NCBI GenBank assembly: GCA_002269645.1 | Contig: NIVC01000866.1 | Coordinates: forward strand, 324,441 to 388,440 | Length of the DNA stretch: 64,000 bases | Reading direction: 5' to 3' | From: Macrostomum lignano | Taxonomy: Eukaryota | Shown: positions 1-64,000 of the stretch, in pieces | Numbering within the stretch: the stretch's first letter is position 1 | Layout of the letters: each line of letters opens with the position of its first letter | Made by a program: the position numbers and the translations under genes | Notes under the pieces: model-generated | Told to the model about the DNA's origin: nothing | Seen by the model: the letters and a program-made list of their open reading frames with translations, nothing else | Database searches by the model: none

Positions 1-289
1 TTCTGATCAACACTGGGACAGCTTATGTGTGCAATCAACACAAATTTACTTCTATAAGTGCTTCATAGATGTACTTTTTTGTGCCATGAACAGTTCTCAA
101 GCATCTAATAATTACTCAGCCAGTACCTGTGATGTGGATTGTTAAACGGCCTGACCTGACTGCAGATTCCAAAGGATAAACAAAACGATGTTTTAGAAGT
201 AAACAATTTATATTCAACAATCAAAAGGTGCTCAACACCTGTTTTTGGTGAGCTTCTAAGTTTAAAAGGAAATAAGGTAAGAATATAGG

Positions 290-620
290 AGGGCCGTAGC
301 CCAGTGGTCCAGCGCAGCTGCTCTGGTGTGCCAGCGGCCCAGGCTCGATTCCAAGTGCAGTCACATTAATTTGAAGGCTAAATTGGAATCTCGGCTTGGC
401 TCTGCTCGTGCAATTAACGGCCTTGAGAGCCAACCCCCCAAGGCGCAGTGAAGTGTACATGCCTAACGATAAAATAAAGTTAGGGCCGCTGTACACTTCT
501 GTGTGACTGTGTGCCTGCTCAGTAATGCCTATCACCGGTTGTGTGCCAATGTCGCTTTAAGTGCGACAGGGTGGGTGCACACAACCCGCTGCCTCTAACA
601 CAAACTGACAAAAAAAATAA
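290..620 (+). mobile_element. tRNA-derived SINE-like element, copy 1
   Basis: Pol III A-box-like TAGCCCAGTGG (297-307) and B-box-like GGCTCGATTCC (342-352) in a tRNA-like head, followed by a non-tRNA body and an A-rich end. A clearly homologous copy lies at about 62238-62597. Confidence 0.65.
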
Positions 621-794
621 GAATCAATGATTCGCCCTCAATGCTGAACAGGCATTAAAACAAAAAAAACGGTTAAATTCTTTGGAAATTTAACTAGATT
701 TTGAAATGATCTGAAGAAGCAAATGCGAGTCATTGACCCAAGTAGATTTAGATGGCGTAAGTGCGATTTTGTTCCTGTTATTCCAATCACTCAC

Positions 795-3700
795 CTGACG
801 ATTGCGCGTTTCTGTTCACGGCGCCCCGTGAATGCGTCACGTCGCCTCGACTTGCGTCCACATCGTCCTCCTCCAGACCTGTCGGGCGTTTAGGGTGGCA
901 ACAGTCGGTTGAGGGTTCAATTATATAAGAATCACCCTGTAAAATCGCTGAGATGTCAATGGGTAATTGCTGAGATGTCGAGGCTTACTGGGGGAATTGT
1001 TGAGATGTCTAGGCTCATGGAGAATATCTGAGATGTCTTAGGCTCATGGAGAATATCTGAGATGTCTAGGCTCATGGAGAAATCGCTGAGATGTCTAGGC
1101 TCATGGAGAAATTGCTGAGATGTCTAGGCTCATGGAGAAATCGCTGAGATGTCTAGGCTCATGGAGAATATCTGAGATGTCCAGGCTCATGGAGAAATCG
1201 CTGAGATGTCAAGGCTCATGGGGGAATATCTGAGATGTCCAGGCTCATGGAGAAATCGCTGAGATGTCAAGGCTCATGGGGGAATATCTGAGATGTCCAG
1301 GCTCATGGGGGAATATCTGAGATGTCTTAGGCTCATGGAGAATATCTGAGATGTCTAGGCTCATTGAGAAATCGCTGAGATGTCAAGGCTCATTGAGAAA
1401 TCGCTGAGATGTCAAGGCTCATGGAGAAATCGCTGAGATGTCTAGGCTCATGGAGAAATCGCTGAGATGTCTAGGCTCATGGAGAAATCGCTGAGATGTC
1501 TAGGCTCATGGAGAAATCGCTGAGATGTCTAGGCTCATGGAGAAATCGCTGAGATGTCTAGGCTCATGGAGAATATCTGAGATGTCCAGGCTCATGGAGA
1601 AATCGCTGAGATGTCAAGGCTCATGGGGGAATATCTGAGATGTCCAGGCTCATGGAGAAATCGCTGAGATGTCAAGGCTCATGGGGGAATATCTGAGATG
1701 TCCAGGCTCATGGGGGAATATCTGAGATGTCTTAGGCTCATGGAGAATATCTGAGATGTCTAGGCTCATTGAGAAATCGCTGAGATGTCAAGGCTCATTG
1801 AGAAATCGCTGAGATGTCAAGGCTCATGGAGAAATCGCTGAGATGTCTAGGCTCATGGAGAAATCGCTGAGATGTCTAGGCTCATGGAGAAATCGCTGAG
1901 ATGTCTAGGCTCATGGAGAAATCGCTGAGATGTCTAGGCTCATGGAGAAATCGCTGAGATGTCTAGGCTCATGGAGAAATCGCTGAGATGTCTAGGCTCA
2001 TGGAGAAATCGCTGAGATTTCAAGGCTCATGGAGAAATCGCTGAGATGTCAAGGCTCATGGGGGAATATATGAGATGTCAAGGCTCATGGGGGAATATCT
2101 GAGATGTCCAGGCTCATGGGGGAATTGCTGAAATTCTGTGGCCAATGGTCATTAGGGGATGCTGACATCTTAGGCTAGATAAGCCGGCTTTCAGGGCTGG
2201 TGATTTTTGCTTTAAAAATCGTTTTCCTTAATTAGGAGATTAACTCAACTAAAAGTGTCGCGAGCGGCCACCCGATCACTTACCGGACTGACTCTGCACC
2301 CGGTGCTTCCGGCGGAAATTTCTCAGCACGAAGATCAGCTGAGTGACCAGAATCAGCGGGGTGGGCGTGGAGCTGGTCTTGTTCATGTTGCTGATCAGCT
2401 TGGCCCGGCCGAACTTCCACTCCGTGTCGGACTCGGCTCGGATCCTCTCGTAAGTGTCGCTCATCATAGCGATGAGCAGGTTAATGAGCACGATGAGCGT
2501 TATGATCAGGTAGCAGCCGAAGATCACCTTGACGAGAGTCATAGTCCAGGTTGGGGACTGGGTCATGTTCGGCAGGTTGTCCGGCTCGATGTAGCCGAAT
2601 AGAGCGAAGAAGAGCAGCTCGAACGCGGTGAGCAGGCTCTTGCCCATGGCCACGGGAGTGTCGTACGTGTCCGGCCGGTACACGGGCACGTAGAGAGAGC
2701 GCAGGTGGACGGTGAAGCCGGCCATGAAGATGGCCAGAATCACCAGGAAACGCATCAGGTCGCGCATCAGATCCCGGATGATGATGGACCAGGGCCCGAA
2801 CAGGTGGTGGAAGGTGAGGAACTCCAGAAACATCACGAAGCACAGCAGGGTGGCGAAGGCGAACAGCTGGTTGCGGGCGAACAGCGCGTCCAGCCTGGCG
2901 TTGGTGTCCGAGGGCAGGGCGAAGGCGGCCAGGTGGGTGATGACGCCTACCGCTGCCACGGCAATCACAATCACCTTGAATATGCCGAGGCCCGATCTGC
3001 AACATCCAGGTGTTGAGGCGATGAGTTATTTGCCGTAATTTTTGCTTTGTTAATGTCTCCAGAGCGTTGTGTCCGGCTATAGACGACCGGCGGCGTCTCT
3101 AGATGTTCTAAAGCCCCTAAATTTTCGATATGGCTTATCGGTGTTAAATATGATGTCTAGATATCCAATATGGTCTCTAGATATCCAATTTTGACTCTAG
3201 ATATCCAATATGATCTCTAGATATCCAATATGATCTCTAGATATCCAATATGGTCTCTAGATATCCAATGTTGTCTCTAGATATCCAATATGATATCTAA
3301 ATATCCAATATGGTCTCTATGTGTCCAGACTGGTCTCTAGATGTCCAAAGTGGTCTCTAGCTGTCAAGGGTGGTCTCAAGATGTCCAAGATAATTATAAT
3401 CTTTGGCTTTCCAATGTGGTCTCTGGATATCCAAAAACGTTTCTCGAATTGTCTCAAAATGTTCTAGAGGGTCGCTAGATTACTAGAATCTTCTCTAGAT
3501 GCACTTTAAAGATGTCTCAAGACGAGGGTCTCTAAAAACTTATCAGAGTCCCCAAAATGTATCTTAAAAGATTTCAGAAGTCTTAATCCCGAATCAGCCC
3601 CCCCCCCCCAGCTCACCTGTCAGCCGGATTCGTCAGCTCAGACACCAGCTGGCCGCTGAGCCACAGCAGCAGGAGGCACTCCAGCCAGGTGGGCATCAGG

Positions 3701-6700
3701 TCCCGCCTGGTGTAGTACGGCGGCCCGAGCCATTCCGGCTCCACGGCGACGAACACGAACAGAAAGATGAGGTGCACGTGGGCGATCAGGTAGGCGATGA
3801 ACTTGATGACCGGCTTGCGGTGGTACCGATTGCAGGACAGCGGCAGGCTGAATGCCATCATCACGGGCGGGATGGCCAGGAACACGGTGAACAGCAGCAG
3901 GAACTTCCACGTTGGCCAATCCAGGTTGCCTTTCCAGACGTCCGTGAGGTAGCGCTGAACAGCCGGGTGCGCGATCACCTCCTTCTGCTCCGTTTCGAGT
4001 AGAATGTCGAGGAACTGCACGCCTCGGTTGTCCACGGCCTTCAACAGCTTGGCGGCTCCGTCGCCGCCGCTCTCGGCAGCCGCCACGGCCACCAGCTCCG
4101 TGCACATGTTCTCGCAGTACTTGCCCATCTGGACCAGCTCCTTGGCGCGTTCCTTCTCTCGTTCGGACAGGATGACAAACTTTTTGGACAGTTTGGCCGC
4201 CGTCTCGGCTGGGGCCGGTGACACCAGGATGAACTCTTCCAGGGTTTTGTTGCCGCTGATCTTGCTGCACAGCATGATGTTGTACAGAAACTGGAGCGGG
4301 ATGTCGGGCAGTGACATTGTCTGTGACATTGCAGAAATGTATCTGTGATTTGGGGGAAGCTGTTTCTGTGACATTGGGGAAGCTCTGTCCGTGAAATTGG
4401 AAACAAATCTGTGTCTGTGACATTGGGGAAATCTGTGTCTGTAACATTGGGGAAGCTGTGTCTGTGAAATTGGAAAGAAGCTGTGTCTGTGACTTTGGGA
4501 GAATCTGTGTCTGTGACATTGGAAACGAAGCTGTGTCTGTGACAGTGGGGAAATCTGTGTCTGTGACATTTGGGAAGTTGTGTCTGTGACATTGGAAACG
4601 AAGCTGTGTCTGTGACAGTGGGGAAATCTGTGTCTGTGACATTTGGGAAATCTGTGTCTGTGACAATGGGGAAGCTGTGTCTGTGACATTGAAAACGAAG
4701 CTGTGTCTGTGACAGTGGGGAAATCTGTGTCTGTGACATTGGGGAAGCTGTGTCTGTGAAATTGGAAACGAAGCTGTGTCTGTGACAGTGGGGAAATCTG
4801 TGTCTGTGACATTTGGGAAATCTGTGTCTGTAACATTGGGGAAGCTGTGTCTGTGAAATTGGAAACGAAGCTGCGTCTGTGACAGTGGGGAAATCTGTGT
4901 CTGTGACATTTGGGAAGTTGTGTATGTGACATTAAGGAAGCTGTGTCTGTGACATTGGAAACGAATCTGTGTCTGTGACATCGTTGGAGTGATTTCCGTG
5001 ACATTGTGGGAAGTCAATGCAAGTCAATGCAAGTCAGTGAAATTGTGAAGGTGCTGTATGTTACAGCTTAGTAGTATGGTCGATCGTTTCTCTTGAGCTC
5101 GTTCATAGTCCTGTATAAACTTTCTTTAGGGGTAGCAGCAGCGTGTTTGACAACTGATTTAGCAGTACCGCGCGCACCTTCCAGTCTTCCATCAAAGCGT
5201 AGGTGTTGTGCCGCTCTTTCAGCAGGAAGCTGACCACCTCAACGTGGTTGTTCTCCGCGGCATATGCCACCGGCAGTTTGCCGTCCTTGGTTTCCGCCTC
5301 GCAGTTGGCCTTGGAGTCCACAAGCAGCTGCATCACCCGCAGGTGGCCCATTTTCGCGGCAAAATGAAGCGGAGTCCAGTTGCTCTGCGGTTGGGGAGAC
5401 GGCGGGGGATCGATTCGAGACTGTTTGCTCTGGCAGCGGGTGGAAGCTCCCAGTTCCGAGAGTCGCGTTCTACTCATCCTACCACCTGACTACAGATTTT
5501 AGTTTTGCACACGAGGTTCCAGCTTGAAGTTCGTTGCCAAGGACAACTAAAAAGGAAAAACTTCTTCTGAGCGTATTGACTAACTGTTCATAATTATAGG
5601 CTGCCAGGAAGCCGAGAAACCAACTAACTGTTGAGCTTACCAATTAACCATTGAGCTTACCAAACTAACCATTGAGCTTACCAAACTAACCATTGAGCTT
5701 ACCAAACTAACCATTGAGCTTACCAAACTAACCATTGAGCTTACCAAACTAACCATTGAGCTTACCAAACTAACCATTGAGCTTACCAAACTAACCATTG
5801 AGCTTACCAAACTAACCATTGAGCTTACCAAACTAACCATTGAGCTTACCAACTAACCATTGAGCTTACCAACTAACCATTGAGCTTACCAAACTAACCA
5901 TTGAGCTTACCAACTAACCATTGAGCTTACCAACTAACCATTGAGCTTACCAAACTAACCATTGAGCTTACCAACTAACCATTGAGCTTACCAACTAACC
6001 ATTGAGCTTACCAAACTAACCATTGAGCTTACCAACTAACCATTGAGCTTACCAACTAACCATTGAGCTTACCAATTAACCATTGAGCTTACCAACTAAC
6101 TAATGAGCTTACCAACTAACCATTGAGCTTACCAATTAACCATTAGGCTACGAGATAACCAATAAACTTACCAACTAACTAATGAGCTTACCAACTAACT
6201 ATTTAGCTTACCAACTAACTAATGAGCTTACCAACTAACCATTGAGCTTACCAACTAACCATTGAGCTTACCAAACTAACCATTGAGCTTACCAACTAAC
6301 CATTGAGCTTACCAACTAACCATTGAGCTTACCAATTAACCATTGAGCTTACCAACTAACTAATGAGCTTACCAACTAACCATTGAGCTTACCAACTAAC
6401 TAATGAGCTTACCAACTAACTATTTAGCTTACCAACTAACCATTGAGCTTACCAACTAACCATTGAGCTTACCAACTAACCATTGAGCTTACCAATTAAC
6501 CATTGAGCTTACCAACTAACTAATGAGCTTACCAACTAACCATTGAGCTTACCAATTAACCATTAGGCTACGAGATAACCAATAAACTTACCAACTAACT
6601 AATGAGCTTACCAACTAACTATTTAGCTTACCAACTAACCATTGAGCTTACCAACTAACTAATGAGCTTACCAACTAACTATTTAGCTTACCAACTAACC

Positions 6701-9700
6701 ATTGAGCTTACCAATTAACCATTGAGCTTACCAACTAACCATTGAGCTTACCAACTAACCATTAAGGTTACCAACTAACTGTTGAGCTTACCAACTAACT
6801 AATGAGCTTACCAACTAACCATTGAGCTTACCAACTAACCATTGAGCTTACCAACTAACTGATGAGCTTACCAACTAACCATTAAGCTTACCAACTAACC
6901 ATTAAGCTTACCAGCTAACCATTAAGGTTACCAACTAACTATTGAGCTTACCAAACTAACCATTGAGCTTACCAACTAACTAATGAGCTTACCAACTAAC
7001 TATTGAGCTTACCAAACTAACCATTGAGCTTACCAACTAACTAATGAGCTTACCAGGTTATACTTCGAATAGTATATAAGATACTAAGATAAAAGGCCAT
7101 CGCACACACTCACGTGGTCCCTGCCGTTCACGTCGGCTCCCTGGCCCACCAGCAGGGCGGTCATGTCGTAGTGACCTTTATTAGCCGCCCAGTGCAATGC
7201 GGTCCGGCCATGACTGTCTGCCAGCCGAATCTGATTCGTGTCCCGGCTTAGCAACAGGCTAGCAACGTTTGTTTCGCCATTTTGAGCAGCCAGATGCAGC
7301 GGGATCATGCCCTGTAGTTTAGGTACAAGTTAGGGCTAGAGAATGGCAATTAAAACAAAGAATAACATTTATCGGCGGTATGTCCGGCTCACGTGTTTAA
7401 TTGTTGCCGAGTCAACTTTGACGCTTGTACTGTTGAGCAGGTACCTCACTAGGCTCTCGTGTCCGCTTTGACTTGCCAAGTGCAGCGGAGTGAAACCATA
7501 CTGTACAAATGGCAAGAAATTGAATTGACGAATGCAAGTCACAAGCTAGAAATCTTATATCGACTTTGTTGAAAGAATAACTCACATCAGAAACCATGTC
7601 CTTGAACAAGTTGTAGTCCTTCGGTTTGATGGAGGCCAGATTAGCGGGCACTTTATTGAGAATCTCCTGCACAAAGTCCTGCTTGCCGGCGTGGGCAGCG
7701 ATGTGCAGCGGCGTGAGGCCCGACTTTCGCGAGGCGATGCGCAGGTCGACCTTCTCCTTGAGCGCCTGCAGCACCTTCGAGTGGCCGTTCTGCGCCGCCA
7801 GATGCAACGGCGTCATTCCGTCGACGTTCTCGTCGGACGGCGAGGCGCCGGCTTCAACAAGGAGCTTCACCACGCGCTCGTGACCCTCCTGAGCGGCCAG
7901 ATGAAGAGCGGTGCAGCCGTTAGTTTTGATTTTCCCGGTGCACAGCAGGTTTCGATTTGAGCGCAGCAGTTCGTTGATGACGGAGATGCTGCCTTTGCTG
8001 GCTGCGATGTGAGCGCAGGTCATGCCTTTCTGCAGATTGTGGTTACCGGGGGTGTGAGCGACAGTAGTTAAATAGTCTCAAGCACCGTTATGTCACTGGG
8101 GAAATAGATTATCTTGCGGAGCTTGAGCGGCTCGTGCGAACGTTTAAGATTCTAGTGCATTGTGCCTTCCAGCCTCGACTTAAATCAAGGAGCTACTCAA
8201 AACAAATGACCTATTTTACGTCCCTAAAGTGGCCGAATAGAAAAGAAATCAATTGAACCAAAAAGTTTCGTATGTAGTAACAGTACAGTGTACGAGTATA
8301 AGGCATATTGATTAGGATCCATGCTCAGAGTTCTATCATTTTTCAAAGAGATTAACATAGAGCACTGCTTTGGTAACGTACGTCATCCTGAAAGTGTTCG
8401 GGCATCGGATGGTTTTAATGATTGTTAGAATTCAAATACCATTTTCAATTTGTCAATGTCAAATCTCTAAATTCAGAGTTTCTATTTTGGAGCTGCACTC
8501 ACAGCGCTGGCCAGGGTCACAATGTCCTTCTTGCGCAGGAACATTTTCACAACATGCGACCTGTCGTGCTCTGCCGCGAGATGGAGCGGAGTTTGACCGT
8601 TCTAAAATCGGTGATAAGTCAACTTTGACTTTGATCTTGCTGCTTTTAATGTGCCAAAGTATCATTTCTAAGGAAACTCACATTGTCGGTAGCTTTGCAG
8701 TCGGCGCTGTGATCAACGAGGGTCTCGCAGACCTCCTTGTGGCCTCGCTGGGCCGCCAGATGAAGCGGAGTCTTTGAGTGCTGGAACCATGTTTAGGATA
8801 TTGATGAATGGAGTCCGTCTGCAAAAACGGTCCCTAATTCCTAGATACGAACTCTACTTCTGATGTTCTTGGAAAGCGGGTGACATTGTTGCTATGGAAG
8901 CAAAAAACTTTTGGCCTAGTCTTTTCACTAATAATATTGATTTGAAAATGACGGAACTCAAGCCGTAGCGACAAAGGAAACTTCTGAGGGAACTCCTACC
9001 AGAGTCCTGGCGTCGACTTCCACCCCGTCCTGCTTGAGCAGGATCAGCACCACCTCGTTGTGGCCCTCCTGCGCGGCGAGGTGCAGCGGTGTGTAGCACT
9101 CTTTGCTCTTGGCGTTGACGAATGCGTTCATGCGTAGCAGGGCGCGCACAACGTTGGCGTTGTTGTTCTTTGCGGCAAGGTGAAGCGCAGCGAAACCTTT
9201 CTGGAAGAGTTCAGATCGGGATACTGGCACCGGAAATGACTAGCCATACGTGGGAAAAAATTTCATGCTTGAATGGGCTCAAGTCCGCCTTGTATTGGCG
9301 TATCACGTGGTCCTAAATCGTATAGAAGGTGCGGAGATGGAAAATAAAAGTACGCATAGAAACTAACGCGTAATAAAACGAGAAGTTGCTGACCAAAATA
9401 AGGGGGCTTGAGAGTGGTAAAGCTCCCAATTTCGATATGTACCCTCATCCAACACCTCAGAGGTAAGCTTATATAGATGAATAAGCTGTACTTTTTAAAG
9501 GAGCATAAAATATTGGCAAGAAGGTTCTGCGACCCCTGACCCAATGCTTTTGGCTCCAAAAGCTCCAAAACTGTTATCAGGCACACAATCATGCACACGC
9601 TCACCCAGGGTGTACAGCTTCATCGCTTACTCACCGTGTCAAACACGTCAACTCTGGCGTGCTTTCTCAGCAGGATGTCGACAATTCCGTCTCGGCCGCA

Positions 9701-12700
9701 GTCGCTTGCGATTAAAAGTGGCGACCAGCCGTTCTGAAAAAGCCAAGTAGGCCATTTTCCAGACTTTTCTCCAATAATCGCATTGTTCCAGCTGTTCCAA
9801 GAACATTTAAACTCACCGTTGTCTGCTTGTTGACCACCAGTTGAATTTTGTGATCGAGGAATTTAACGATCTCCAGCAGGATGTCCTCGTTGCCAGACCG
9901 GGCGCAGTAGTGCAGCGGGGTCTCGTTCGTCTGGATTTTTAATTAGCGTTTCAACACAAATCCTTTTGCAATTTTACTAAAGAGACTGTGTTTTCGTTAC
10001 AAAAAGCATTAATTAGGGAGATAGCAAGCAGAGCTAAACTGTTTGATAAGCTTGTTAATCAACCTGGGACAAAAGGTAAGGTAGATAGGTAGGTAGGTAG
10101 GTAGGTAGACAGGTAGGTACGTAGATAGGTAGGTAGACAGGTAGGTAGACAGGTAGATAGACAGGTAGGTAGACAGGTTAGTTAGGTAGATAGGTAAGCA
10201 GGTAGGTAGACAGGTAGGTAGGTAGACAGGTAGGTAGGTAGACAGGTAAGTAAACAGGTGGGTAGGTAGACAAGTAGGTAGGTAGACAGGTAGACAGGTA
10301 GACAGGTAGACAGGTAGGTAGGTAGGTAGGTAACTAATCAGGTGATAGGCAGCCGGCAGGTATGTGATTTTAGTTGTAAATAACCTGAGAACTTCCTGCC
10401 AAGCAGCGATTCGGGAGTGGCACTCACGTATTTCGTCTGCACACTGACGTCGCCCTCGTACCGCAGCAGCAGCTTGACCAGATCCGTGTCCTCAAAGTCG
10501 GTCCTGGCCTTCTCCTTGGTGAGCTCGGCCGCGTAGTGCAACGCCGTCTCGCCCTCCTTGTTGCCGAGGTTGACCAAATTGACGGCGTCGTGGCGCGACT
10601 TGGTCTGAGTCACGTGCTCGATGATAGCGGCGGCGACAGCTTGGCGGCAGTGCCTGGCCGCCATGTGCAGCGGGCTGTTGCCCTGCTGGCACACCCGAGT
10701 CGGGTCGCCGCCTTCGTCCAGCAGGGCTCGCAGCATGTTCAAGTTGCCGCCCTTGGCCGCGGTGTGCAGTGGCGTCTGTCCCAGCCGGTTGGTTCTGTTC
10801 ACGTCCGCCCCGCTCTTGAGCAGCATCTCTGCGCACCGCTCGCCGCCGCGCGTCCTGGCGGCAAGGTGCAGCGGCGTGTCCTCGTCTTCGCCGCCTTTGA
10901 AGTCGACGCTGGCGCCGAAGCCAAGAAGAGTTTCGACAACGTGCGGATGTCCGCAGGCCACGGCCGCGTGCAGCGCAGTGAGCTTGTCCTTGGTGCGCGC
11001 GTTCACGTTGGCGCCCTTGTCCAGCAGGCCTCGCACCACGCTGGCGTGACCGCTCTTGGCCGCGGCGTGAAGGCAGACGCCGCCGCCCTTGTTCGGCATG
11101 TGCAGCGGGACGCCGCGGCGGAGGAAGGCCAGAGTGGTGTCCGGGTAGCCGAACTGCGAGGTCACGTGCATCAGAGTGCTGCCGTCCTTTGTCCTGGCGA
11201 GTACGTTGCACTTGAACTTGTCGATCAGCAGCTCGACGACTCTGGTCTGGCCCCGCTCTGCAGCCATGTGCAGCGGGCTGCGGTCGAACTGCCAAGATCA
11301 GATTCAACAGTTGCATGGGTTCCATGGGTTCGTGAGCTACCAATCAGAGGAAAACTTCCTACACAGCTGTGCAATAACTACTCGTGTCAAAGCTTCAATT
11401 GTGCACCTTGCTGTAAACAAATAGTACAAAGGGTGCAAGTAGTGCCAGGACTGGCTTACATAATAAATAATATTTGTTATAGGGCTGTTGGGCACCTTGG
11501 TGCAACGCCTTTGACACTGCTGAGACCATTCGGCCCACTCCGATGACTCGATCCCGAGCACATATGGGCTTGTGGCGTGAGAGCCAGACACGTTTACTGA
11601 TGACCTCCAGTGGCCTCCTTAATTGTCATTAACTTAATAAAAACGATACGGTTTCCCAGATCCGAGAGTGCTATAGGAGCTGTTCCACTGCAACTCCCAA
11701 TTCGAAGCGATATATCTGTAGTGATCCAATTAGCTCAGAGACCAGACGGAGCCATTTAGATCTGCCTAGCGTGTCATCTGGTAAAATTGCTGCTTCTTGC
11801 ACATATAACAAAATGCCTAATTTCATTAGCCAGAGCATTATAATTATTATAAACCTTTATGACTAATAGATTAACAAACCTACATTAAAGTAACCCCCGA
11901 TCTCAAACGAGGCCAGAGCTCATCACAATTATAGTGGCTGCACTTCACAATTCATTGTTATCAACTACAGCTGAAGAGGCCTGATGTCTACTATTTATAG
12001 TTGTCATAGCAACAGAACACTAATCAGTGAATGAGTCACCTTGTCCAGCAGGGAGGCGTCTGCTTTGCAGGTGTGGAAGAATTTGATGGCCGTCTCGTCG
12101 CCCTCGTGAGCGCTGATGTGCAGCGGCGTGAGGCCGTCGTTCTGAAAACAAGTTTTGAGAAAGAAAGAGGAAACCTCTGGTTAACGATTGGAGTGGCTTG
12201 TTGTCAAAGTAAGCACAAAGATTTCTGCCAGTACTGTCATGTTGAAATATCGATTTCTTGAGCTCAGGCTCAAGCTCCTGACAACACAATATGATTTTGA
12301 AGACTGGCTTTTTCTAAGAAAATGTGTAAAAAGTAAAATTGATGGACTGAAGAAACAGAAATAAAGTATGAAACGAGTAAGAATATTGATTTAAGGGAGT
12401 CAGGGAATGAGGGAGTGAAGGGATTGAAGGGATTGAAGGGATTGAAGGGAGTGAAGGGAGTGAAGGGAGTGAAGGGAGTGAAGGGAGTGAAGGGAGTGAA
12501 GGGAGTGAAGGGATTGAAGGGAGTGAAGGGAGTGAAGGGAGTGAAGGGAGTGAAGGTACAGCAGGACTCACATTTTGCACGTTGACCTCCGCCCCGGCGT
12601 CGCACAAGATCTTGATGGCTTCCATATCTTTCCTGGAGGCGGCAATGTGAAGCGCCGTCTCACCGTTGAAGCTCTTCTTCCATTTCACCTGCGCCTCCGT

Positions 12701-15154
12701 GTCCCTGTCAAGGAGCTCCTTCACCACCACGGCGTTGCCCTGTTCGACTGCGTAGAATAGCGGAATGTTGTCCACCTGGAGTTGGTTCCGGGGTGCAGAA
12801 TTGATTCTCATGTGTCACTCCTTCTCACTCCATCCCTCCGTCACTCCACCCCCGTCACTCCATCCCCCGTCACTCCACCCCCGTCACTCCATCCCCCGTC
12901 ACTCCACCCCCGTCACTCCATCCCCCGTCACTCCACCCCCGTCACTCCATCCCCCGTCACTCCACCCCCGTCACTCCATCCCCCGTCACTCCACCCCCGT
13001 CACTCCATCCCCCGTCACTCCACCCCCGTCACTCCACCCCCCGTCACTCCATCCCCCGTCACTCCACCCCCGTCACTCCATCCCCCGTCACTCCCCGTCA
13101 CCCCTGTCCGCAAATTTACTTTGTCGGGCAGCAGGCGGCCATTCCGTGTGGCCTTGAGCAGCAGCTGCACGGCCGGCAGTGCAGCCTGGGTTCTCTGGCA
13201 GGCGTAGTGCAACGGCGTCTGATTCTTCACCTTCAATGTTTGTTGAGTGGACAAATGTTAAAAAAGGACCTGGCCTCTAAAGTCAGTTGATACGAGCGTA
13301 AGCTAATTAATTTCATAAATCATCGCTGACTCACCCCGCCAGGCTGGCTCGGATCGGCCTTTCGGCTGAGCAGCAATTTGATGACGTCATCCTTGGCGAA
13401 CTGGCTGGCAAAGTGCAGCGGAGTCCGACCGTCCTGGACGGGTCAACAGAGACCGCGGGGATTAAATGCGTAGACAACATTTTTCTGTCCAGTCATTATG
13501 TAAAAGGCTCCAGGCACATAAGAATTTCCCATTGAAATGCAGCTTTGTTAAGATGCAGAATAATGAGATTACCTGTATAGTACTTGGCCTCGTAAAGTGT
13601 GCCCTATTAAACGCGGAGGAATATTTACAACGCGTTGGCAGAGCTGCAACATGAAGAGAGAAAAAAGAGGCGGAGGGAGAAAGGCCGGTTGCCATGGGAG
13701 ATTCCCAACTGCCACTGCCAGTCTCAGAAGACGATGAAGAATAAATGGAAAACTGCTGGGTGCTTTATGGAGCTGGACTGGCTGTGGCACTTCTTTGCGG
13801 AGCCAACAGCAGGAAGTGATTCCGCAGCGCTGCCTCGGGGACTGTCTACTCACGGGACGGGCAACTAGGTGAATAATAGTTGCTAGGACTCATAGTTACA
13901 CGAAATTCCCCCACCCCTGGCTATGCGCCTTACGATCAAGGTTTTTTGCTCTCTTTCTCTCTGAGATTGTGTTCCCTCATCTCATTCTCCGGCTAGCTGA
14001 TAAGCATGTCGCCAGTCTGAGGTCCATGAGAAGAATGACGCGCGGAAACTCAGGAAACTCATCGATCAGCAGCAGATCTGAGCAGGCAGTGACATTCATT
14101 GAGGGCCGCGGGTCAATTGGCCTCCTCCGCCGCAAAGATACGGCCTCGCTAAGTTTCCATTCAAGCAATAGCAATTAGTAATATTTTATATTCCAACGGT
14201 AGACTCACAGAGCTCTTGTCTGAGACGCTGGCTCCGTTCTCCAACAGCCGATCGACAATCACCAGCTTGTTGTCCTTGCAGGCCATCATCAGTGGCGTCT
14301 CACCTGACACCTGGGTTGGAAAATTATGGCGATTCAATTAGTTAATGCTCGTATTTGCATAATTGGTAATAAAAAAGAGCCTGGTGTATCAAGTAGCCAC
14401 CACCATTTAGATTTCAGTTTCTATTAACAGAGCCCAGCTGAGGTTGGAGGGCGCCAATCTTCGCAGATGAGCAGAAAAAAATGAAGGTGCAATCCGTAGC
14501 CATTTTGAAAATTACCTCATCTGCCTCGGACACGTCGCCAGGCTGGAAATCGCCCTTCCTCAGCAGGCTCTCTATGTTCGCCCATTCGCCTCGCTTGGCA
14601 AAGAGCAGGATTCGACTGGCTCCCGAGCTGCTGCCACCGGATTTCGACACCACCTCGGCAGTGGCTGCGGAGGCGGCTGCTGCAGTGGGCTTGGCGACTT
14701 CAGCCTCGGACCGGTCCAACGTCGGCGTCGATTCGACATCGGGCACCGCGGTTGAAGACGTGGCGGCGACCGCCGGATTTCGCAGGCTGGTCAACGAGCC
14801 AGTCGTGGACTTCAAGGAACCCGTCTCCTCGATGCGGACTACGGGTATCGGCGGCGGCGGCGGCGGCGGTGGCGGCTGCGGCGGCGGCTCCTTGGGTGGT
14901 GGCTCCTCGACAACAATGGCAGCTGTCGGCTGCTCCGTCTTCGCTGCTGCTGGATGCTGTTGCAGAAGGTTCGTCTGACTTCCCGAGCTGGCGGTGTCGC
15001 TGGAGGCGGCCGACTGTTTGCTGGCCGAGTCCGCCGTCTTGGAGGCACCGGGCGCCGATGTTGACGCAGGTTCAGCAGCCGCTGGCGGTCTCTTAGAAGC
15101 GCTGGCCGCCCGACTGTCTTTAAGCTTCTGATACTTGAAGTCCTGCCGCTCCAT
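795..15154 (-). CDS. nompC: NOMPC/TRPN1 ankyrin-repeat mechanosensitive TRP channel, at least 1719 aa over at least 19 exons; 3' end not resolved
   Basis: GT-AG exons read in frame: 14516-15154, 14209-14310, 13335-13433, 13120-13230, 12572-12775, 12040-12141, 10428-11288, 9817-9930, 9635-9733, 9000-9200, 8682-8780, 8503-8601, 7586-8029, 7393-7500, 7114-7311, 5178-5384, 3617-4290, 2284-2996, 795-878. About 29 ankyrin repeats followed by NOMPC-typical motifs: EEFILVSPAPAETAAKLS, EQKEVIAHPAVQRYL, FHHLFGPWSIII, FELLFFALFG (pore), LLIAMMSDTY and TRP box EWKFG. Confidence 0.95.
948..2135. repeat. 29-bp minisatellite (CTGAGATGTCTAGGCTCATGGAGAAATCG), about 40 copies, in a nompC intron
   Basis: Tandem units read directly; variant units recur at an offset of about 405 bp. 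Confidence 0.95.
3165..3430. repeat. 20-bp degenerate minisatellite (ATATCCAATATGGTCTCTAG) in a nompC intron
   Basis: About 12 tandem imperfect units read directly. Confidence 0.85.
4315..5005. repeat. 21-27-bp minisatellite with core TGTGTCTGTGACA in a nompC intron
   Basis: Tandem units starting about 25 bp from the acceptor at 4291-4292; they create stop-free frames that fuse with the exon in the ORF track. Confidence 0.9.
5610..7055. repeat. 20/21-bp minisatellite (CCATTGAGCTTACCAACTAA), about 70 copies, in a nompC intron
   Basis: Tandem units read directly; the variant CATTAGGCTACGAGATAACCAATAAAC occurs at 6141 and 6561 (420-bp offset). Confidence 0.95.
10075..10332. repeat. Compound (AGGT)/(AGAC) tetranucleotide microsatellite in a nompC intron
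   Basis: Read directly. Confidence 0.9.
12405..12556. repeat. 9-bp tandem repeat (GAAGGGA[G/T]T) in a nompC intron
   Basis: About 16 units read directly, starting close to the donor at 12570-12571. Confidence 0.9.
12822..13105. repeat. 14/15-bp minisatellite (TCCA[T]CCCCCGTCAC), G-rich on the transcribed strand, in a nompC intron
   Basis: About 19 units filling most of intron 12776-13119. Confidence 0.9.
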
Positions 15155-15441
15155 CCTGCAAGAATTCGATGAGCTCGCTTCCCGAGGCTGGGAAGACTTC
15201 TATTGCTGCTCAGCTCACTTGTCCAGAGCCCACTGTGCAGAGGCGGTGCAGTAGTGCAATAGAAGCTGCGTGAAAATTGTGCAACCCTGATGCCGATCGG
15301 CCGGTCGCTTTAGAAACTCTGCCTCAATGAGTTATGAGTAGTGCGCACCTGCGTTGCCAATCAGGCCTGGAGCAGCAGCCAATAAAGCCTCGGTCAGAAA
15401 GGGAGGACGACAAAGGGGAGAGCGGAGCTGGCTGGAAGGGC

Positions 15442-15446
<5 letters not shown>

Positions 15447-15492
<46 letters not shown>
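15447..15492. repeat. (GA)23 microsatellite upstream of the nompC start codon
   Basis: Read directly. Confidence 0.95.
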
Positions 15493-15495
<3 letters not shown>

Positions 15496-17082
15496 ATCCG
15501 ATGGTGCTCAGGAAACTCTGTGGGGAGTTGAGTTTAGAAATGCTGGCAGCACACAAAAGGACTGAAGCTGGAGTGAGTTGGTGCATTCGGGAGACGGGGG
15601 TTGGATGCAGCTGGGGCTGAGTAGACGGCGAGGTCGTTGCTTATGGCTACGGACGGGGCACAAATTTGCACAATTCTCCCCCAATCCTCTCAATCAAGAA
15701 CCACAACCCCCCTCTCTCTCAGCCTGCGACAGATGCCCCTGCAGTAGGCGACTTTCTCCTCTTCGTATGCGGAGAGTCATGGCTGAAGAACTTTTTTTAT
15801 TGAATGAAATCTGATTGTCACTCCATTCACTCTGATCTACTTCTGAAGGGGTGGGAATTTGAGCGAGTGCGCGCTGGTTGTAGGTGCTCGTGTTTTTTTC
15901 AGCTCCTATAGTGAGTACGTCGCAACCGTTCTATAGTTATAATACTCCAGTGCAGTACAAAAGGTGTCACTTCTAACCTAAATAAATCCAAATTTTATCG
16001 TGTAAACAAAGACTATCAAAAACAGTAGATGCAATTTGTAATCAAGCATAGTATTGAATTGGTTCAAATGCAGCTGCTGAAAGTCCAGTACGCAATGGTC
16101 CAGTTCTGGCACAAAAGAAAGCAGTCAATATTCAGAGTCAAATTGACTATTTCTGTGATAAGTCATTTTAACAATGGCCAATGCAAGTCAGAGAAAATTA
16201 ATTGAAATGATGAAAATATTTTCTTTTGATTCTTTATATAGTTGAAAACTGCGTGCTTCCTAAATCCTGCCCGATCGTTGGTTTCCATAGCAGCAATTAA
16301 ATTTAACGGATAGACTTGCTTCGACTGACAAGCCTTGAACTTTCTTTAAAGAGCAACGGCACCTGCTAAAATGCTTGAAAATCCGACTAATCAAATATAC
16401 TACTTGCTGGTAATTGAAGAAAGGTGCAACTCATGACACTCGTAGATTGAACAGAAATGATGGTCCTCTTTTCCTAGAAGTTCTGTTATACTTGTAGAAA
16501 AGTGTAGGGACAGCTAATTACGTACTGACGTAACGCCAACTCTTAACTCTTAACACCAAAATCATCCACCCATAACTAATAAAAACCTACAGTATTAATA
16601 TAGATACAACTGTTTTAAGACTTGAACATAAAATCGATTAGTCAACTCATCTCTCAACTCAGCTCAGCTCAGCTCAACTCAAATCAACTCATACTAAATC
16701 ACGAGCGTAATCTCTGACTTCTGTAGTGATTCAAATATTAATTCTCTTGAAATAAAGTTCTTTGTGAATTTGGAAAAGAAATTAACAATTGATAATTAAA
16801 AGCCGTCCCCTCGTTTTCATTATTTTTCTGCCGGACAGGTTCAATTGAATTTTTAGCAGCAGTTACTGGCTTTAGGCCAATCTCAGAAGACCAAACAGGA
16901 GATGAAAAAAATTAATAACTTTTTTAAAAAGCTTGAATTAAAAAATTGCATCAAGCCCTATGAAACGTGATTACAACCCAATATTCGCAATTCGGATTTA
17001 ATTTAATCCTTTCATCAAAGCGATTTACAAACTCACAAAAAAACCAATCGACTTACGCTTGTAAAAGACGATTAAAGAAAGG

Positions 17083-17089
17083 TATAAAA
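17083..17089 (+). promoter_or_regulatory. Candidate TATA box of GPCR copy 1
   Basis: TATAAAA about 50 nt upstream of the ATG at 17140. TATA-like motifs also precede the other paralogs (ATAAATATA near 41590 and 47672; TATAAAA at 55358). Confidence 0.4.
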
Positions 17090-17139
17090 TACTGCGGACA
17101 TAAATTGCGTCTGCAATCGGAGCTGGAAGCCAGCAAGAC

Positions 17140-17691
17140 ATGGCCAACTCCACCGCCCCAGAAACGAGCTTCTACGCCAGTCTCCGCAGCGCCATCGTCG
17201 ACTGCCTGCCCGAAGCGCCCAACCGGCACATCTTCTGTCCGATCAGCACAGCCTACGGAGTTGTGACGGGCCTCCTGCTGCCTCTGGTGACGGTGTCCGG
17301 TCTGTTCGGTAACTGCGCCACCGTGTGGATCACGCTGGGTCGCGGAGCCGAGCGCACTCGACTCAACGTCTACCTGGGCGCCATGGCGATCGCCGACAGC
17401 GCCTACCTGCTGATATCTGGCTGTCTGGACCTGTTTCTCGGCCGGGGCCTGCCTTGGCTCAGCGGCGGTCGGTTTGGCTTCATTGTAACTAACTACTCAC
17501 CCACTCTGTGCACTGTATACCGATTCGCTGATAAGTGGCTCGGCCTACAGTCGATGTGCATCTTCCTGGCGATGGTGCTGGACCGAGCTCTGTGTCTGGC
17601 CATGCCGTTCCGCTTCCAGACGGTCTCGCATCGCACGGCCTGGCGAGTTTGCGGCGTCGCTGTAGCGGCTTCCTTTGCCTTGAGCTCCGTC
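17140..17691 (+). pseudogene. Truncated rhodopsin-class GPCR (paralog 1): TM1-TM4 only, 184 codons
   Basis: Colinear with the intact paralogs up to ALSSV (17691), then unrelated sequence and a stop at 17725-17727. TM5-TM7 were not found downstream. Confidence 0.8.
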
Positions 17692-19449
17692 AGTGATGAC
17701 AAAAAGACTAATTGCGTAACGATTTAATGTTGTCATTTGCTTTAGTTCTCCCTGGGACCGTTTCGGCATTGATATCAGATGTCATTTTTGCGGATAAAAA
17801 ACTGCAGATGGTCTGTATGAAGTTTTAAGTGACCAATGTCCAACTTAATGCAACGAATTTTATTGCTGTTGTTAGCTCGCCCATGCTGCGATTGCTTAAC
17901 AACCGTGTTATCATTGATTGCCTAGCTTCGTGTTTCGCAGCTTACTCCACTTAGATCCTTTGTGGATTTTGAATTTAAAATATTTTTTTGTAATACTCGT
18001 AGTATACAGACTCTTAAGAGTTCCAATGGTTGGAATAATAGAAATTATTTTTCAAGCACAACTCCTTTTAGATCCTTGCACGTCGTAAATCATGTTGCAA
18101 CTTAATTAATAAACTTAGTCCTTCAAACATTCAATACTTTATTATTATAGCAAGTCAAAGAATCTTGAATAATTAGTGAAAAGTATACTACGAGCGTATT
18201 TATAAGTTAGGAACCACAGTGAGTCATCATTTCAAAAAATGTAAGCACACTCGTAAACAGATATGGTCGACGTTCTTGATTTTACGGATAATTCTACTAT
18301 TCAGAAGACGATGCTAGCCGCCTGGAAAGGCGGTTTGAAAGTACTTTAATGAAAAATTCACTGCACGAGTATACTTGGCCACACCTGCTCCAGATATGAC
18401 CAACTTTCTCGGGCTGGGATTATATGCAGTGTCCAAGCTATAGAAAATAAGATGGAGACGGACCCTAAAACTATGATTCGTTCGCGCACGGAGTTAGACT
18501 TTAAGTTCCTCGGGATTGGCCTGGGCAAGACACGCCACTGGAGAAAAAGCAACCTCGAATTGGGCGTTCAGTCAACCTGGCCGACAGTTCCAAGTTCTTC
18601 AGGTAAAAAACCGACATAGAATGAATAAATTACAGCCGGAATGATGCGGGTTTTTCAATACCTACTCGTACATTTGCTATCGGTAACCGTAGACAGGCAC
18701 GAATATGCTTTGAACAGCGCCGTAGTTTGCAAGAGAGACGCTATTGATGCAACAACTTTCATACTCGTAGAATGGCTTAATTCCTAGTGAGGTTTACTCT
18801 TCACAATGGAGCTAGCAAGGATTTAATCTCCTTGAGATAAAAAACTAATTTAAAGGAAAATCTCAACCCTAATCAATTTCATGTGATTAAATCAGTCAGA
18901 ACTTTAATTACTGGATTAGCTGACTAGGAGCTGCTTTGAACAAAGATGATTTAATTCCTAATCCTAACCCAGGATGCATTGTAGCATTAGTTTCACTGTA
19001 TCTTTCAGAACACCATCGCCGTTAAATCCACTGTCTAATCCTTGTAGAGCAAAAGAGCTCGCGATGGACCGATGGACAGTATAGATGGAGACGGCAGACA
19101 CTTGGGACTTTTGGGAGCAAGCGGCGATGCTAGAATGGACTGCATAATAAACGGACATTGATCTGCGCAAGTGCGCATTTCAGAAGCATTAATATCTACG
19201 TCCGGCAAGTTCTGACACCTATTTCCAGAGCAAACAGTAGCAGCTGCAAGCACAGCTTTGGTGTCATTTTAAAGCGGCACATCTCTTCTTTCCTATGAAT
19301 TCAGTGGCGTGTATTTTGGTCATTTCATTCAAAATTTGTGTGAAAACCCATTTCAATGCTACTTATAGTGTTACAGTAAACGAAGAATATCAGTGGTATT
19401 GCGATGCTTTTTCACACAACTTTTGAATGAAATGACCATAAAAGGCGCA

Positions 19450-19592
19450 AGCTCTAACCCTAAACTCAAGGCACCATTACCCTAACCTAACCCTAAACCC
19501 TAACCCTAACCTAACCTAACCCTGAACCCTAACCCTAAAGCACAAACCCTAACCTAACCCTAAACCCTAAGGCACAAGCACTAACCCTAACC
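19450..19592. repeat. Degenerate (CCCTAA/CCTAA)n telomere-like repeat
   Basis: Read directly; a similar degenerate patch occurs at about 63590-63710. Confidence 0.7.
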
Positions 19593-20511
19593 CTTTTCGA
19601 GCATGTGATGATGGTTGCTAAATCATTTGACAATGTGATTTTTCGAGCTTGTGATGGTGGTTGCTAAATCATTTTTCGACGATGTGATTTTTCGAGCTTG
19701 TGATGGTGGTTGCTAAATCATTTGACAATGTGATTTTTCGAGCTTGTGATGGTGGTTGCTAAATCATTTTTCGACGATGTGATTTTTCGAGCTTGTGATG
19801 GTGGTTGCTAAATCATTTTTCGACGATGTGATTTTTCGAGCTTGTGATGGTGGTTGCTAAATCATTTTTCGACAATGTGATTCTTCGAGCTTGTGATGGT
19901 GGTTGCTAAATCATTTTTCGACGATGTGATTTTTCGAGCTTGTGATGGTGGTTGCTAAATCATTTGACAATGTGATTTTTCGAGCTTGTGATGGTGGTTG
20001 CTAAATCATTTGACGATGTGATTTTTCGAGCTTGTGATGGTGGTTGCTAAATAATTTGACAATGTGATTTTTCGAGCTTGTGATGGTGGTTGCTAATCAT
20101 TTTTCGACGATGTGATTTTTCGAGCTTGTGATGGTGGTTGCTAAATCATTTGACGATGTGATTTTCGAGCTTGTGATGGTGGTTGCTAAATCATTTGACG
20201 ATGTGATTTTTCGAGCTTGTGATGGTGGTTGCTAAATCATTTTTCGACGATGTGATTTTTCGAGCTTGTGATGGTGGTTGCTAAATCATTTGACAATGTG
20301 ATTTTTCGAGCTTGTGATGGTGGTTGCTAAATCATTTGACAATGTGATTTTTCGAGCTTGTGATGGTGGTTGCTAAATCATTTGACAATGTGATTTTTCG
20401 AGCTTGTGATGGTGGTTGCTAAAGTTTTCGACGACGTGATTTTTCGAGCTTGACTTTTCGAGCTTGTGACGGTGGATGCTTTTCGACGATGTGATTTTTC
20501 AAGCTTGTGAT
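19592..20511. repeat. 46/49-bp minisatellite (GATGTGATTTTTCGAGCTTGTGATGGTGGTTGCTAAATCATTT[TTC]GAC), about 19 copies
   Basis: Two length variants interleaved, read directly. Confidence 0.95.
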
Positions 20512-21259
20512 GCCCCCCCTTGCAGCTGCTACTTTTTTTTCTCTGGGATCAAAAGTTTCAGAACTTTCCGGACACCTCTTGGATATCTATAGTTACTCGG
20601 AAATAACACCAAGTGTTTGTGGCCTACATACAATTTGTACAAGGTGCTCTGTGACAGTAGGATGACACTGACCCTGTGCATGATCCACCTGGTGAAATGC
20701 TACTGTCAAAGTTTCATTGTTATTGACACATTTTAAAAGCTGCCACAAAGCGTGCTGATTGTCACAAAGTGGATTGTTTCTTTAGTTCCACAGAAGAGTA
20801 TGCGTCACAGCACCAGTCTCTCAAGCAGATTGACAACGATTAGTCCGGTAGGCCTTGGCTCAATGATAAAGACAACCCCTAAATATCCGAATATGATCCC
20901 CTCTTTGATAAGCTTTCAACGGTCTCTGTGGTAAAATCAGCTTACTAATGCCTATGCTTCTATGTATGATATCTAATAAGAACCTGCTGAACAGCACGAA
21001 AGTCGGCATAAATGATCTCGCACGAAAAGCAGCTTAAGAATATCTACCATTGCAAAGAAATAATATTATACGCATTTGTAACATAGATATTTTTTCATCC
21101 AACAAATAGCACAGCACTAATCATCTCGGCGGAACCAGTTGTATTTCAGAGCTAATTCCACTAGGCCAACAGAGCGCTCGCCACATACGGTTTGTTATCT
21201 GTGGACTTTGTAACAGCCCACAACCAATCAACCAAGTGTCCCATCTAAGTTGAAACAAA

Positions 21260-22102
21260 TCAGACCATGCGCCGCAGCATGCGGTTGATGTAGAACTCCC
21301 GGTTGCCGAAGTCGCCACCCTCGACAAAGTGGTTCGCCTTCTTGCGGAAACCGCCGCGCGGCGTCTTGAGCTTGAAGGCCCACAGGAAGTTGGTGACGGC
21401 CTTGAATCGGGGGCCGCAGGTGTAAATCTGGTGGATCATGTCTTCGATACACGTCACACCCTTGCGGCCGAGCGCCTTCTCGACGATCTTGTTGTCAGTC
21501 AGGGGAACTCGCTGGCCGTTAACCCGACCGAAGCCGCGCTTGTACAGCAGCGAGCGGACGGACTTGAGGTCTGGGTAGCCCCACATGATGTAGGGCTCGA
21601 TGATGCGCAGCATGTTGATCTGGCATGGCAAATTGAATTTTTCTTCGATAATACTTACACAGCTACTTACAGTAGGACAGACTGCACTTTAAGAATCTAA
21701 ACGATAACTTACGGTGGCTTTGTTGAGCTTCACAAACACGCCGTTGTTGATCTGGCGCATCCGGAATAACTGCAGAATCTTTCGCGGCTTCGGGTGCAGA
21801 CCGTTGATGCCGCGGATGCGAACAACGAAGGCCACCTTGGCCTCGGCTGGCACATAGAAATTGCCGTGCTTCTTGGCCTGTCTGGCCTTCTGCAGCTCCG
21901 ACTTGGCCATGCTCTCGTACTGCAGCTGGTATTTCTCGGCCTTCTTAAACACCGCCATGCGCTTCTGGCGCTCCTTACGACGGCGCAGGACGCTCAGTCT
22001 GAGCCGCTTGGCCCGGACCTCGATCGCGGCCTTCTTACCCTTCAGTACGGTCTCGGGCACCGCCGGCACTCGCTTCTTGGCCTTAGTGGCGGCTACAGGC
22101 AT
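21260..22102 (-). CDS. RPL7: 60S ribosomal protein L7 (uL30), 249 aa; exons 21713-22102 and 21260-21619
   Basis: [58 protein letters not shown]|[10 protein letters not shown] and C-terminal GGDFGNRE are diagnostic; 93-bp phase-0 GT-AG intron. Confidence 0.97.
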
Positions 22103-22748
22103 TTTAGCTGTAAAAAAGCAATGCCAGAAGATGATTAAAATAGACTGCGACAGACGACAAGGCCTAGGCATCTTGTGGTGAAATGGTGCAACAAAAGTTT
22201 AATGTTCATAATTTTATTTCCTAATTAATACTGCTCTTGAACTATTTGCAGGCAAAGATTTTCATACAGTTTCTCTAACAATACAGCCTTATTGTAGCAT
22301 TAGTACTTTAATGCTTACTATTTGCAATTCTAAAGCCATTTCAATTCTCCCTGTAGTCTATCCATATCCAAAGCTACTTAACCCCAACCACCCTACAATG
22401 TTCATGTGGCATGGAAAATCTGTTGCATTGTTCTAAACCCCCTTCAAACTATCAAATTATGAGCTCTAATGACTCTTAAAGTTTTCCAAGTCTTAGAGAT
22501 TGAGTGGACAATACTACTAGATACAGGAACTAGATATAATAAAATATGCATTCCAAAAACAATATATATATGTTTTCTAAAAACCAATGTCTATAACTTC
22601 CTATAGCCATACCTACAGCTATGGAAGAATTCTAGAAAATAAAGAACTTGGTGATTTTTTAGATTTTAAATGAAAAAAATTAATTTGAGTATACTGTATG
22701 CTTGTATTGATTTGGCAGCAACAACAAGGAAAAGAGCTATAACATACA

Positions 22749-22905
22749 TGGGTAACCTTGGAAATCACCCAGCCATTTTTATTGGCAGCACACACATGTA
22801 AGTCACTATTGGTTGAGAGTAGTCATATGACTACTATTTTGTCTAATAGTGACTTACGTGTGTGTTGCCAATAGATCAGCTGGGTGAATCCCTAGGTTGC
22901 ACCCA
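22749..22905. repeat. About 160-bp foldback palindrome (MITE-like) upstream of RPL7
   Basis: ATTGGCAGCACACACATGTAAGTCACTATT pairs with AATAGTGACTTACGTGTGTGTTGCCAAT; outer arms also pair imperfectly; central palindrome GTAGTCATATGACTAC. Confidence 0.7.
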
Positions 22906-23835
22906 AGCATAAGCCAAAACAAAAAAGGCCAAAAAAGAAAAAATGGCAATCAGACTTTCAATTCTTTTTAAAACCTAAGGACAGGTCTAACAATGGTGAC
23001 AAAGCTACCAACTAAAATGATGGACCTACTCAATGATGGCAAAGACCCAAACCAATGGATCTAGCATTTTTAGATTAGCACTAAATTAAATGGCTAGTCA
23101 ACCAACAAGAAGTATGATTCTTGACACTATTTGGCAAGCAGATCTTCAATCTATTTTTGACAAAGCAAAAACCAAATCCTTCAATGCTCTGGCAGAGCTA
23201 TTAAAGAATAAAATTAAGGGCAAAAAGTCTATACTTGCTAATAGATTTGAGTTCCAAAAAGCAAAACAAAAAAGCAAAAAGCAAAAGAGAGCAATATTTT
23301 GGCTTAAAGTTGTGGGCTGAAACAATTATCAGAGGCTACAAATATGTTCACAACTTGGAAAGACTTTGTGACTAGTTTATATTTGGTTTCCACAACAAGG
23401 AAGCAGTGGCGGATCCAGGATTTCTTAAGTGGGGTGGTGGATATGCGAGTACAGAAACTAGAAACTAAGTAATCCCAATCCATCTATCTTTCATCTATGC
23501 TCAATACAAGATCTTGAGAGGATATATCAATTTTTGCATACATTTTAATGCCTAGAGTGGTGCAAATGACTCTGACACATGAGGGTAGTAGTAGAAGTTG
23601 GCTCGGGTCTCGGGAAGAACTAACCTGTTTTGGCCAATATTGACAATTATATTTAGTGAGTTATCAAGGCTTCATTTAAAAGAAAGTCAATGACAATGTG
23701 AGAAGACCAACACTATAATATTTTAATTTGAAATTTGAATAGAATGTACGTGTTGCAGTGAGACGCGAATAAGCAATCGTTAGTAGCAAATAGAGCGTAG
23801 AAGAATGGAAATTGGAATTAATGAATTGGAATCAC

Positions 23836-26185
23836 TTAATTGAAGCAGGCACGGCGATTGACATCCTTTGACAGAAACTTCTCCACAGTTGCAGATATTG
23901 TACTTGCAGTATTACAAATCATGTCCTTGTGGATGAAGGCCAATGCCAGTCCATTCAGCCACTCTTCTCCCATGGTGCTGCGCAAGTAATTCTTTAGGAA
24001 CTTCAGCGAAGAGAAGGATCTTTCTCCAGTGGCAGTGGAGACAGGCAGCGTTGCGTAAATGTTCAAGAGAGTGCTGATGTTGGGAAACAGGCTATGGTCG
24101 CACTCCAAGATTGTCTTAGTCAAAGTTGTGGGCCATTTCTGTGGATCCTCCCTTTGCCAGAGTCGCATCCACTGGTTAAATTCTGCTTCAACCTCCTCTT
24201 GCTCCTGGCTTGGCAGAACTGAAGCAAAGTGCTGCATTGATGGCTTGAGCTGAATGAATGGATTTGCATGCTTCTTGGCTGTTGCTGGGATAAGGGCACT
24301 GAGTCCAGAAGCAACGTCAGAAAGGCGTGCAAATCGGTCTTGCTAATCCGCAATTAGAAACCTGGCGCTTAGCAAATCTATTGCACACTTCTGGAGCTTC
24401 TGCCAATCCCTTGGTGAGAGTCAAAGTTACATCCAGAACCACGATTGATACCAGAAACTCTGCGTCCATCGAATTAAGCAGAGCTTTTGCATTTCTGGAT
24501 GCTTCTGGGTTGGAATGCTCGCGAACTTCTTCAAGAGCTTGCACGATTGGTATCAGTAGATGTCTTGTTGTTAGAACCGCATCGTGTCTTTCAATCCAGC
24601 GAGTGTCGCATAGGTTCTTCACTCGACGGGTATTGGCCTGATGGTTCTGTGACTTCACTATGTCCTCCAGACACTTTACTCTCTGAGCAGAACTGTTGAA
24701 GAACTTCGCCAGCTCTTGGATGTTTCCCCACGTATTTCTGATGCCAGGGACTTCGCTGCTCTTGCTGATGACCAGATTGAGTTGATGCGCAGCACAATGA
24801 ATGTAGATGGCGATGGGGTGCTCTTCTCTGATTATTGCTTGAGCTCCCTTGAACTTGCCGCTCATCGCACTGGCACCATCAAATCCCAATCCCACCAGCC
24901 GCCCTTCCAAGGGAATGCCGAGAGTGACAAACTGGGACAGAATGTTCCTCGCAAGTCCAGCTCCAGTCATGTCCTCTGCAATGGTGAATCCCAGAAAGTC
25001 TTCACAAATTGCTCCATCAAACACATAGCGAACACATACTGTCAGTTGCTCCTTTGTGGCCTGGTCTGTTGTTTCATCAGCCAGGATGGACACAAACTGT
25101 GCATTGTTTATCCGCTCCTTCAGGCGGTCCAGAATCACTTCTCCAATGCACTCGTTCAGCTCATTCTGAATCGTCTTGCTGGTGTACTTAGCGTTGCCGG
25201 GTCCAGAGCGCAGATGCTCCTCTAGCCTCTTGTCTCCTGTGTCCACCATTGCTCGCAGGATCTCTCGAAAGAGACCATCATTCTGGCCAGGTCGGTCGGC
25301 AGTCTCTAGCACACCATGATCGTCTCGGTGTCCCCTGAGAGCAGAGCCACTCCTTCCACAGACTAGGATGGCACGCACAATGGAGCTGAGGATATGCCTG
25401 TTCTTTGCAATCTGCTCCTGCCTCTGTGTTGCCAATCGACTGTCAATGTGCTGTTCTGGCACCATTCGCTTGAACTCCTGTGCTCTCAGTACATTGTCTT
25501 TGTGGTAGTTGGTATGCTCGTGAGCGCAGAGATAGCCATCTGCTCCCAAGAGTCTTGCGTACTTTTGCAACAGCTCATGAACTAGTCTTCCCAATTGGTG
25601 ACCTTGTTGCCCTTGCTGAGTACCAAATAGCACACAAACTTTGCAGAACAAGCCACTCTTTACATGTGAGTATGCTAACCAGGGTTTGTCGGCTAGATGA
25701 CTGTGCCTCAGGAATCTCTTTTCTATTTTGCCCTTTGTCTTTCGCTCTTCAAATGGCATTGGGTAGGAACTGGGGGGCTCCCACGTTTGCGTCAGGAAGG
25801 CTATCTTAGTGGCACTGTCAGCAGCAGGATCGAATAGACCTATGTCAAAGTCAGACAACTTGCTCACTTGTACTTCATTGGCTTCTCTGGTATCTCCATT
25901 GAACTCGGCATTGCATTCAGAGGTGCCGGCTTCAGCTTCGTCTGAATTACGAGTACAAGTTGTAGCAAATTGTTCCGAAACAGCAACAGCAGAAGAACTA
26001 GGTCTCTCAGCAGTGGCAGCAGCAGCAGGAGCAGCAGAAGAAGAAATGAATCGGATCTCAGCAGCAGTAGAAGCAGCAGATAACTTTGCAGCAGCAGTGG
26101 CAGGACCAGGTGGTGTAACAGAAAATTGCATTAGCAATTTTTGTCGCTTTGCGTCACGCTCTAATGGAGAAGATGCTCGCTTCAT
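23836..26185 (-). pseudogene. hAT transposase, frame-broken near 24350
   Basis: TTF-type zinc finger (WLAYS..LFCKVC), ILADETTD, GFDGASAMSG, HCAAHQLNL, DTRW and C-terminal LPVSTATGERSFSSLK dimerisation region; the N- and C-terminal parts are in different frames. Confidence 0.88.
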
Positions 26186-26464
26186 TCTTTGTGATTGTGC
26201 ATCATATGTTAAGACTTGCCAAATGGATTTTACGGACTTCAAGTTCAATTGGTGTTGAGTGTAGACAGATAGCCGGGACTGGCTCAAACTATTTGTCCTT
26301 TGTAGCAGGCTGTTAAGCTTTCGCTGGTTTTCGCAAGACGCATTGACGCAATGTACATTGCTCTCAAGTCTGAACCCCAAAATGGGGAGGAAAAGCCTTT
26401 CAACCCCTTTTCATTCCATTCCCCCACCCCAAGTCTCTCTCAGAGTCTCAGTGTCTCTCTCACC

Positions 26465-26713
26465 CACAGACCAAGAAATATAACTAGACTGCGCATGAGG
26501 GTAAAAAAAGTTGTGCCTTTTTCCTAGTAGGAAAAGTGGCACCCCAGCGCCCACTCCCCCACGATCGATAATTGTGCCCGGGCCTTTCTTCTTACCCTCA
26601 GCCAACTCAGCTTGTCGGGGTCTCTTTTTTTTCCACTGTCATTTGGTCAAAAACAAGCCCAAGCAAGAAATGCGGGATGCGCAGTCTAGTTATATTTCTT
26701 TTCTTGGTCTGTG
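26465..26713. mobile_element. 249-bp MITE nested in the hAT 5' region
   Basis: TIRs CACAGACCAAGAAATATAACTAGACTGCGCAT (5-bp indel in the right arm); perfect 8-bp TSD CTCTCACC (26457-26464 and 26714-26721). Confidence 0.85.
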
Positions 26714-27873
26714 CTCTCACCCTACTCTTACTATCATAACTTAACTTAGCTTCTCTCTTGCCAATGGTTTGGCTAGAAATAAATAAAACCGAACCAACAA
26801 TGTTCCATGGGATGCAATTCCATTCCAAGGAAAAGCAGACAGACCATAGAAGCAATGGAAATATAATGAAGAACTTGGACTTTGTGGGTTGAGGAGCCCA
26901 AAATTAAAATATCTCCCTTCCATGCAAGTCCAGCCACGGCGAAAGTGGGGAGGCGGCCGCCCCCCCCCCCCCCCCTGGATCCGCCACTGCAAGGAAGTCT
27001 TATAGAAATTGTTGGATCTAAGAAATTAAAAGGTTTAGTAAGAAAATATCATTTTTATTACTACAGTATATGAATCTATCTCATAAGAGAATGACATAAA
27101 TGGCACAAATGTTTTTTAATTGAATAGCCTCTAAGCTAATGAATTATAGGCCCCAAGGTATTTATGAATACTAGCAATATATGGTAGGCCTACTATATAT
27201 AAATAACAACTACTATAAAAATAGATAAAAAATATAGAAAAGTTACTTTCTTACATTTTTGCTGAGTATTTTTAGATAAAATTCTATTGACCAATTAGAC
27301 TAGGCCTGTAGGCTATGCCCTATAGTATTTTTGGGCTTTTTAAGTAACTATGTCATGTCACAGACCCATAGGGGCCTACCCATAGCCATCATAGTTAACA
27401 TAGTCAGATTAAGATACCTAGGGGCCTACCACTACCATCCCATATAGGCCTAGTAAAACAAAAGTCTTCATACAACATAGGTTTCAACCACGTAACTACA
27501 TAATACAGTGGAATATACTTTGTTCCATTGTTCGAGTTCGTTGGTTCCCGCTTTAGACATTTTACATTAGCGTTGCTAATTTGCTAATTCCGTAAGTCAT
27601 AGGGGCCTAAGTCTAACTAAGTGTAGGGCCTAAACAGTTTGCAAATTATGACCCCACATGGCCTTATAAAACTATAATTAAGCCAACAGTTAAGCATTTT
27701 GATATTATATATAGCTCGTAGAACGTGCACAAAAAGCCACATCTTCGAACTGTTTAGCTTTATCAGGTTGACTCACAAGTCTCACATGTAGTACGCACTG
27801 GCACTAGCGGCACTACACGTAAAGTAACGTCATGAATTTAACTTAACTTTACAGTAGTGTGTAGTTTAGTGTG

Positions 27874-30746
27874 TAGTGTAATTTTGGCTCAGGCAAGCAG
27901 CCTGTTTAGCCAGTATGGGCTTGGTATTTATGATTTAATTTTTAGATGCTAGAAATAGATAATTTCAAATTTCTATACAGCACAAATTTACAATATTTTT
28001 CAAATCCGATGCAAACACTACTATTACCTATATAACAAAAATATACAAAAATACGAGTGTATCTATAGGGGGCCTACGCATTTATTAACAAAAAATCAAT
28101 ATAGGTCAATCAGTTATACTAGAAGAAAAAGAAAAGTTAGTAAAAAGCAAACAATGTACTCAGGGTTTTTTGACAGACAAAGGTTGCAAATTTATCGATG
28201 TAGCACAACGTAAGCATATTACGGCATCGATTCTGTCAAAAAAATGCTTACCTAAATGCGTTTACTAGTTGTACTAAATGCGTTATTTTTTGTTCATTTT
28301 TTCTCACACCATTTTTAAATCTTGAGACATACTAAAAATTAATTATCAATATTTATTATTATTATTTGATGGGTTCGGCCTTTTTAAGCCTATAGCTTCG
28401 AGCCTCAGAATTCAGAAATGAATCTCTTAGAACTCTGGCCTCTCACTCCTGTCAGATGGTCAGCCCCATGGTAGCTAGATTGTGGGCGAGCAGCAAGGTC
28501 CTAGCTAGGAGAAGACAGTGAGAGACAAGCAGGGAGAATTTGAAAGGTAGAGATATGATTAGCTAATCCGCAGATTAACTAACCCGCTGCCACCAGTCCG
28601 TGCGCCCCGGCTCACCAAACCGGAGCTATCGAAATCGGACTTCCGACTAGAGGGGCACACTTACCTGCCAGATCTAGTGTCTTTTAGCTGTCTATCTCGA
28701 AGTCATGGCCGAATATAGCAGGGACGCTGCTGGGACTAAGATCGCATTGGCCATGCAGGGACAGAGAGGACTTTTGCAGGGGGTTCTTGCGCTGGCGAGC
28801 CTTCATACACTACTAAAAGTACTATTTCATTACCAAATTCCCAGAAGTACATGTATAAGTACACGTAACTGCACGCTTTTGGCATTAAATGTGTTAACAC
28901 GTCGACAGATAGCGATGATGTAGATGCATTGTCACTTTCGGAGATCTTTAGACTAATTTTTAACTTACTTTAGCCGCTTAACTGCCAGTGACCGCGCCAA
29001 AGCGCCAGTCTGGCTCCTAATTTGCATGCTTAACATAATGATTTCTTAGATTGTCTGATTGACTGGGAACTGTGCCGCTTCCGGTCCACTGTGACCTCTG
29101 CCTCTAGATTTAGCCGCTCATCTCAGCTGGCATTGCGAAAAAGAAAGAAAACGCTAAGTCTTTAACTTCCAGATTTAACTTTCTCACTTAATCCGCAATC
29201 CTAAACACTTTAGATTGAGTTAGAGCAAATGTCTACTTTTAATATTAACTGACACTTCTGCCTCGAGATTGGCACACAAAAGCAAGTAAGCAAAAGTGCA
29301 AATCCTATCAGACTACCTAGGAAGGGGTCAGACAAAGGGTGCACCCAGTTAAGCAGGTCAAGAGAGCCTCTCACCAAACCAATCAGAGGACCTATCTGCC
29401 GCTGGCCAAGGAATCCACAGAGACCGAAGCGCTCGGATGGGATGCTGCTGCTGATCTTAACTGACGCGCGACGCTGTTGCTCCTCACTTGCCGGTTGTCG
29501 TTGCTGCTCTTAGATCACTGCCGGGAGATATTGACGATGCTTCTCAGGGGGAACTTAGCTGTTGAAGCCGAAACTGCCGGGGGAAGGAGGATCAGGTCGG
29601 CAGGACCGCAGGGGGGAAGAGCCTGAAGGCAGTATCAGGCCAAGTCGAGCGCCCCAGAAGGCCTGGCAAGGACAAAGGCCAGGGATTAAACGACCAGTTC
29701 GCAAAAGGTCGCGCGGGTGTCTCGAGCGCGGTTCGAGTTGCCGCCTTTTATAGCTCTCACGCGGCCGATTTGTTATAATGCACGCCGAATTTTCCGTTTG
29801 GCTGAGAGCTTTTGTTAAAATAGGCGCCGAATTTTCTGATTGGTCGAGCCGGGGGCAGTCAGGTCGACTCTGATTGGCTGAGCTCAAGACCCCAAAACCC
29901 ACCCCACCAGGTGGCCTTCAGACCCCAGGGAAGATGACAGGTGCGGTCATAAATCATGCGCAAAACATAATAAAAGCCACTAGTCTAGACACCCTGGCGC
30001 CAAAAGTGACAGCAAAACACCCATAAATTAAAGGAGAAAGTAACAGAGTGAGTGGGGAGAAAGCTGGAAAGACCTCATTGACCCAGATAGGCTGGAGCCA
30101 AAAGTGACAGCTAGACCGCCATAAAGTACTGAAAACAGTGAAAAAGCCGCAAATCTGGGGGTCAGAATGGGGTTGAAACCATTCCTCCCAGACTTAGTGT
30201 CGCCCGTCTAGACTGCTAGAGGTCAATCCGTCTCAAACCCAGACAGTCTGACCATCCAAAACAATCCAAAATTAGAATCCTAAGAGAAGTACATTGAGTA
30301 TTTATCATAATTAATAGTGATGGCATGAATTAGTGTAGAACTTAGCCTGGATGAGAGAATGGAGAGAGATTCCTAAGCTAGCCTACTGACAGTAGGGGAA
30401 AAGCGCATTGAAGCAAAACGTGCAGTTCTAAGATTGAAAAAAGGTGCGTCCTTATCATATTTTTATAGTGTTAATAATATCCTAAATGAACAACCAATTT
30501 TTATTAAAAACCTCGATCGTTACCTTTCATTACGCCCTTTTGTGGTAATTTAAAAACTTGTTCTCATACTTTTTTTCGATTTTTCGATCTGGCTTTATTC
30601 GATCGTATCTTATCTCGTAGTCAAAGCAATACTTCGTAATTTACCTCGACTAATTTAACAATTATTCCTAGCATCTAAAAATTAAATCATAAATACAAAG
30701 CCCATACTGGCTAAACAGGCTGCTTGCCTGAGCCAAAATTACACTA
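27874..30746. mobile_element. About 2.9-kb segment bounded by about 78-bp inverted repeats (probable non-autonomous DNA element)
   Basis: 27875-27952 (..AATTTTGGCTCAGGCAAGCAGCCTGTTTAGCCAGTATGGGC..) is the near-perfect reverse complement of 30668-30746; no clear TSD. Confidence 0.6.
28350..30295 (-). mobile_element. Probable long 5' LTR plus PBS plus leader fragment of a second LTR retrotransposon family
   Basis: PBS-like TGGTGGCAGCGG (plus 28584-28595), the same 12-mer as the intact Gypsy PBS. On the minus strand, two CCAATCAG boxes (about 29875 and 29835) lie upstream of TATAAAA (about 29750). Boundaries are approximate. Confidence 0.45.
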
Positions 30747-31344
30747 CTACACTACATTGGGAACTTTAAAGTGCGTGGCGATTGTCAATTGTTCAGGTAT
30801 ACTGGTATACTATACACTATTTTAAAGTGACTTGACAAAATTAGTCATTTAAAGGCACTCATTTTGGCGCTCTGAAAAAAATTATGGCAACGCACTAGAA
30901 CGGATCGAGTAAAAAACAGGAAAACCAAAAGTCCGAGAAATTTTTCAATTGCAAAAGCCTAACATTTTTCCTGCGTGCAAAATTAAAATTCCCTAAAGTG
31001 TATTTCATGTTGCACCATTTTACCTTCAATTTCATTCAAATTCTAATTCACTTTAGACAATATCGGAAGTTCATGCAAATTCGACACTTCAATTTTTGTA
31101 GATGTACATGTACATCTATAAATTCATTTTAGACAAACTCCTTTTCAATATCGACAGCAAGCACAAATTTTTATTGTGAAGAGAGCCTATATGTGGTTGG
31201 CACTGACAAAACTCCATTTATTTTTTGTCGAACTCTGTCGAACTTTTATAAAATCTGATTCACTTTCGTCAGAGTACATCCAAAATCGTCAACGTCAGTT
31301 TGACGATACATAATGAATGTAGAGACTTACATGTATATAGAACT

Positions 31345-32395
31345 CAAGGACTTCTAGACTAACAGGACGTAAAACTCAAAGATCGTGCAGTTTTTTGGAG
31401 GCCACGATTTCCTGGAAAAAATACACTGCGAAGATAGGAAAAAATCAGTTTTTCGTCACAAAATCTGTGATTGTATTTGATCTGGGGCAGTGAAGACTAC
31501 CATTCTTTTAATTTAACATGCACAATATGTTACTCTATTATATTTTCATATAGCTGTGTAGTGAAGTTTTCATTTTCATATTGTTTTCACTTTATTTCAT
31601 AAGCCCAAAGTTGCAAACTCACAAGTGGCATTAGCCAAACTTTTTGTGTTGTTCTTTTTAAAATAAAGTATAAAAACATTGCATGTAGGTACTCTTAGTC
31701 TTAAGCTATTATTGTAGGTTTAGTAACTATACTAATTCCTAGGCCTACTAGAACTAGACCTATCACTACACTATCTAGCCTAATAAGTAATTAAATTTAG
31801 ACAATGACTTAGAGATTAGTATATTTATTTTTTTTTATTATATATAGATTACCAATAAATAGTTTCATATGGTTGGTTACCTAGGCTTGAGAAAGCTGTA
31901 TTATCATTTTTTAAGCCAAGCCTATATTTAGGACTAAGATTTAAGAAGAATAGACTTAATCACAAAAATAGACCCTAACCATTTTTACTAGGTATCTATA
32001 AGAAAAAACGTTGATTAGTCCTTTTATAACTTTTATTTTAAAGGCTAAAAATATTATTATATTACAAATTTGAATAGCTTTTCTTTTCTTGAATTTGATA
32101 TTTGGCTAATGCCACTTGTGAGTTTGCAACTTTGGGCTTATGAAATAAAGTGAAAACAATATGAAAATGAAAACTTCACTACACAGCTATATGAAAATAT
32201 AATAGAGTAACATATTGTGCATGTTAAATTAAAAGAATGGTAGTCTTCACTGCCCCAGATCAAATACAATCACAGATTTTGTGACGAAAAACTGATTTTT
32301 TCCTATCTTCGCAGTGTATTTTTTCCAGGAAATCGTGGCCTCCAAAAAATTGCACAATCTTTGAGTTTTACGTCCTGTTAGTCTAGAAGTCCTTG
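31345..32395. mobile_element. 1051-bp foldback element with 295-bp TIRs (P- or hAT-type termini CAAGG)
   Basis: 31345-31639 is the reverse complement of 32101-32395 with about 2 mismatches; perfect 8-bp TSD ATAGAACT; no internal ORF. Confidence 0.9.
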
Positions 32396-32518
32396 ATAGA
32401 ACTAGCTAGAAGTAACGAAGTTGAACTTCCGATTGTCCAAAGTAAAGTTGAGTTTAAATGAAATGGAAGGTAAAATGCTGTAAAACCCGATGAAAACGGT
32501 ACCCAGACACAGGCCAAA

Positions 32519-33123
32519 TAGGAAAGAAGTGACTCGGTAAACGACTCTAAAACGACGATATGTCACGGTACAAGTCGCCAAAAAGTCGTTAGAATCGCCC
32601 CAAAATCACTTTGATACATTTTATTGTCTGCGATTCTGAACGATTCTGGGGGGAGGGGGGGCGACGCAAGTGATTTTGGCGCGACTCTAGTGACTCTGGG
32701 CGCCGGTATAACGATTCTGGGGCCAAAGAGTCGTATTTGAGGCCGGCGTTCCAGAGTAGTCGCACTACTAGCTATAGCTAGAGTCGCTGAGTGGTTTTTA
32801 AAGCGCATTTGCATCGCTTGATGAATTAGAGTCACATTTCCGGCGTTTCAGTAGCGTTCTGCAGTCGCTAAAAAGTCGCAGAAGAAGCGCTTTAGCGTCA
32901 CTGTAGAACCGTTTAGTGCGTCACTCAAGGACAACTTACAGAGTCGTTACTACGGGTCTAACAGACTGCTTGATCGTCATTTCTGGGCGAAAAGAAAATG
33001 CGTGCTCATCTACTCAAAAGTGATGCACTAAGTGACGCTAAAGCGCCTCTTCTGCGACTTTTTGGCGACTTGTACTGGGACATCTCGTCATTTTAGAGTC
33101 TTTTTAGAATCACTTCTTTCCTA
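32519..33123. mobile_element. Degenerate MITE-like inverted-repeat element
   Basis: TAGGAAAGAAGTGA..GTACAAGTCGCCAAAAAGTCG on the left is an imperfect reverse complement of CGACTTTTTGGCGACTTGTAC..TCACTTCTTTCCTA on the right. Confidence 0.55.
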
Positions 33124-34079
33124 ATTGCATAATCCTAATTGCACTTCAACTAGCCTTACTGAGTTGTAGGAAATTTAGCGCTGTGAAAGTACATATATTT
33201 GCCATTGCAACAAATTTTATTCAACAACTGATTTATTCCTACTAGGAGTAACAAAATCGTACGTAGGTATTCTTTGATTACCAATATTTTCTTTGCTAAT
33301 TGCTATTTTTTGTTATAATCAACTTCTGATCCCAATACGTAGCGGCCAGCTCTAGCTTAAATGCATGCACATAATTTTAAGTCCACTTCCCTTAAAATGT
33401 ATTTTGAATACAAGACTCTAAAATCACTTTTCTTGTTGCATTGGAGCATACTTTTTCAATTATAGCGAGTTTTTAATTTTAACTGATTTGCATGATTTGC
33501 ATTGATTTGCATGTTTTTCATTTAGCCCTCTTTGATGGAAGTTGCTCGCAAAGTTTACTATAAACTAGCTATTGATTAATTATGTATGACTTGCGTCATA
33601 CTACGAAGCGTCATACATAATACAGAACTTTCACTCTACAGAAGGGCGGAGTCACGCAATTTTTACACTTTGGAGTCTTGGTCAGAAATGCCCTGACATT
33701 CACGAAAACCTGACCCGCATTCACGGTCCCGACTCCCGATGCCATCAGTCGACGACAGTTTACAGGTGGATCGAACAATGCGAGGCGGCCGGCAGTGTGT
33801 TGTCAACTCATCCAAAAGTTAGGGCCCATGATGAGTGGAACAAATCTTGCAGCTGCTGTCTTGCAACTCTGTGCTTGATCAGCTCTACTTGTGGCTTTCT
33901 TCTGAGTGAGCATAGAAGCACAATGCGGTGTGTATTTCTATGGCCAAGGGTATGCGAACAAATGCATGCTGCTTATAGCAGGAAGCACTTATAAAAATTG
34001 GATTTTCGATTTTCGTGGCATGAAAGCTAAAATAAGCCGCTAACTTTTAAGGCATATGATTTTTAAACACACATTAATA

Positions 34080-34303
34080 CACCTTTTCACGTTCAATTTT
34101 GAACAAAGTCCAGTTCTAAAAAAACTAGCGGAAATTCAATTTAGACAATTCCGACTGGGGCAACAAACCCCAGTTCAAAACATTATGCAACCGAAGCAAG
34201 TTTTAGCCATAGACAAAATTGTCCCCAGTCTGAATTGTCTGAATTGAATTTCCGCTAGTTTTTTTAGAACTGGACTTTGTTCAAAATTAAACGTGAAAAG
34301 GTG
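34080..34303. mobile_element. 224-bp MITE with about 85-bp TIRs and a TA target duplication (Tc1/mariner-type)
   Basis: TA|CACCTTTTCACGTT...AACGTGAAAAGGTG|TA; the arms pair over about 85 bp. Confidence 0.8.
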
Positions 34304-35074
34304 TACTCATGGAAGCAAGCAAAAGTGACACTACATACTTCTGGGACACCCCTCGTATTATAATGCAAGGCATTGCGAGAACTAAGTAATGTTTGTGACC
34401 CAATGTTCGTCATGTATACTACATCTATATATGCTCGAACAAATAAAGGTGTAGCGGTACAATAGTTTCTTGTGCTACGAAATACCCCTTCCCACAAAGA
34501 AAAACCCACATGGGAAGGGTTTAAAACTACATAAAATGCTTTACAGTTCAGGTTGGGTGCGTGCAGGCAACGCAGTCTGCGCCACTATGCACTCTATCTA
34601 TAGCTAGGCAACGTGACACACTGTGCACTCCTGCGTGTGGCTGATAAATTGTAAAGCCTCATTAGTTTTACCTAAATCATCTGCCTAACCTAAGCTTTCC
34701 ACAAGCAGCAAAAGGCCAGCATCCTGCCTCAAGTGGAAGCTATACTACACTACTATACTCGCATGCAGATTTGCAAAGGACCCGCCATGAGGGCGTATCT
34801 GTGTAGCACAACTTGCCTTTTCTAATGATTTATAAGCCTGTTGTTAAATAGCAAAATTCTCGCTACAGTACTTTCCTTGTTTTAGAAAAAAAATCTTTCA
34901 AAGCAAGACATCGAGTTGCTCTTGCGATTCATAATGAAGACTTGATGTTCTCCTAGAGAGTGAAGCTAGGGAGGGCTGATGGCGGAGTCCGATGAATGAA
35001 CGTGTCCTGACGAAGTGCGCTTAGCAGACTATGACGCAATGAAAACGGTCCATGTGACACACGTAGACACTGAC

Positions 35075-35852
35075 ACAGATGTGATTTACTACCCTTGACT
35101 CTGAGACAAAGACCTTGTGATTTACTACGCTCGACTCTGACACAAAGACCTTGTGATTTACTACGCTCGACTCTGACACAAAGACCTTGTGATTTACTAC
35201 GCTCGACTCTGACACAAAGACCTTGTGATTTACTACGCTCGACTCTGACACAAAGACCTTGTGATTTACTACGCTCGACTCTGACACAAAGACCTTGTGA
35301 TTTACTACGCTCGACTCTGACACAAAGACCTTGTGATTTACTACACTCGACTCTGACACAAAGACCTTGTGATTTACTACGCTCGACTCTGACACAAAGA
35401 CCTTGTGATTTACTACGCTCGACTCTGACACAAAGACCTTGTGATTTACTACGCTCGACTCTGACACAAAGACCTTGTGATTTACTACGCTCGACTCTGA
35501 CACAAAGACCTTGTGATTTACTACGCTCGACTCTGACACAAAGACCTTGTGATTTACTACGCTCGACTCTGACACAAAGACCTTGTGATTTACTACGCTC
35601 GACTCTGACACAAAGACCTTGTGATTTACTACGCTCGACTCTGACACAAAGACCTTGTGATTTACTACACTCGACTCTGACACAAAGACCTTGTGATTTA
35701 CTACGCTCGACTCTGACACAAAGACCTTGTGATTTACTACGCTCGACTCTGACACAAAGACCTTGTGATTTACTACGCTCGACTCTGACACAAAGACCTT
35801 GTGATTTACTACACTCGACTCTGACACAAAGACCTTGTGATTTACTACGCTC
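35075..35852. repeat. 36-bp minisatellite (CTTGTGATTTACTACGCTCGACTCTGACACAAAGAC), about 21 nearly identical copies
   Basis: Head-to-tail units with no spacers; a single G/A variant in a few units. Confidence 0.97.
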
Positions 35853-35905
35853 GTAGAAACCAGTCTAGTCTAGGGCGTCACATGCAATTACAATTGTCGT
35901 TATCA

Positions 35906-36286
35906 GCGGGGCAGGGATACTGAAATCAATCTTTCTCTTTCGCCAGGGCAACGCTAATCTCGGGATAAAGCAGTTACATCTAGATAATAAGATGGGTTTT
36001 CAATTCAATCAACAGCTTTCTTGCTTACTGACCACATCAGAAAAAATCTAGCTGGGTGAAGATGAACGCAGTGCAATTCATGTTGATGACTGTATTAATC
36101 AGAAAAATTGATGCTCACCAAAAAAACAAGCTGAAATATTAAATTACCATCAAAGGCAGCAAAGCAATACTCGTAAATTGTCAACCCAGGTTTTTCAAAA
36201 GACTTAAGCCCAGATTAAATTTTGCAGAGGCGGCCGAATGGAAAAAAGCATAAATATACGGGCCGCCTCACGACAATCAAGAGCAG
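35906..36286 (+). repeat. 381-bp direct duplication of the GPCR upstream region, left copy
   Basis: Matches 41246-41626 with 2 substitutions seen; abuts the Gypsy LTR at 36287. Confidence 0.92.
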
Positions 36287-36470
36287 TGTAAACTGAGAGA
36301 AGGCGAGAGTTAAGCGAGACCAAAAACACACGAAGTGGCTAAAGCCACGCGCAACGATTTATATATTTGCAATGTACATCAATCAATGTACATCGCGATT
36401 ATTTGCAGATGAATAACTCCGACCCAATAACAACCACACAACAGCGAAAACATTCACGCCTCTTACATCA

Positions 36471-36480
36471 CTCCTTCCCT
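36471..36480 (-). other. Polypurine tract AGGGAAGGAG of the Gypsy element
   Basis: 3 nt before the 3' LTR on the minus strand. Confidence 0.8.
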
Positions 36481-36573
36481 AAATTGAGGATAATAAAAAA
36501 CTGCGAAAAGACAAAAGAGGCAGTAAAACCATGAGAATTAAAAATGCACGAATAGCAAAAATGAACCAGTAAA

Positions 36574-39500
36574 CTAGTTTTGCGCAGCATAAAAATCAGG
36601 CGGTCTTCGAGTCCTTGCAGAACGCCGAGGGCCGACTGCGGTCGGCTCATCCAGCAAGTCCGTCCAGGTCAGCCGCGGATCGACAGCCGGGCTGGGCGGT
36701 CGGCCGGCCTCTGCAGCGGGCGGAGTCGGGGCGGACTGCCAGGAAGCGGGCTGCGGCCGCCTGCGCACGAACAGCTTGAGCCGGTCGTGATGCACCACCG
36801 TGCTTCGTCTCCGGCCGGCGGGTTTTGAGATCCGGTAGGTGACGGGGCTCAGCCTCTCGAGCACGCGGTACGGTCCCAGCCACCGCCGACGGAGAGCCTT
36901 GGACTGGCCCTTCAACACCGCCGGGTTGCTGAGCATCACCAGCTGCCCGACTTGGATCGGCGTGAAGTGCTGGCGCTTGTCGTACTGCTGCTTCCGTGAC
37001 CGCTGTGTCGACTGCAGGCGCTGCCGCACGAGCTGCAAGCCGGTGCGAGCGTCTGCCAGCGTGTCCGTGACGAGCCTCCTTTCGCCGCCTGCAGGTAAAC
37101 TGAGCTCTGCCGGGATCCTGGGGTCACATCCGTGAAGCACTGCGTTGGGCGACCTCTTGGTGGTGCAGTGCGCTGAAGAGTTGTAGGCCCAGATGACGTA
37201 CGGCAGGAAGTCCGCCCATTTGTTCTGCTGTTCCATGCAGTACGCCGCCAGCATGTCGCCTAATGTTCGGTTGAACCGCTCGACTGCAGGGTTGCCGCTG
37301 GGATGGAAGGGTGTCGTTCTTGTCTTGCGAATATCCAGCAGGCGGCACAGCTCTTGGAAGATGTCACTTTCAAACTGACGACCCTGATCGGAGTGGATGA
37401 CTTCGGGCGCTCCGTGGCGAAGAACGACACTCCTTAGCAGCGCATCCGAAACCGTCCGGGCCTCAATGTTGGACACCGCGGTCGCCTCAACCCACTTGGA
37501 AAACACGTCCGTGAAGCAGATGATGTACCTGAGGCCGGCTTCAGTCTCTGGGAGGGGCCCTTTGATGTCCACCTGCACCATCTTCCAAGGAGCTGATGGC
37601 ACGGTGTTGATCTGCAGCGGTGCCCTCTGGTGCTGATGCGGTACCTTGCGACGCTGACACACTTCGCAGCTGCTCACCCAGTGCTGGACGTCGTCCTTTA
37701 GGCCGGGCCACCAAGCTCTGCTGACGACTCTGGCCAGCGTCCTTTCGGTTCCGAGGTGCCCGCTTGCAGGATCGTCGTGCAGCAGCTGCAGCAGGTCCTG
37801 GCGAAGCTGCCGCGGGATGACGGGTTGGCCACTCTTCTTGAGGACGCCATCTTCACCAAGGTCCAGCTTCTCTGTCCTCACCAGGTGTTCTGCGTCATCT
37901 GCAGCCTTGCCACGTCTTGGCCTTTGTCCGAGGAGCACTTGTCGAGCCGCCGCTAGCACTGGGTCGTCAGCCTGCGCTACACGGATGTCGTTGTCCGACC
38001 AGGCAGGGTGCAGCCGGGTCGCCGCTGCTCGGCTCAGTGCGTCCGCAACCACGTTTTCGCGACCAGGTCTGAAGAGCAGCTTGAAGTTGATCTCCTGCAG
38101 AAACGTAATCCATCTGGCTAGCCGGCCTTCTGGCTCCTTGGTGTTGAGCAGCCCTTGCAACGGCTTGTGGTCGGTGAAGACGAGAATTTCGCCAGCGGAC
38201 GCCAAGTAGTTCCGGAAATGCTTCATCGCCCAGACCACCGCAAGAAGCTCTCTGTGGGTAGTCGAATAATTGCGCTCCGCTTTGTTCAGGACTCTCGACG
38301 CGTAGGCTACCGGACACTCTGCATCTTCGTGGAGCTGGCTCAGGACGCCGGCGATGGCCACTCCGCTGCTGTCACAGCACAACCGGAATCCCTTGGAGAA
38401 GTCAGGCAGCTTCAGTACGGGTGGTGTCGACAGAGCTGACTTCAGCTTCCGCAGAGCGTCATCGCACTGAGTTGTCCATTGAAACTGTCGACTCTTCTGA
38501 GTCGCCTGATGAAGCGGATTAGCGATGCTGGCGAAGTGCGGAACGAAACGCCGGTAGAAGCCCAGCATGCCGACAAGCCGGCGAACATCCTCAGCGCATT
38601 CGGGTATCGGGATGGACTGGATAGCGCTGACCTTGTCCTGAGTTGGTCGAATGCCTTCTGCCGAGATTTTGTGTCCTAGGTACTCAACCTCCTGGAAGCA
38701 GAAGTAGCTCTTGCGTTTGTTCAATTTGAGGCCGGCAGACTGCAGTCTTCCCAGGACCTGTTCCAGTGTTTCCGCATGCTTCTCGAAGGTCTGACTAAAC
38801 AGAATCAGATCGTCCATGTACGTGAGCACCTCTGTCCAGTTCAGGCCGGCCATCGTTAGGTCCATCAGGCGCTGAAAGGTTGCCGGGGCGTTGCAGAGGC
38901 CGAACCCGAGTTTCCTGTACTGCATCAGGCCCTGCGTGGTGTAGAAAGCGGTCTTCTCCCGGTCTTGCTCTCGCAGCTCAACCTGCAGGAACCCTTGGCG
39001 GAGGTCAAGAGTGCTGAACCAACTGCCTCCAGTGAGCGCGTCCAGCGCAGCAGACAGCGGAGGCAGCGGGTAGGCGTCCTTCACGGTGCACGAGTTGAGG
39101 GCTCTCCAGTCGGTGCAGATTCGAATCTCGTTGTTTTTCTTTCGCACCACAAGCAGATTACTCGCCCATGGACTGCAGGACGGCTCGATAATCCCGTGAC
39201 GCCGCATCTCGCTAATTTTCTCGTCCACTTGCTGCCGGTAATTCAGGGGAACGGTCCGTTGCCTATGCTTGATGGGGCGACTGCCGGGTTCCAGATTAAT
39301 CTCGTGTTGCAGCAGGTGTGTTGTTCCCAGGTCAAACTCGTGCCTGGCGAATGCCTGCTCTGCCTGGCACAGCAAGGATTCGATGCGCTCGCGCTGCGAC
39401 TCGCTCAGCTCCGGGTTGATGTTAAAGCCAGCTTCCTCTTCACCAGGTTCACCGTCTGCTCCGTTTACTTCTGCAGCGTCGAAGTTGCCGATTGCCTGGT

Positions 39501-40197
39501 TCTGGTAGAGCACCACCGGGTCGGCACTCACGTTGCAGACGCCCACTGGGAGATTTCCGTCTACGCTGGAGACCACCAGAGCCCTGTTTGGCAGCAGGCC
39601 AGTCTTGTCAATAAAATCTGAGCTGGGCTCGAATAGACCCTGCTCGACAGACGATGGCACTTTGACTGGGATGATGACGCGGCTGCGGGCTGGAATGGAC
39701 ACGGTGCTGGCAACTCTGGCAATCACGGCGGTGGGCACCACTCGGCAGGCCTGCGAGGAGCTCCTGTCCGGCAAGATCGAGATCCTGGTTGACCCCAGCT
39801 GGACGGAAGACGCCGGGAGATTGACGCTAAAACTTGAGCACATTTTCCCGATGGCGTCCATACCGAGCACGCATTCCGGCTGAATCCCGGCAACCACCAT
39901 TACCTGGTGCTCCACGGATGGCAGTCCCTCTAGCTGTATCGCTAGCGTTGCACTCGCCGGAGACTCCAAGCGTCGACCATCGATTCCGACCGGAGTGCTG
40001 ATAGGAGGATGAAGCTGAGCATCGACTCCTAGAACTCGAAGCAGCGCAGCTGAAACTAAAGTTACCTGTGCGCCAGTGTCGAACAGCCACCTGCAGGGCC
40101 GGCCAGCAATGCTGCCGGGCAGAAATATTGAGACGGTTTGGGCCTTGCTAGGCAGGGCTGGTGATGGCCCGCGCTCACCAGTCCTCAGAAGTTTCCC
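36574..40197 (-). CDS. pol: Gypsy Pol (protease, RT, RNase H, integrase), probably expressed by -1 frameshift from gag
   Basis: FDTGA protease, YMDD RT, CCDSS RNase H, HHCC integrase zinc finger, DIKGP/HSDQG/VERFN D,D35E triad and GPY motif; uninterrupted ORF. Confidence 0.95.
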   Translation of the reverse strand, partial: GKLLRTGERGPSPALPSKAQTVSIFLPGSIAGRPCRWLFDTGAQVTLVSAALLRVLGVDAQLHPPISTPVGIDGRRLESPASATLAIQLEGLPSVEHQVMVVAGIQPECVLGMDAIGKMCSSFSVNLPASSVQLGSTRISILPDRSSSQACRVVPTAVIARVASTVSIPARSRVIIPVKVPSSVEQGLFEPSSDFIDKTGLLPNRALVVSSVDGNLPVGVCNVSADPVVLYQNQAIGNFDAAEVNGADGEPGEEEAGFNINPELSESQRERIESLLCQAEQAFARHEFDLGTTHLLQHEINLEPGSRPIKHRQRTVPLNYRQQVDEKISEMRRHGIIEPSCSPWASNLLVVRKKNNEIRICTDWRALNSCTVKDAYPLPPLSAALDALTGGSWFSTLDLRQGFLQVELREQDREKTAFYTTQGLMQYRKLGFGLCNAPATFQRLMDLTMAGLNWTEVLTYMDDLILFSQTFEKHAETLEQVLGRLQSAGLKLNKRKSYFCFQEVEYLGHKISAEGIRPTQDKVSAIQSIPIPECAEDVRRLVGMLGFYRRFVPHFASIANPLHQATQKSRQFQWTTQCDDALRKLKSALSTPPVLKLPDFSKGFRLCCDSSGVAIAGVLSQLHEDAECPVAYASRVLNKAERNYSTTHRELLAVVWAMKHFRNYLASAGEILVFTDHKPLQGLLNTKEPEGRLARWITFLQEINFKLLFRPGRENVVADALSRAAATRLHPAWSDNDIRVAQADDPVLAAARQVLLGQRPRRGKAADDAEHLVRTEKLDLGEDGVLKKSGQPVIPRQLRQDLLQLLHDDPASGHLGTERTLARVVSRAWWPGLKDDVQHWVSSCEVCQRRKVPHQHQRAPLQINTVPSAPWKMVQVDIKGPLPETEAGLRYIICFTDVFSKWVEATAVSNIEARTVSDALLRSVVLRHGAPEVIHSDQGRQFESDIFQELCRLLDIRKTRTTPFHPSGNPAVERFNRTLGDMLAAYCMEQQNKWADFLPYVIWAYNSSAHCTTKRSPNAVLHGCDPRIPAELSLPAGGERRLVTDTLADARTGLQLVRQRLQSTQRSRKQQYDKRQHFTPIQVGQLVMLSNPAVLKGQSKALRRRWLGPYRVLERLSPVTYRISKPAGRRRSTVVHHDRLKLFVRRRPQPASWQSAPTPPAAEAGRPPSPAVDPRLTWTDLLDEPTAVGPRRSARTRRPPDFYAAQN
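40140..40197 (-). promoter_or_regulatory. Candidate -1 programmed ribosomal frameshift signal
   Basis: Slippery G GGA AAC in the gag frame (40191-40197), followed by stem CTGGTGA/TCACCAG whose loop GGGCC can pair with downstream GGCCC (H-type pseudoknot). Confidence 0.8.
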
Positions 40198-41027
40198 GAA
40201 GCCGGGGTCGGGCAGACCTCGGCCCGGTGTCCTCTGCCTGAGCAGCGGCTGCACACAGACGGCACAGCTGGAGCGACTTGCTTGCCTGGACACTGAGCAG
40301 CGAAATGACCGGGCTGAGCGCAGTTGAAGCATTTTCCACGGGTGCTGCCTCTTCCACGAGCTGCATTCCTTCTCCCACCGCGCTGTCCTCCGCGGCTGCC
40401 AATGGTGGCGACCGTCGCAGCCAGATCCGCCAACTGCTCTTGCATTTGCTCCAGCCGGTCAGTCACTTGGCTGCTCACCGATGTCACTGCGACGCTTGCC
40501 GGGGCTCCTTTGCTGCCGATGCTCTCCAGCGCTGTGGCGCGGTCTGCCAGCTGTTCAGGACTGCTGCTGTCATAATCCGAAGCTTTCAACAGAGCCTCAC
40601 GGATCTCTGTCGGCAGCAGAGCTAGCAGTCGGTGTCGCACTTCGCAATCTCTCACCGTTTGAGCGTGCTCCGGGCGTGCCTTTCGATACAGAAGCTTGAG
40701 TGCGTAGCACAGCTCCCTCAGCGACTCTCCTTGGCGTCGCTTCCGGCTCTCGAACTCAGACATAGCGCGAAAAGTGTTATCCTTGCCTCTGTAGAACTTG
40801 ACGAGTTCGTCCTTTAAGATCTTGTAGCTGCTCTGTTTGGCCGCTGGCAGGTCCCAGACGAACACGAGGGCTTCACCTGATAGAAGCAGCTTGATCTTGG
40901 ATGCCATCTTGGTGTCGTTCCACTCAGAATCTGCTGCAAAGTCCTCAAACATCTGCAGCCACATGTTGATATCAGTATCGTCTGAGCCAGAAAACTTTGG
41001 CGGTAAAAGTGCATTTGCGTGCGCCAT
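40185..41027 (-). CDS. gag: Gypsy Gag, 280 aa, with two CCHC zinc knuckles
   Basis: PPKFSG capsid-like start; CFNCAQPGHFAAQC and CSRCSGRGHRAEVC. Confidence 0.92.
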   Translation of the reverse strand: MAHANALLPPKFSGSDDTDINMWLQMFEDFAADSEWNDTKMASKIKLLLSGEALVFVWDLPAAKQSSYKILKDELVKFYRGKDNTFRAMSEFESRKRRQGESLRELCYALKLLYRKARPEHAQTVRDCEVRHRLLALLPTEIREALLKASDYDSSSPEQLADRATALESIGSKGAPASVAVTSVSSQVTDRLEQMQEQLADLAATVATIGSRGGQRGGRRNAARGRGSTRGKCFNCAQPGHFAAQCPGKQVAPAVPSVCSRCSGRGHRAEVCPTPASGNF

Positions 41028-41051
41028 AAGTGAGCCGGTTTGCAACTGAGG

Positions 41052-41063
41052 CCGCTGCCACCA
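41052..41063 (-). other. Primer binding site complementary to a tRNA-Leu 3' end
   Basis: TGGTGGCAGCGG 1 nt after the 5' LTR; complementary to ...CCGCUGCCACCA, the usual 3' end of animal tRNA-Leu(AAG/UAG). Confidence 0.85.
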
Positions 41064-41245
41064 ATGTAAACTGAGAGAAGGCGAGAGTTAAGCGAGACCA
41101 AAAACACACGAAGTGGCTAAAGCCACGCGCAACGATTTATATATTTGCAATGTACATCAATCAATGTACATCGCGATTATTTGCAGATGAATAACTCCGA
41201 CCCAATAACAACCACACAACAGCGAAAACATTCACGCCTCTTACA

Positions 41246-41626
41246 GCGGGGCAGGGATACTGAAATCAATCTTTCTCTTTCGCCAGGGCAACGCTAATCT
41301 CGGGATAAAGCAGTTACATCTAGATAATAAGATGGGTTTTCAATTCAATCAACAGCTTTCTTGCTTACTGACCACATCAGAAAAAATCTAGCTGGGTGAA
41401 GATGAACGCAGTGCAATTCATGTTGATGGCTGTATTAATCAGAAAAATTGATGCTCACCAAAAAAACAAGCTGAAATATTAAATTACCATCAAAGGCAGC
41501 AAAGCAATACTCGTAAATTGTCAACCCAGCTTTTTCAAAAGACTTAAGCCCAGATTAAATTTTGCAGAGGCGGCCGAATGGAAAAAAGCATAAATATACG
41601 GGCCGCCTCACGACAATCAAGAGCAG
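41246..41626 (+). repeat. 381-bp direct duplication of the GPCR upstream region, right copy
   Basis: Matches 35906-36286; continues into the 5' leader and ATG of GPCR paralog 2. Confidence 0.92.
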
Positions 41627-41650
41627 CATCTCAGACGCTTTGAGCAAGAC

Positions 41651-42817
41651 ATGGCCAACTCCTCCGCCCCAGAAACGAGCTTCTACGCCAGCCTGAGCAG
41701 CGCCATCGTCGACTGCCTCCCCGATGCGCCCAACCGGCACATCTTCTGTCCGATCAGCACAGCCTACGGAGTTGTGACGGGCCTCCTGCTGCCTCTGGTG
41801 ACGGTTTCCGGTCTGTTCGGTAACTGCGCCACCGTGTGGGTCACGCTGGGTCGCGGAGCCGAGCGCACCAGACTCAACGTCTACCTGGGCGCCATGGCGA
41901 TCGCCGACAGCGCCTACCTGCTCGTGGGTGGCGTACTGAGCCAGTTTCTTCGCCGCGGCCTGCCTTGGATCAGCGGTGGTCAGTTTGGCTTCATTGTAAC
42001 TAACTACTCACCCACTCTGTGCACTGTATACCGATTCGCTGATAAGTGGCTCGGCCTACAGTCGATGTGCATCTTCCTGGCGATGGTGCTGGACCGAGCT
42101 CTGTGTCTGGCCATGCCATTCCGCTTCCAGACGGTCTCGCATCGCACGGCCTGGCGAGTTTGCGGCGTCGCTGTAGCGGCTTCCTTTGCCCTGAGCTCCG
42201 TCTGCCTAGCTGTCTACAGCTGGTATGAGCTTCAGTTCACGCCCAATGCCCCACGACTAATTGTCTGCATGGTTAATTCACACATCGAAGGCTTTGCCAA
42301 AGTACTATTGAGTGTGTACATGCCCCTGTTCCTGAACCCACCGACTCTTCCGGTATTCTGTGTGCTGCTCACGAACTGCTACCTCGCCTGCAAGCTGGTA
42401 GTCATCCTGCGTCAACACCGTCAGCTCTCGTCGTCGCTCACGACAGCTGCTGACGAGAGAGACAAGATGACCAACACGATCGTGTGCGTCGCCATGTCAG
42501 TCCTGCTCACTGTGTGCTCTCTGCCCAGTGTGCTCACCATTCTATCAGGGCAGATCATTGGTCAGCACAGGACAGAGGCGGATGCTCAGCTCCTTCGCGC
42601 TCTGCTAAACATCTCGCAGCTGAGCGAGGCGCTCGTCATCTTCAACCAGAGCGGTAACTGGCTGCTTCTGCTGTGGAAGAGCCCGAGTTACCGACGGAGA
42701 TTTGTGGCTCTGTTCCGACTGGAGCGTTGCAAGCACCGCGGTAGCGGCACTGGTCGTTCCGCGCCAACAGATCCTCTGCCGATGAGCAACCAGGCTAACA
42801 TACCTGGCCGCTTCTGA
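41651..42817 (+). CDS. Intronless rhodopsin-class (7TM) orphan GPCR, paralog 2, 388 aa
   Basis: N-terminal NSS sequon; GLFGN (TM1), LGAMAIADS (TM2), VLDRALCLAMPF (DRY-like), LPxFC TM5, CSLP (TM6) and NQSGNW..KSPSYR (TM7/helix 8). Confidence 0.92.
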   Translation: MANSSAPETSFYASLSSAIVDCLPDAPNRHIFCPISTAYGVVTGLLLPLVTVSGLFGNCATVWVTLGRGAERTRLNVYLGAMAIADSAYLLVGGVLSQFLRRGLPWISGGQFGFIVTNYSPTLCTVYRFADKWLGLQSMCIFLAMVLDRALCLAMPFRFQTVSHRTAWRVCGVAVAASFALSSVCLAVYSWYELQFTPNAPRLIVCMVNSHIEGFAKVLLSVYMPLFLNPPTLPVFCVLLTNCYLACKLVVILRQHRQLSSSLTTAADERDKMTNTIVCVAMSVLLTVCSLPSVLTILSGQIIGQHRTEADAQLLRALLNISQLSEALVIFNQSGNWLLLLWKSPSYRRRFVALFRLERCKHRGSGTGRSAPTDPLPMSNQANIPGRF

Positions 42818-43659
42818 AATGACTTGCGGAAAAATCGGATGAGCCGTTGTCAAATGTCACTGACCTGAACTCATTTTGCTTGTTGTGTCGCTTTTGCTGT
42901 ATTAGTTGTGGCTATTCGATCAAGAATTCTATTTTATGTCAGAAACTGAAGGAACTAGTTTAATCGGCCATCAAAAAGAAAGAATGCATTATGCTTGTTG
43001 TAATGAACAGCAATAGTTGGTTCAAGCTTGACGGTAGTTTTTCAGTAGTATGAGTGTTTGTTCACGTAGCTATCACCCAAATGTTTCGTCCTAAACTTTA
43101 AAATTAAGCTCACCAATAACCACTGTCTTATTGCTGTAGTATGTCGTCTCCAGTTCCCGCCCTCAGTTTTAAAAACCCGTGTACTACACCTACTCTTTAG
43201 ATTACAGCCGAACTCTTCAGTAACTGTTTGAACCTCGGTACAACAAAACAGCATTGTAAGTAAATTGAACGCGACATCTGGACTTTATTTTTCAATATCA
43301 CCTGCTTTCGCACCAGCTAGAATGCATACCCGAAATTACCAGTAATTTTTAGCACAAGTTTTTGCCCCGGCATCATATTTTGATTGTGTTGGTCTTTCAT
43401 CATTTTATAGTACCGAGTATTATTTTTTTCGTTTATTGCCTCCCCGAGTAAGACTGGCAGTGTGTAACTCAAATAATTTTGGACTCACTCGGATTTAAAC
43501 ATGTGCCCTTCACACCGCAATGATCTCCCCACAGACCCGATAATTCGCCCTAGCGAAATAGCGAAAGTAGCGAAATAGCCCTAATTAGTGCTGTGAGCCA
43601 CGCTAAAGGCCTCACTACTGTTGGATCAAAACCTAGCGGCTTTTGAATAGTAGACCGTT

Positions 43660-46600
43660 CTCTACCGTGAGCATCTCCAAAACATGCCATAATGGCTTCT
43701 CCACCTGTGAGAATCGTCTCCAATCGCCTGAACTGGCGAGACGACTAAAGTTTGAAATGAATACATGTACTGTAGGTCGGCGCTCAGCTCAATCTCCAAC
43801 GGAATAACTGGTGCTTCAAACGCCACACAGTTGATGATTGCACTGCGCACTTTTCTGCATCAACGGACGAGTATGTGAAACGCAACCGCGACAATTAACG
43901 CGTCCACGTGGGGGTGTCTTTTCCTAGGATGTAAGTACCTATGTGGTCATATTACATTATTGCAGATGCCCATCGGGAGATACGCGTGGATGTTCGCCCC
44001 TAAGCGCCTCCTTTAGAATCGCCCTTAGTAAGCGGAACTCCGCCTTTCTTCCAATAATTTACTTTGGCCTTGAAGAGACTTCTGGTGATGAAGATGACCG
44101 AGTGAACTCTTAAGTGAATCCGCCGGAAAAGGGCGCCTTTGGATGCGTCCGTCGTGAGGGTGACCTCTTTCTCAAAAGTGTTTGTCTGGACGACCGACTG
44201 TGACGCGATTTTTTCTTCTTCAGAGCACGAAAAGCAGATTTTCAGCTTGTGAATCACGAGAAAGGTACATTGGAATGCCGCAAGTCGTTAAAAAGTTTTG
44301 CCTTTCTTTAGAAATTCGGATGACCAAAACATTTCACGAGTCAGATCAAGTTCTCTATTTGTTTCTCATTCCTGGGTGTGGCGATGTTGCAGATCTTGTC
44401 CACAAGTCTATCGTCTGGCTGGATGCCGTCAGATGGGATTTTGAAGCCTAGGAAAGAGACTATGTCCGTCTCTTCTACGCACTTGCTGTCTTTGATGGCG
44501 ACATGATTCTCCACAAGTTTGGCTTAATGAGAGAGTCTTTTTAGCAGCGACTCTGAATATTCGGTAAAGACCAGGACATCTTGTTGATAAATAAAAACCC
44601 ATTGTAAGTCAGATAGAATGCTTTCCAAAAGGAATTAGGCATTTTCATCCTTATCTGCAGTTATTTATGCAAACAACAGACCCTTTGACATTAAAATTAC
44701 AGATAGATCCTAGGCAGCTTTTGTTCAACACCATCTGCCGGTAGGCGGATCGCAGGTCAACCCCGGCTAACCTCCTCGCGTTCTTGATCCTTTCTAGTAG
44801 GCATTCTACGCTCATCTTCATCCTAATTAACCAATGAGGATTGGTTAATCCTCAGAACGTATTTTAGCATTCACATGCACACTGTAGTCAGCACACATCC
44901 TTACAGTTTCGGCTTCTTTATTCAAACCACAGGTGACGAATTGCTCAGCGGGCTATCTACTAGCTCGATCACTCCCAGCTTCTGCAACCTGTAAAAACTC
45001 GGCGTTGGCAGCAGGTTCGAGAGCTATAGGTACATTACGCGCGCGACAGAACATCGCAGTGGCATCTTCGATGAGCTCAATCGTGGCATTGACGTCCTTG
45101 ATCATTGCTAGTGTAGTGAGCCGCTAGTTTAGTGTTAGGCGTCATCCATCTTGTCAGAAGTTTCCTTCCCCCCTCGCCCTCGCCCTCGCCCTCGCCCTCG
45201 CCCTCGCCCTCGCCCTCGCCCTCGCCCTCGCCCTCGCCCTCGCCCTGCCGCTAGGCACCCTGCCGCCTCCCCTCTGTCTGCCTGTTTGCTGTCCATTCCC
45301 CGTTTGCTGCTTGTCCTCTGCCCCGTTTTCTGCGCTCCTGTTTGCAGCCACATGCTTCTCTGCTGTGATCTGCTTTTGTTTTGCTCCAGTCCTGAGGTTT
45401 ACTGAGGAATCACGTGCCCCAGGGCCCTTACCCTCTCTAAGGTAAACCGTGACTCATATTTCTAAAAATAGACACTGAGTCACGCGGCCCTGTGCACTTT
45501 GCCCGGGGACCCCTGCCTCCTCTGGCGGGAAGTGACTTCCCTATACTAAAAATTCAGTTCTAAAAATAGAACGAGTCACGAGACACGAGGTCTCGCGCAC
45601 AAAGAGATTCTCAGGCCATAAGTACGGACCCCTCACCCTTGTTTCCGTCAAGGATTGTTTCACCTGTCAGTTCACAGACTTGAACCCGCGTGTGTGCTAT
45701 CAAGTCTTTGTTATTGGTCTGACTGTGACCCTTCTGAAGCCAACACCAAGTCTACAAGAGGCTAACACAGCCTTCCCATCCACCCCTTACGAGCTAAGCC
45801 CGGCAGGATCTGCTGACAAGATGCCCTGTCAAGCTGCAACTCTGCACACGGTGCTGTGTTCGCTCGTCTTAATTATTTCGTCCCGACAGAAGCTCACCTC
45901 ACCGAAGGCCGAGACCCCACGGACTGGTGGCACCACTACCTACGCTACTAAGAGCTACTAAGAAGGCTCCCAGAAGAAGAGGCTCGAGACTTAAGACCTA
46001 CCAGGCCACCTCGAGACAACCACGAGGCAACCATAAGTACTTCACTGGAGCCTTCACTGGTAGGCTGTAGGCTGTCGCTGGCTGTGGTTACACTGAAAAG
46101 CTGGTGGTCAGATTCCAACAGATCTCTACCAAGAAATCCAAAAGATTTTGTCGAACGAAGAGCATTCAGGTCTGTGGGACGCAGACCACGACAGTAGCGT
46201 ACCGCCATAGAGGCGGCGGTAGCAAAACTTTAGCGTTGGACGCCTGGGCGAGTAAGATGATGTTGACGTACAGAGGCGCCTGTGTCAAGCAGCAAATGTT
46301 TTCAAGCTGGCTTCTACCGAGTGAATTACTTCTACGTTGGACAGGTGCAAAACCTCAGTGCTATTGTCGTTACTTCCATATTGTGCGCAGGCTTGAACAG
46401 GTAGAGCGTTATTACGGAGGCAAAGTGGTTGAGCTTTCTGCATTTGCTGCACCGCTGTACCAAGGCTGGACATTTTCTAGCGACATGGCTCTTTTTATAG
46501 TAGCGACAACACTGATGCTAATTTTGGCGCTTGTAATTTCCGCGGAAGATCTGAGTATGCGACTCACAAGCAGTGTTTGAAGGAAGTGGCCGTAGACAGG

Positions 46601-47010
46601 ACGCCAGCAACGAACCCTACCTGCAACGAAGTCCTCTACTTGCTCGATTCGCCTTGTCAGGACAACAATATCCGCGATACTGAGTTCTTCTGCCTGCATC
46701 GCTTTGAGAACTCCGTGTTGCGTCCGTGGGCAAATGCGAGGTTAACCATTTCAATCTCTTGGCTTTGAGCTTTTATCTAGGGAATCAAATTAACAATGGC
46801 GAGCAGCTTTCCTCAGCCTCGTCAGGAAATCGGGCAGTATCTCGTTCTCATGCTGTCTCACTCCAAAAGTGCAAAACTTGTTGCGCTTGGCCAGTATGAT
46901 ACGCAACTTTGGTTTCAAGTACGACAAGATGGCTTCCTCAATGCCAGTAAACATCTCACCATCGAATTCTTTGGACGCCCAAGCAGAGTGACTGCAGAGA
47001 AACCGCACAG
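43660..47010 (-). mobile_element. Heavily degenerate Ty3/Gypsy remnant with nested insertions
   Basis: Minus-strand fragments: gag-like (RQHENEILPDFLTRLRKAARHC, about 46800-46900), RT-like (YQQDVLVF; VSFLGFKIPSDGIQPD, about 44400-44600) and RNase H-like (VTLTTDAS, about 44110). Many stops and frameshifts; boundaries are approximate. Confidence 0.65.
45171..45242. repeat. (CCCTCG)12 hexanucleotide repeat
   Basis: Read directly. Confidence 0.95.
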
Positions 47011-47732
47011 TGCCAGAAAATAAACGTTTTAAATATCATTCGGTCCTGAGCAAAGGTAAAACCTATATCGACTTATTTGCATTGACTCGCTGATTGAGTG
47101 AATCCATCAGTTCATCACTGAGCTGCAAAATCTCAAGCATAGTATAGAACAGCGACGCCTTCGAATGCTAGAAGGTTCCTCAGTCTACTACAGGAATGAC
47201 TTCAAAGAGTGAAATGTAGCGGGAATCGGGAACCGGCCCTTCAACTTAGATAAACTGCTTCCTGACTACATAGGCGCATAGACGCTATCTGCGAATCATA
47301 ATCGAAATTCCCAACAGCTTCCGAAATAACAACAGCTAACCAGCAGCAATGATTCGATACATAAACACCCTCCTAGTTATTAGAATCAATTTAGCTGCAT
47401 CCAAGTGTCAATTATGAAGTGCCTACCTGGGCACTTGGAGGCGTCTCCATTTGGATCTTGTTACTGATTACCCAAGCGTTTCTGTGCAGCAGTTGATGTC
47501 GTTGCAGTACTAGTCGTCGCTTTGGATATATCAAGAAAGTTAATGCTCAAGAAAAGGCAACTGAGAAACTATTAAATTACCATCAAAGGCAGCAAAGCAA
47601 TAATCTTTTGATTTTTTCACAAGACTTAAGCCTAGATCCAATTTCGCAGAGGTGGCCGAATGGAAAAAAGCATAAATATACGGGCCGCCTCACGACAATC
47701 AAGAGCAGCATCTTAGACGCTTTGAGCAAGAC

Positions 47733-48899
47733 ATGGCCAACTCCTCCGCCCCAGAAACGAGCTTCTACGCCAGCCTGAGCAGCGCCATCGTCGACTGCCT
47801 CCCCGAGGCGCCCAACCGGCACATCTTCTGTCCGATCAGCACAGCCTACGGAGTTGTGACGGGCCTCCTGCTGCCTCTGGTGACGGTGTCCGGTCTGTTC
47901 GGTAACTGCGCCACCGTGTGGGTCACGCTGGGTCGCGGAGCCGAGCGCACTCGACTCAATGTCTACCTGGGCGCCATGGCGATCGCCGACAGCGCCTACC
48001 TGCTCGTGGGTGGCGTACTGAGCCAGTTTCTTCGCCGCGGCCTGCCTTGGATCAGCGGTGGTCAGTTTGGCTTCATTGTAACTAACTACTCACCCACTAT
48101 GTGCACTGTATACCGATTCGCTGATAAGTGGCTCGGCCTACAGTCGATGTGCATCTTCCTGGCGATGGTGCTGGACCGAGCTCTGTGTCTGGCCATGCCG
48201 TTCCGCTTCCAGACGGTCTCGCATCGCACGGCCTGGCGAGTTTGCGGCGTCGATGTAGCGGCTTCCTTTGCCCTGAGCTCCGTCTGCCTGGCTGTCTACA
48301 GCTGGTATGAGCTTCAGTTCACGCCCAATGCCCCACGACTAATTGTCTGCATGGTTAATTCACACATCGAAGGCTTTGCCAAAGTACTATTGAGTGTGTA
48401 CATGCCCCTGTTCCTGAACCCACCGACCCTTCCGGTATTCTGTGTGCTGCTCACGAACTGCTACCTCGCCTGCAAGCTGGTCGCCATCCTGCGTCAACAC
48501 CGTCAGCTCTCGTCGTCGCTCACGACAGCTGCTGACGAGAGAGACAAGATGACCAACACGATCGTGTGCGTCGCCATGTCAGTCCTGCTCACTGTGTGCT
48601 CTCTGCCCAGTGTGCTCACCATTCTATCAGGGCAGATCATTGGTCAGCACAGGACAGAGGCGGATGCTCAGCTCCTTCGCGCTCTGCTAAACATCTCGCA
48701 GCTGAGCGAGGCGCTCGTCATCTTCAACCAGAGCGGTAACTGGCTGCTTCTGCTGTGGAAGAGCCCGAGTTACCGACGGAGATTTGTGGCTCTGTTCCGA
48801 CTGGAGCGTTGCAAGCACCGCGGTAGCGGCACTGGTCGTTCCGCGCCAACAGATCCTCTGCCGATGAGCAACCAGGCTAACATACCTGGCCGCTTCTGA
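47733..48899 (+). CDS. Intronless rhodopsin-class orphan GPCR, paralog 3, 388 aa
   Basis: About 12 nt and 4 aa differences from paralog 2 (D25E, L123M, A174D, V251A). Confidence 0.9.
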   Translation: MANSSAPETSFYASLSSAIVDCLPEAPNRHIFCPISTAYGVVTGLLLPLVTVSGLFGNCATVWVTLGRGAERTRLNVYLGAMAIADSAYLLVGGVLSQFLRRGLPWISGGQFGFIVTNYSPTMCTVYRFADKWLGLQSMCIFLAMVLDRALCLAMPFRFQTVSHRTAWRVCGVDVAASFALSSVCLAVYSWYELQFTPNAPRLIVCMVNSHIEGFAKVLLSVYMPLFLNPPTLPVFCVLLTNCYLACKLVAILRQHRQLSSSLTTAADERDKMTNTIVCVAMSVLLTVCSLPSVLTILSGQIIGQHRTEADAQLLRALLNISQLSEALVIFNQSGNWLLLLWKSPSYRRRFVALFRLERCKHRGSGTGRSAPTDPLPMSNQANIPGRF

Positions 48900-49015
48900 A
48901 ATGACTTGCGGAAAAATCGGACGAGCTTTTGTCAATGTCACATACCTGATCTCCCTTTACCTGTTGTGTCGCTTTTGCTTTATTGGCTGTTACCATCCAG
49001 TATACTAAAAATCTG

Positions 49016-49464
49016 GCGGTAGTCGAAACCGTCCTGCATTACAACGCCGAGACCGGGACGCTGTCAGACTCGCTCGAACATCAAGTCGACGCAGCCCACG
49101 CTGGCCTGCTGCGCGCCGCCTTCAAGATCGGCGACGAGCAAGTCACCAACGCGGCACTCTATCGCCGCGCCGGCCTGGCCCGTCCAAGTGAGCTGCTGCG
49201 CCGTCGGCGACTCCAGCTGGCAGGACATATCATCCGCGCCGAGTCGTACTGCCCACAGCCGGTGCAGGAGGTGCTGCTGCTGCTCAAGCTGCAGACACCC
49301 TACCGGCGAGGACAGGCGCGCACTCGGCGTTTCGTCGACTGCCTGCTGGATGACGCCGGCGCCCCGGACTCTGCCGGCGGAGCGGCCTATGTTCGCACTC
49401 TGGCCTTGAGACGCGCCCTGTGACACTAGAGACTATCCAGTGTACTTTGTTGTTGTTATTGTTG
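49016..49464 (+). mobile_element. 5'-truncated RTE-clade LINE, 3' end
   Basis: ORF2 C-terminal motifs (VETVLHYNAET; RRRRLQLAGHIIR; RRGQARTRRFVD), (TTG)n tail and 10-bp TSD TAAAAATCTG (49006-49015 and 49465-49474); absent from the paralogous flank of GPCR paralog 2. Confidence 0.85.
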
Positions 49465-49621
49465 TAAAAATCTGATCTATAACTTTATGTCATATTATAC
49501 ATTGAAGGAACTGGTTTAATCGACCATCTAAGTAAGTATGCAATATGCTTGTTGTTAATGAAAAAATTAAGTAGCTACGAGCGTAGTTCAACCAAAACGT
49601 AGTTTTTCAGTAGCTAGTATT

Positions 49622-49905
<284 letters not shown>

Positions 49906-49980
49906 GTGTTTGTACACGTACGTAGCTATCAAGTAACTGTTTCGTCTTAAACTTTAAGTCGAAATTCACCAATAACCACA

Positions 49981-50035
49981 CAAGGACTACTTAAGAAGAA
50001 GAAGAAGTTTAACGAAGTGACTTCAGTGGTCCTTG
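49981..50035. mobile_element. 55-bp mini transposon with CAAGGAC termini
   Basis: 15-bp imperfect TIRs CAAGGAC[T/C]ACT[T/G]AAG; TSD TAACCAC(A/C); an empty site is visible in the paralogous flank at about 43115. Confidence 0.8.
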
Positions 50036-50354
50036 TAACCACCCTATTGTTGCTGTAGTGTGTCGTCTCCAGTTCCCGCCCTCAGCTTAAAAACTCAGCT
50101 ACGAGCTACCCTACCAAACTAAGGGTAGCTTACCCTATAGATTGCAGCCGAGCTCTGTTGCTTGAACTTTGGTACAACAAAACTGACTTTTCAACGCAAC
50201 AACTGGACTTTTTACTTTAATATCACATGCTTTGGCACCAGCAAAAATGCATAGTCAAGATTATAACTGAAGTAAATTGAGCACCAGTTTTTGTCATGGC
50301 ATCATATCGATTGTGCTTGTCTTTGATTATTTTATAACACAGGAGTATCATGAC

Positions 50355-51010
50355 AGCATCAGTATCAGCATCAGTATCAGTATCAGTATCAGCATCAGCA
50401 TCAGTATCAGTATCAGTATCAGCATCAGCATCAGCATCAGTATCAGTATCAGTATCAGTATCAGTATCAGTATCAGCATCAGCATCAGCATCAGTATCAG
50501 TATCAGCATCAGTATCAGTATCAGTATCAGTATCAGCATCAGCATCAGTATCAGTATCAGTATCAGCATCAGCATCAGCATCAGCATCAGTATCAGTATC
50601 AGCATCAGCATCAGTATCAGTATCAGTATCAGTATCAGTATCAGCATCAGCATCAGTATCAGCATCAGCATCAGCATCAGCATCAGCATCAGTATCAGCA
50701 TCAGCATCAGTATCAGTATCAGTATCAGCATCAGTATCAGCATCAGTATCAGCATCAGCATCAGCATCAGCATCAGTATCAGTATCAGTATCAGCATCAG
50801 TATCAGCATCAGCATCAGTATCAGTATCAGCATCAGCATCAGTATCAGCATCAGTATCAGTATCAGTATCAGCATCAGTATCAGCATCAGCATCAGTATC
50901 AGTATCAGTATCAGTATCAGCATCAGCATCAGTATCAGTATCAGTATCAGCATCAGTATCAGCATCAGTATCAGTATCAGTATCAGTATCAGCATCAGCA
51001 TCAGCATCAG
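50355..51010. repeat. (ATCAG[T/C])n hexanucleotide microsatellite, left part
   Basis: Read directly. Confidence 0.97.
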
Positions 51011-53921
51011 CCCAGTGTCCGCATTGTCGGAATAATGCCGGAATATTATGCCAGCATCATGCCAGACTGAATGTCGCGACGAGATCCAGGCATTATGTTA
51101 GCATGAAGTGCCAGTATAATGCTGCTTTTATGCCGACTATATGCGACTGATATGCCTGTTCAATTATGTAGTTAACCAATGTACTTCGTAGCATTGTGGC
51201 TGCATTGTTGAAATAATGCTGGCATATCATGCCAGACTGAATGTCGCGACAGGATCCAGGCATTATGTTAGCATGAAATGCCAGTGTAATGCTGCTTTTA
51301 TGCCGACTATATGCGACTGATATGCCTGTTCAATTATATAGTAAACCAATGTACGTCGTAGCTTTCTGTGGCTTATAAATAATGCAATTGTTGTCCAATT
51401 ATTACAATGAAGCACTTAACCCTTTTTGAACTCCACAAGGCTTTAATTAGGCTTTAGGAAATGGTACAAAAGAACTAAATAAAAGTGTATTGTAAAAAAG
51501 ACGGCGCAGAAAAGTATTTTTTTAACATTGAAAACAATGGTAGGAACATGTTTTTAGTTCTTTAATTCTTTTATAATTTAACTTAAATAGTAACTTAAAT
51601 AGCATGGGAAAACAGAAACATAACAACATAAAAATATAAACAGAATATAGCAACAAAAACAACATACAAAAGTTATAAGCAGATACTTCTTTAAAAGATA
51701 GGGTCCCAAATACAGCAAAGAGTCTGAATTCTGTTGCCTTAAAATGAGAAAGCTTGGTATCAAATTGCCTTGGCCGTCACTGAAACTCATTTGGTATAAA
51801 TTTCGCCAAAGAAATCGACTTTTCAGACAGCTCAGCCAAAGCAGTTGGGTATAATTTACAACGAAGACGAAAACACTTTACAGTGGAGAAAAAACTTTAA
51901 CAATTGGCGAACAACTCCCAAACAAACAGAATGTTAGTAATCAACAGGGAAACCAGACTGCAAGTTTGCATTGTCAATGAGTGGCGAAATCTGCAGTTGG
52001 TTATTCTCAAGACCAGATTTGTAGTCCGCATCTGTTCTTTTAATGCCTACAAAAGTTTTGTAAACCACCCTATCTTCAGCGAAACTTCTTCAACCTTGAC
52101 AGTAATTGCATCCCAGCTTCGAAGCATGTGACTTTGAATTTGCATTGTTCAAATTGAATGCTCATCTCATCTGAAATAAGAAATAATGCATAAATTGGAC
52201 TTTAGATAACATGTTTATTTGGCTTTTAACTCCCACTTACAAACTTTTCTTTTTTCAATTCCCATAGTCTTCTCCTCTCCTTTCTACCACTTATATAGTT
52301 GTCTAATATATATCTATCATTCTTTTCCAATCCCTGTCTTTCCTTCTCTTAGAATCTTAGATAAACTGACTATTAAGGAAGAAAATACTTAATACTACTC
52401 AATACTTAATATTTAATATTATATACTATAGAATATCTTCCCAATTGGCATAGAATTATGTAGATAATGCTGCTCCTAGTCCTAGTCTTATCCACATAGT
52501 AAACTAATAAAATTGATTGATCTTTGTCAATATATACCATGAAAATAATGTCCCTCTTTAATAACATGCTATACTTGCAATATATAAAAATATTAAACTA
52601 CACATTAACATAATACACTGCATATTAACTGCTTTTGCTATATTTAATATTGTATCAATATATCATATTTAGACATTTAATCATGAAAATATCATGAACA
52701 TTACAATATAAAAAATAAAAAATTAGAATTTAAAAAGCCATAATAAAGTCTTAAACTATGATGGAAAAAATATATTTATCACATTTTTAATATTGCTAAA
52801 TAATTGATATTCAATTTAAATTTTTTGTTTATAGAATTTATAGATAAGTACTTTACTATAAGTAGACCTCTTAAAGGCTTAAGTGTCCCAGTAAATAAAA
52901 TAGTTAAGAAACTAGAAAAAGCCTATTGTCTGATTTCAACATTTGTTTCATTGATTTAGATAAAACTTAAAATTAGTTTTATCCTTTTTTGACAACTGAA
53001 AATGTAATTGTTTGCTATTTGCAATATAAAATACAAGGAACAGTATTATATCATATCATATTTTAACAGCAATTTATACAACAAAGCAACTAAAGACTGG
53101 TGTATATAAAATATGACAAGTACAATATTTCACATAGGCCTATGCCTATAGAGCCTAGGCTAGTACATTAACATATATAACTTCGTAATATCATATACAG
53201 CCTTAGAAAATTGTCAGACTGCACCCACTACTATTGCTAGAAACTAATATACAAATGCCTTGTTAGAAAAGGTATTTTTCTGCGCATACATATAAAAGCC
53301 AGTACAATTGATCGAGACAGACTAGGCCTAAGACTCGTAAAGCATCAATTAAAAATGTGCTATATTTTTGTTCAATATTGTTCAATATTTAGTATTATAA
53401 CAAAAAATAAAAACATGTATAACTACTATAGCCAAAAGATAACATAGCTTAAAATAAACCATCTAAATATTACTTGTATGACTACTATTTGTAGTCCATT
53501 CAGTATATATAAGAAACATGTACAATTCAAATTATATCAAATCGACGAAATGAACAAGCATTTGCATGCTGTATATATGCGAAAATTATGAAGACAGTAA
53601 AATTTGTCAATGGGTATCTTTGAAGACTATTATCAATTTGGGACTATTCAGGAACCTGCATAAAATCTTTTCCTTCTAAATTTCTCAAAGTCATATTTTT
53701 AGCACTTAATGTCTTAATTGTGCCGTGGCATGCACAGGCCAAATTTATTCCAGTTTGATGCTGCGCCTAAAAAAGAAAGAATTGCTGGCGAAACTGAAAG
53801 CACTTTCAATAAATATCAAACAGATATCAATGCAACACAAATTTGGAATTTTTTTGCTTGTCAAAAATATGCTGACGCGTCAGCATAATTACGGCATAAT
53901 GCTGACATCATGGACACTGGG
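51011..53921 (-). mobile_element. Defective CMC/EnSpm (CACTA-superfamily) DNA transposon, 2911 bp
   Basis: Terminal CCCAGTGTCC / GGACACTGGG extending into an imperfect TIR of about 40 bp; AG 2-bp duplication; subterminal repeats. Minus-strand transposase relic at about 51675-52030 (RTD..SPL..FPVDY*HSVCLGV; IPNEF.RPR; KATEFR; LLYLGP). Confidence 0.8.
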
Positions 53922-54426
53922 AGCATCAGTATCAGCATCAGCATCAGCATCAGTATCAGTATCAGTATCAGTATCAGTATCAGCATCAGTATCAGCATCA
54001 GTATCAGTATCAGTATCAGTATCAGTATCAGCATCAGCATCAGCATCAGCATCAGTATCAGCATCAGCATCAGCATCAGTATCAGTATCAGTATCAGTAT
54101 CAGCATCAGCATCAGTATCAGTATCAGCATCAGTATCAGTATCAGTATCAGTATCAGTATCAGCATCAGTATCAGCATCAGTATCAGCATCAGCATCAGT
54201 ATCAGAATCAGTATCAGCATCAGTATCAGCATCAGTATCAGCATCAGCATCAGTATCAGCATCAGCATCAGTATCAGCATCAGCATCAGCATCAGTATCA
54301 GTATCAGTATCAGCATCAGTATCAGCATCAGCATCAGCATCAGTATCAGCATCAGCATCAGCATCAGCATCAGTATCAGTATCAGCATCAGTATCAGCAT
54401 CAGCATCAGTATCAGCATCAGTATCA
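53922..54426. repeat. (ATCAG[T/C])n hexanucleotide microsatellite, right part
   Basis: Read directly; resumes in register after the EnSpm terminus. Confidence 0.97.
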
Positions 54427-55463
54427 GACAACCTTACTTGCACGAGTTTTGGGCCAGGAGGTTTTGGAAGAGCTGAAGCGCATCGCTTTGCGTCATGAAG
54501 GGCTTGGGTTGGAATCTGAGTGGGTCCAAAAGGATTTGAGTTACATGCTGCCAATCTTAGGCCGTAGGAGAGGCAAAAAAGAAGAAAAATTTCAGATTAA
54601 AAAAGCTACATACAAAAAAGCATTGTACAGTCATCGTGATGTTTGTTTCTTAGAGATTAAGATGCTTGAAAGAAAAGCATAACGCCTGATATCCAGTTTT
54701 CTGACAATCTCTGTAATTTGCTGAAGCTTCTAAAACAAATATGTTTTCAGTAGCATGGAATAGCCTTCAGGAGTAAAGCCTACCTAATCTCCCTGTTATC
54801 AAGAAACGAATCAAATAAAATTCTACAACGCAATTTCGCTGATCGCGGATTAGAGAGCCCTTCAGTTGTGATTGTCGCGTGCATGCATTAATTATATTAC
54901 ATTATAGGTCTCATTGGAACTGCTCAAAACTGTTGTTGGTAGGGTACGTGTGACTTGCGGAGTCCTTGTGATTAGCAAAAATGACTTAAGTAGTCCTTGA
55001 TGATTAGTTTTTGCGTCAAAGGCCTTCTCAGTCCTTAAATTAAAAACCCATTAATCTGATAAGATAGTTTAGCCTCGTCATTTGGAGTTCGCTGCAATCA
55101 GAGCACAGGAGAATCACATGCGATAACTAATCAAAAGGTGTTAATTTCCATGGCCGATGCCATAGCAAAGTCACGTATACCCCCTAAGATTAAATTTTTA
55201 ATTGAAAGTCATTTAAACAAAATCGTGACAGAAATTAAAAGGAATTATAATATTGCAAAGAATGTCAATTTCCTGACAGGAAATTAGTTTTAAATATCCT
55301 CCGATTAAAAAACGTCCCAGCTAGAAGCGTCGTCATTAACGCTTCAAAGCGAAGCTGTATAAAAGGGCCAATAGAAGTCAAGGTGCATGCAACCATTGAG
55401 TCAAAATAGGGTAAAAGAAATTCGCAGAGTTTTATTTTGTTAAAAAAATAATAACGCTACGGA

Positions 55464-56728
55464 ATGCTGAGCAACTCTTCCAAGTACACTGAAACCATCT
55501 TCTACACCAGTCTGGATAGTGCTCTGGAGGACTGCCGGCCCGATGCGCCGAACCGACACATCTTCTGTCCGATCAGCACAGCCTACGGAGTTGTGACGGG
55601 CCTCCTGCTGCCTCTGGTGACGGTGTCCGGTCTGTTCGGTAACTGCGCCACCGTGTGGGTCACGCTGGGTCGCGGAGCCGAGCGCACCAGACTCAACGTC
55701 TACCTGGGCGCCATGGCGATCGCCGACAGCGCCTACCTGCTTATCGGCGGCTTCCTTGGCTTGTTCCTCGCTCGGGGACTGCCTTGGATCAGCGGCAGTC
55801 GGTTTGGCTTCATCGTGTACAACAACTCAGCCATATTGTGTACTGTGTATCGATTTGCACAGCACTGGCTCAGTCTGCAGTCGATGTGCATCTTCCTGGC
55901 GATGGTGCTGGACCGAGCTCTGTGCCTGGCTATGCCGTTCCGCTTCCAGGTATATCGCGGATTTACGTGTACATGTATGTGTGTGATACATATAGAATAC
56001 ATAATTATTTTTAGAGCCTATCGCATCGAACTGCCTGGCGAGTTTGCGCTTGGATTGCGGCTGTTTCGATGTGCCTAAGTACCCCCTGCCTGGGGGTGTA
56101 CGGCTGGCAAGAAATGAGGTTCTCAACCCACGGTCCCCGGTTGATCGGTTGCATGGTCTTCTCGAGAATTTCTGGAGCAGCCAAAGTGCTTCTTGGTGTA
56201 TACATGATACTGCTTCTGTACCCGCCAACCTTGCCGATATTCTGCGTGCTGCTCACAAACTGCTACCTGGCCTGCAAGCTGGTCGCCATCCTGCGCCAAC
56301 GACGTCAGCTGTCGGCGTCGCTCACGACAGCTGCTGACGAGAGAGACACGATGACCAACACGATCGTGTGCGTCGCCATGTCAGTCCTGCTCACTGTGTG
56401 CTCTCTGCCCAGCGCCCTGACCATTTTAGCCGTACAAATCATCAGTGAGTATGAGACCGAAGCTGATGCACAGCTACTGCGAGCTCTGCTGAACATCTCG
56501 CAAGTGAGCCAAGCCCTGATTCTGTTCAACCAGAGCGGCAATTGGCTTCTCCTGTTGTGGAAGAGCCCGAACTATCAACAGAGATTTCTGAGGCTCTTTA
56601 GTTGTCGCTGTCTGCCTCGTATAAATAAGCAAGCCGCTCCATCTGCCTTGAACAGAACTACACCGGGCAGGTCTTTTCCTATTGTGACGCTCCCGAGAGG
56701 ATCTCAAATCTTCACCACTAGACTTTAA
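55464..56728 (+). CDS. Rhodopsin-class orphan GPCR, paralog 4, 399 aa; exons 55464-55949 and 56015-56728
   Basis: Removing a 65-bp GT-AG phase-0 intron restores exact colinearity with the paralogs (MPFRFQ|SLSHRTAWRVC versus MPFRFQTVSHRTAWRVC). Confidence 0.88.
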
Positions 56729-57492
56729 AGACCGTTTTAAGTCCACAGCTTTTCATGGTTGTGGGGATATCGTTCGGATCGTATCAAGGACCACTTGAAG
56801 TAGCCGTTGCATCATAGAATACTGGCTGTCTAATTTGAATTCGATTTATTCCCAGTGCAGTCCCTTACCTTTAACCATAAGACATCGAGAGTGAGTCTGT
56901 CTAAATTGTATTGCCGCTGTCAATATTGTACTATTAGCGGCTATAAACTCGATGTCTGGCGTGTCTAAATTAATAAAAACTTTAACTGTGTTATGAAATT
57001 TGAATAACGAAATTGCGTATTTAGACGTCTAAATTCCATATTGATTTTGTTGAACTGTACCATGAGGAATGTATAAGTGCGGGGAGGGATGAATAAGCTC
57101 GCGTAACATAAGCGCGCATGTGTATTTTTTGGCAAGTGTGAAAATAAGCGGGCACAGGCACAAGCGCGCAAAAACCACAGTGACTTTACCACGCAGGCAA
57201 TTTTTACGGCTGAGACATAAGCGCGCAGGCCATTTCTACGGCTGAGACATAAGCGCGCAGGCCATTTCTACGGCTGAGACATCCGGCACAAAGCCACGAA
57301 GCTGATGGTCCGGCACAAAGTCAGAAAGCTTTATTTTCTCTATATTTATTTTTCACAAAGTTACGAGATGTTCAGACTTAAAATGTTAAGATGTTCACAT
57401 TCAAAATGTTAAAATGTTGCGATTAAAATGGCAAAATGTTCAGTATAGCTAAGAATAGAACCACATGTTATGCAAGTCTGAGGCCGGGTTTT

Positions 57493-57975
57493 GATGGTCC
57501 GGCACTGGCTGCAGCTGATGGTCCGGCACTGGCTGCAGCTGATGGTCCGGCACTGGCTGCAGCTGATGGTCCGGCACGGCTGCAGCTGATGGTCCGGCAC
57601 TGGCTGCAGCTGATGGTCCGGCACTGGCTGCAGCTGATGGTCCGGCACTGGCTGCAGCTGATGGTCCGGCACGGCTGCAGCTGATGGTCCGGCACTGGCT
57701 GCAGCTGATGGTCCGGCACTGGCTGCAGCTGATGGTCCGGCACTGGCTGCAGCTGATGGTCCGGCACTGGCTGCAGCTGATGGTCCGGCACTGGCTGCAG
57801 CTGATGGTCCGGCACGGCTGCAGCTGATGGTCCGGCACTGGCTGCAGCTGATGGTCCGGCACTGGCTGCAGCTGATGGTCCGGCACTGGCTGCAGCTGAT
57901 GGTCCGGCACTGGCTGCAGCTGATGGTCCGGCACTGGCTGCAGCTGATGGTCCGGCACTGGCTGCAGCTGATGGT
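57493..57975. repeat. 24-bp minisatellite (GATGGTCCGGCACTGGCTGCAGCT), about 20 copies with 23-bp variants
   Basis: Read directly. Confidence 0.95.
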
Positions 57976-58117
57976 CCGGCGATGACGCCGGGCGAACGGT
58001 GTCCACCACCTCGATAACGTGTGACACCAGTGTCAGAAATGATCGACGGGGCTGATAAGGCGCAGCCGCAGCTTTTCTTGTACGTAGAAATGCAGCATTC
58101 TGAGATTGATGCGTCTA

Positions 58118-58276
58118 AAATGTGCGCTTGTGCCAGACTCATGCATTTTAAATGTGCGCTTGTGCCAGACTCATGCATTTTAAATGTGCGCTTGTGCCAG
58201 ACTCATGCATTTTAAATGTGCGCTTGTGCCAGACTCATGCATTTTAAATGTGCGCTTGTGCCAGACTCATGCATTT
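58118..58276. repeat. 32-bp tandem repeat (AAATGTGCGCTTGTGCCAGACTCATGCATTTT), about 5 copies
   Basis: Read directly. Confidence 0.9.
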
Positions 58277-59093
58277 AAGATGCGCGCTTGTGTCAGTGCG
58301 CGCTTGTGTCACTGAGAGCAGTTAAAAATGCGCGCTTATGTACGTCATGCGCTTAATCATGCGTCCCTAAGTGTGATATTTTTGTTCTGGCCCGCGTAGA
58401 AAACATGCACTCGACACTTACATTGTACAAAAGAAATCTTCAGGAGTGTTTCTAACTACTAGCTGATCCTAGATGGCGTTATATGGTGCGATAGAATCAA
58501 GAGCGAATTTTATGTGCTGTAGGAGGCTCTTTAAAGAGAGCGAGATCAGACGATACGATCCTTGGTGAAACTATTACAGAGCTGATAAACATGTAAAAGG
58601 TGCAAAAGTATACTCGTAGTTCGAAGAATTAGTTGAGTTCGGAATTAGTTGAGTTCGGAATTAGTTGAGCACACTCCGAAATCAGCGGTTCTCTAATTGA
58701 GTTTGACGCGGCTCCGGTGTTCCCAATTGGGTTGCATGGCACATAATCTGCAATGCGCGCACAACAAATACGAATACGTGATTTCAGATTGGAATTCGAC
58801 TTTTGCTCGATTCTACGAAGATATCTGCAGAGAAAGGAGACTGCATGAATGCGCTGCATTGTGCTGCAGACCTCCTGGAAGCTTATATGGATGCAAATTT
58901 AAACTGACACTTGAATTGAGTCATCAATCGATGATGAAAGGGGAACGATTTCATCATGCTGATAATTGGGGAATCTGCGGATCTATAAAACAATTTGATG
59001 TCAAATTATGCTTTCGAAGAATCCGTTTGGCACCAAGACTAACAGAGGATGTTAGCAATGAAGGATCCTCTGAGAATCAGAACATCAGCTGAC

Positions 59094-59358
59094 AGCTACA
59101 ACAGGCAATGTAGAATCCCCTGTATAACAGACCATAAGCTACAACAGGCAATGTAGAATCCCCTGTGTAACAGAGCATTAGCTACAACAGGCAATGTAGA
59201 ATCCCCTGTGTAACAGAGAGTTAGCTACAACAGGCAATGTAGAATCCCCTGTATAACAGACCATTAGCTACAACAGGCAATGTAGAATCCCTGTGTAACA
59301 GAGCATTAGCTACAACAGGCAATGTAGAATCCCCTGTGTAACAGAGCATTAGCTACAA
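59094..59358. repeat. 43-bp tandem repeat (GCTACAACAGGCAATGTAGAATCCCCTGTGTAACAGAGCATTA), about 6 copies
   Basis: Read directly. Confidence 0.92.
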
Positions 59359-60217
59359 CGAGCTAGGAGTTATAGGAGTTCACCAGCTTTAGGCGTTATT
59401 CTTAGGCGTGTTCTATAGGAGCGAGCACACTCCACTACTTGATCCTAACTCGATCTCGTCAACGTAGTACGCGGTTTCAAGAGGCCGAATTTGAGTCTTA
59501 CGAATTCCACTCGATCAACTCCTGCTTAGGTGCCTCCTTGTGTCAACTCCTAACCCCTAACTCTTTACTCTTGAAATTAACAGCACACAAATTCATGTAC
59601 TCCTAGTTACGAGCACTGATCCGGTGATCCCGACTGCTAGCTTCAAGCTATTTAACGTTGCTTTTAATTCTATTTAGCACGGGTTCCTGGTTATTGTCGA
59701 TTAAATTAAAGAATACACCGAATGTGCAGCAGAAAACATTTTTAAAACATAAAATACTGGGAAAACAGAAACTTAATAATGTCTGTTTTGCTTTATTAAT
59801 GTAATCATTTGTTATAAACAAAGGCTTTTTAATTGTAAATTGCTTTCCAAGAACTGGAACTTGCCGACTAGCCCTCTAATGGACTAAGAAAACAAACGTT
59901 ATGTAATAATCTACCTGCCTGACCTCCTGCCTCCTTTCCTGGATGGACACCACCTATCGTTAAACAAACAAGGTTCTAATGGTAGGCGTTTTGTAAGCAA
60001 CAAGCAATCGTACTTTGCTTCTTTAGACCATGTGCATGTGCTGCCATGTGCTGTGTGTAAAAGAAAATGTTTTAGGCATATTTTATATTGTAGTGTTCCG
60101 CTGTAAGGAGGGTCCATGTAGTAGCCGTAGCTGTAAGCAAAACTACGGGTTATAACAATTCTCTGCATTCCGTAGCCATAGGGACCCCAATATTAGGGGC
60201 CTACCATTAGTTCCCAT

Positions 60218-61625
60218 CAGTGATGGGCACTAGCGCCGCTAAATTTGAATTCCGCTAAAGCGCCGCTAAGTTGCTAACGTTTTGTTAGCACCGCTAATTC
60301 CGCTAAATTGAAATTCCAATTAGTGCGCTATCAAAGTGCCACTAATATTTTCTGAAAATGCTAATTGCGCTAAAGTGCTAAACTCATTTTTTGCTATAAA
60401 ACTAGATGGTTAATGACTGTTTGATAGGTCTATTTAAAATGAGACCCAATTTGAGTAATAAGTTAAAGATTACATAAATCCACTTATATTAAATCTCTAA
60501 TATGTTTTTAATTTTCTTAGAAATGCAAAACAAAAATCAAATTTCTTTTTTTGCTTTTGTTATCAACAATTAATATTGTTTTTGTCATTGACAATAAAAG
60601 TTTTCTTATTACTTTTAATTCATTAGCAAAAAGTTGTTGATTAGTTTAATTGAATTTGATAATTTAATCAAAGAATTCAACTTTCAACTCAGCCATAGTC
60701 AGGAAGGTGGCAATGGCAAGTGCACGCGGGAATCAATTTATGGAAAAATCCTTGGTGCACGCCAATGTACGCCAATTTTTTAAAACCCTTAACATGACGT
60801 TTCTGTTGCACGCCAAAAATCTTGAATACCAAAAATCATGTATGCCTCATGTACGTGTGATTTGAATATTAACCGTATTAGATACTATTTTTAAATAAAT
60901 TTTCTACTTACGTTAAACAAAGTTTATATAAAAAAGGAAATTCGCTACAAAGAACATAGTGAGTATCAAAAACTTTTTCTTCACATTTCAAGAAACAAAT
61001 AAACTAAAAGTCTACAAGAGTCACAAAATAAAAGCGTTTAAAAGTTATTGGATATTTTAATTTTAATGTAGGCTATAGAGTGTAGGCCTGGCTGTAGGCT
61101 AGGCTATAGCCTCAACTAGTTGGTTTAATCAATATTCAAATTCAATTGTTCACGTTTAACTTTATATATTGTATATATATAGTGTATACATCTATATCTG
61201 ACTTGTTGATATACTGTCAGTTTGTAATGGCACGCCAAGGTTACATGCCAAGTAAAAAACTTGTACGCTGAAAATTTAGGTGTGGCTTAAGACCCCTATT
61301 TGCACGCCAAATTTGCACGCCAAAATTTTAGCATGGCTTGTGCACGCAGGAAAATTCCCGCGTGCAGGCCACCTTCCTGAATATGGCAACTTAGTTGATA
61401 TTCTAAGCAATGATGCGAAGCGATAAGCTATATCAACAGGGTGATATTGGGGTTAGAAAATCCCAAACCACCATTTCAAGCTGATGATCTTGCTTTCCTT
61501 CTTGAGTATAAGAAGGTTATGGCCACGGTGGCAAGGGCCCTTGATGTTTTTCAAGGCAATCAGCATTGTAATTTAGGAACTCTTTTTACCAACTGTTGCT
61601 CTGACAGTTCAGCGGCTTGAGGATT
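60218..61625 (+). mobile_element. hAT (Ac-like) relic: terminus-like CAGTGATGGG plus a degenerate transposase fragment
   Basis: CAGTGATGGG followed by GCGCCGCTAA-type subterminal repeats; 61485-61620 translates as DLAFLLEYKKVMATVARALDVFQGNQHCNLGTL/LPTV, resembling the hAT E..L.EY..VM.P.A.ALD.LQG motif. Confidence 0.5.
60692..61387. mobile_element. About 700-bp MITE nested in the hAT relic
   Basis: TIRs GCCATA[G/T]TCAGGAAGGTGGC and a second inverted pair TGCACGCGGGAAT; many internal GCACGCCAA motifs; TSD unclear. Confidence 0.6.
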
Positions 61626-62237
61626 TTTTTAGCTATTGACATGAAACTTTCCAAAAATGAATAAGGGGCCTACTTTCATTATGAAAACATTTTAAAAGTG
61701 TTTACAAATGTCTATATTTGTTAATTCAAAGGCTAGACAAACCTCTTGAGGTGGCATAATCCATGTTGGGGCAGAAGTTTGTTCGCTAGCCATTTTTAAA
61801 TGGAAAGCACTTTATTTGCAGTATTTACAATTTAGCAATACCCTTTTCTTTAAAGCCTTAGAGCTTGTAACTAATTTTGGCCATAGACCTTTTTTGCCAG
61901 TGATATCAGTGCTGACAGCATACAAATTCAAAATTGCATAATTGTTAATAGCTGTTAAATTTTAAAAAAATCCAGAAAAACCCAGAAATTGCAATAAAAG
62001 TTAACTTACAACCCCCTACAAATAAAATTTTAATGCCAAAACACTTCTAAAATGTTGGCATTAATGGCCCATAATAATTCATTTTTGGAAAGTTCCATGT
62101 TAATAGCTAAAAAAGATGCATAAAGTGAATCTAATAAACAATTCTGCAAGTTGCAAGATAGCCAAAATTTCATCATTTATGCCAGACTAATGCCTGGCTT
62201 ATATGTAATGCATGCTAGGCATATTGCCTGGACAAGG

Positions 62238-62597
62238 GGGGCCATAGCCCAGCAGTCTAGCACAGGCTCTAGTGTGCCAGCAACCCAGGCTCGATTCCAA
62301 GTGCAGTCACATTAATTTGGGACTGAATTGGAATCTCGGCTTGGCTCTGCTCATGCAATTAATGGCCTTGAGGGCCAACCCCCCAAGGCACAGTGAAGTG
62401 TCCATGCCTAACGATAAATAAAGTTAGGGCCGTTGTATACTCCTGTGTGAGTGTGTGCCTGCGATGTATCCGTGCGCTTGTATGCCTGCTTAGGGGAGTC
62501 AGCGGAATGGGCAGTAATGTCTCTTACTGGTTATGTACCTATGTTGCTTAAAGTGCAACAGGGTGCACACAACCTCCCTGCTTCTAATAAAAGAAAT
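62238..62597 (+). mobile_element. tRNA-derived SINE-like element, copy 2
   Basis: Aligns by eye with 290-620, including the B-box GGCTCGATTCC (62288-62298); it has an extra internal stretch of about 30-40 bp. Confidence 0.65.
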
Positions 62598-63898
62598 ATT
62601 GCATGGACTAGGAGGGGGTGTGCACAATTTGTACAAAAATTTTTCATTTCAAAAAAGTTTAATGTTTTTATTTGAGTGGAAGAGAAAAGTGATAGAAAAT
62701 ATTTTATGCAAATGTCTGTCAAATAACCAGTGGCAGTTCACCCTACTACATAATATTTTTTAAGGCTTTATTTAAAAACATTTTTTACGAAAATTAACTT
62801 GTGAAAACTGAATGACCTTTTAAGGAGAATTTTTTATTGTACATTTTAAGAACATTTTTGTTTTTGATGTACACTGCCATTGGCATATATTTAACTGAGA
62901 TAGGGTTCTTGTTGAGGCATATATTTACACAATCCACAACCCTAGGCAAGAACTATTAGAGTTCCAATATTGGAACCTATTTTTAATAGCTATGGATCAG
63001 GTCATAGTTTGACAGGCAACACATGCTAGGATTTCCCAACGTACTATAAGGGAACTTGGCATTTTTTAATGTATATTAGCATATATCCCAGGGTATATGA
63101 CAGTGAAAAAATTTCAGCTTATATCTATAGCATGCTTGCATATATGATAGGATAGTGGCATAGCTAAGATTTTGAAAAGGGGGATAACTTTAAAGGACAA
63201 AATTATAGACTAAGAAAAAGTTTTTTTTGCAATTTTTTGCTTAAAATATACATTTAAAAAGTACCAAAACCATGCTTATTAGGCAAAAAGACTTTACTTT
63301 GTTAAAATCAGAATAAAGCCCACAGACTTCTGTCCTGACTAAGGCATTTTAAGAATTAGGGATTTGTAGAAATATCATTTAAAACATTTTAATAGTAATT
63401 TATGAGTGAAATATACTATTTTTGTGCAATTTTGCTAAATCTAAGCCACTTTATTTGTTTTTTCTTCAAAAACCTATTTTTGTTTCCTATAAATCATCAA
63501 AATGGAGGATGTATTTTTGGACCCCCCTACCTACACTACTTACTTATTTCTTTCTTACGCCAAGCCTATAACCTAAATTCTATCCTATCCTAGACCCTAA
63601 TTTCTAAACCCTAACCTTAACTTAAACCTTGTGTAAAACCTATCTTAGACCCCAATTCCTAAACCCTAGTCCCTAACCCTTAACACAAACCTTACCTAAA
63701 CCCTGATTTCTCTTTGCTTATTGGGCGCCCCAAAGGGGGCATTAGATTGCTAGTCCATATACTAAAAATTCCAACTAATTATCATAGACTGATTGTGGCT
63801 GATTTCCCCTTATTATTGCAGCTCCACACGTATCTTTGAAGCGCAAGCACCATAGAAAGTTTAAAATTTAAATAAAAGTTTGTTAATCTCCAAATCAA

Positions 63899-64000
63899 AT
63901 GAGTAAGAAACGAAAGCTGACCAATGGTCAGTTGTCGCCAAGCAGCAATAATGCCGCTAAGAAGCAGCGCCGATCGCAGCAAAAGCAGAAGACTGGCAGC
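63899..64000 (+). CDS. Possible start of a gene running off the window (MSKKRKLTNGQLSPSSNNAAKKQRRSQQKQKTGS)
   Basis: ATG followed by an open, GC-richer frame with an NLS-like KKRK; only 34 codons are visible. Confidence 0.3.
   Translation, partial: MSKKRKLTNGQLSPSSNNAAKKQRRSQQKQKTGS

What the first reader, a model, noticed from the sequence alone, without database searches (positions are those of the whole stretch)
35906..41626. Intact Gypsy element flanked by a 381-bp duplication of the GPCR promoter instead of a 4-6-bp TSD
Seen: the immediate flanks (GAGCAG| and |GCGGGG) do not match, but 35906-36286 and 41246-41626 are direct repeats with 2 substitutions while the LTRs are identical. The left junction is about 30 nt downstream of the TATA-like box, near the expected TSS. 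Inference: unequal recombination between two independent insertions 381 bp apart on different alleles or paralogs, or an aberrant one-ended integration. As a result, GPCR paralog 2 keeps its promoter and an orphan copy points antisense into the element, which could generate silencing RNAs.
Basis: partly seen in the sequence, partly recalled or inferred. Interest (0 to 1): 0.72.

Follow-up and report, generated by a model that had tools for sequence, protein, structure and literature searches.

The report
Gypsy retrotransposon with 381-bp target duplication
A young, intact Gypsy-type retrotransposon in the flatworm Macrostomum lignano is flanked by a 381-bp duplication of a receptor gene's upstream region instead of its family's usual 4-bp one; this is most likely a rare mis-integration of a kind already known from retroviruses.

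Summary
Windows 35906-36286 and 41246-41626 are 381-bp direct repeats with 2 substitutions. They abut a 4959-bp Ty3/Gypsy element on the minus strand (36287-41245) that has identical 181-bp LTRs and intact gag and pol.

The window is Macrostomum lignano Mlig_3_7, NIVC01000866.1. A second contig, NIVC01002971.1, carries the same junctions and the same duplication, so a one-off misassembly is unlikely.

Five other insertion sites of the same family all have ordinary 4-bp duplications. This copy is therefore the exception in its family (1 of 6 sites).

My best explanation (about 0.55) is a single aberrant integration. The two LTR ends joined the target 381 bp apart with a 5' stagger, and repair then duplicated the interval. 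Retroviruses give precedents: experimental HIV/ASLV events, and natural HERV-K loci with 96-450-bp duplications.

The main rival (about 0.25) is two ordinary insertions 381 bp apart on homologues, followed by crossover inside the element. The sequence alone cannot separate the two.

GPCR2 keeps 381 bp of upstream sequence, and the orphan copy points antisense into the element. Promoter activity and silencing RNAs are untested.

Verdict: a new member of a known kind, of moderate interest.

The parts
35906..36286 (+). A1: upstream (orphan) copy of the 381-bp duplicated GPCR2 upstream segment. It ends exactly at the LTR.
   Evidence: 381 bp with 2 substitutions against 41246-41626
36250..36258 (+). 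TATA-like ATAAATATA in A1, 28-36 nt upstream of the junction. It points into the element in antisense.
   Evidence: read directly; promoter function is inferred, not shown
36287..36467 (-). 3' LTR (181 bp, TG...CA) of the minus-strand element
36468..36480 (-). Polypurine-tract-like AGGGAAGGAGTGA next to the 3' LTR
   Evidence: read directly; inferred function
36574..40332 (-). pol ORF, 1252 aa: protease, reverse transcriptase, RNase H, integrase (zinc-binding, core, p58-type C-terminal domains)
   Evidence: 99% identical to M. lignano PAA84541.1
40185..41027 (-). gag ORF (ATG at 41027) with a CCHC zinc knuckle. It overlaps pol by 148 nt, and pol is in the -1 frame.
41046..41063 (-). Primer-binding-site-like TGGTGGCAGCGGCCTCAG, 1 nt from the 5' LTR
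   Evidence: read directly; no tRNA gene in the window to match it against
41065..41245 (-). 5' LTR, identical to the 3' LTR
41246..41626 (+). A2: the copy of the duplicated segment still joined to GPCR2 (the ancestral arrangement). It has a TATA-like box at 41590-41598.
   Evidence: GPCR3 upstream is continuous across the A|D boundary
41651..42817 (+). GPCR2, an intact 388-aa rhodopsin-family receptor ORF. Its ATG lies 25 nt after the end of A2.
47530..47732 (+). Upstream region of paralogue GPCR3, homologous to A positions 193-381 and onward. It serves as an 'empty-site' analogue for the downstream junction.
35066..35853 (.). 36-bp minisatellite ending 52 bp upstream of the duplication (context only): 21 units here, 9 in the sister contig

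Best explanation
This is one aberrant integration of a normal, young Ty3/Gypsy retrotransposon. The two processed LTR ends did not attack the two target strands 4 bp apart. Instead they became joined to opposite strands 381 bp apart, with the usual 5' stagger.

The element's U3-end 3'-CA joined the window's plus strand at 35905|35906. The U5-end 3'-CA joined the minus strand at 36286|36287 of the pre-insertion sequence. Either integrase made both joins, or integrase made one and host repair completed the other. In the second case the free CA-3' end would prime on the 'CA' at 35904-05.

Fill-in or repair synthesis of the 381-nt single-stranded stretches then left one copy of the GPCR2 upstream segment on each side.

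What is shown: the structure itself, precise TG...CA ends, the family's normal 4-bp duplication, and the ancestral A2-GPCR2 contiguity.

What is inferred: that it was a single event, and which end was aberrant.

Consequences, all inferred:
- GPCR2 keeps its proximal 381 bp including the TATA-like box.
- An orphan copy of that segment faces antisense into the element.
- Recombination between the two 381-bp repeats could excise the element precisely.
For: - Both LTR termini are complete and abut the repeat with no filler, exactly as in the other copies.
- The same family makes 4-bp duplications at five other sites: GCTG, GTAC, GCTA, GTTG and GTCT. So this is an exception within the family, not a family trait.
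- The polarity (plus strand cut on the left, minus strand cut on the right) is what a 5'-staggered integration with a stretched stagger would give (sequence).
- There is a 2-nt 'CA' overlap at the right junction.
- Published precedents exist. Aberrant HIV integrations most commonly duplicate flanking host DNA by 'hundreds or thousands of bp', with one end inserted by integrase and the other by the host (PMC5041404). Natural HERV-K(HML-2) loci have 96-, 111-, 206-, 250- and 450-bp duplications, about 5 of 451 sites, and empty alleles were confirmed for two of them (PMC5488345).
- The five other sites show no common regional target: one in a minisatellite, one beside a microsatellite, one inside a gene, two intergenic. 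Two independent hits within 381 bp are therefore a priori very rare.
- The divergence between A1 and A2 (1-2/381) is compatible with the LTR divergence (0/181), so a common age is possible.
Against: - No pre-integration allele was retrieved, so single-copy ancestry of the segment is only partly shown. A paralogue covers the downstream boundary only.
- Precise ends at both junctions are equally natural for two ordinary insertions.
- Both junction 4-mers, a|GCGG and a|GCAG on the plus strand, fit the family's target motif W|GYNN in register. That is what two complete ordinary integrations would leave. A lone half-site join or a host-mediated join would match only by chance (about 0.06 each). The motif rests on n = 5 and was defined post hoc.
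- Wild-type retroviral integrase rarely does this (0/99 and 0/85 in PMC5041404).
Confidence: 0.55

Rival explanations
1. Two ordinary insertions of the same family occurred in the same orientation, 381 bp apart, on two homologues or sister chromatids. One was at 35905|35906 (4-bp duplication GCGG) and one at the end of the segment (GCAG). A crossover inside the 5-kb element then produced U-A-element-A-D, plus a reciprocal product in which the 381 bp are deleted.
For: - The element lacks matching short duplications, and both ends are precise.
- Both putative 4-bp targets fit the family motif W|GYNN in register on the plus strand. The joint chance is about 0.004, though with n = 5 reference sites.
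- The LTR sequence of this copy is identical to that of two other copies, L006 and L007, so two source-identical insertions are feasible.
- One A1/A2 difference (36089/41429) is shared by both contigs and could be an allelic SNP captured at the crossover.
Against: - It needs two rare hits within 381 bp, in the same orientation and in trans, plus a crossover. No regional targeting is seen at the five other sites.
- The motif at both sites lies on the strand opposite to the element, whereas all five ordinary copies have it in element orientation. Read in element orientation, the two sites score -4.4 and -4.2 bits.
- No parental or reciprocal allele was found among the 10 loci examined, although two annotated copies (P0124 and P0126) were not examined.
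- Piecewise comparison with nine other copies shows no clear two-parent mosaic, though the family is too uniform for this to be informative.
- A crossover between subgenomes is disfavoured: 0.26-0.52% divergence between copies against 1.4-2.2% between subgenomes.
Confidence: 0.25
2. The element is a recombinant of two insertions in neighbouring tandem GPCR units. One sat at the 5' UTR of a now-lost paralogue and the other upstream of GPCR2. Recombination between the two elements deleted everything in between, so A1 and A2 would be paralogous promoters rather than a duplication made at insertion. A related variant is insertion into a pre-existing tandem duplication.
For: - GPCR genes here form a tandem array with a 6082-bp period.
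- Deletion by recombination between elements is a well-documented fate of LTR elements (established knowledge).
Against: - A1 and A2 are 99.5% identical over 381 bp. The nearest surviving paralogue promoter (GPCR3) shares only the last 189 bp at about 82-91% identity with indels.
- It still needs two insertions.
- For the pre-existing duplication variant, no 4-bp duplication is present at the junction. It would need an exact hit on the duplication joint, plus either a 4-bp loss or a specific point change.
Confidence: 0.06
3. Assembly artefact: a chimeric join, made inside the element, between two haplotypes that each carry one ordinary insertion.
For: - Mlig_3_7 is a difficult, redundant assembly of a polyploid genome with known errors (PMC5730564; PMC10733133).
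- The element is a 5-kb, near-identical repeat.
Against: - The same junctions and duplication occur on a second contig, NIVC01002971.1. That contig differs by 12 minisatellite units, a 1-nt indel and a few SNPs, so it was built from other reads.
- There are no Ns in the window.
- The assembly used 130x PacBio with Canu, and the structure spans only 5.7 kb.
- An artefact would still require two real insertions 381 bp apart.
Confidence: 0.04

Closest known systems
HERV-K(HML-2) loci with unusually long target-site duplications (Mamedov et al. 2004; Kahyo et al. 2017, PMC5488345)
   Same: An LTR element or provirus is flanked directly by 96-450-bp direct repeats of single-copy host DNA at 99-100% identity. 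This occurs at about 1% of loci in a family that otherwise makes short duplications. The authors also note that recombination between the long repeats could regenerate the empty site.
   Different: Those are vertebrate betaretrovirus-like proviruses, mostly solo LTRs, with a normal duplication of 5-6 bp. Here the element is an env-less Ty3/Gypsy retrotransposon of a flatworm, full-length, with identical LTRs and a 4-bp family norm. No empty allele has yet been seen.
Experimental aberrant retroviral integrations (ASLV vectors with a defective end; HIV with suboptimal integrase inhibitors or weakened integrase; PMC5041404)
   Same: One end is inserted by integrase and the other is joined nearby by host enzymes. 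The commonest outcome is a flanking host duplication of hundreds to thousands of bp. The polarity argument is the same.
   Different: In those experiments the aberrant end is often truncated or carries extra sequence, whereas here both ends are complete. Nothing is known about integrase impairment in this case.
Recombinant LTR retrotransposons without matching duplications (unequal recombination between elements, described in Arabidopsis and rice)
   Same: An intact element whose immediate flanks do not match.
   Different: The classic product deletes the interval between two elements on one chromosome. Producing a duplication needs the trans configuration and the reciprocal product, which is rarely documented.
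Very long target duplications of non-LTR elements (rotifer R9, 126 bp; Chlamydomonas Dualen; cited in PMC9977147)
   Same: The duplication length equals the distance between the two strand breaks.
   Different: Those use target-primed reverse transcription by endonucleases, and the long duplication is a family trait. This is neither integrase-mediated nor an exception in those families.

Membership tests
Ty3/Gypsy (Metaviridae) LTR retrotransposon | Direct long terminal repeats ending TG...CA | tested here: met
   181-bp identical LTRs, TGTAA...TTACA
Ty3/Gypsy (Metaviridae) LTR retrotransposon | gag with a zinc knuckle, and pol in the order protease - RT - RNase H - integrase | tested here: met
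   Pfam hits in that order, all above curated cut-offs. pol is in the -1 frame relative to gag.
Ty3/Gypsy (Metaviridae) LTR retrotransposon | Primer-binding site and polypurine tract next to the LTRs | tested here: inconclusive
   A TGG-starting 18-mer lies 1 nt from the 5' LTR and a purine-rich 13-mer lies at the 3' LTR. No tRNA was available to match.
Ty3/Gypsy (Metaviridae) LTR retrotransposon | Short (4-6 bp) target-site duplication | tested here: not met
   This copy has no matching short flanks and a 381-bp duplication instead. The family itself meets the feature: 4 bp at five other sites.
Long-target-duplication / aberrant integrase-type insertion | Long direct repeat of host DNA abutting both complete LTR ends, with no filler | tested here: met
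Long-target-duplication / aberrant integrase-type insertion | The pre-integration allele carries the repeated segment once | tested here: inconclusive
   Only a paralogue (GPCR3) was available. It is continuous across the downstream boundary, and no comparator covers the upstream boundary. The GPCR proteins are not on record, so other alleles could not be fetched.
Long-target-duplication / aberrant integrase-type insertion | Origin in a single integration event | not testable with these tools
   Needs population or subgenome haplotypes, or raw reads.
Unequal crossover product of two insertions | Existence of parental single-insertion alleles or of the reciprocal deletion allele | tested here: inconclusive
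   None were found among 10 loci (6 sites) of the family in Mlig_3_7.
Unequal crossover product of two insertions | The element is a mosaic of two parental lineages | tested here: inconclusive
   Piecewise mismatch counts against 9 copies show no clear switch. The family is only 0.3-0.8% divergent.
Promoter-targeting Tf1/Tf2-like elements | Insertions concentrated in promoters across copies | tested here: not met
   The other sites are a 22-bp minisatellite, the flank of a microsatellite, the inside of a gene, and intergenic DNA 1.8 kb from a gene. Integrase_p58_C is above its cut-off, but the SH3_Tf2-1 hit is below it.

The most novel reading that the evidence does not exclude
The aberrant outcome is tied to a 'wrong-way' engagement of the integration complex. 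All five ordinary copies sit on an asymmetric target motif (W|GYNN) in element orientation. This copy has the motif in register at both junctions but on the opposite strand. That would suggest that when the complex meets its asymmetric target inverted, the concerted 4-bp reaction fails, and the two ends are joined at two separate motif instances about two nucleosome repeats apart.

The resulting 381-bp duplication would then have functional consequences:
- it preserves the GPCR2 core promoter;
- it provides an orphan promoter that feeds antisense transcripts of an active element into the piRNA pathway;
- it makes the insertion precisely reversible by repeat-repeat recombination.
Probability: 0.1. 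Interest if true: 0.65.

Novelty: new member of a known kind. Interest (0 to 1): 0.4.

Why it matters
This is a clean natural example, outside vertebrate retroviruses, of an integrase-type element with a duplication of hundreds of base pairs. The element is full-length with identical LTRs, and there is a within-family baseline of 4 bp.

Three points follow:
- Pipelines that require a 4-6-bp duplication will misclassify or mis-date such copies.
- A retrotransposon can land at a transcription start site without removing the gene's proximal promoter.
- Such an insertion can in principle be removed precisely by homologous recombination, which blurs inference of 'empty' versus 'reverted' alleles.

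M. lignano has long-read, RAMPAGE and piRNA data and three subgenomes. The single-event versus two-event question and the antisense-promoter idea are therefore directly testable in this species.

Tried and rejected
**Dead ends**
- Looking up GPCR2 and GPCR3 proteins to fetch other alleles: neither is on record. The GPCR homology search returned nothing at E <= 1e-10.
- tRNA scan to match the primer-binding site: no tRNA genes in the window.
- Polarising the two substitutions with the GPCR3 paralogue: that region is too diverged or deleted.
- An ungapped comparison of the two contigs was meaningless because of indels. It was replaced by BLAST and MAFFT comparisons.
- Mosaic test of the element against nine other copies, done in 500-bp pieces: uninformative.

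**Interpretations rejected**
- Insertion into a pre-existing tandem duplication: there is no 4-bp duplication at the joint. GCAG and GCGG match 3/4, but that is explained by the shared motif.
- The 381-bp segment as an LTR of another element, or as part of a composite LTR: it does not run TG...CA, the order of parts is wrong, and it is continuous with the GPCR 5' region in a paralogue.
- Reading 'identical LTRs versus 2 changes in the duplication' as an age difference: not significant.
- Solo LTRs or further copies in the window: none.


Full report
**Observation.** The structure is exactly as described. Windows 35906-36286 and 41246-41626 are 381-bp direct repeats that differ at two positions: 36089 A / 41429 G and 36190 G / 41530 C. 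Between them lies a 4959-bp element (36287-41245) with two identical 181-bp LTRs running TG...CA. The immediate flanks...GAGCAG| and |GCGGGG..., do not form a 4-6-bp duplication. A TATA-like ATAAATATA lies 28-36 nt upstream of the left junction and recurs in the right copy, 53-61 nt before the GPCR2 ATG. The repeat formally extends two more bases because the LTR's terminal CA matches the CA at 35904-05. The contrast 'LTRs identical, duplication has 2 changes' is not significant (Fisher p = 1).

**The element.** It lies on the minus strand. gag (ATG at 41027, CCHC knuckle) overlaps pol (36574-40332, 1252 aa), which is in the -1 frame. pol carries protease, reverse transcriptase, RNase H and integrase domains in Ty3/Gypsy order. 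A TGG-starting primer-binding-like site and a purine-rich tract lie next to the LTRs. No other copy or solo LTR is present in the window. No full sequence was printed or assembled.

**Where the window comes from.** The pol protein is 99% identical to Macrostomum lignano proteins. The exact protein maps to GCA_002269645.1 contig NIVC01000866.1, and the fetched locus is the reverse complement of window 34074-42832. The window is therefore NIVC01000866.1:324441-388440 of the Mlig_3_7 assembly. That assembly was built with Canu from 130x PacBio, polished with Pilon, from the inbred polyploid DV1 line, and has much redundancy (PMC5730564).

**A second copy of the locus.** Contig NIVC01002971.1 (L003) has the same two junctions and the same 381-bp duplication. 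In unique sequence it is more than 99.9% identical to the window. The differences are:
- 2 substitutions in the element;
- 9 rather than 21 units of the adjacent 36-bp minisatellite;
- a 1-nt deletion in GPCR2;
- only one of the two A1/A2 differences, so 36089/41429 is shared and 36190/41530 is private to the window contig.

M. lignano subgenomes differ by 1.4-2.2% (PMC10733133), so these two contigs are allelic or within-subgenome variants. Two separate sets of reads support the structure. It is also younger than the subgenome split, so the other subgenome copies should still carry the empty site. I could not fetch those copies because the GPCR genes are not annotated.

**The family baseline.** I fetched nine further loci of the same pol cluster. 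They represent five other insertion sites. All five have perfect 4-bp duplications and identical or near-identical LTRs:

| Duplication | Contigs | Note |
|---|---|---|
| GCTG | 1 | |
| GTAC | 3 | |
| GCTA | 2 | inside a 22-bp minisatellite |
| GTTG | 1 | |
| GTCT | 1 | |

None has a long flanking repeat other than the minisatellite it sits in. The 381-bp duplication is therefore an exception (1 of 6 sites), not a family property. The sites share no obvious regional feature, and none is clearly a promoter.

**Ancestral arrangement.** The paralogue GPCR3 (47733-48899) has upstream sequence homologous to A positions 193-381. It runs uninterrupted across the point where A1 meets the LTR. So A2 plus GPCR2 is the original arrangement, and A1's right end is an insertion junction. 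No comparator exists for the upstream boundary.

**Mechanism.** Every scenario must explain two integrase-type junctions (complete TG...CA, no filler) placed 381 bp apart, with the plus strand joined on the left and the minus strand on the right.

(b) A single aberrant integration with a stretched 5' stagger does this in one step. There are precedents:
- In HIV and ASLV experiments, one-ended integration completed by host enzymes most often duplicates flanking host DNA by hundreds to thousands of bp (PMC5041404).
- Natural HERV-K(HML-2) loci carry 96-450-bp duplications at about 1% of sites, and empty alleles have been confirmed for two (PMC5488345).
- The CA overlap at the right junction fits priming by a processed CA-3' end.

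(a) Two ordinary insertions on homologues followed by crossover within the element give the same product. This needs two same-orientation hits within 381 bp in a family with roughly a dozen annotated copies and no visible targeting, which is a much lower prior.

**An observation that cuts the other way.** The five ordinary sites share an asymmetric motif, W|GYNN, in element orientation. Both junction 4-mers of this copy fit that motif in register, as a|GCGG and a|GCAG, but on the strand opposite to the element. The joint chance is about 0.004, with only five reference sites and a motif defined post hoc. Two complete ordinary integrations would leave in-register motifs. The inverted orientation, however, fits neither model simply. 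I record it as unexplained.

Other tests:
- A piecewise comparison with nine other copies shows no two-parent mosaic, but the family is too uniform (0.3-0.8%) for this to count.
- Crossover between subgenomes or between paralogous promoters is disfavoured by the 99.5% identity of the copies.
- Insertion into a pre-existing tandem duplication is rejected because no 4-bp duplication sits at the joint.

My weights are:

| Scenario | Weight |
|---|---|
| Single aberrant integration | 0.55 |
| Two insertions plus crossover | 0.25 |
| Paralogue or pre-duplication variants | 0.06 |
| Assembly artefact | 0.04 |
| Unassigned | remainder |

**Consequences (inferred).**
- GPCR2 retains 381 bp of proximal upstream sequence including the TATA-like box. 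The minisatellite and everything further upstream are displaced by 5.3 kb.
- The orphan copy A1 is oriented on the plus strand, towards the 3' LTR of a minus-strand element.
- The two 381-bp repeats could recombine to excise the element precisely.

None of these is tested. GPCR2 is not even annotated in the transcriptome-based GenBank record, so its expression is doubtful. In the sister contig its reading frame is broken.

**Comparison and novelty.** This works like the long-duplication HERV-K loci and the aberrant retroviral integrations. It is a bona fide Ty3/Gypsy element in everything except the duplication length of this one copy. My full-text searches turned up no report of a duplication of hundreds of bp flanking a Ty3/Gypsy retrotransposon. 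The nearest was median 23-26-bp duplications for three Drosophila families in a preprint. I therefore rate it a new member of a known kind, of moderate interest.

Noticed in passing
window 35905-35909 and 36282-36286; loci L002, L004, L006, L007, L009 junctions: The family's five ordinary insertion sites share an asymmetric target motif, W|GYNN, in element orientation. At the 381-bp-duplication copy the motif is present in register at both junctions, but on the opposite strand.
   Followed up: partly
window 35066-35853: A 36-bp minisatellite ends 52 bp upstream of the duplication. It has 21 units here and 9 in the sister contig NIVC01002971.1.
   Followed up: partly
window 17140-17727, 41651-42817, 47733-48899, 55464-56728: A tandem array of four rhodopsin-type GPCR paralogues. 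Two are intact at 388 aa, one is truncated at 195 aa and one is split into two ORFs. None is on record as an annotated protein. GPCR2 and GPCR3 lie 6082 bp apart.
   Followed up: partly
L003 (NIVC01002971.1), equivalent of window 41805: The sister contig has a 1-nt deletion in a TTT run of GPCR2, giving a stop at codon 95. This is either a real pseudogenising allele or a residual long-read error.
   Followed up: partly
window 31344-31639 and 32101-32396: Inverted repeat with 296-nt arms, 99% complementary, 461 nt apart. It looks foldback- or MITE-like.
   Followed up: no
window 24317-26380 (-): A 687-aa ORF with a DUF4371 domain, probably a transposase-derived gene or a DNA-transposon remnant.
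   Followed up: no
window 7412-8023 (-), 10338-11267 (-), 21689-22171 (-): Two ankyrin-repeat ORFs and a ribosomal protein L7/L30-type ORF (probably exons of host genes).
   Followed up: no
window 936-2105, 3077-3411, 4350-5034, 5600-7116, 10052-10363, 12806-13129, 19580-20514, 49552-49923, 50217-51150, 57397-58077: Numerous minisatellite arrays with periods of 8, 12/18, 14-15, 20, 21, 24, 29 and 46 bp. This agrees with the reported 15% tandem-repeat content of this genome.
   Followed up: no
L004, L005, L010 (NIVC01000165.1, NIVC01001004.1, NIVC01000006.1): The same insertion (GTAC duplication, identical flanks) is present on three contigs. This illustrates the threefold redundancy of the DV1 assembly.
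   Followed up: partly
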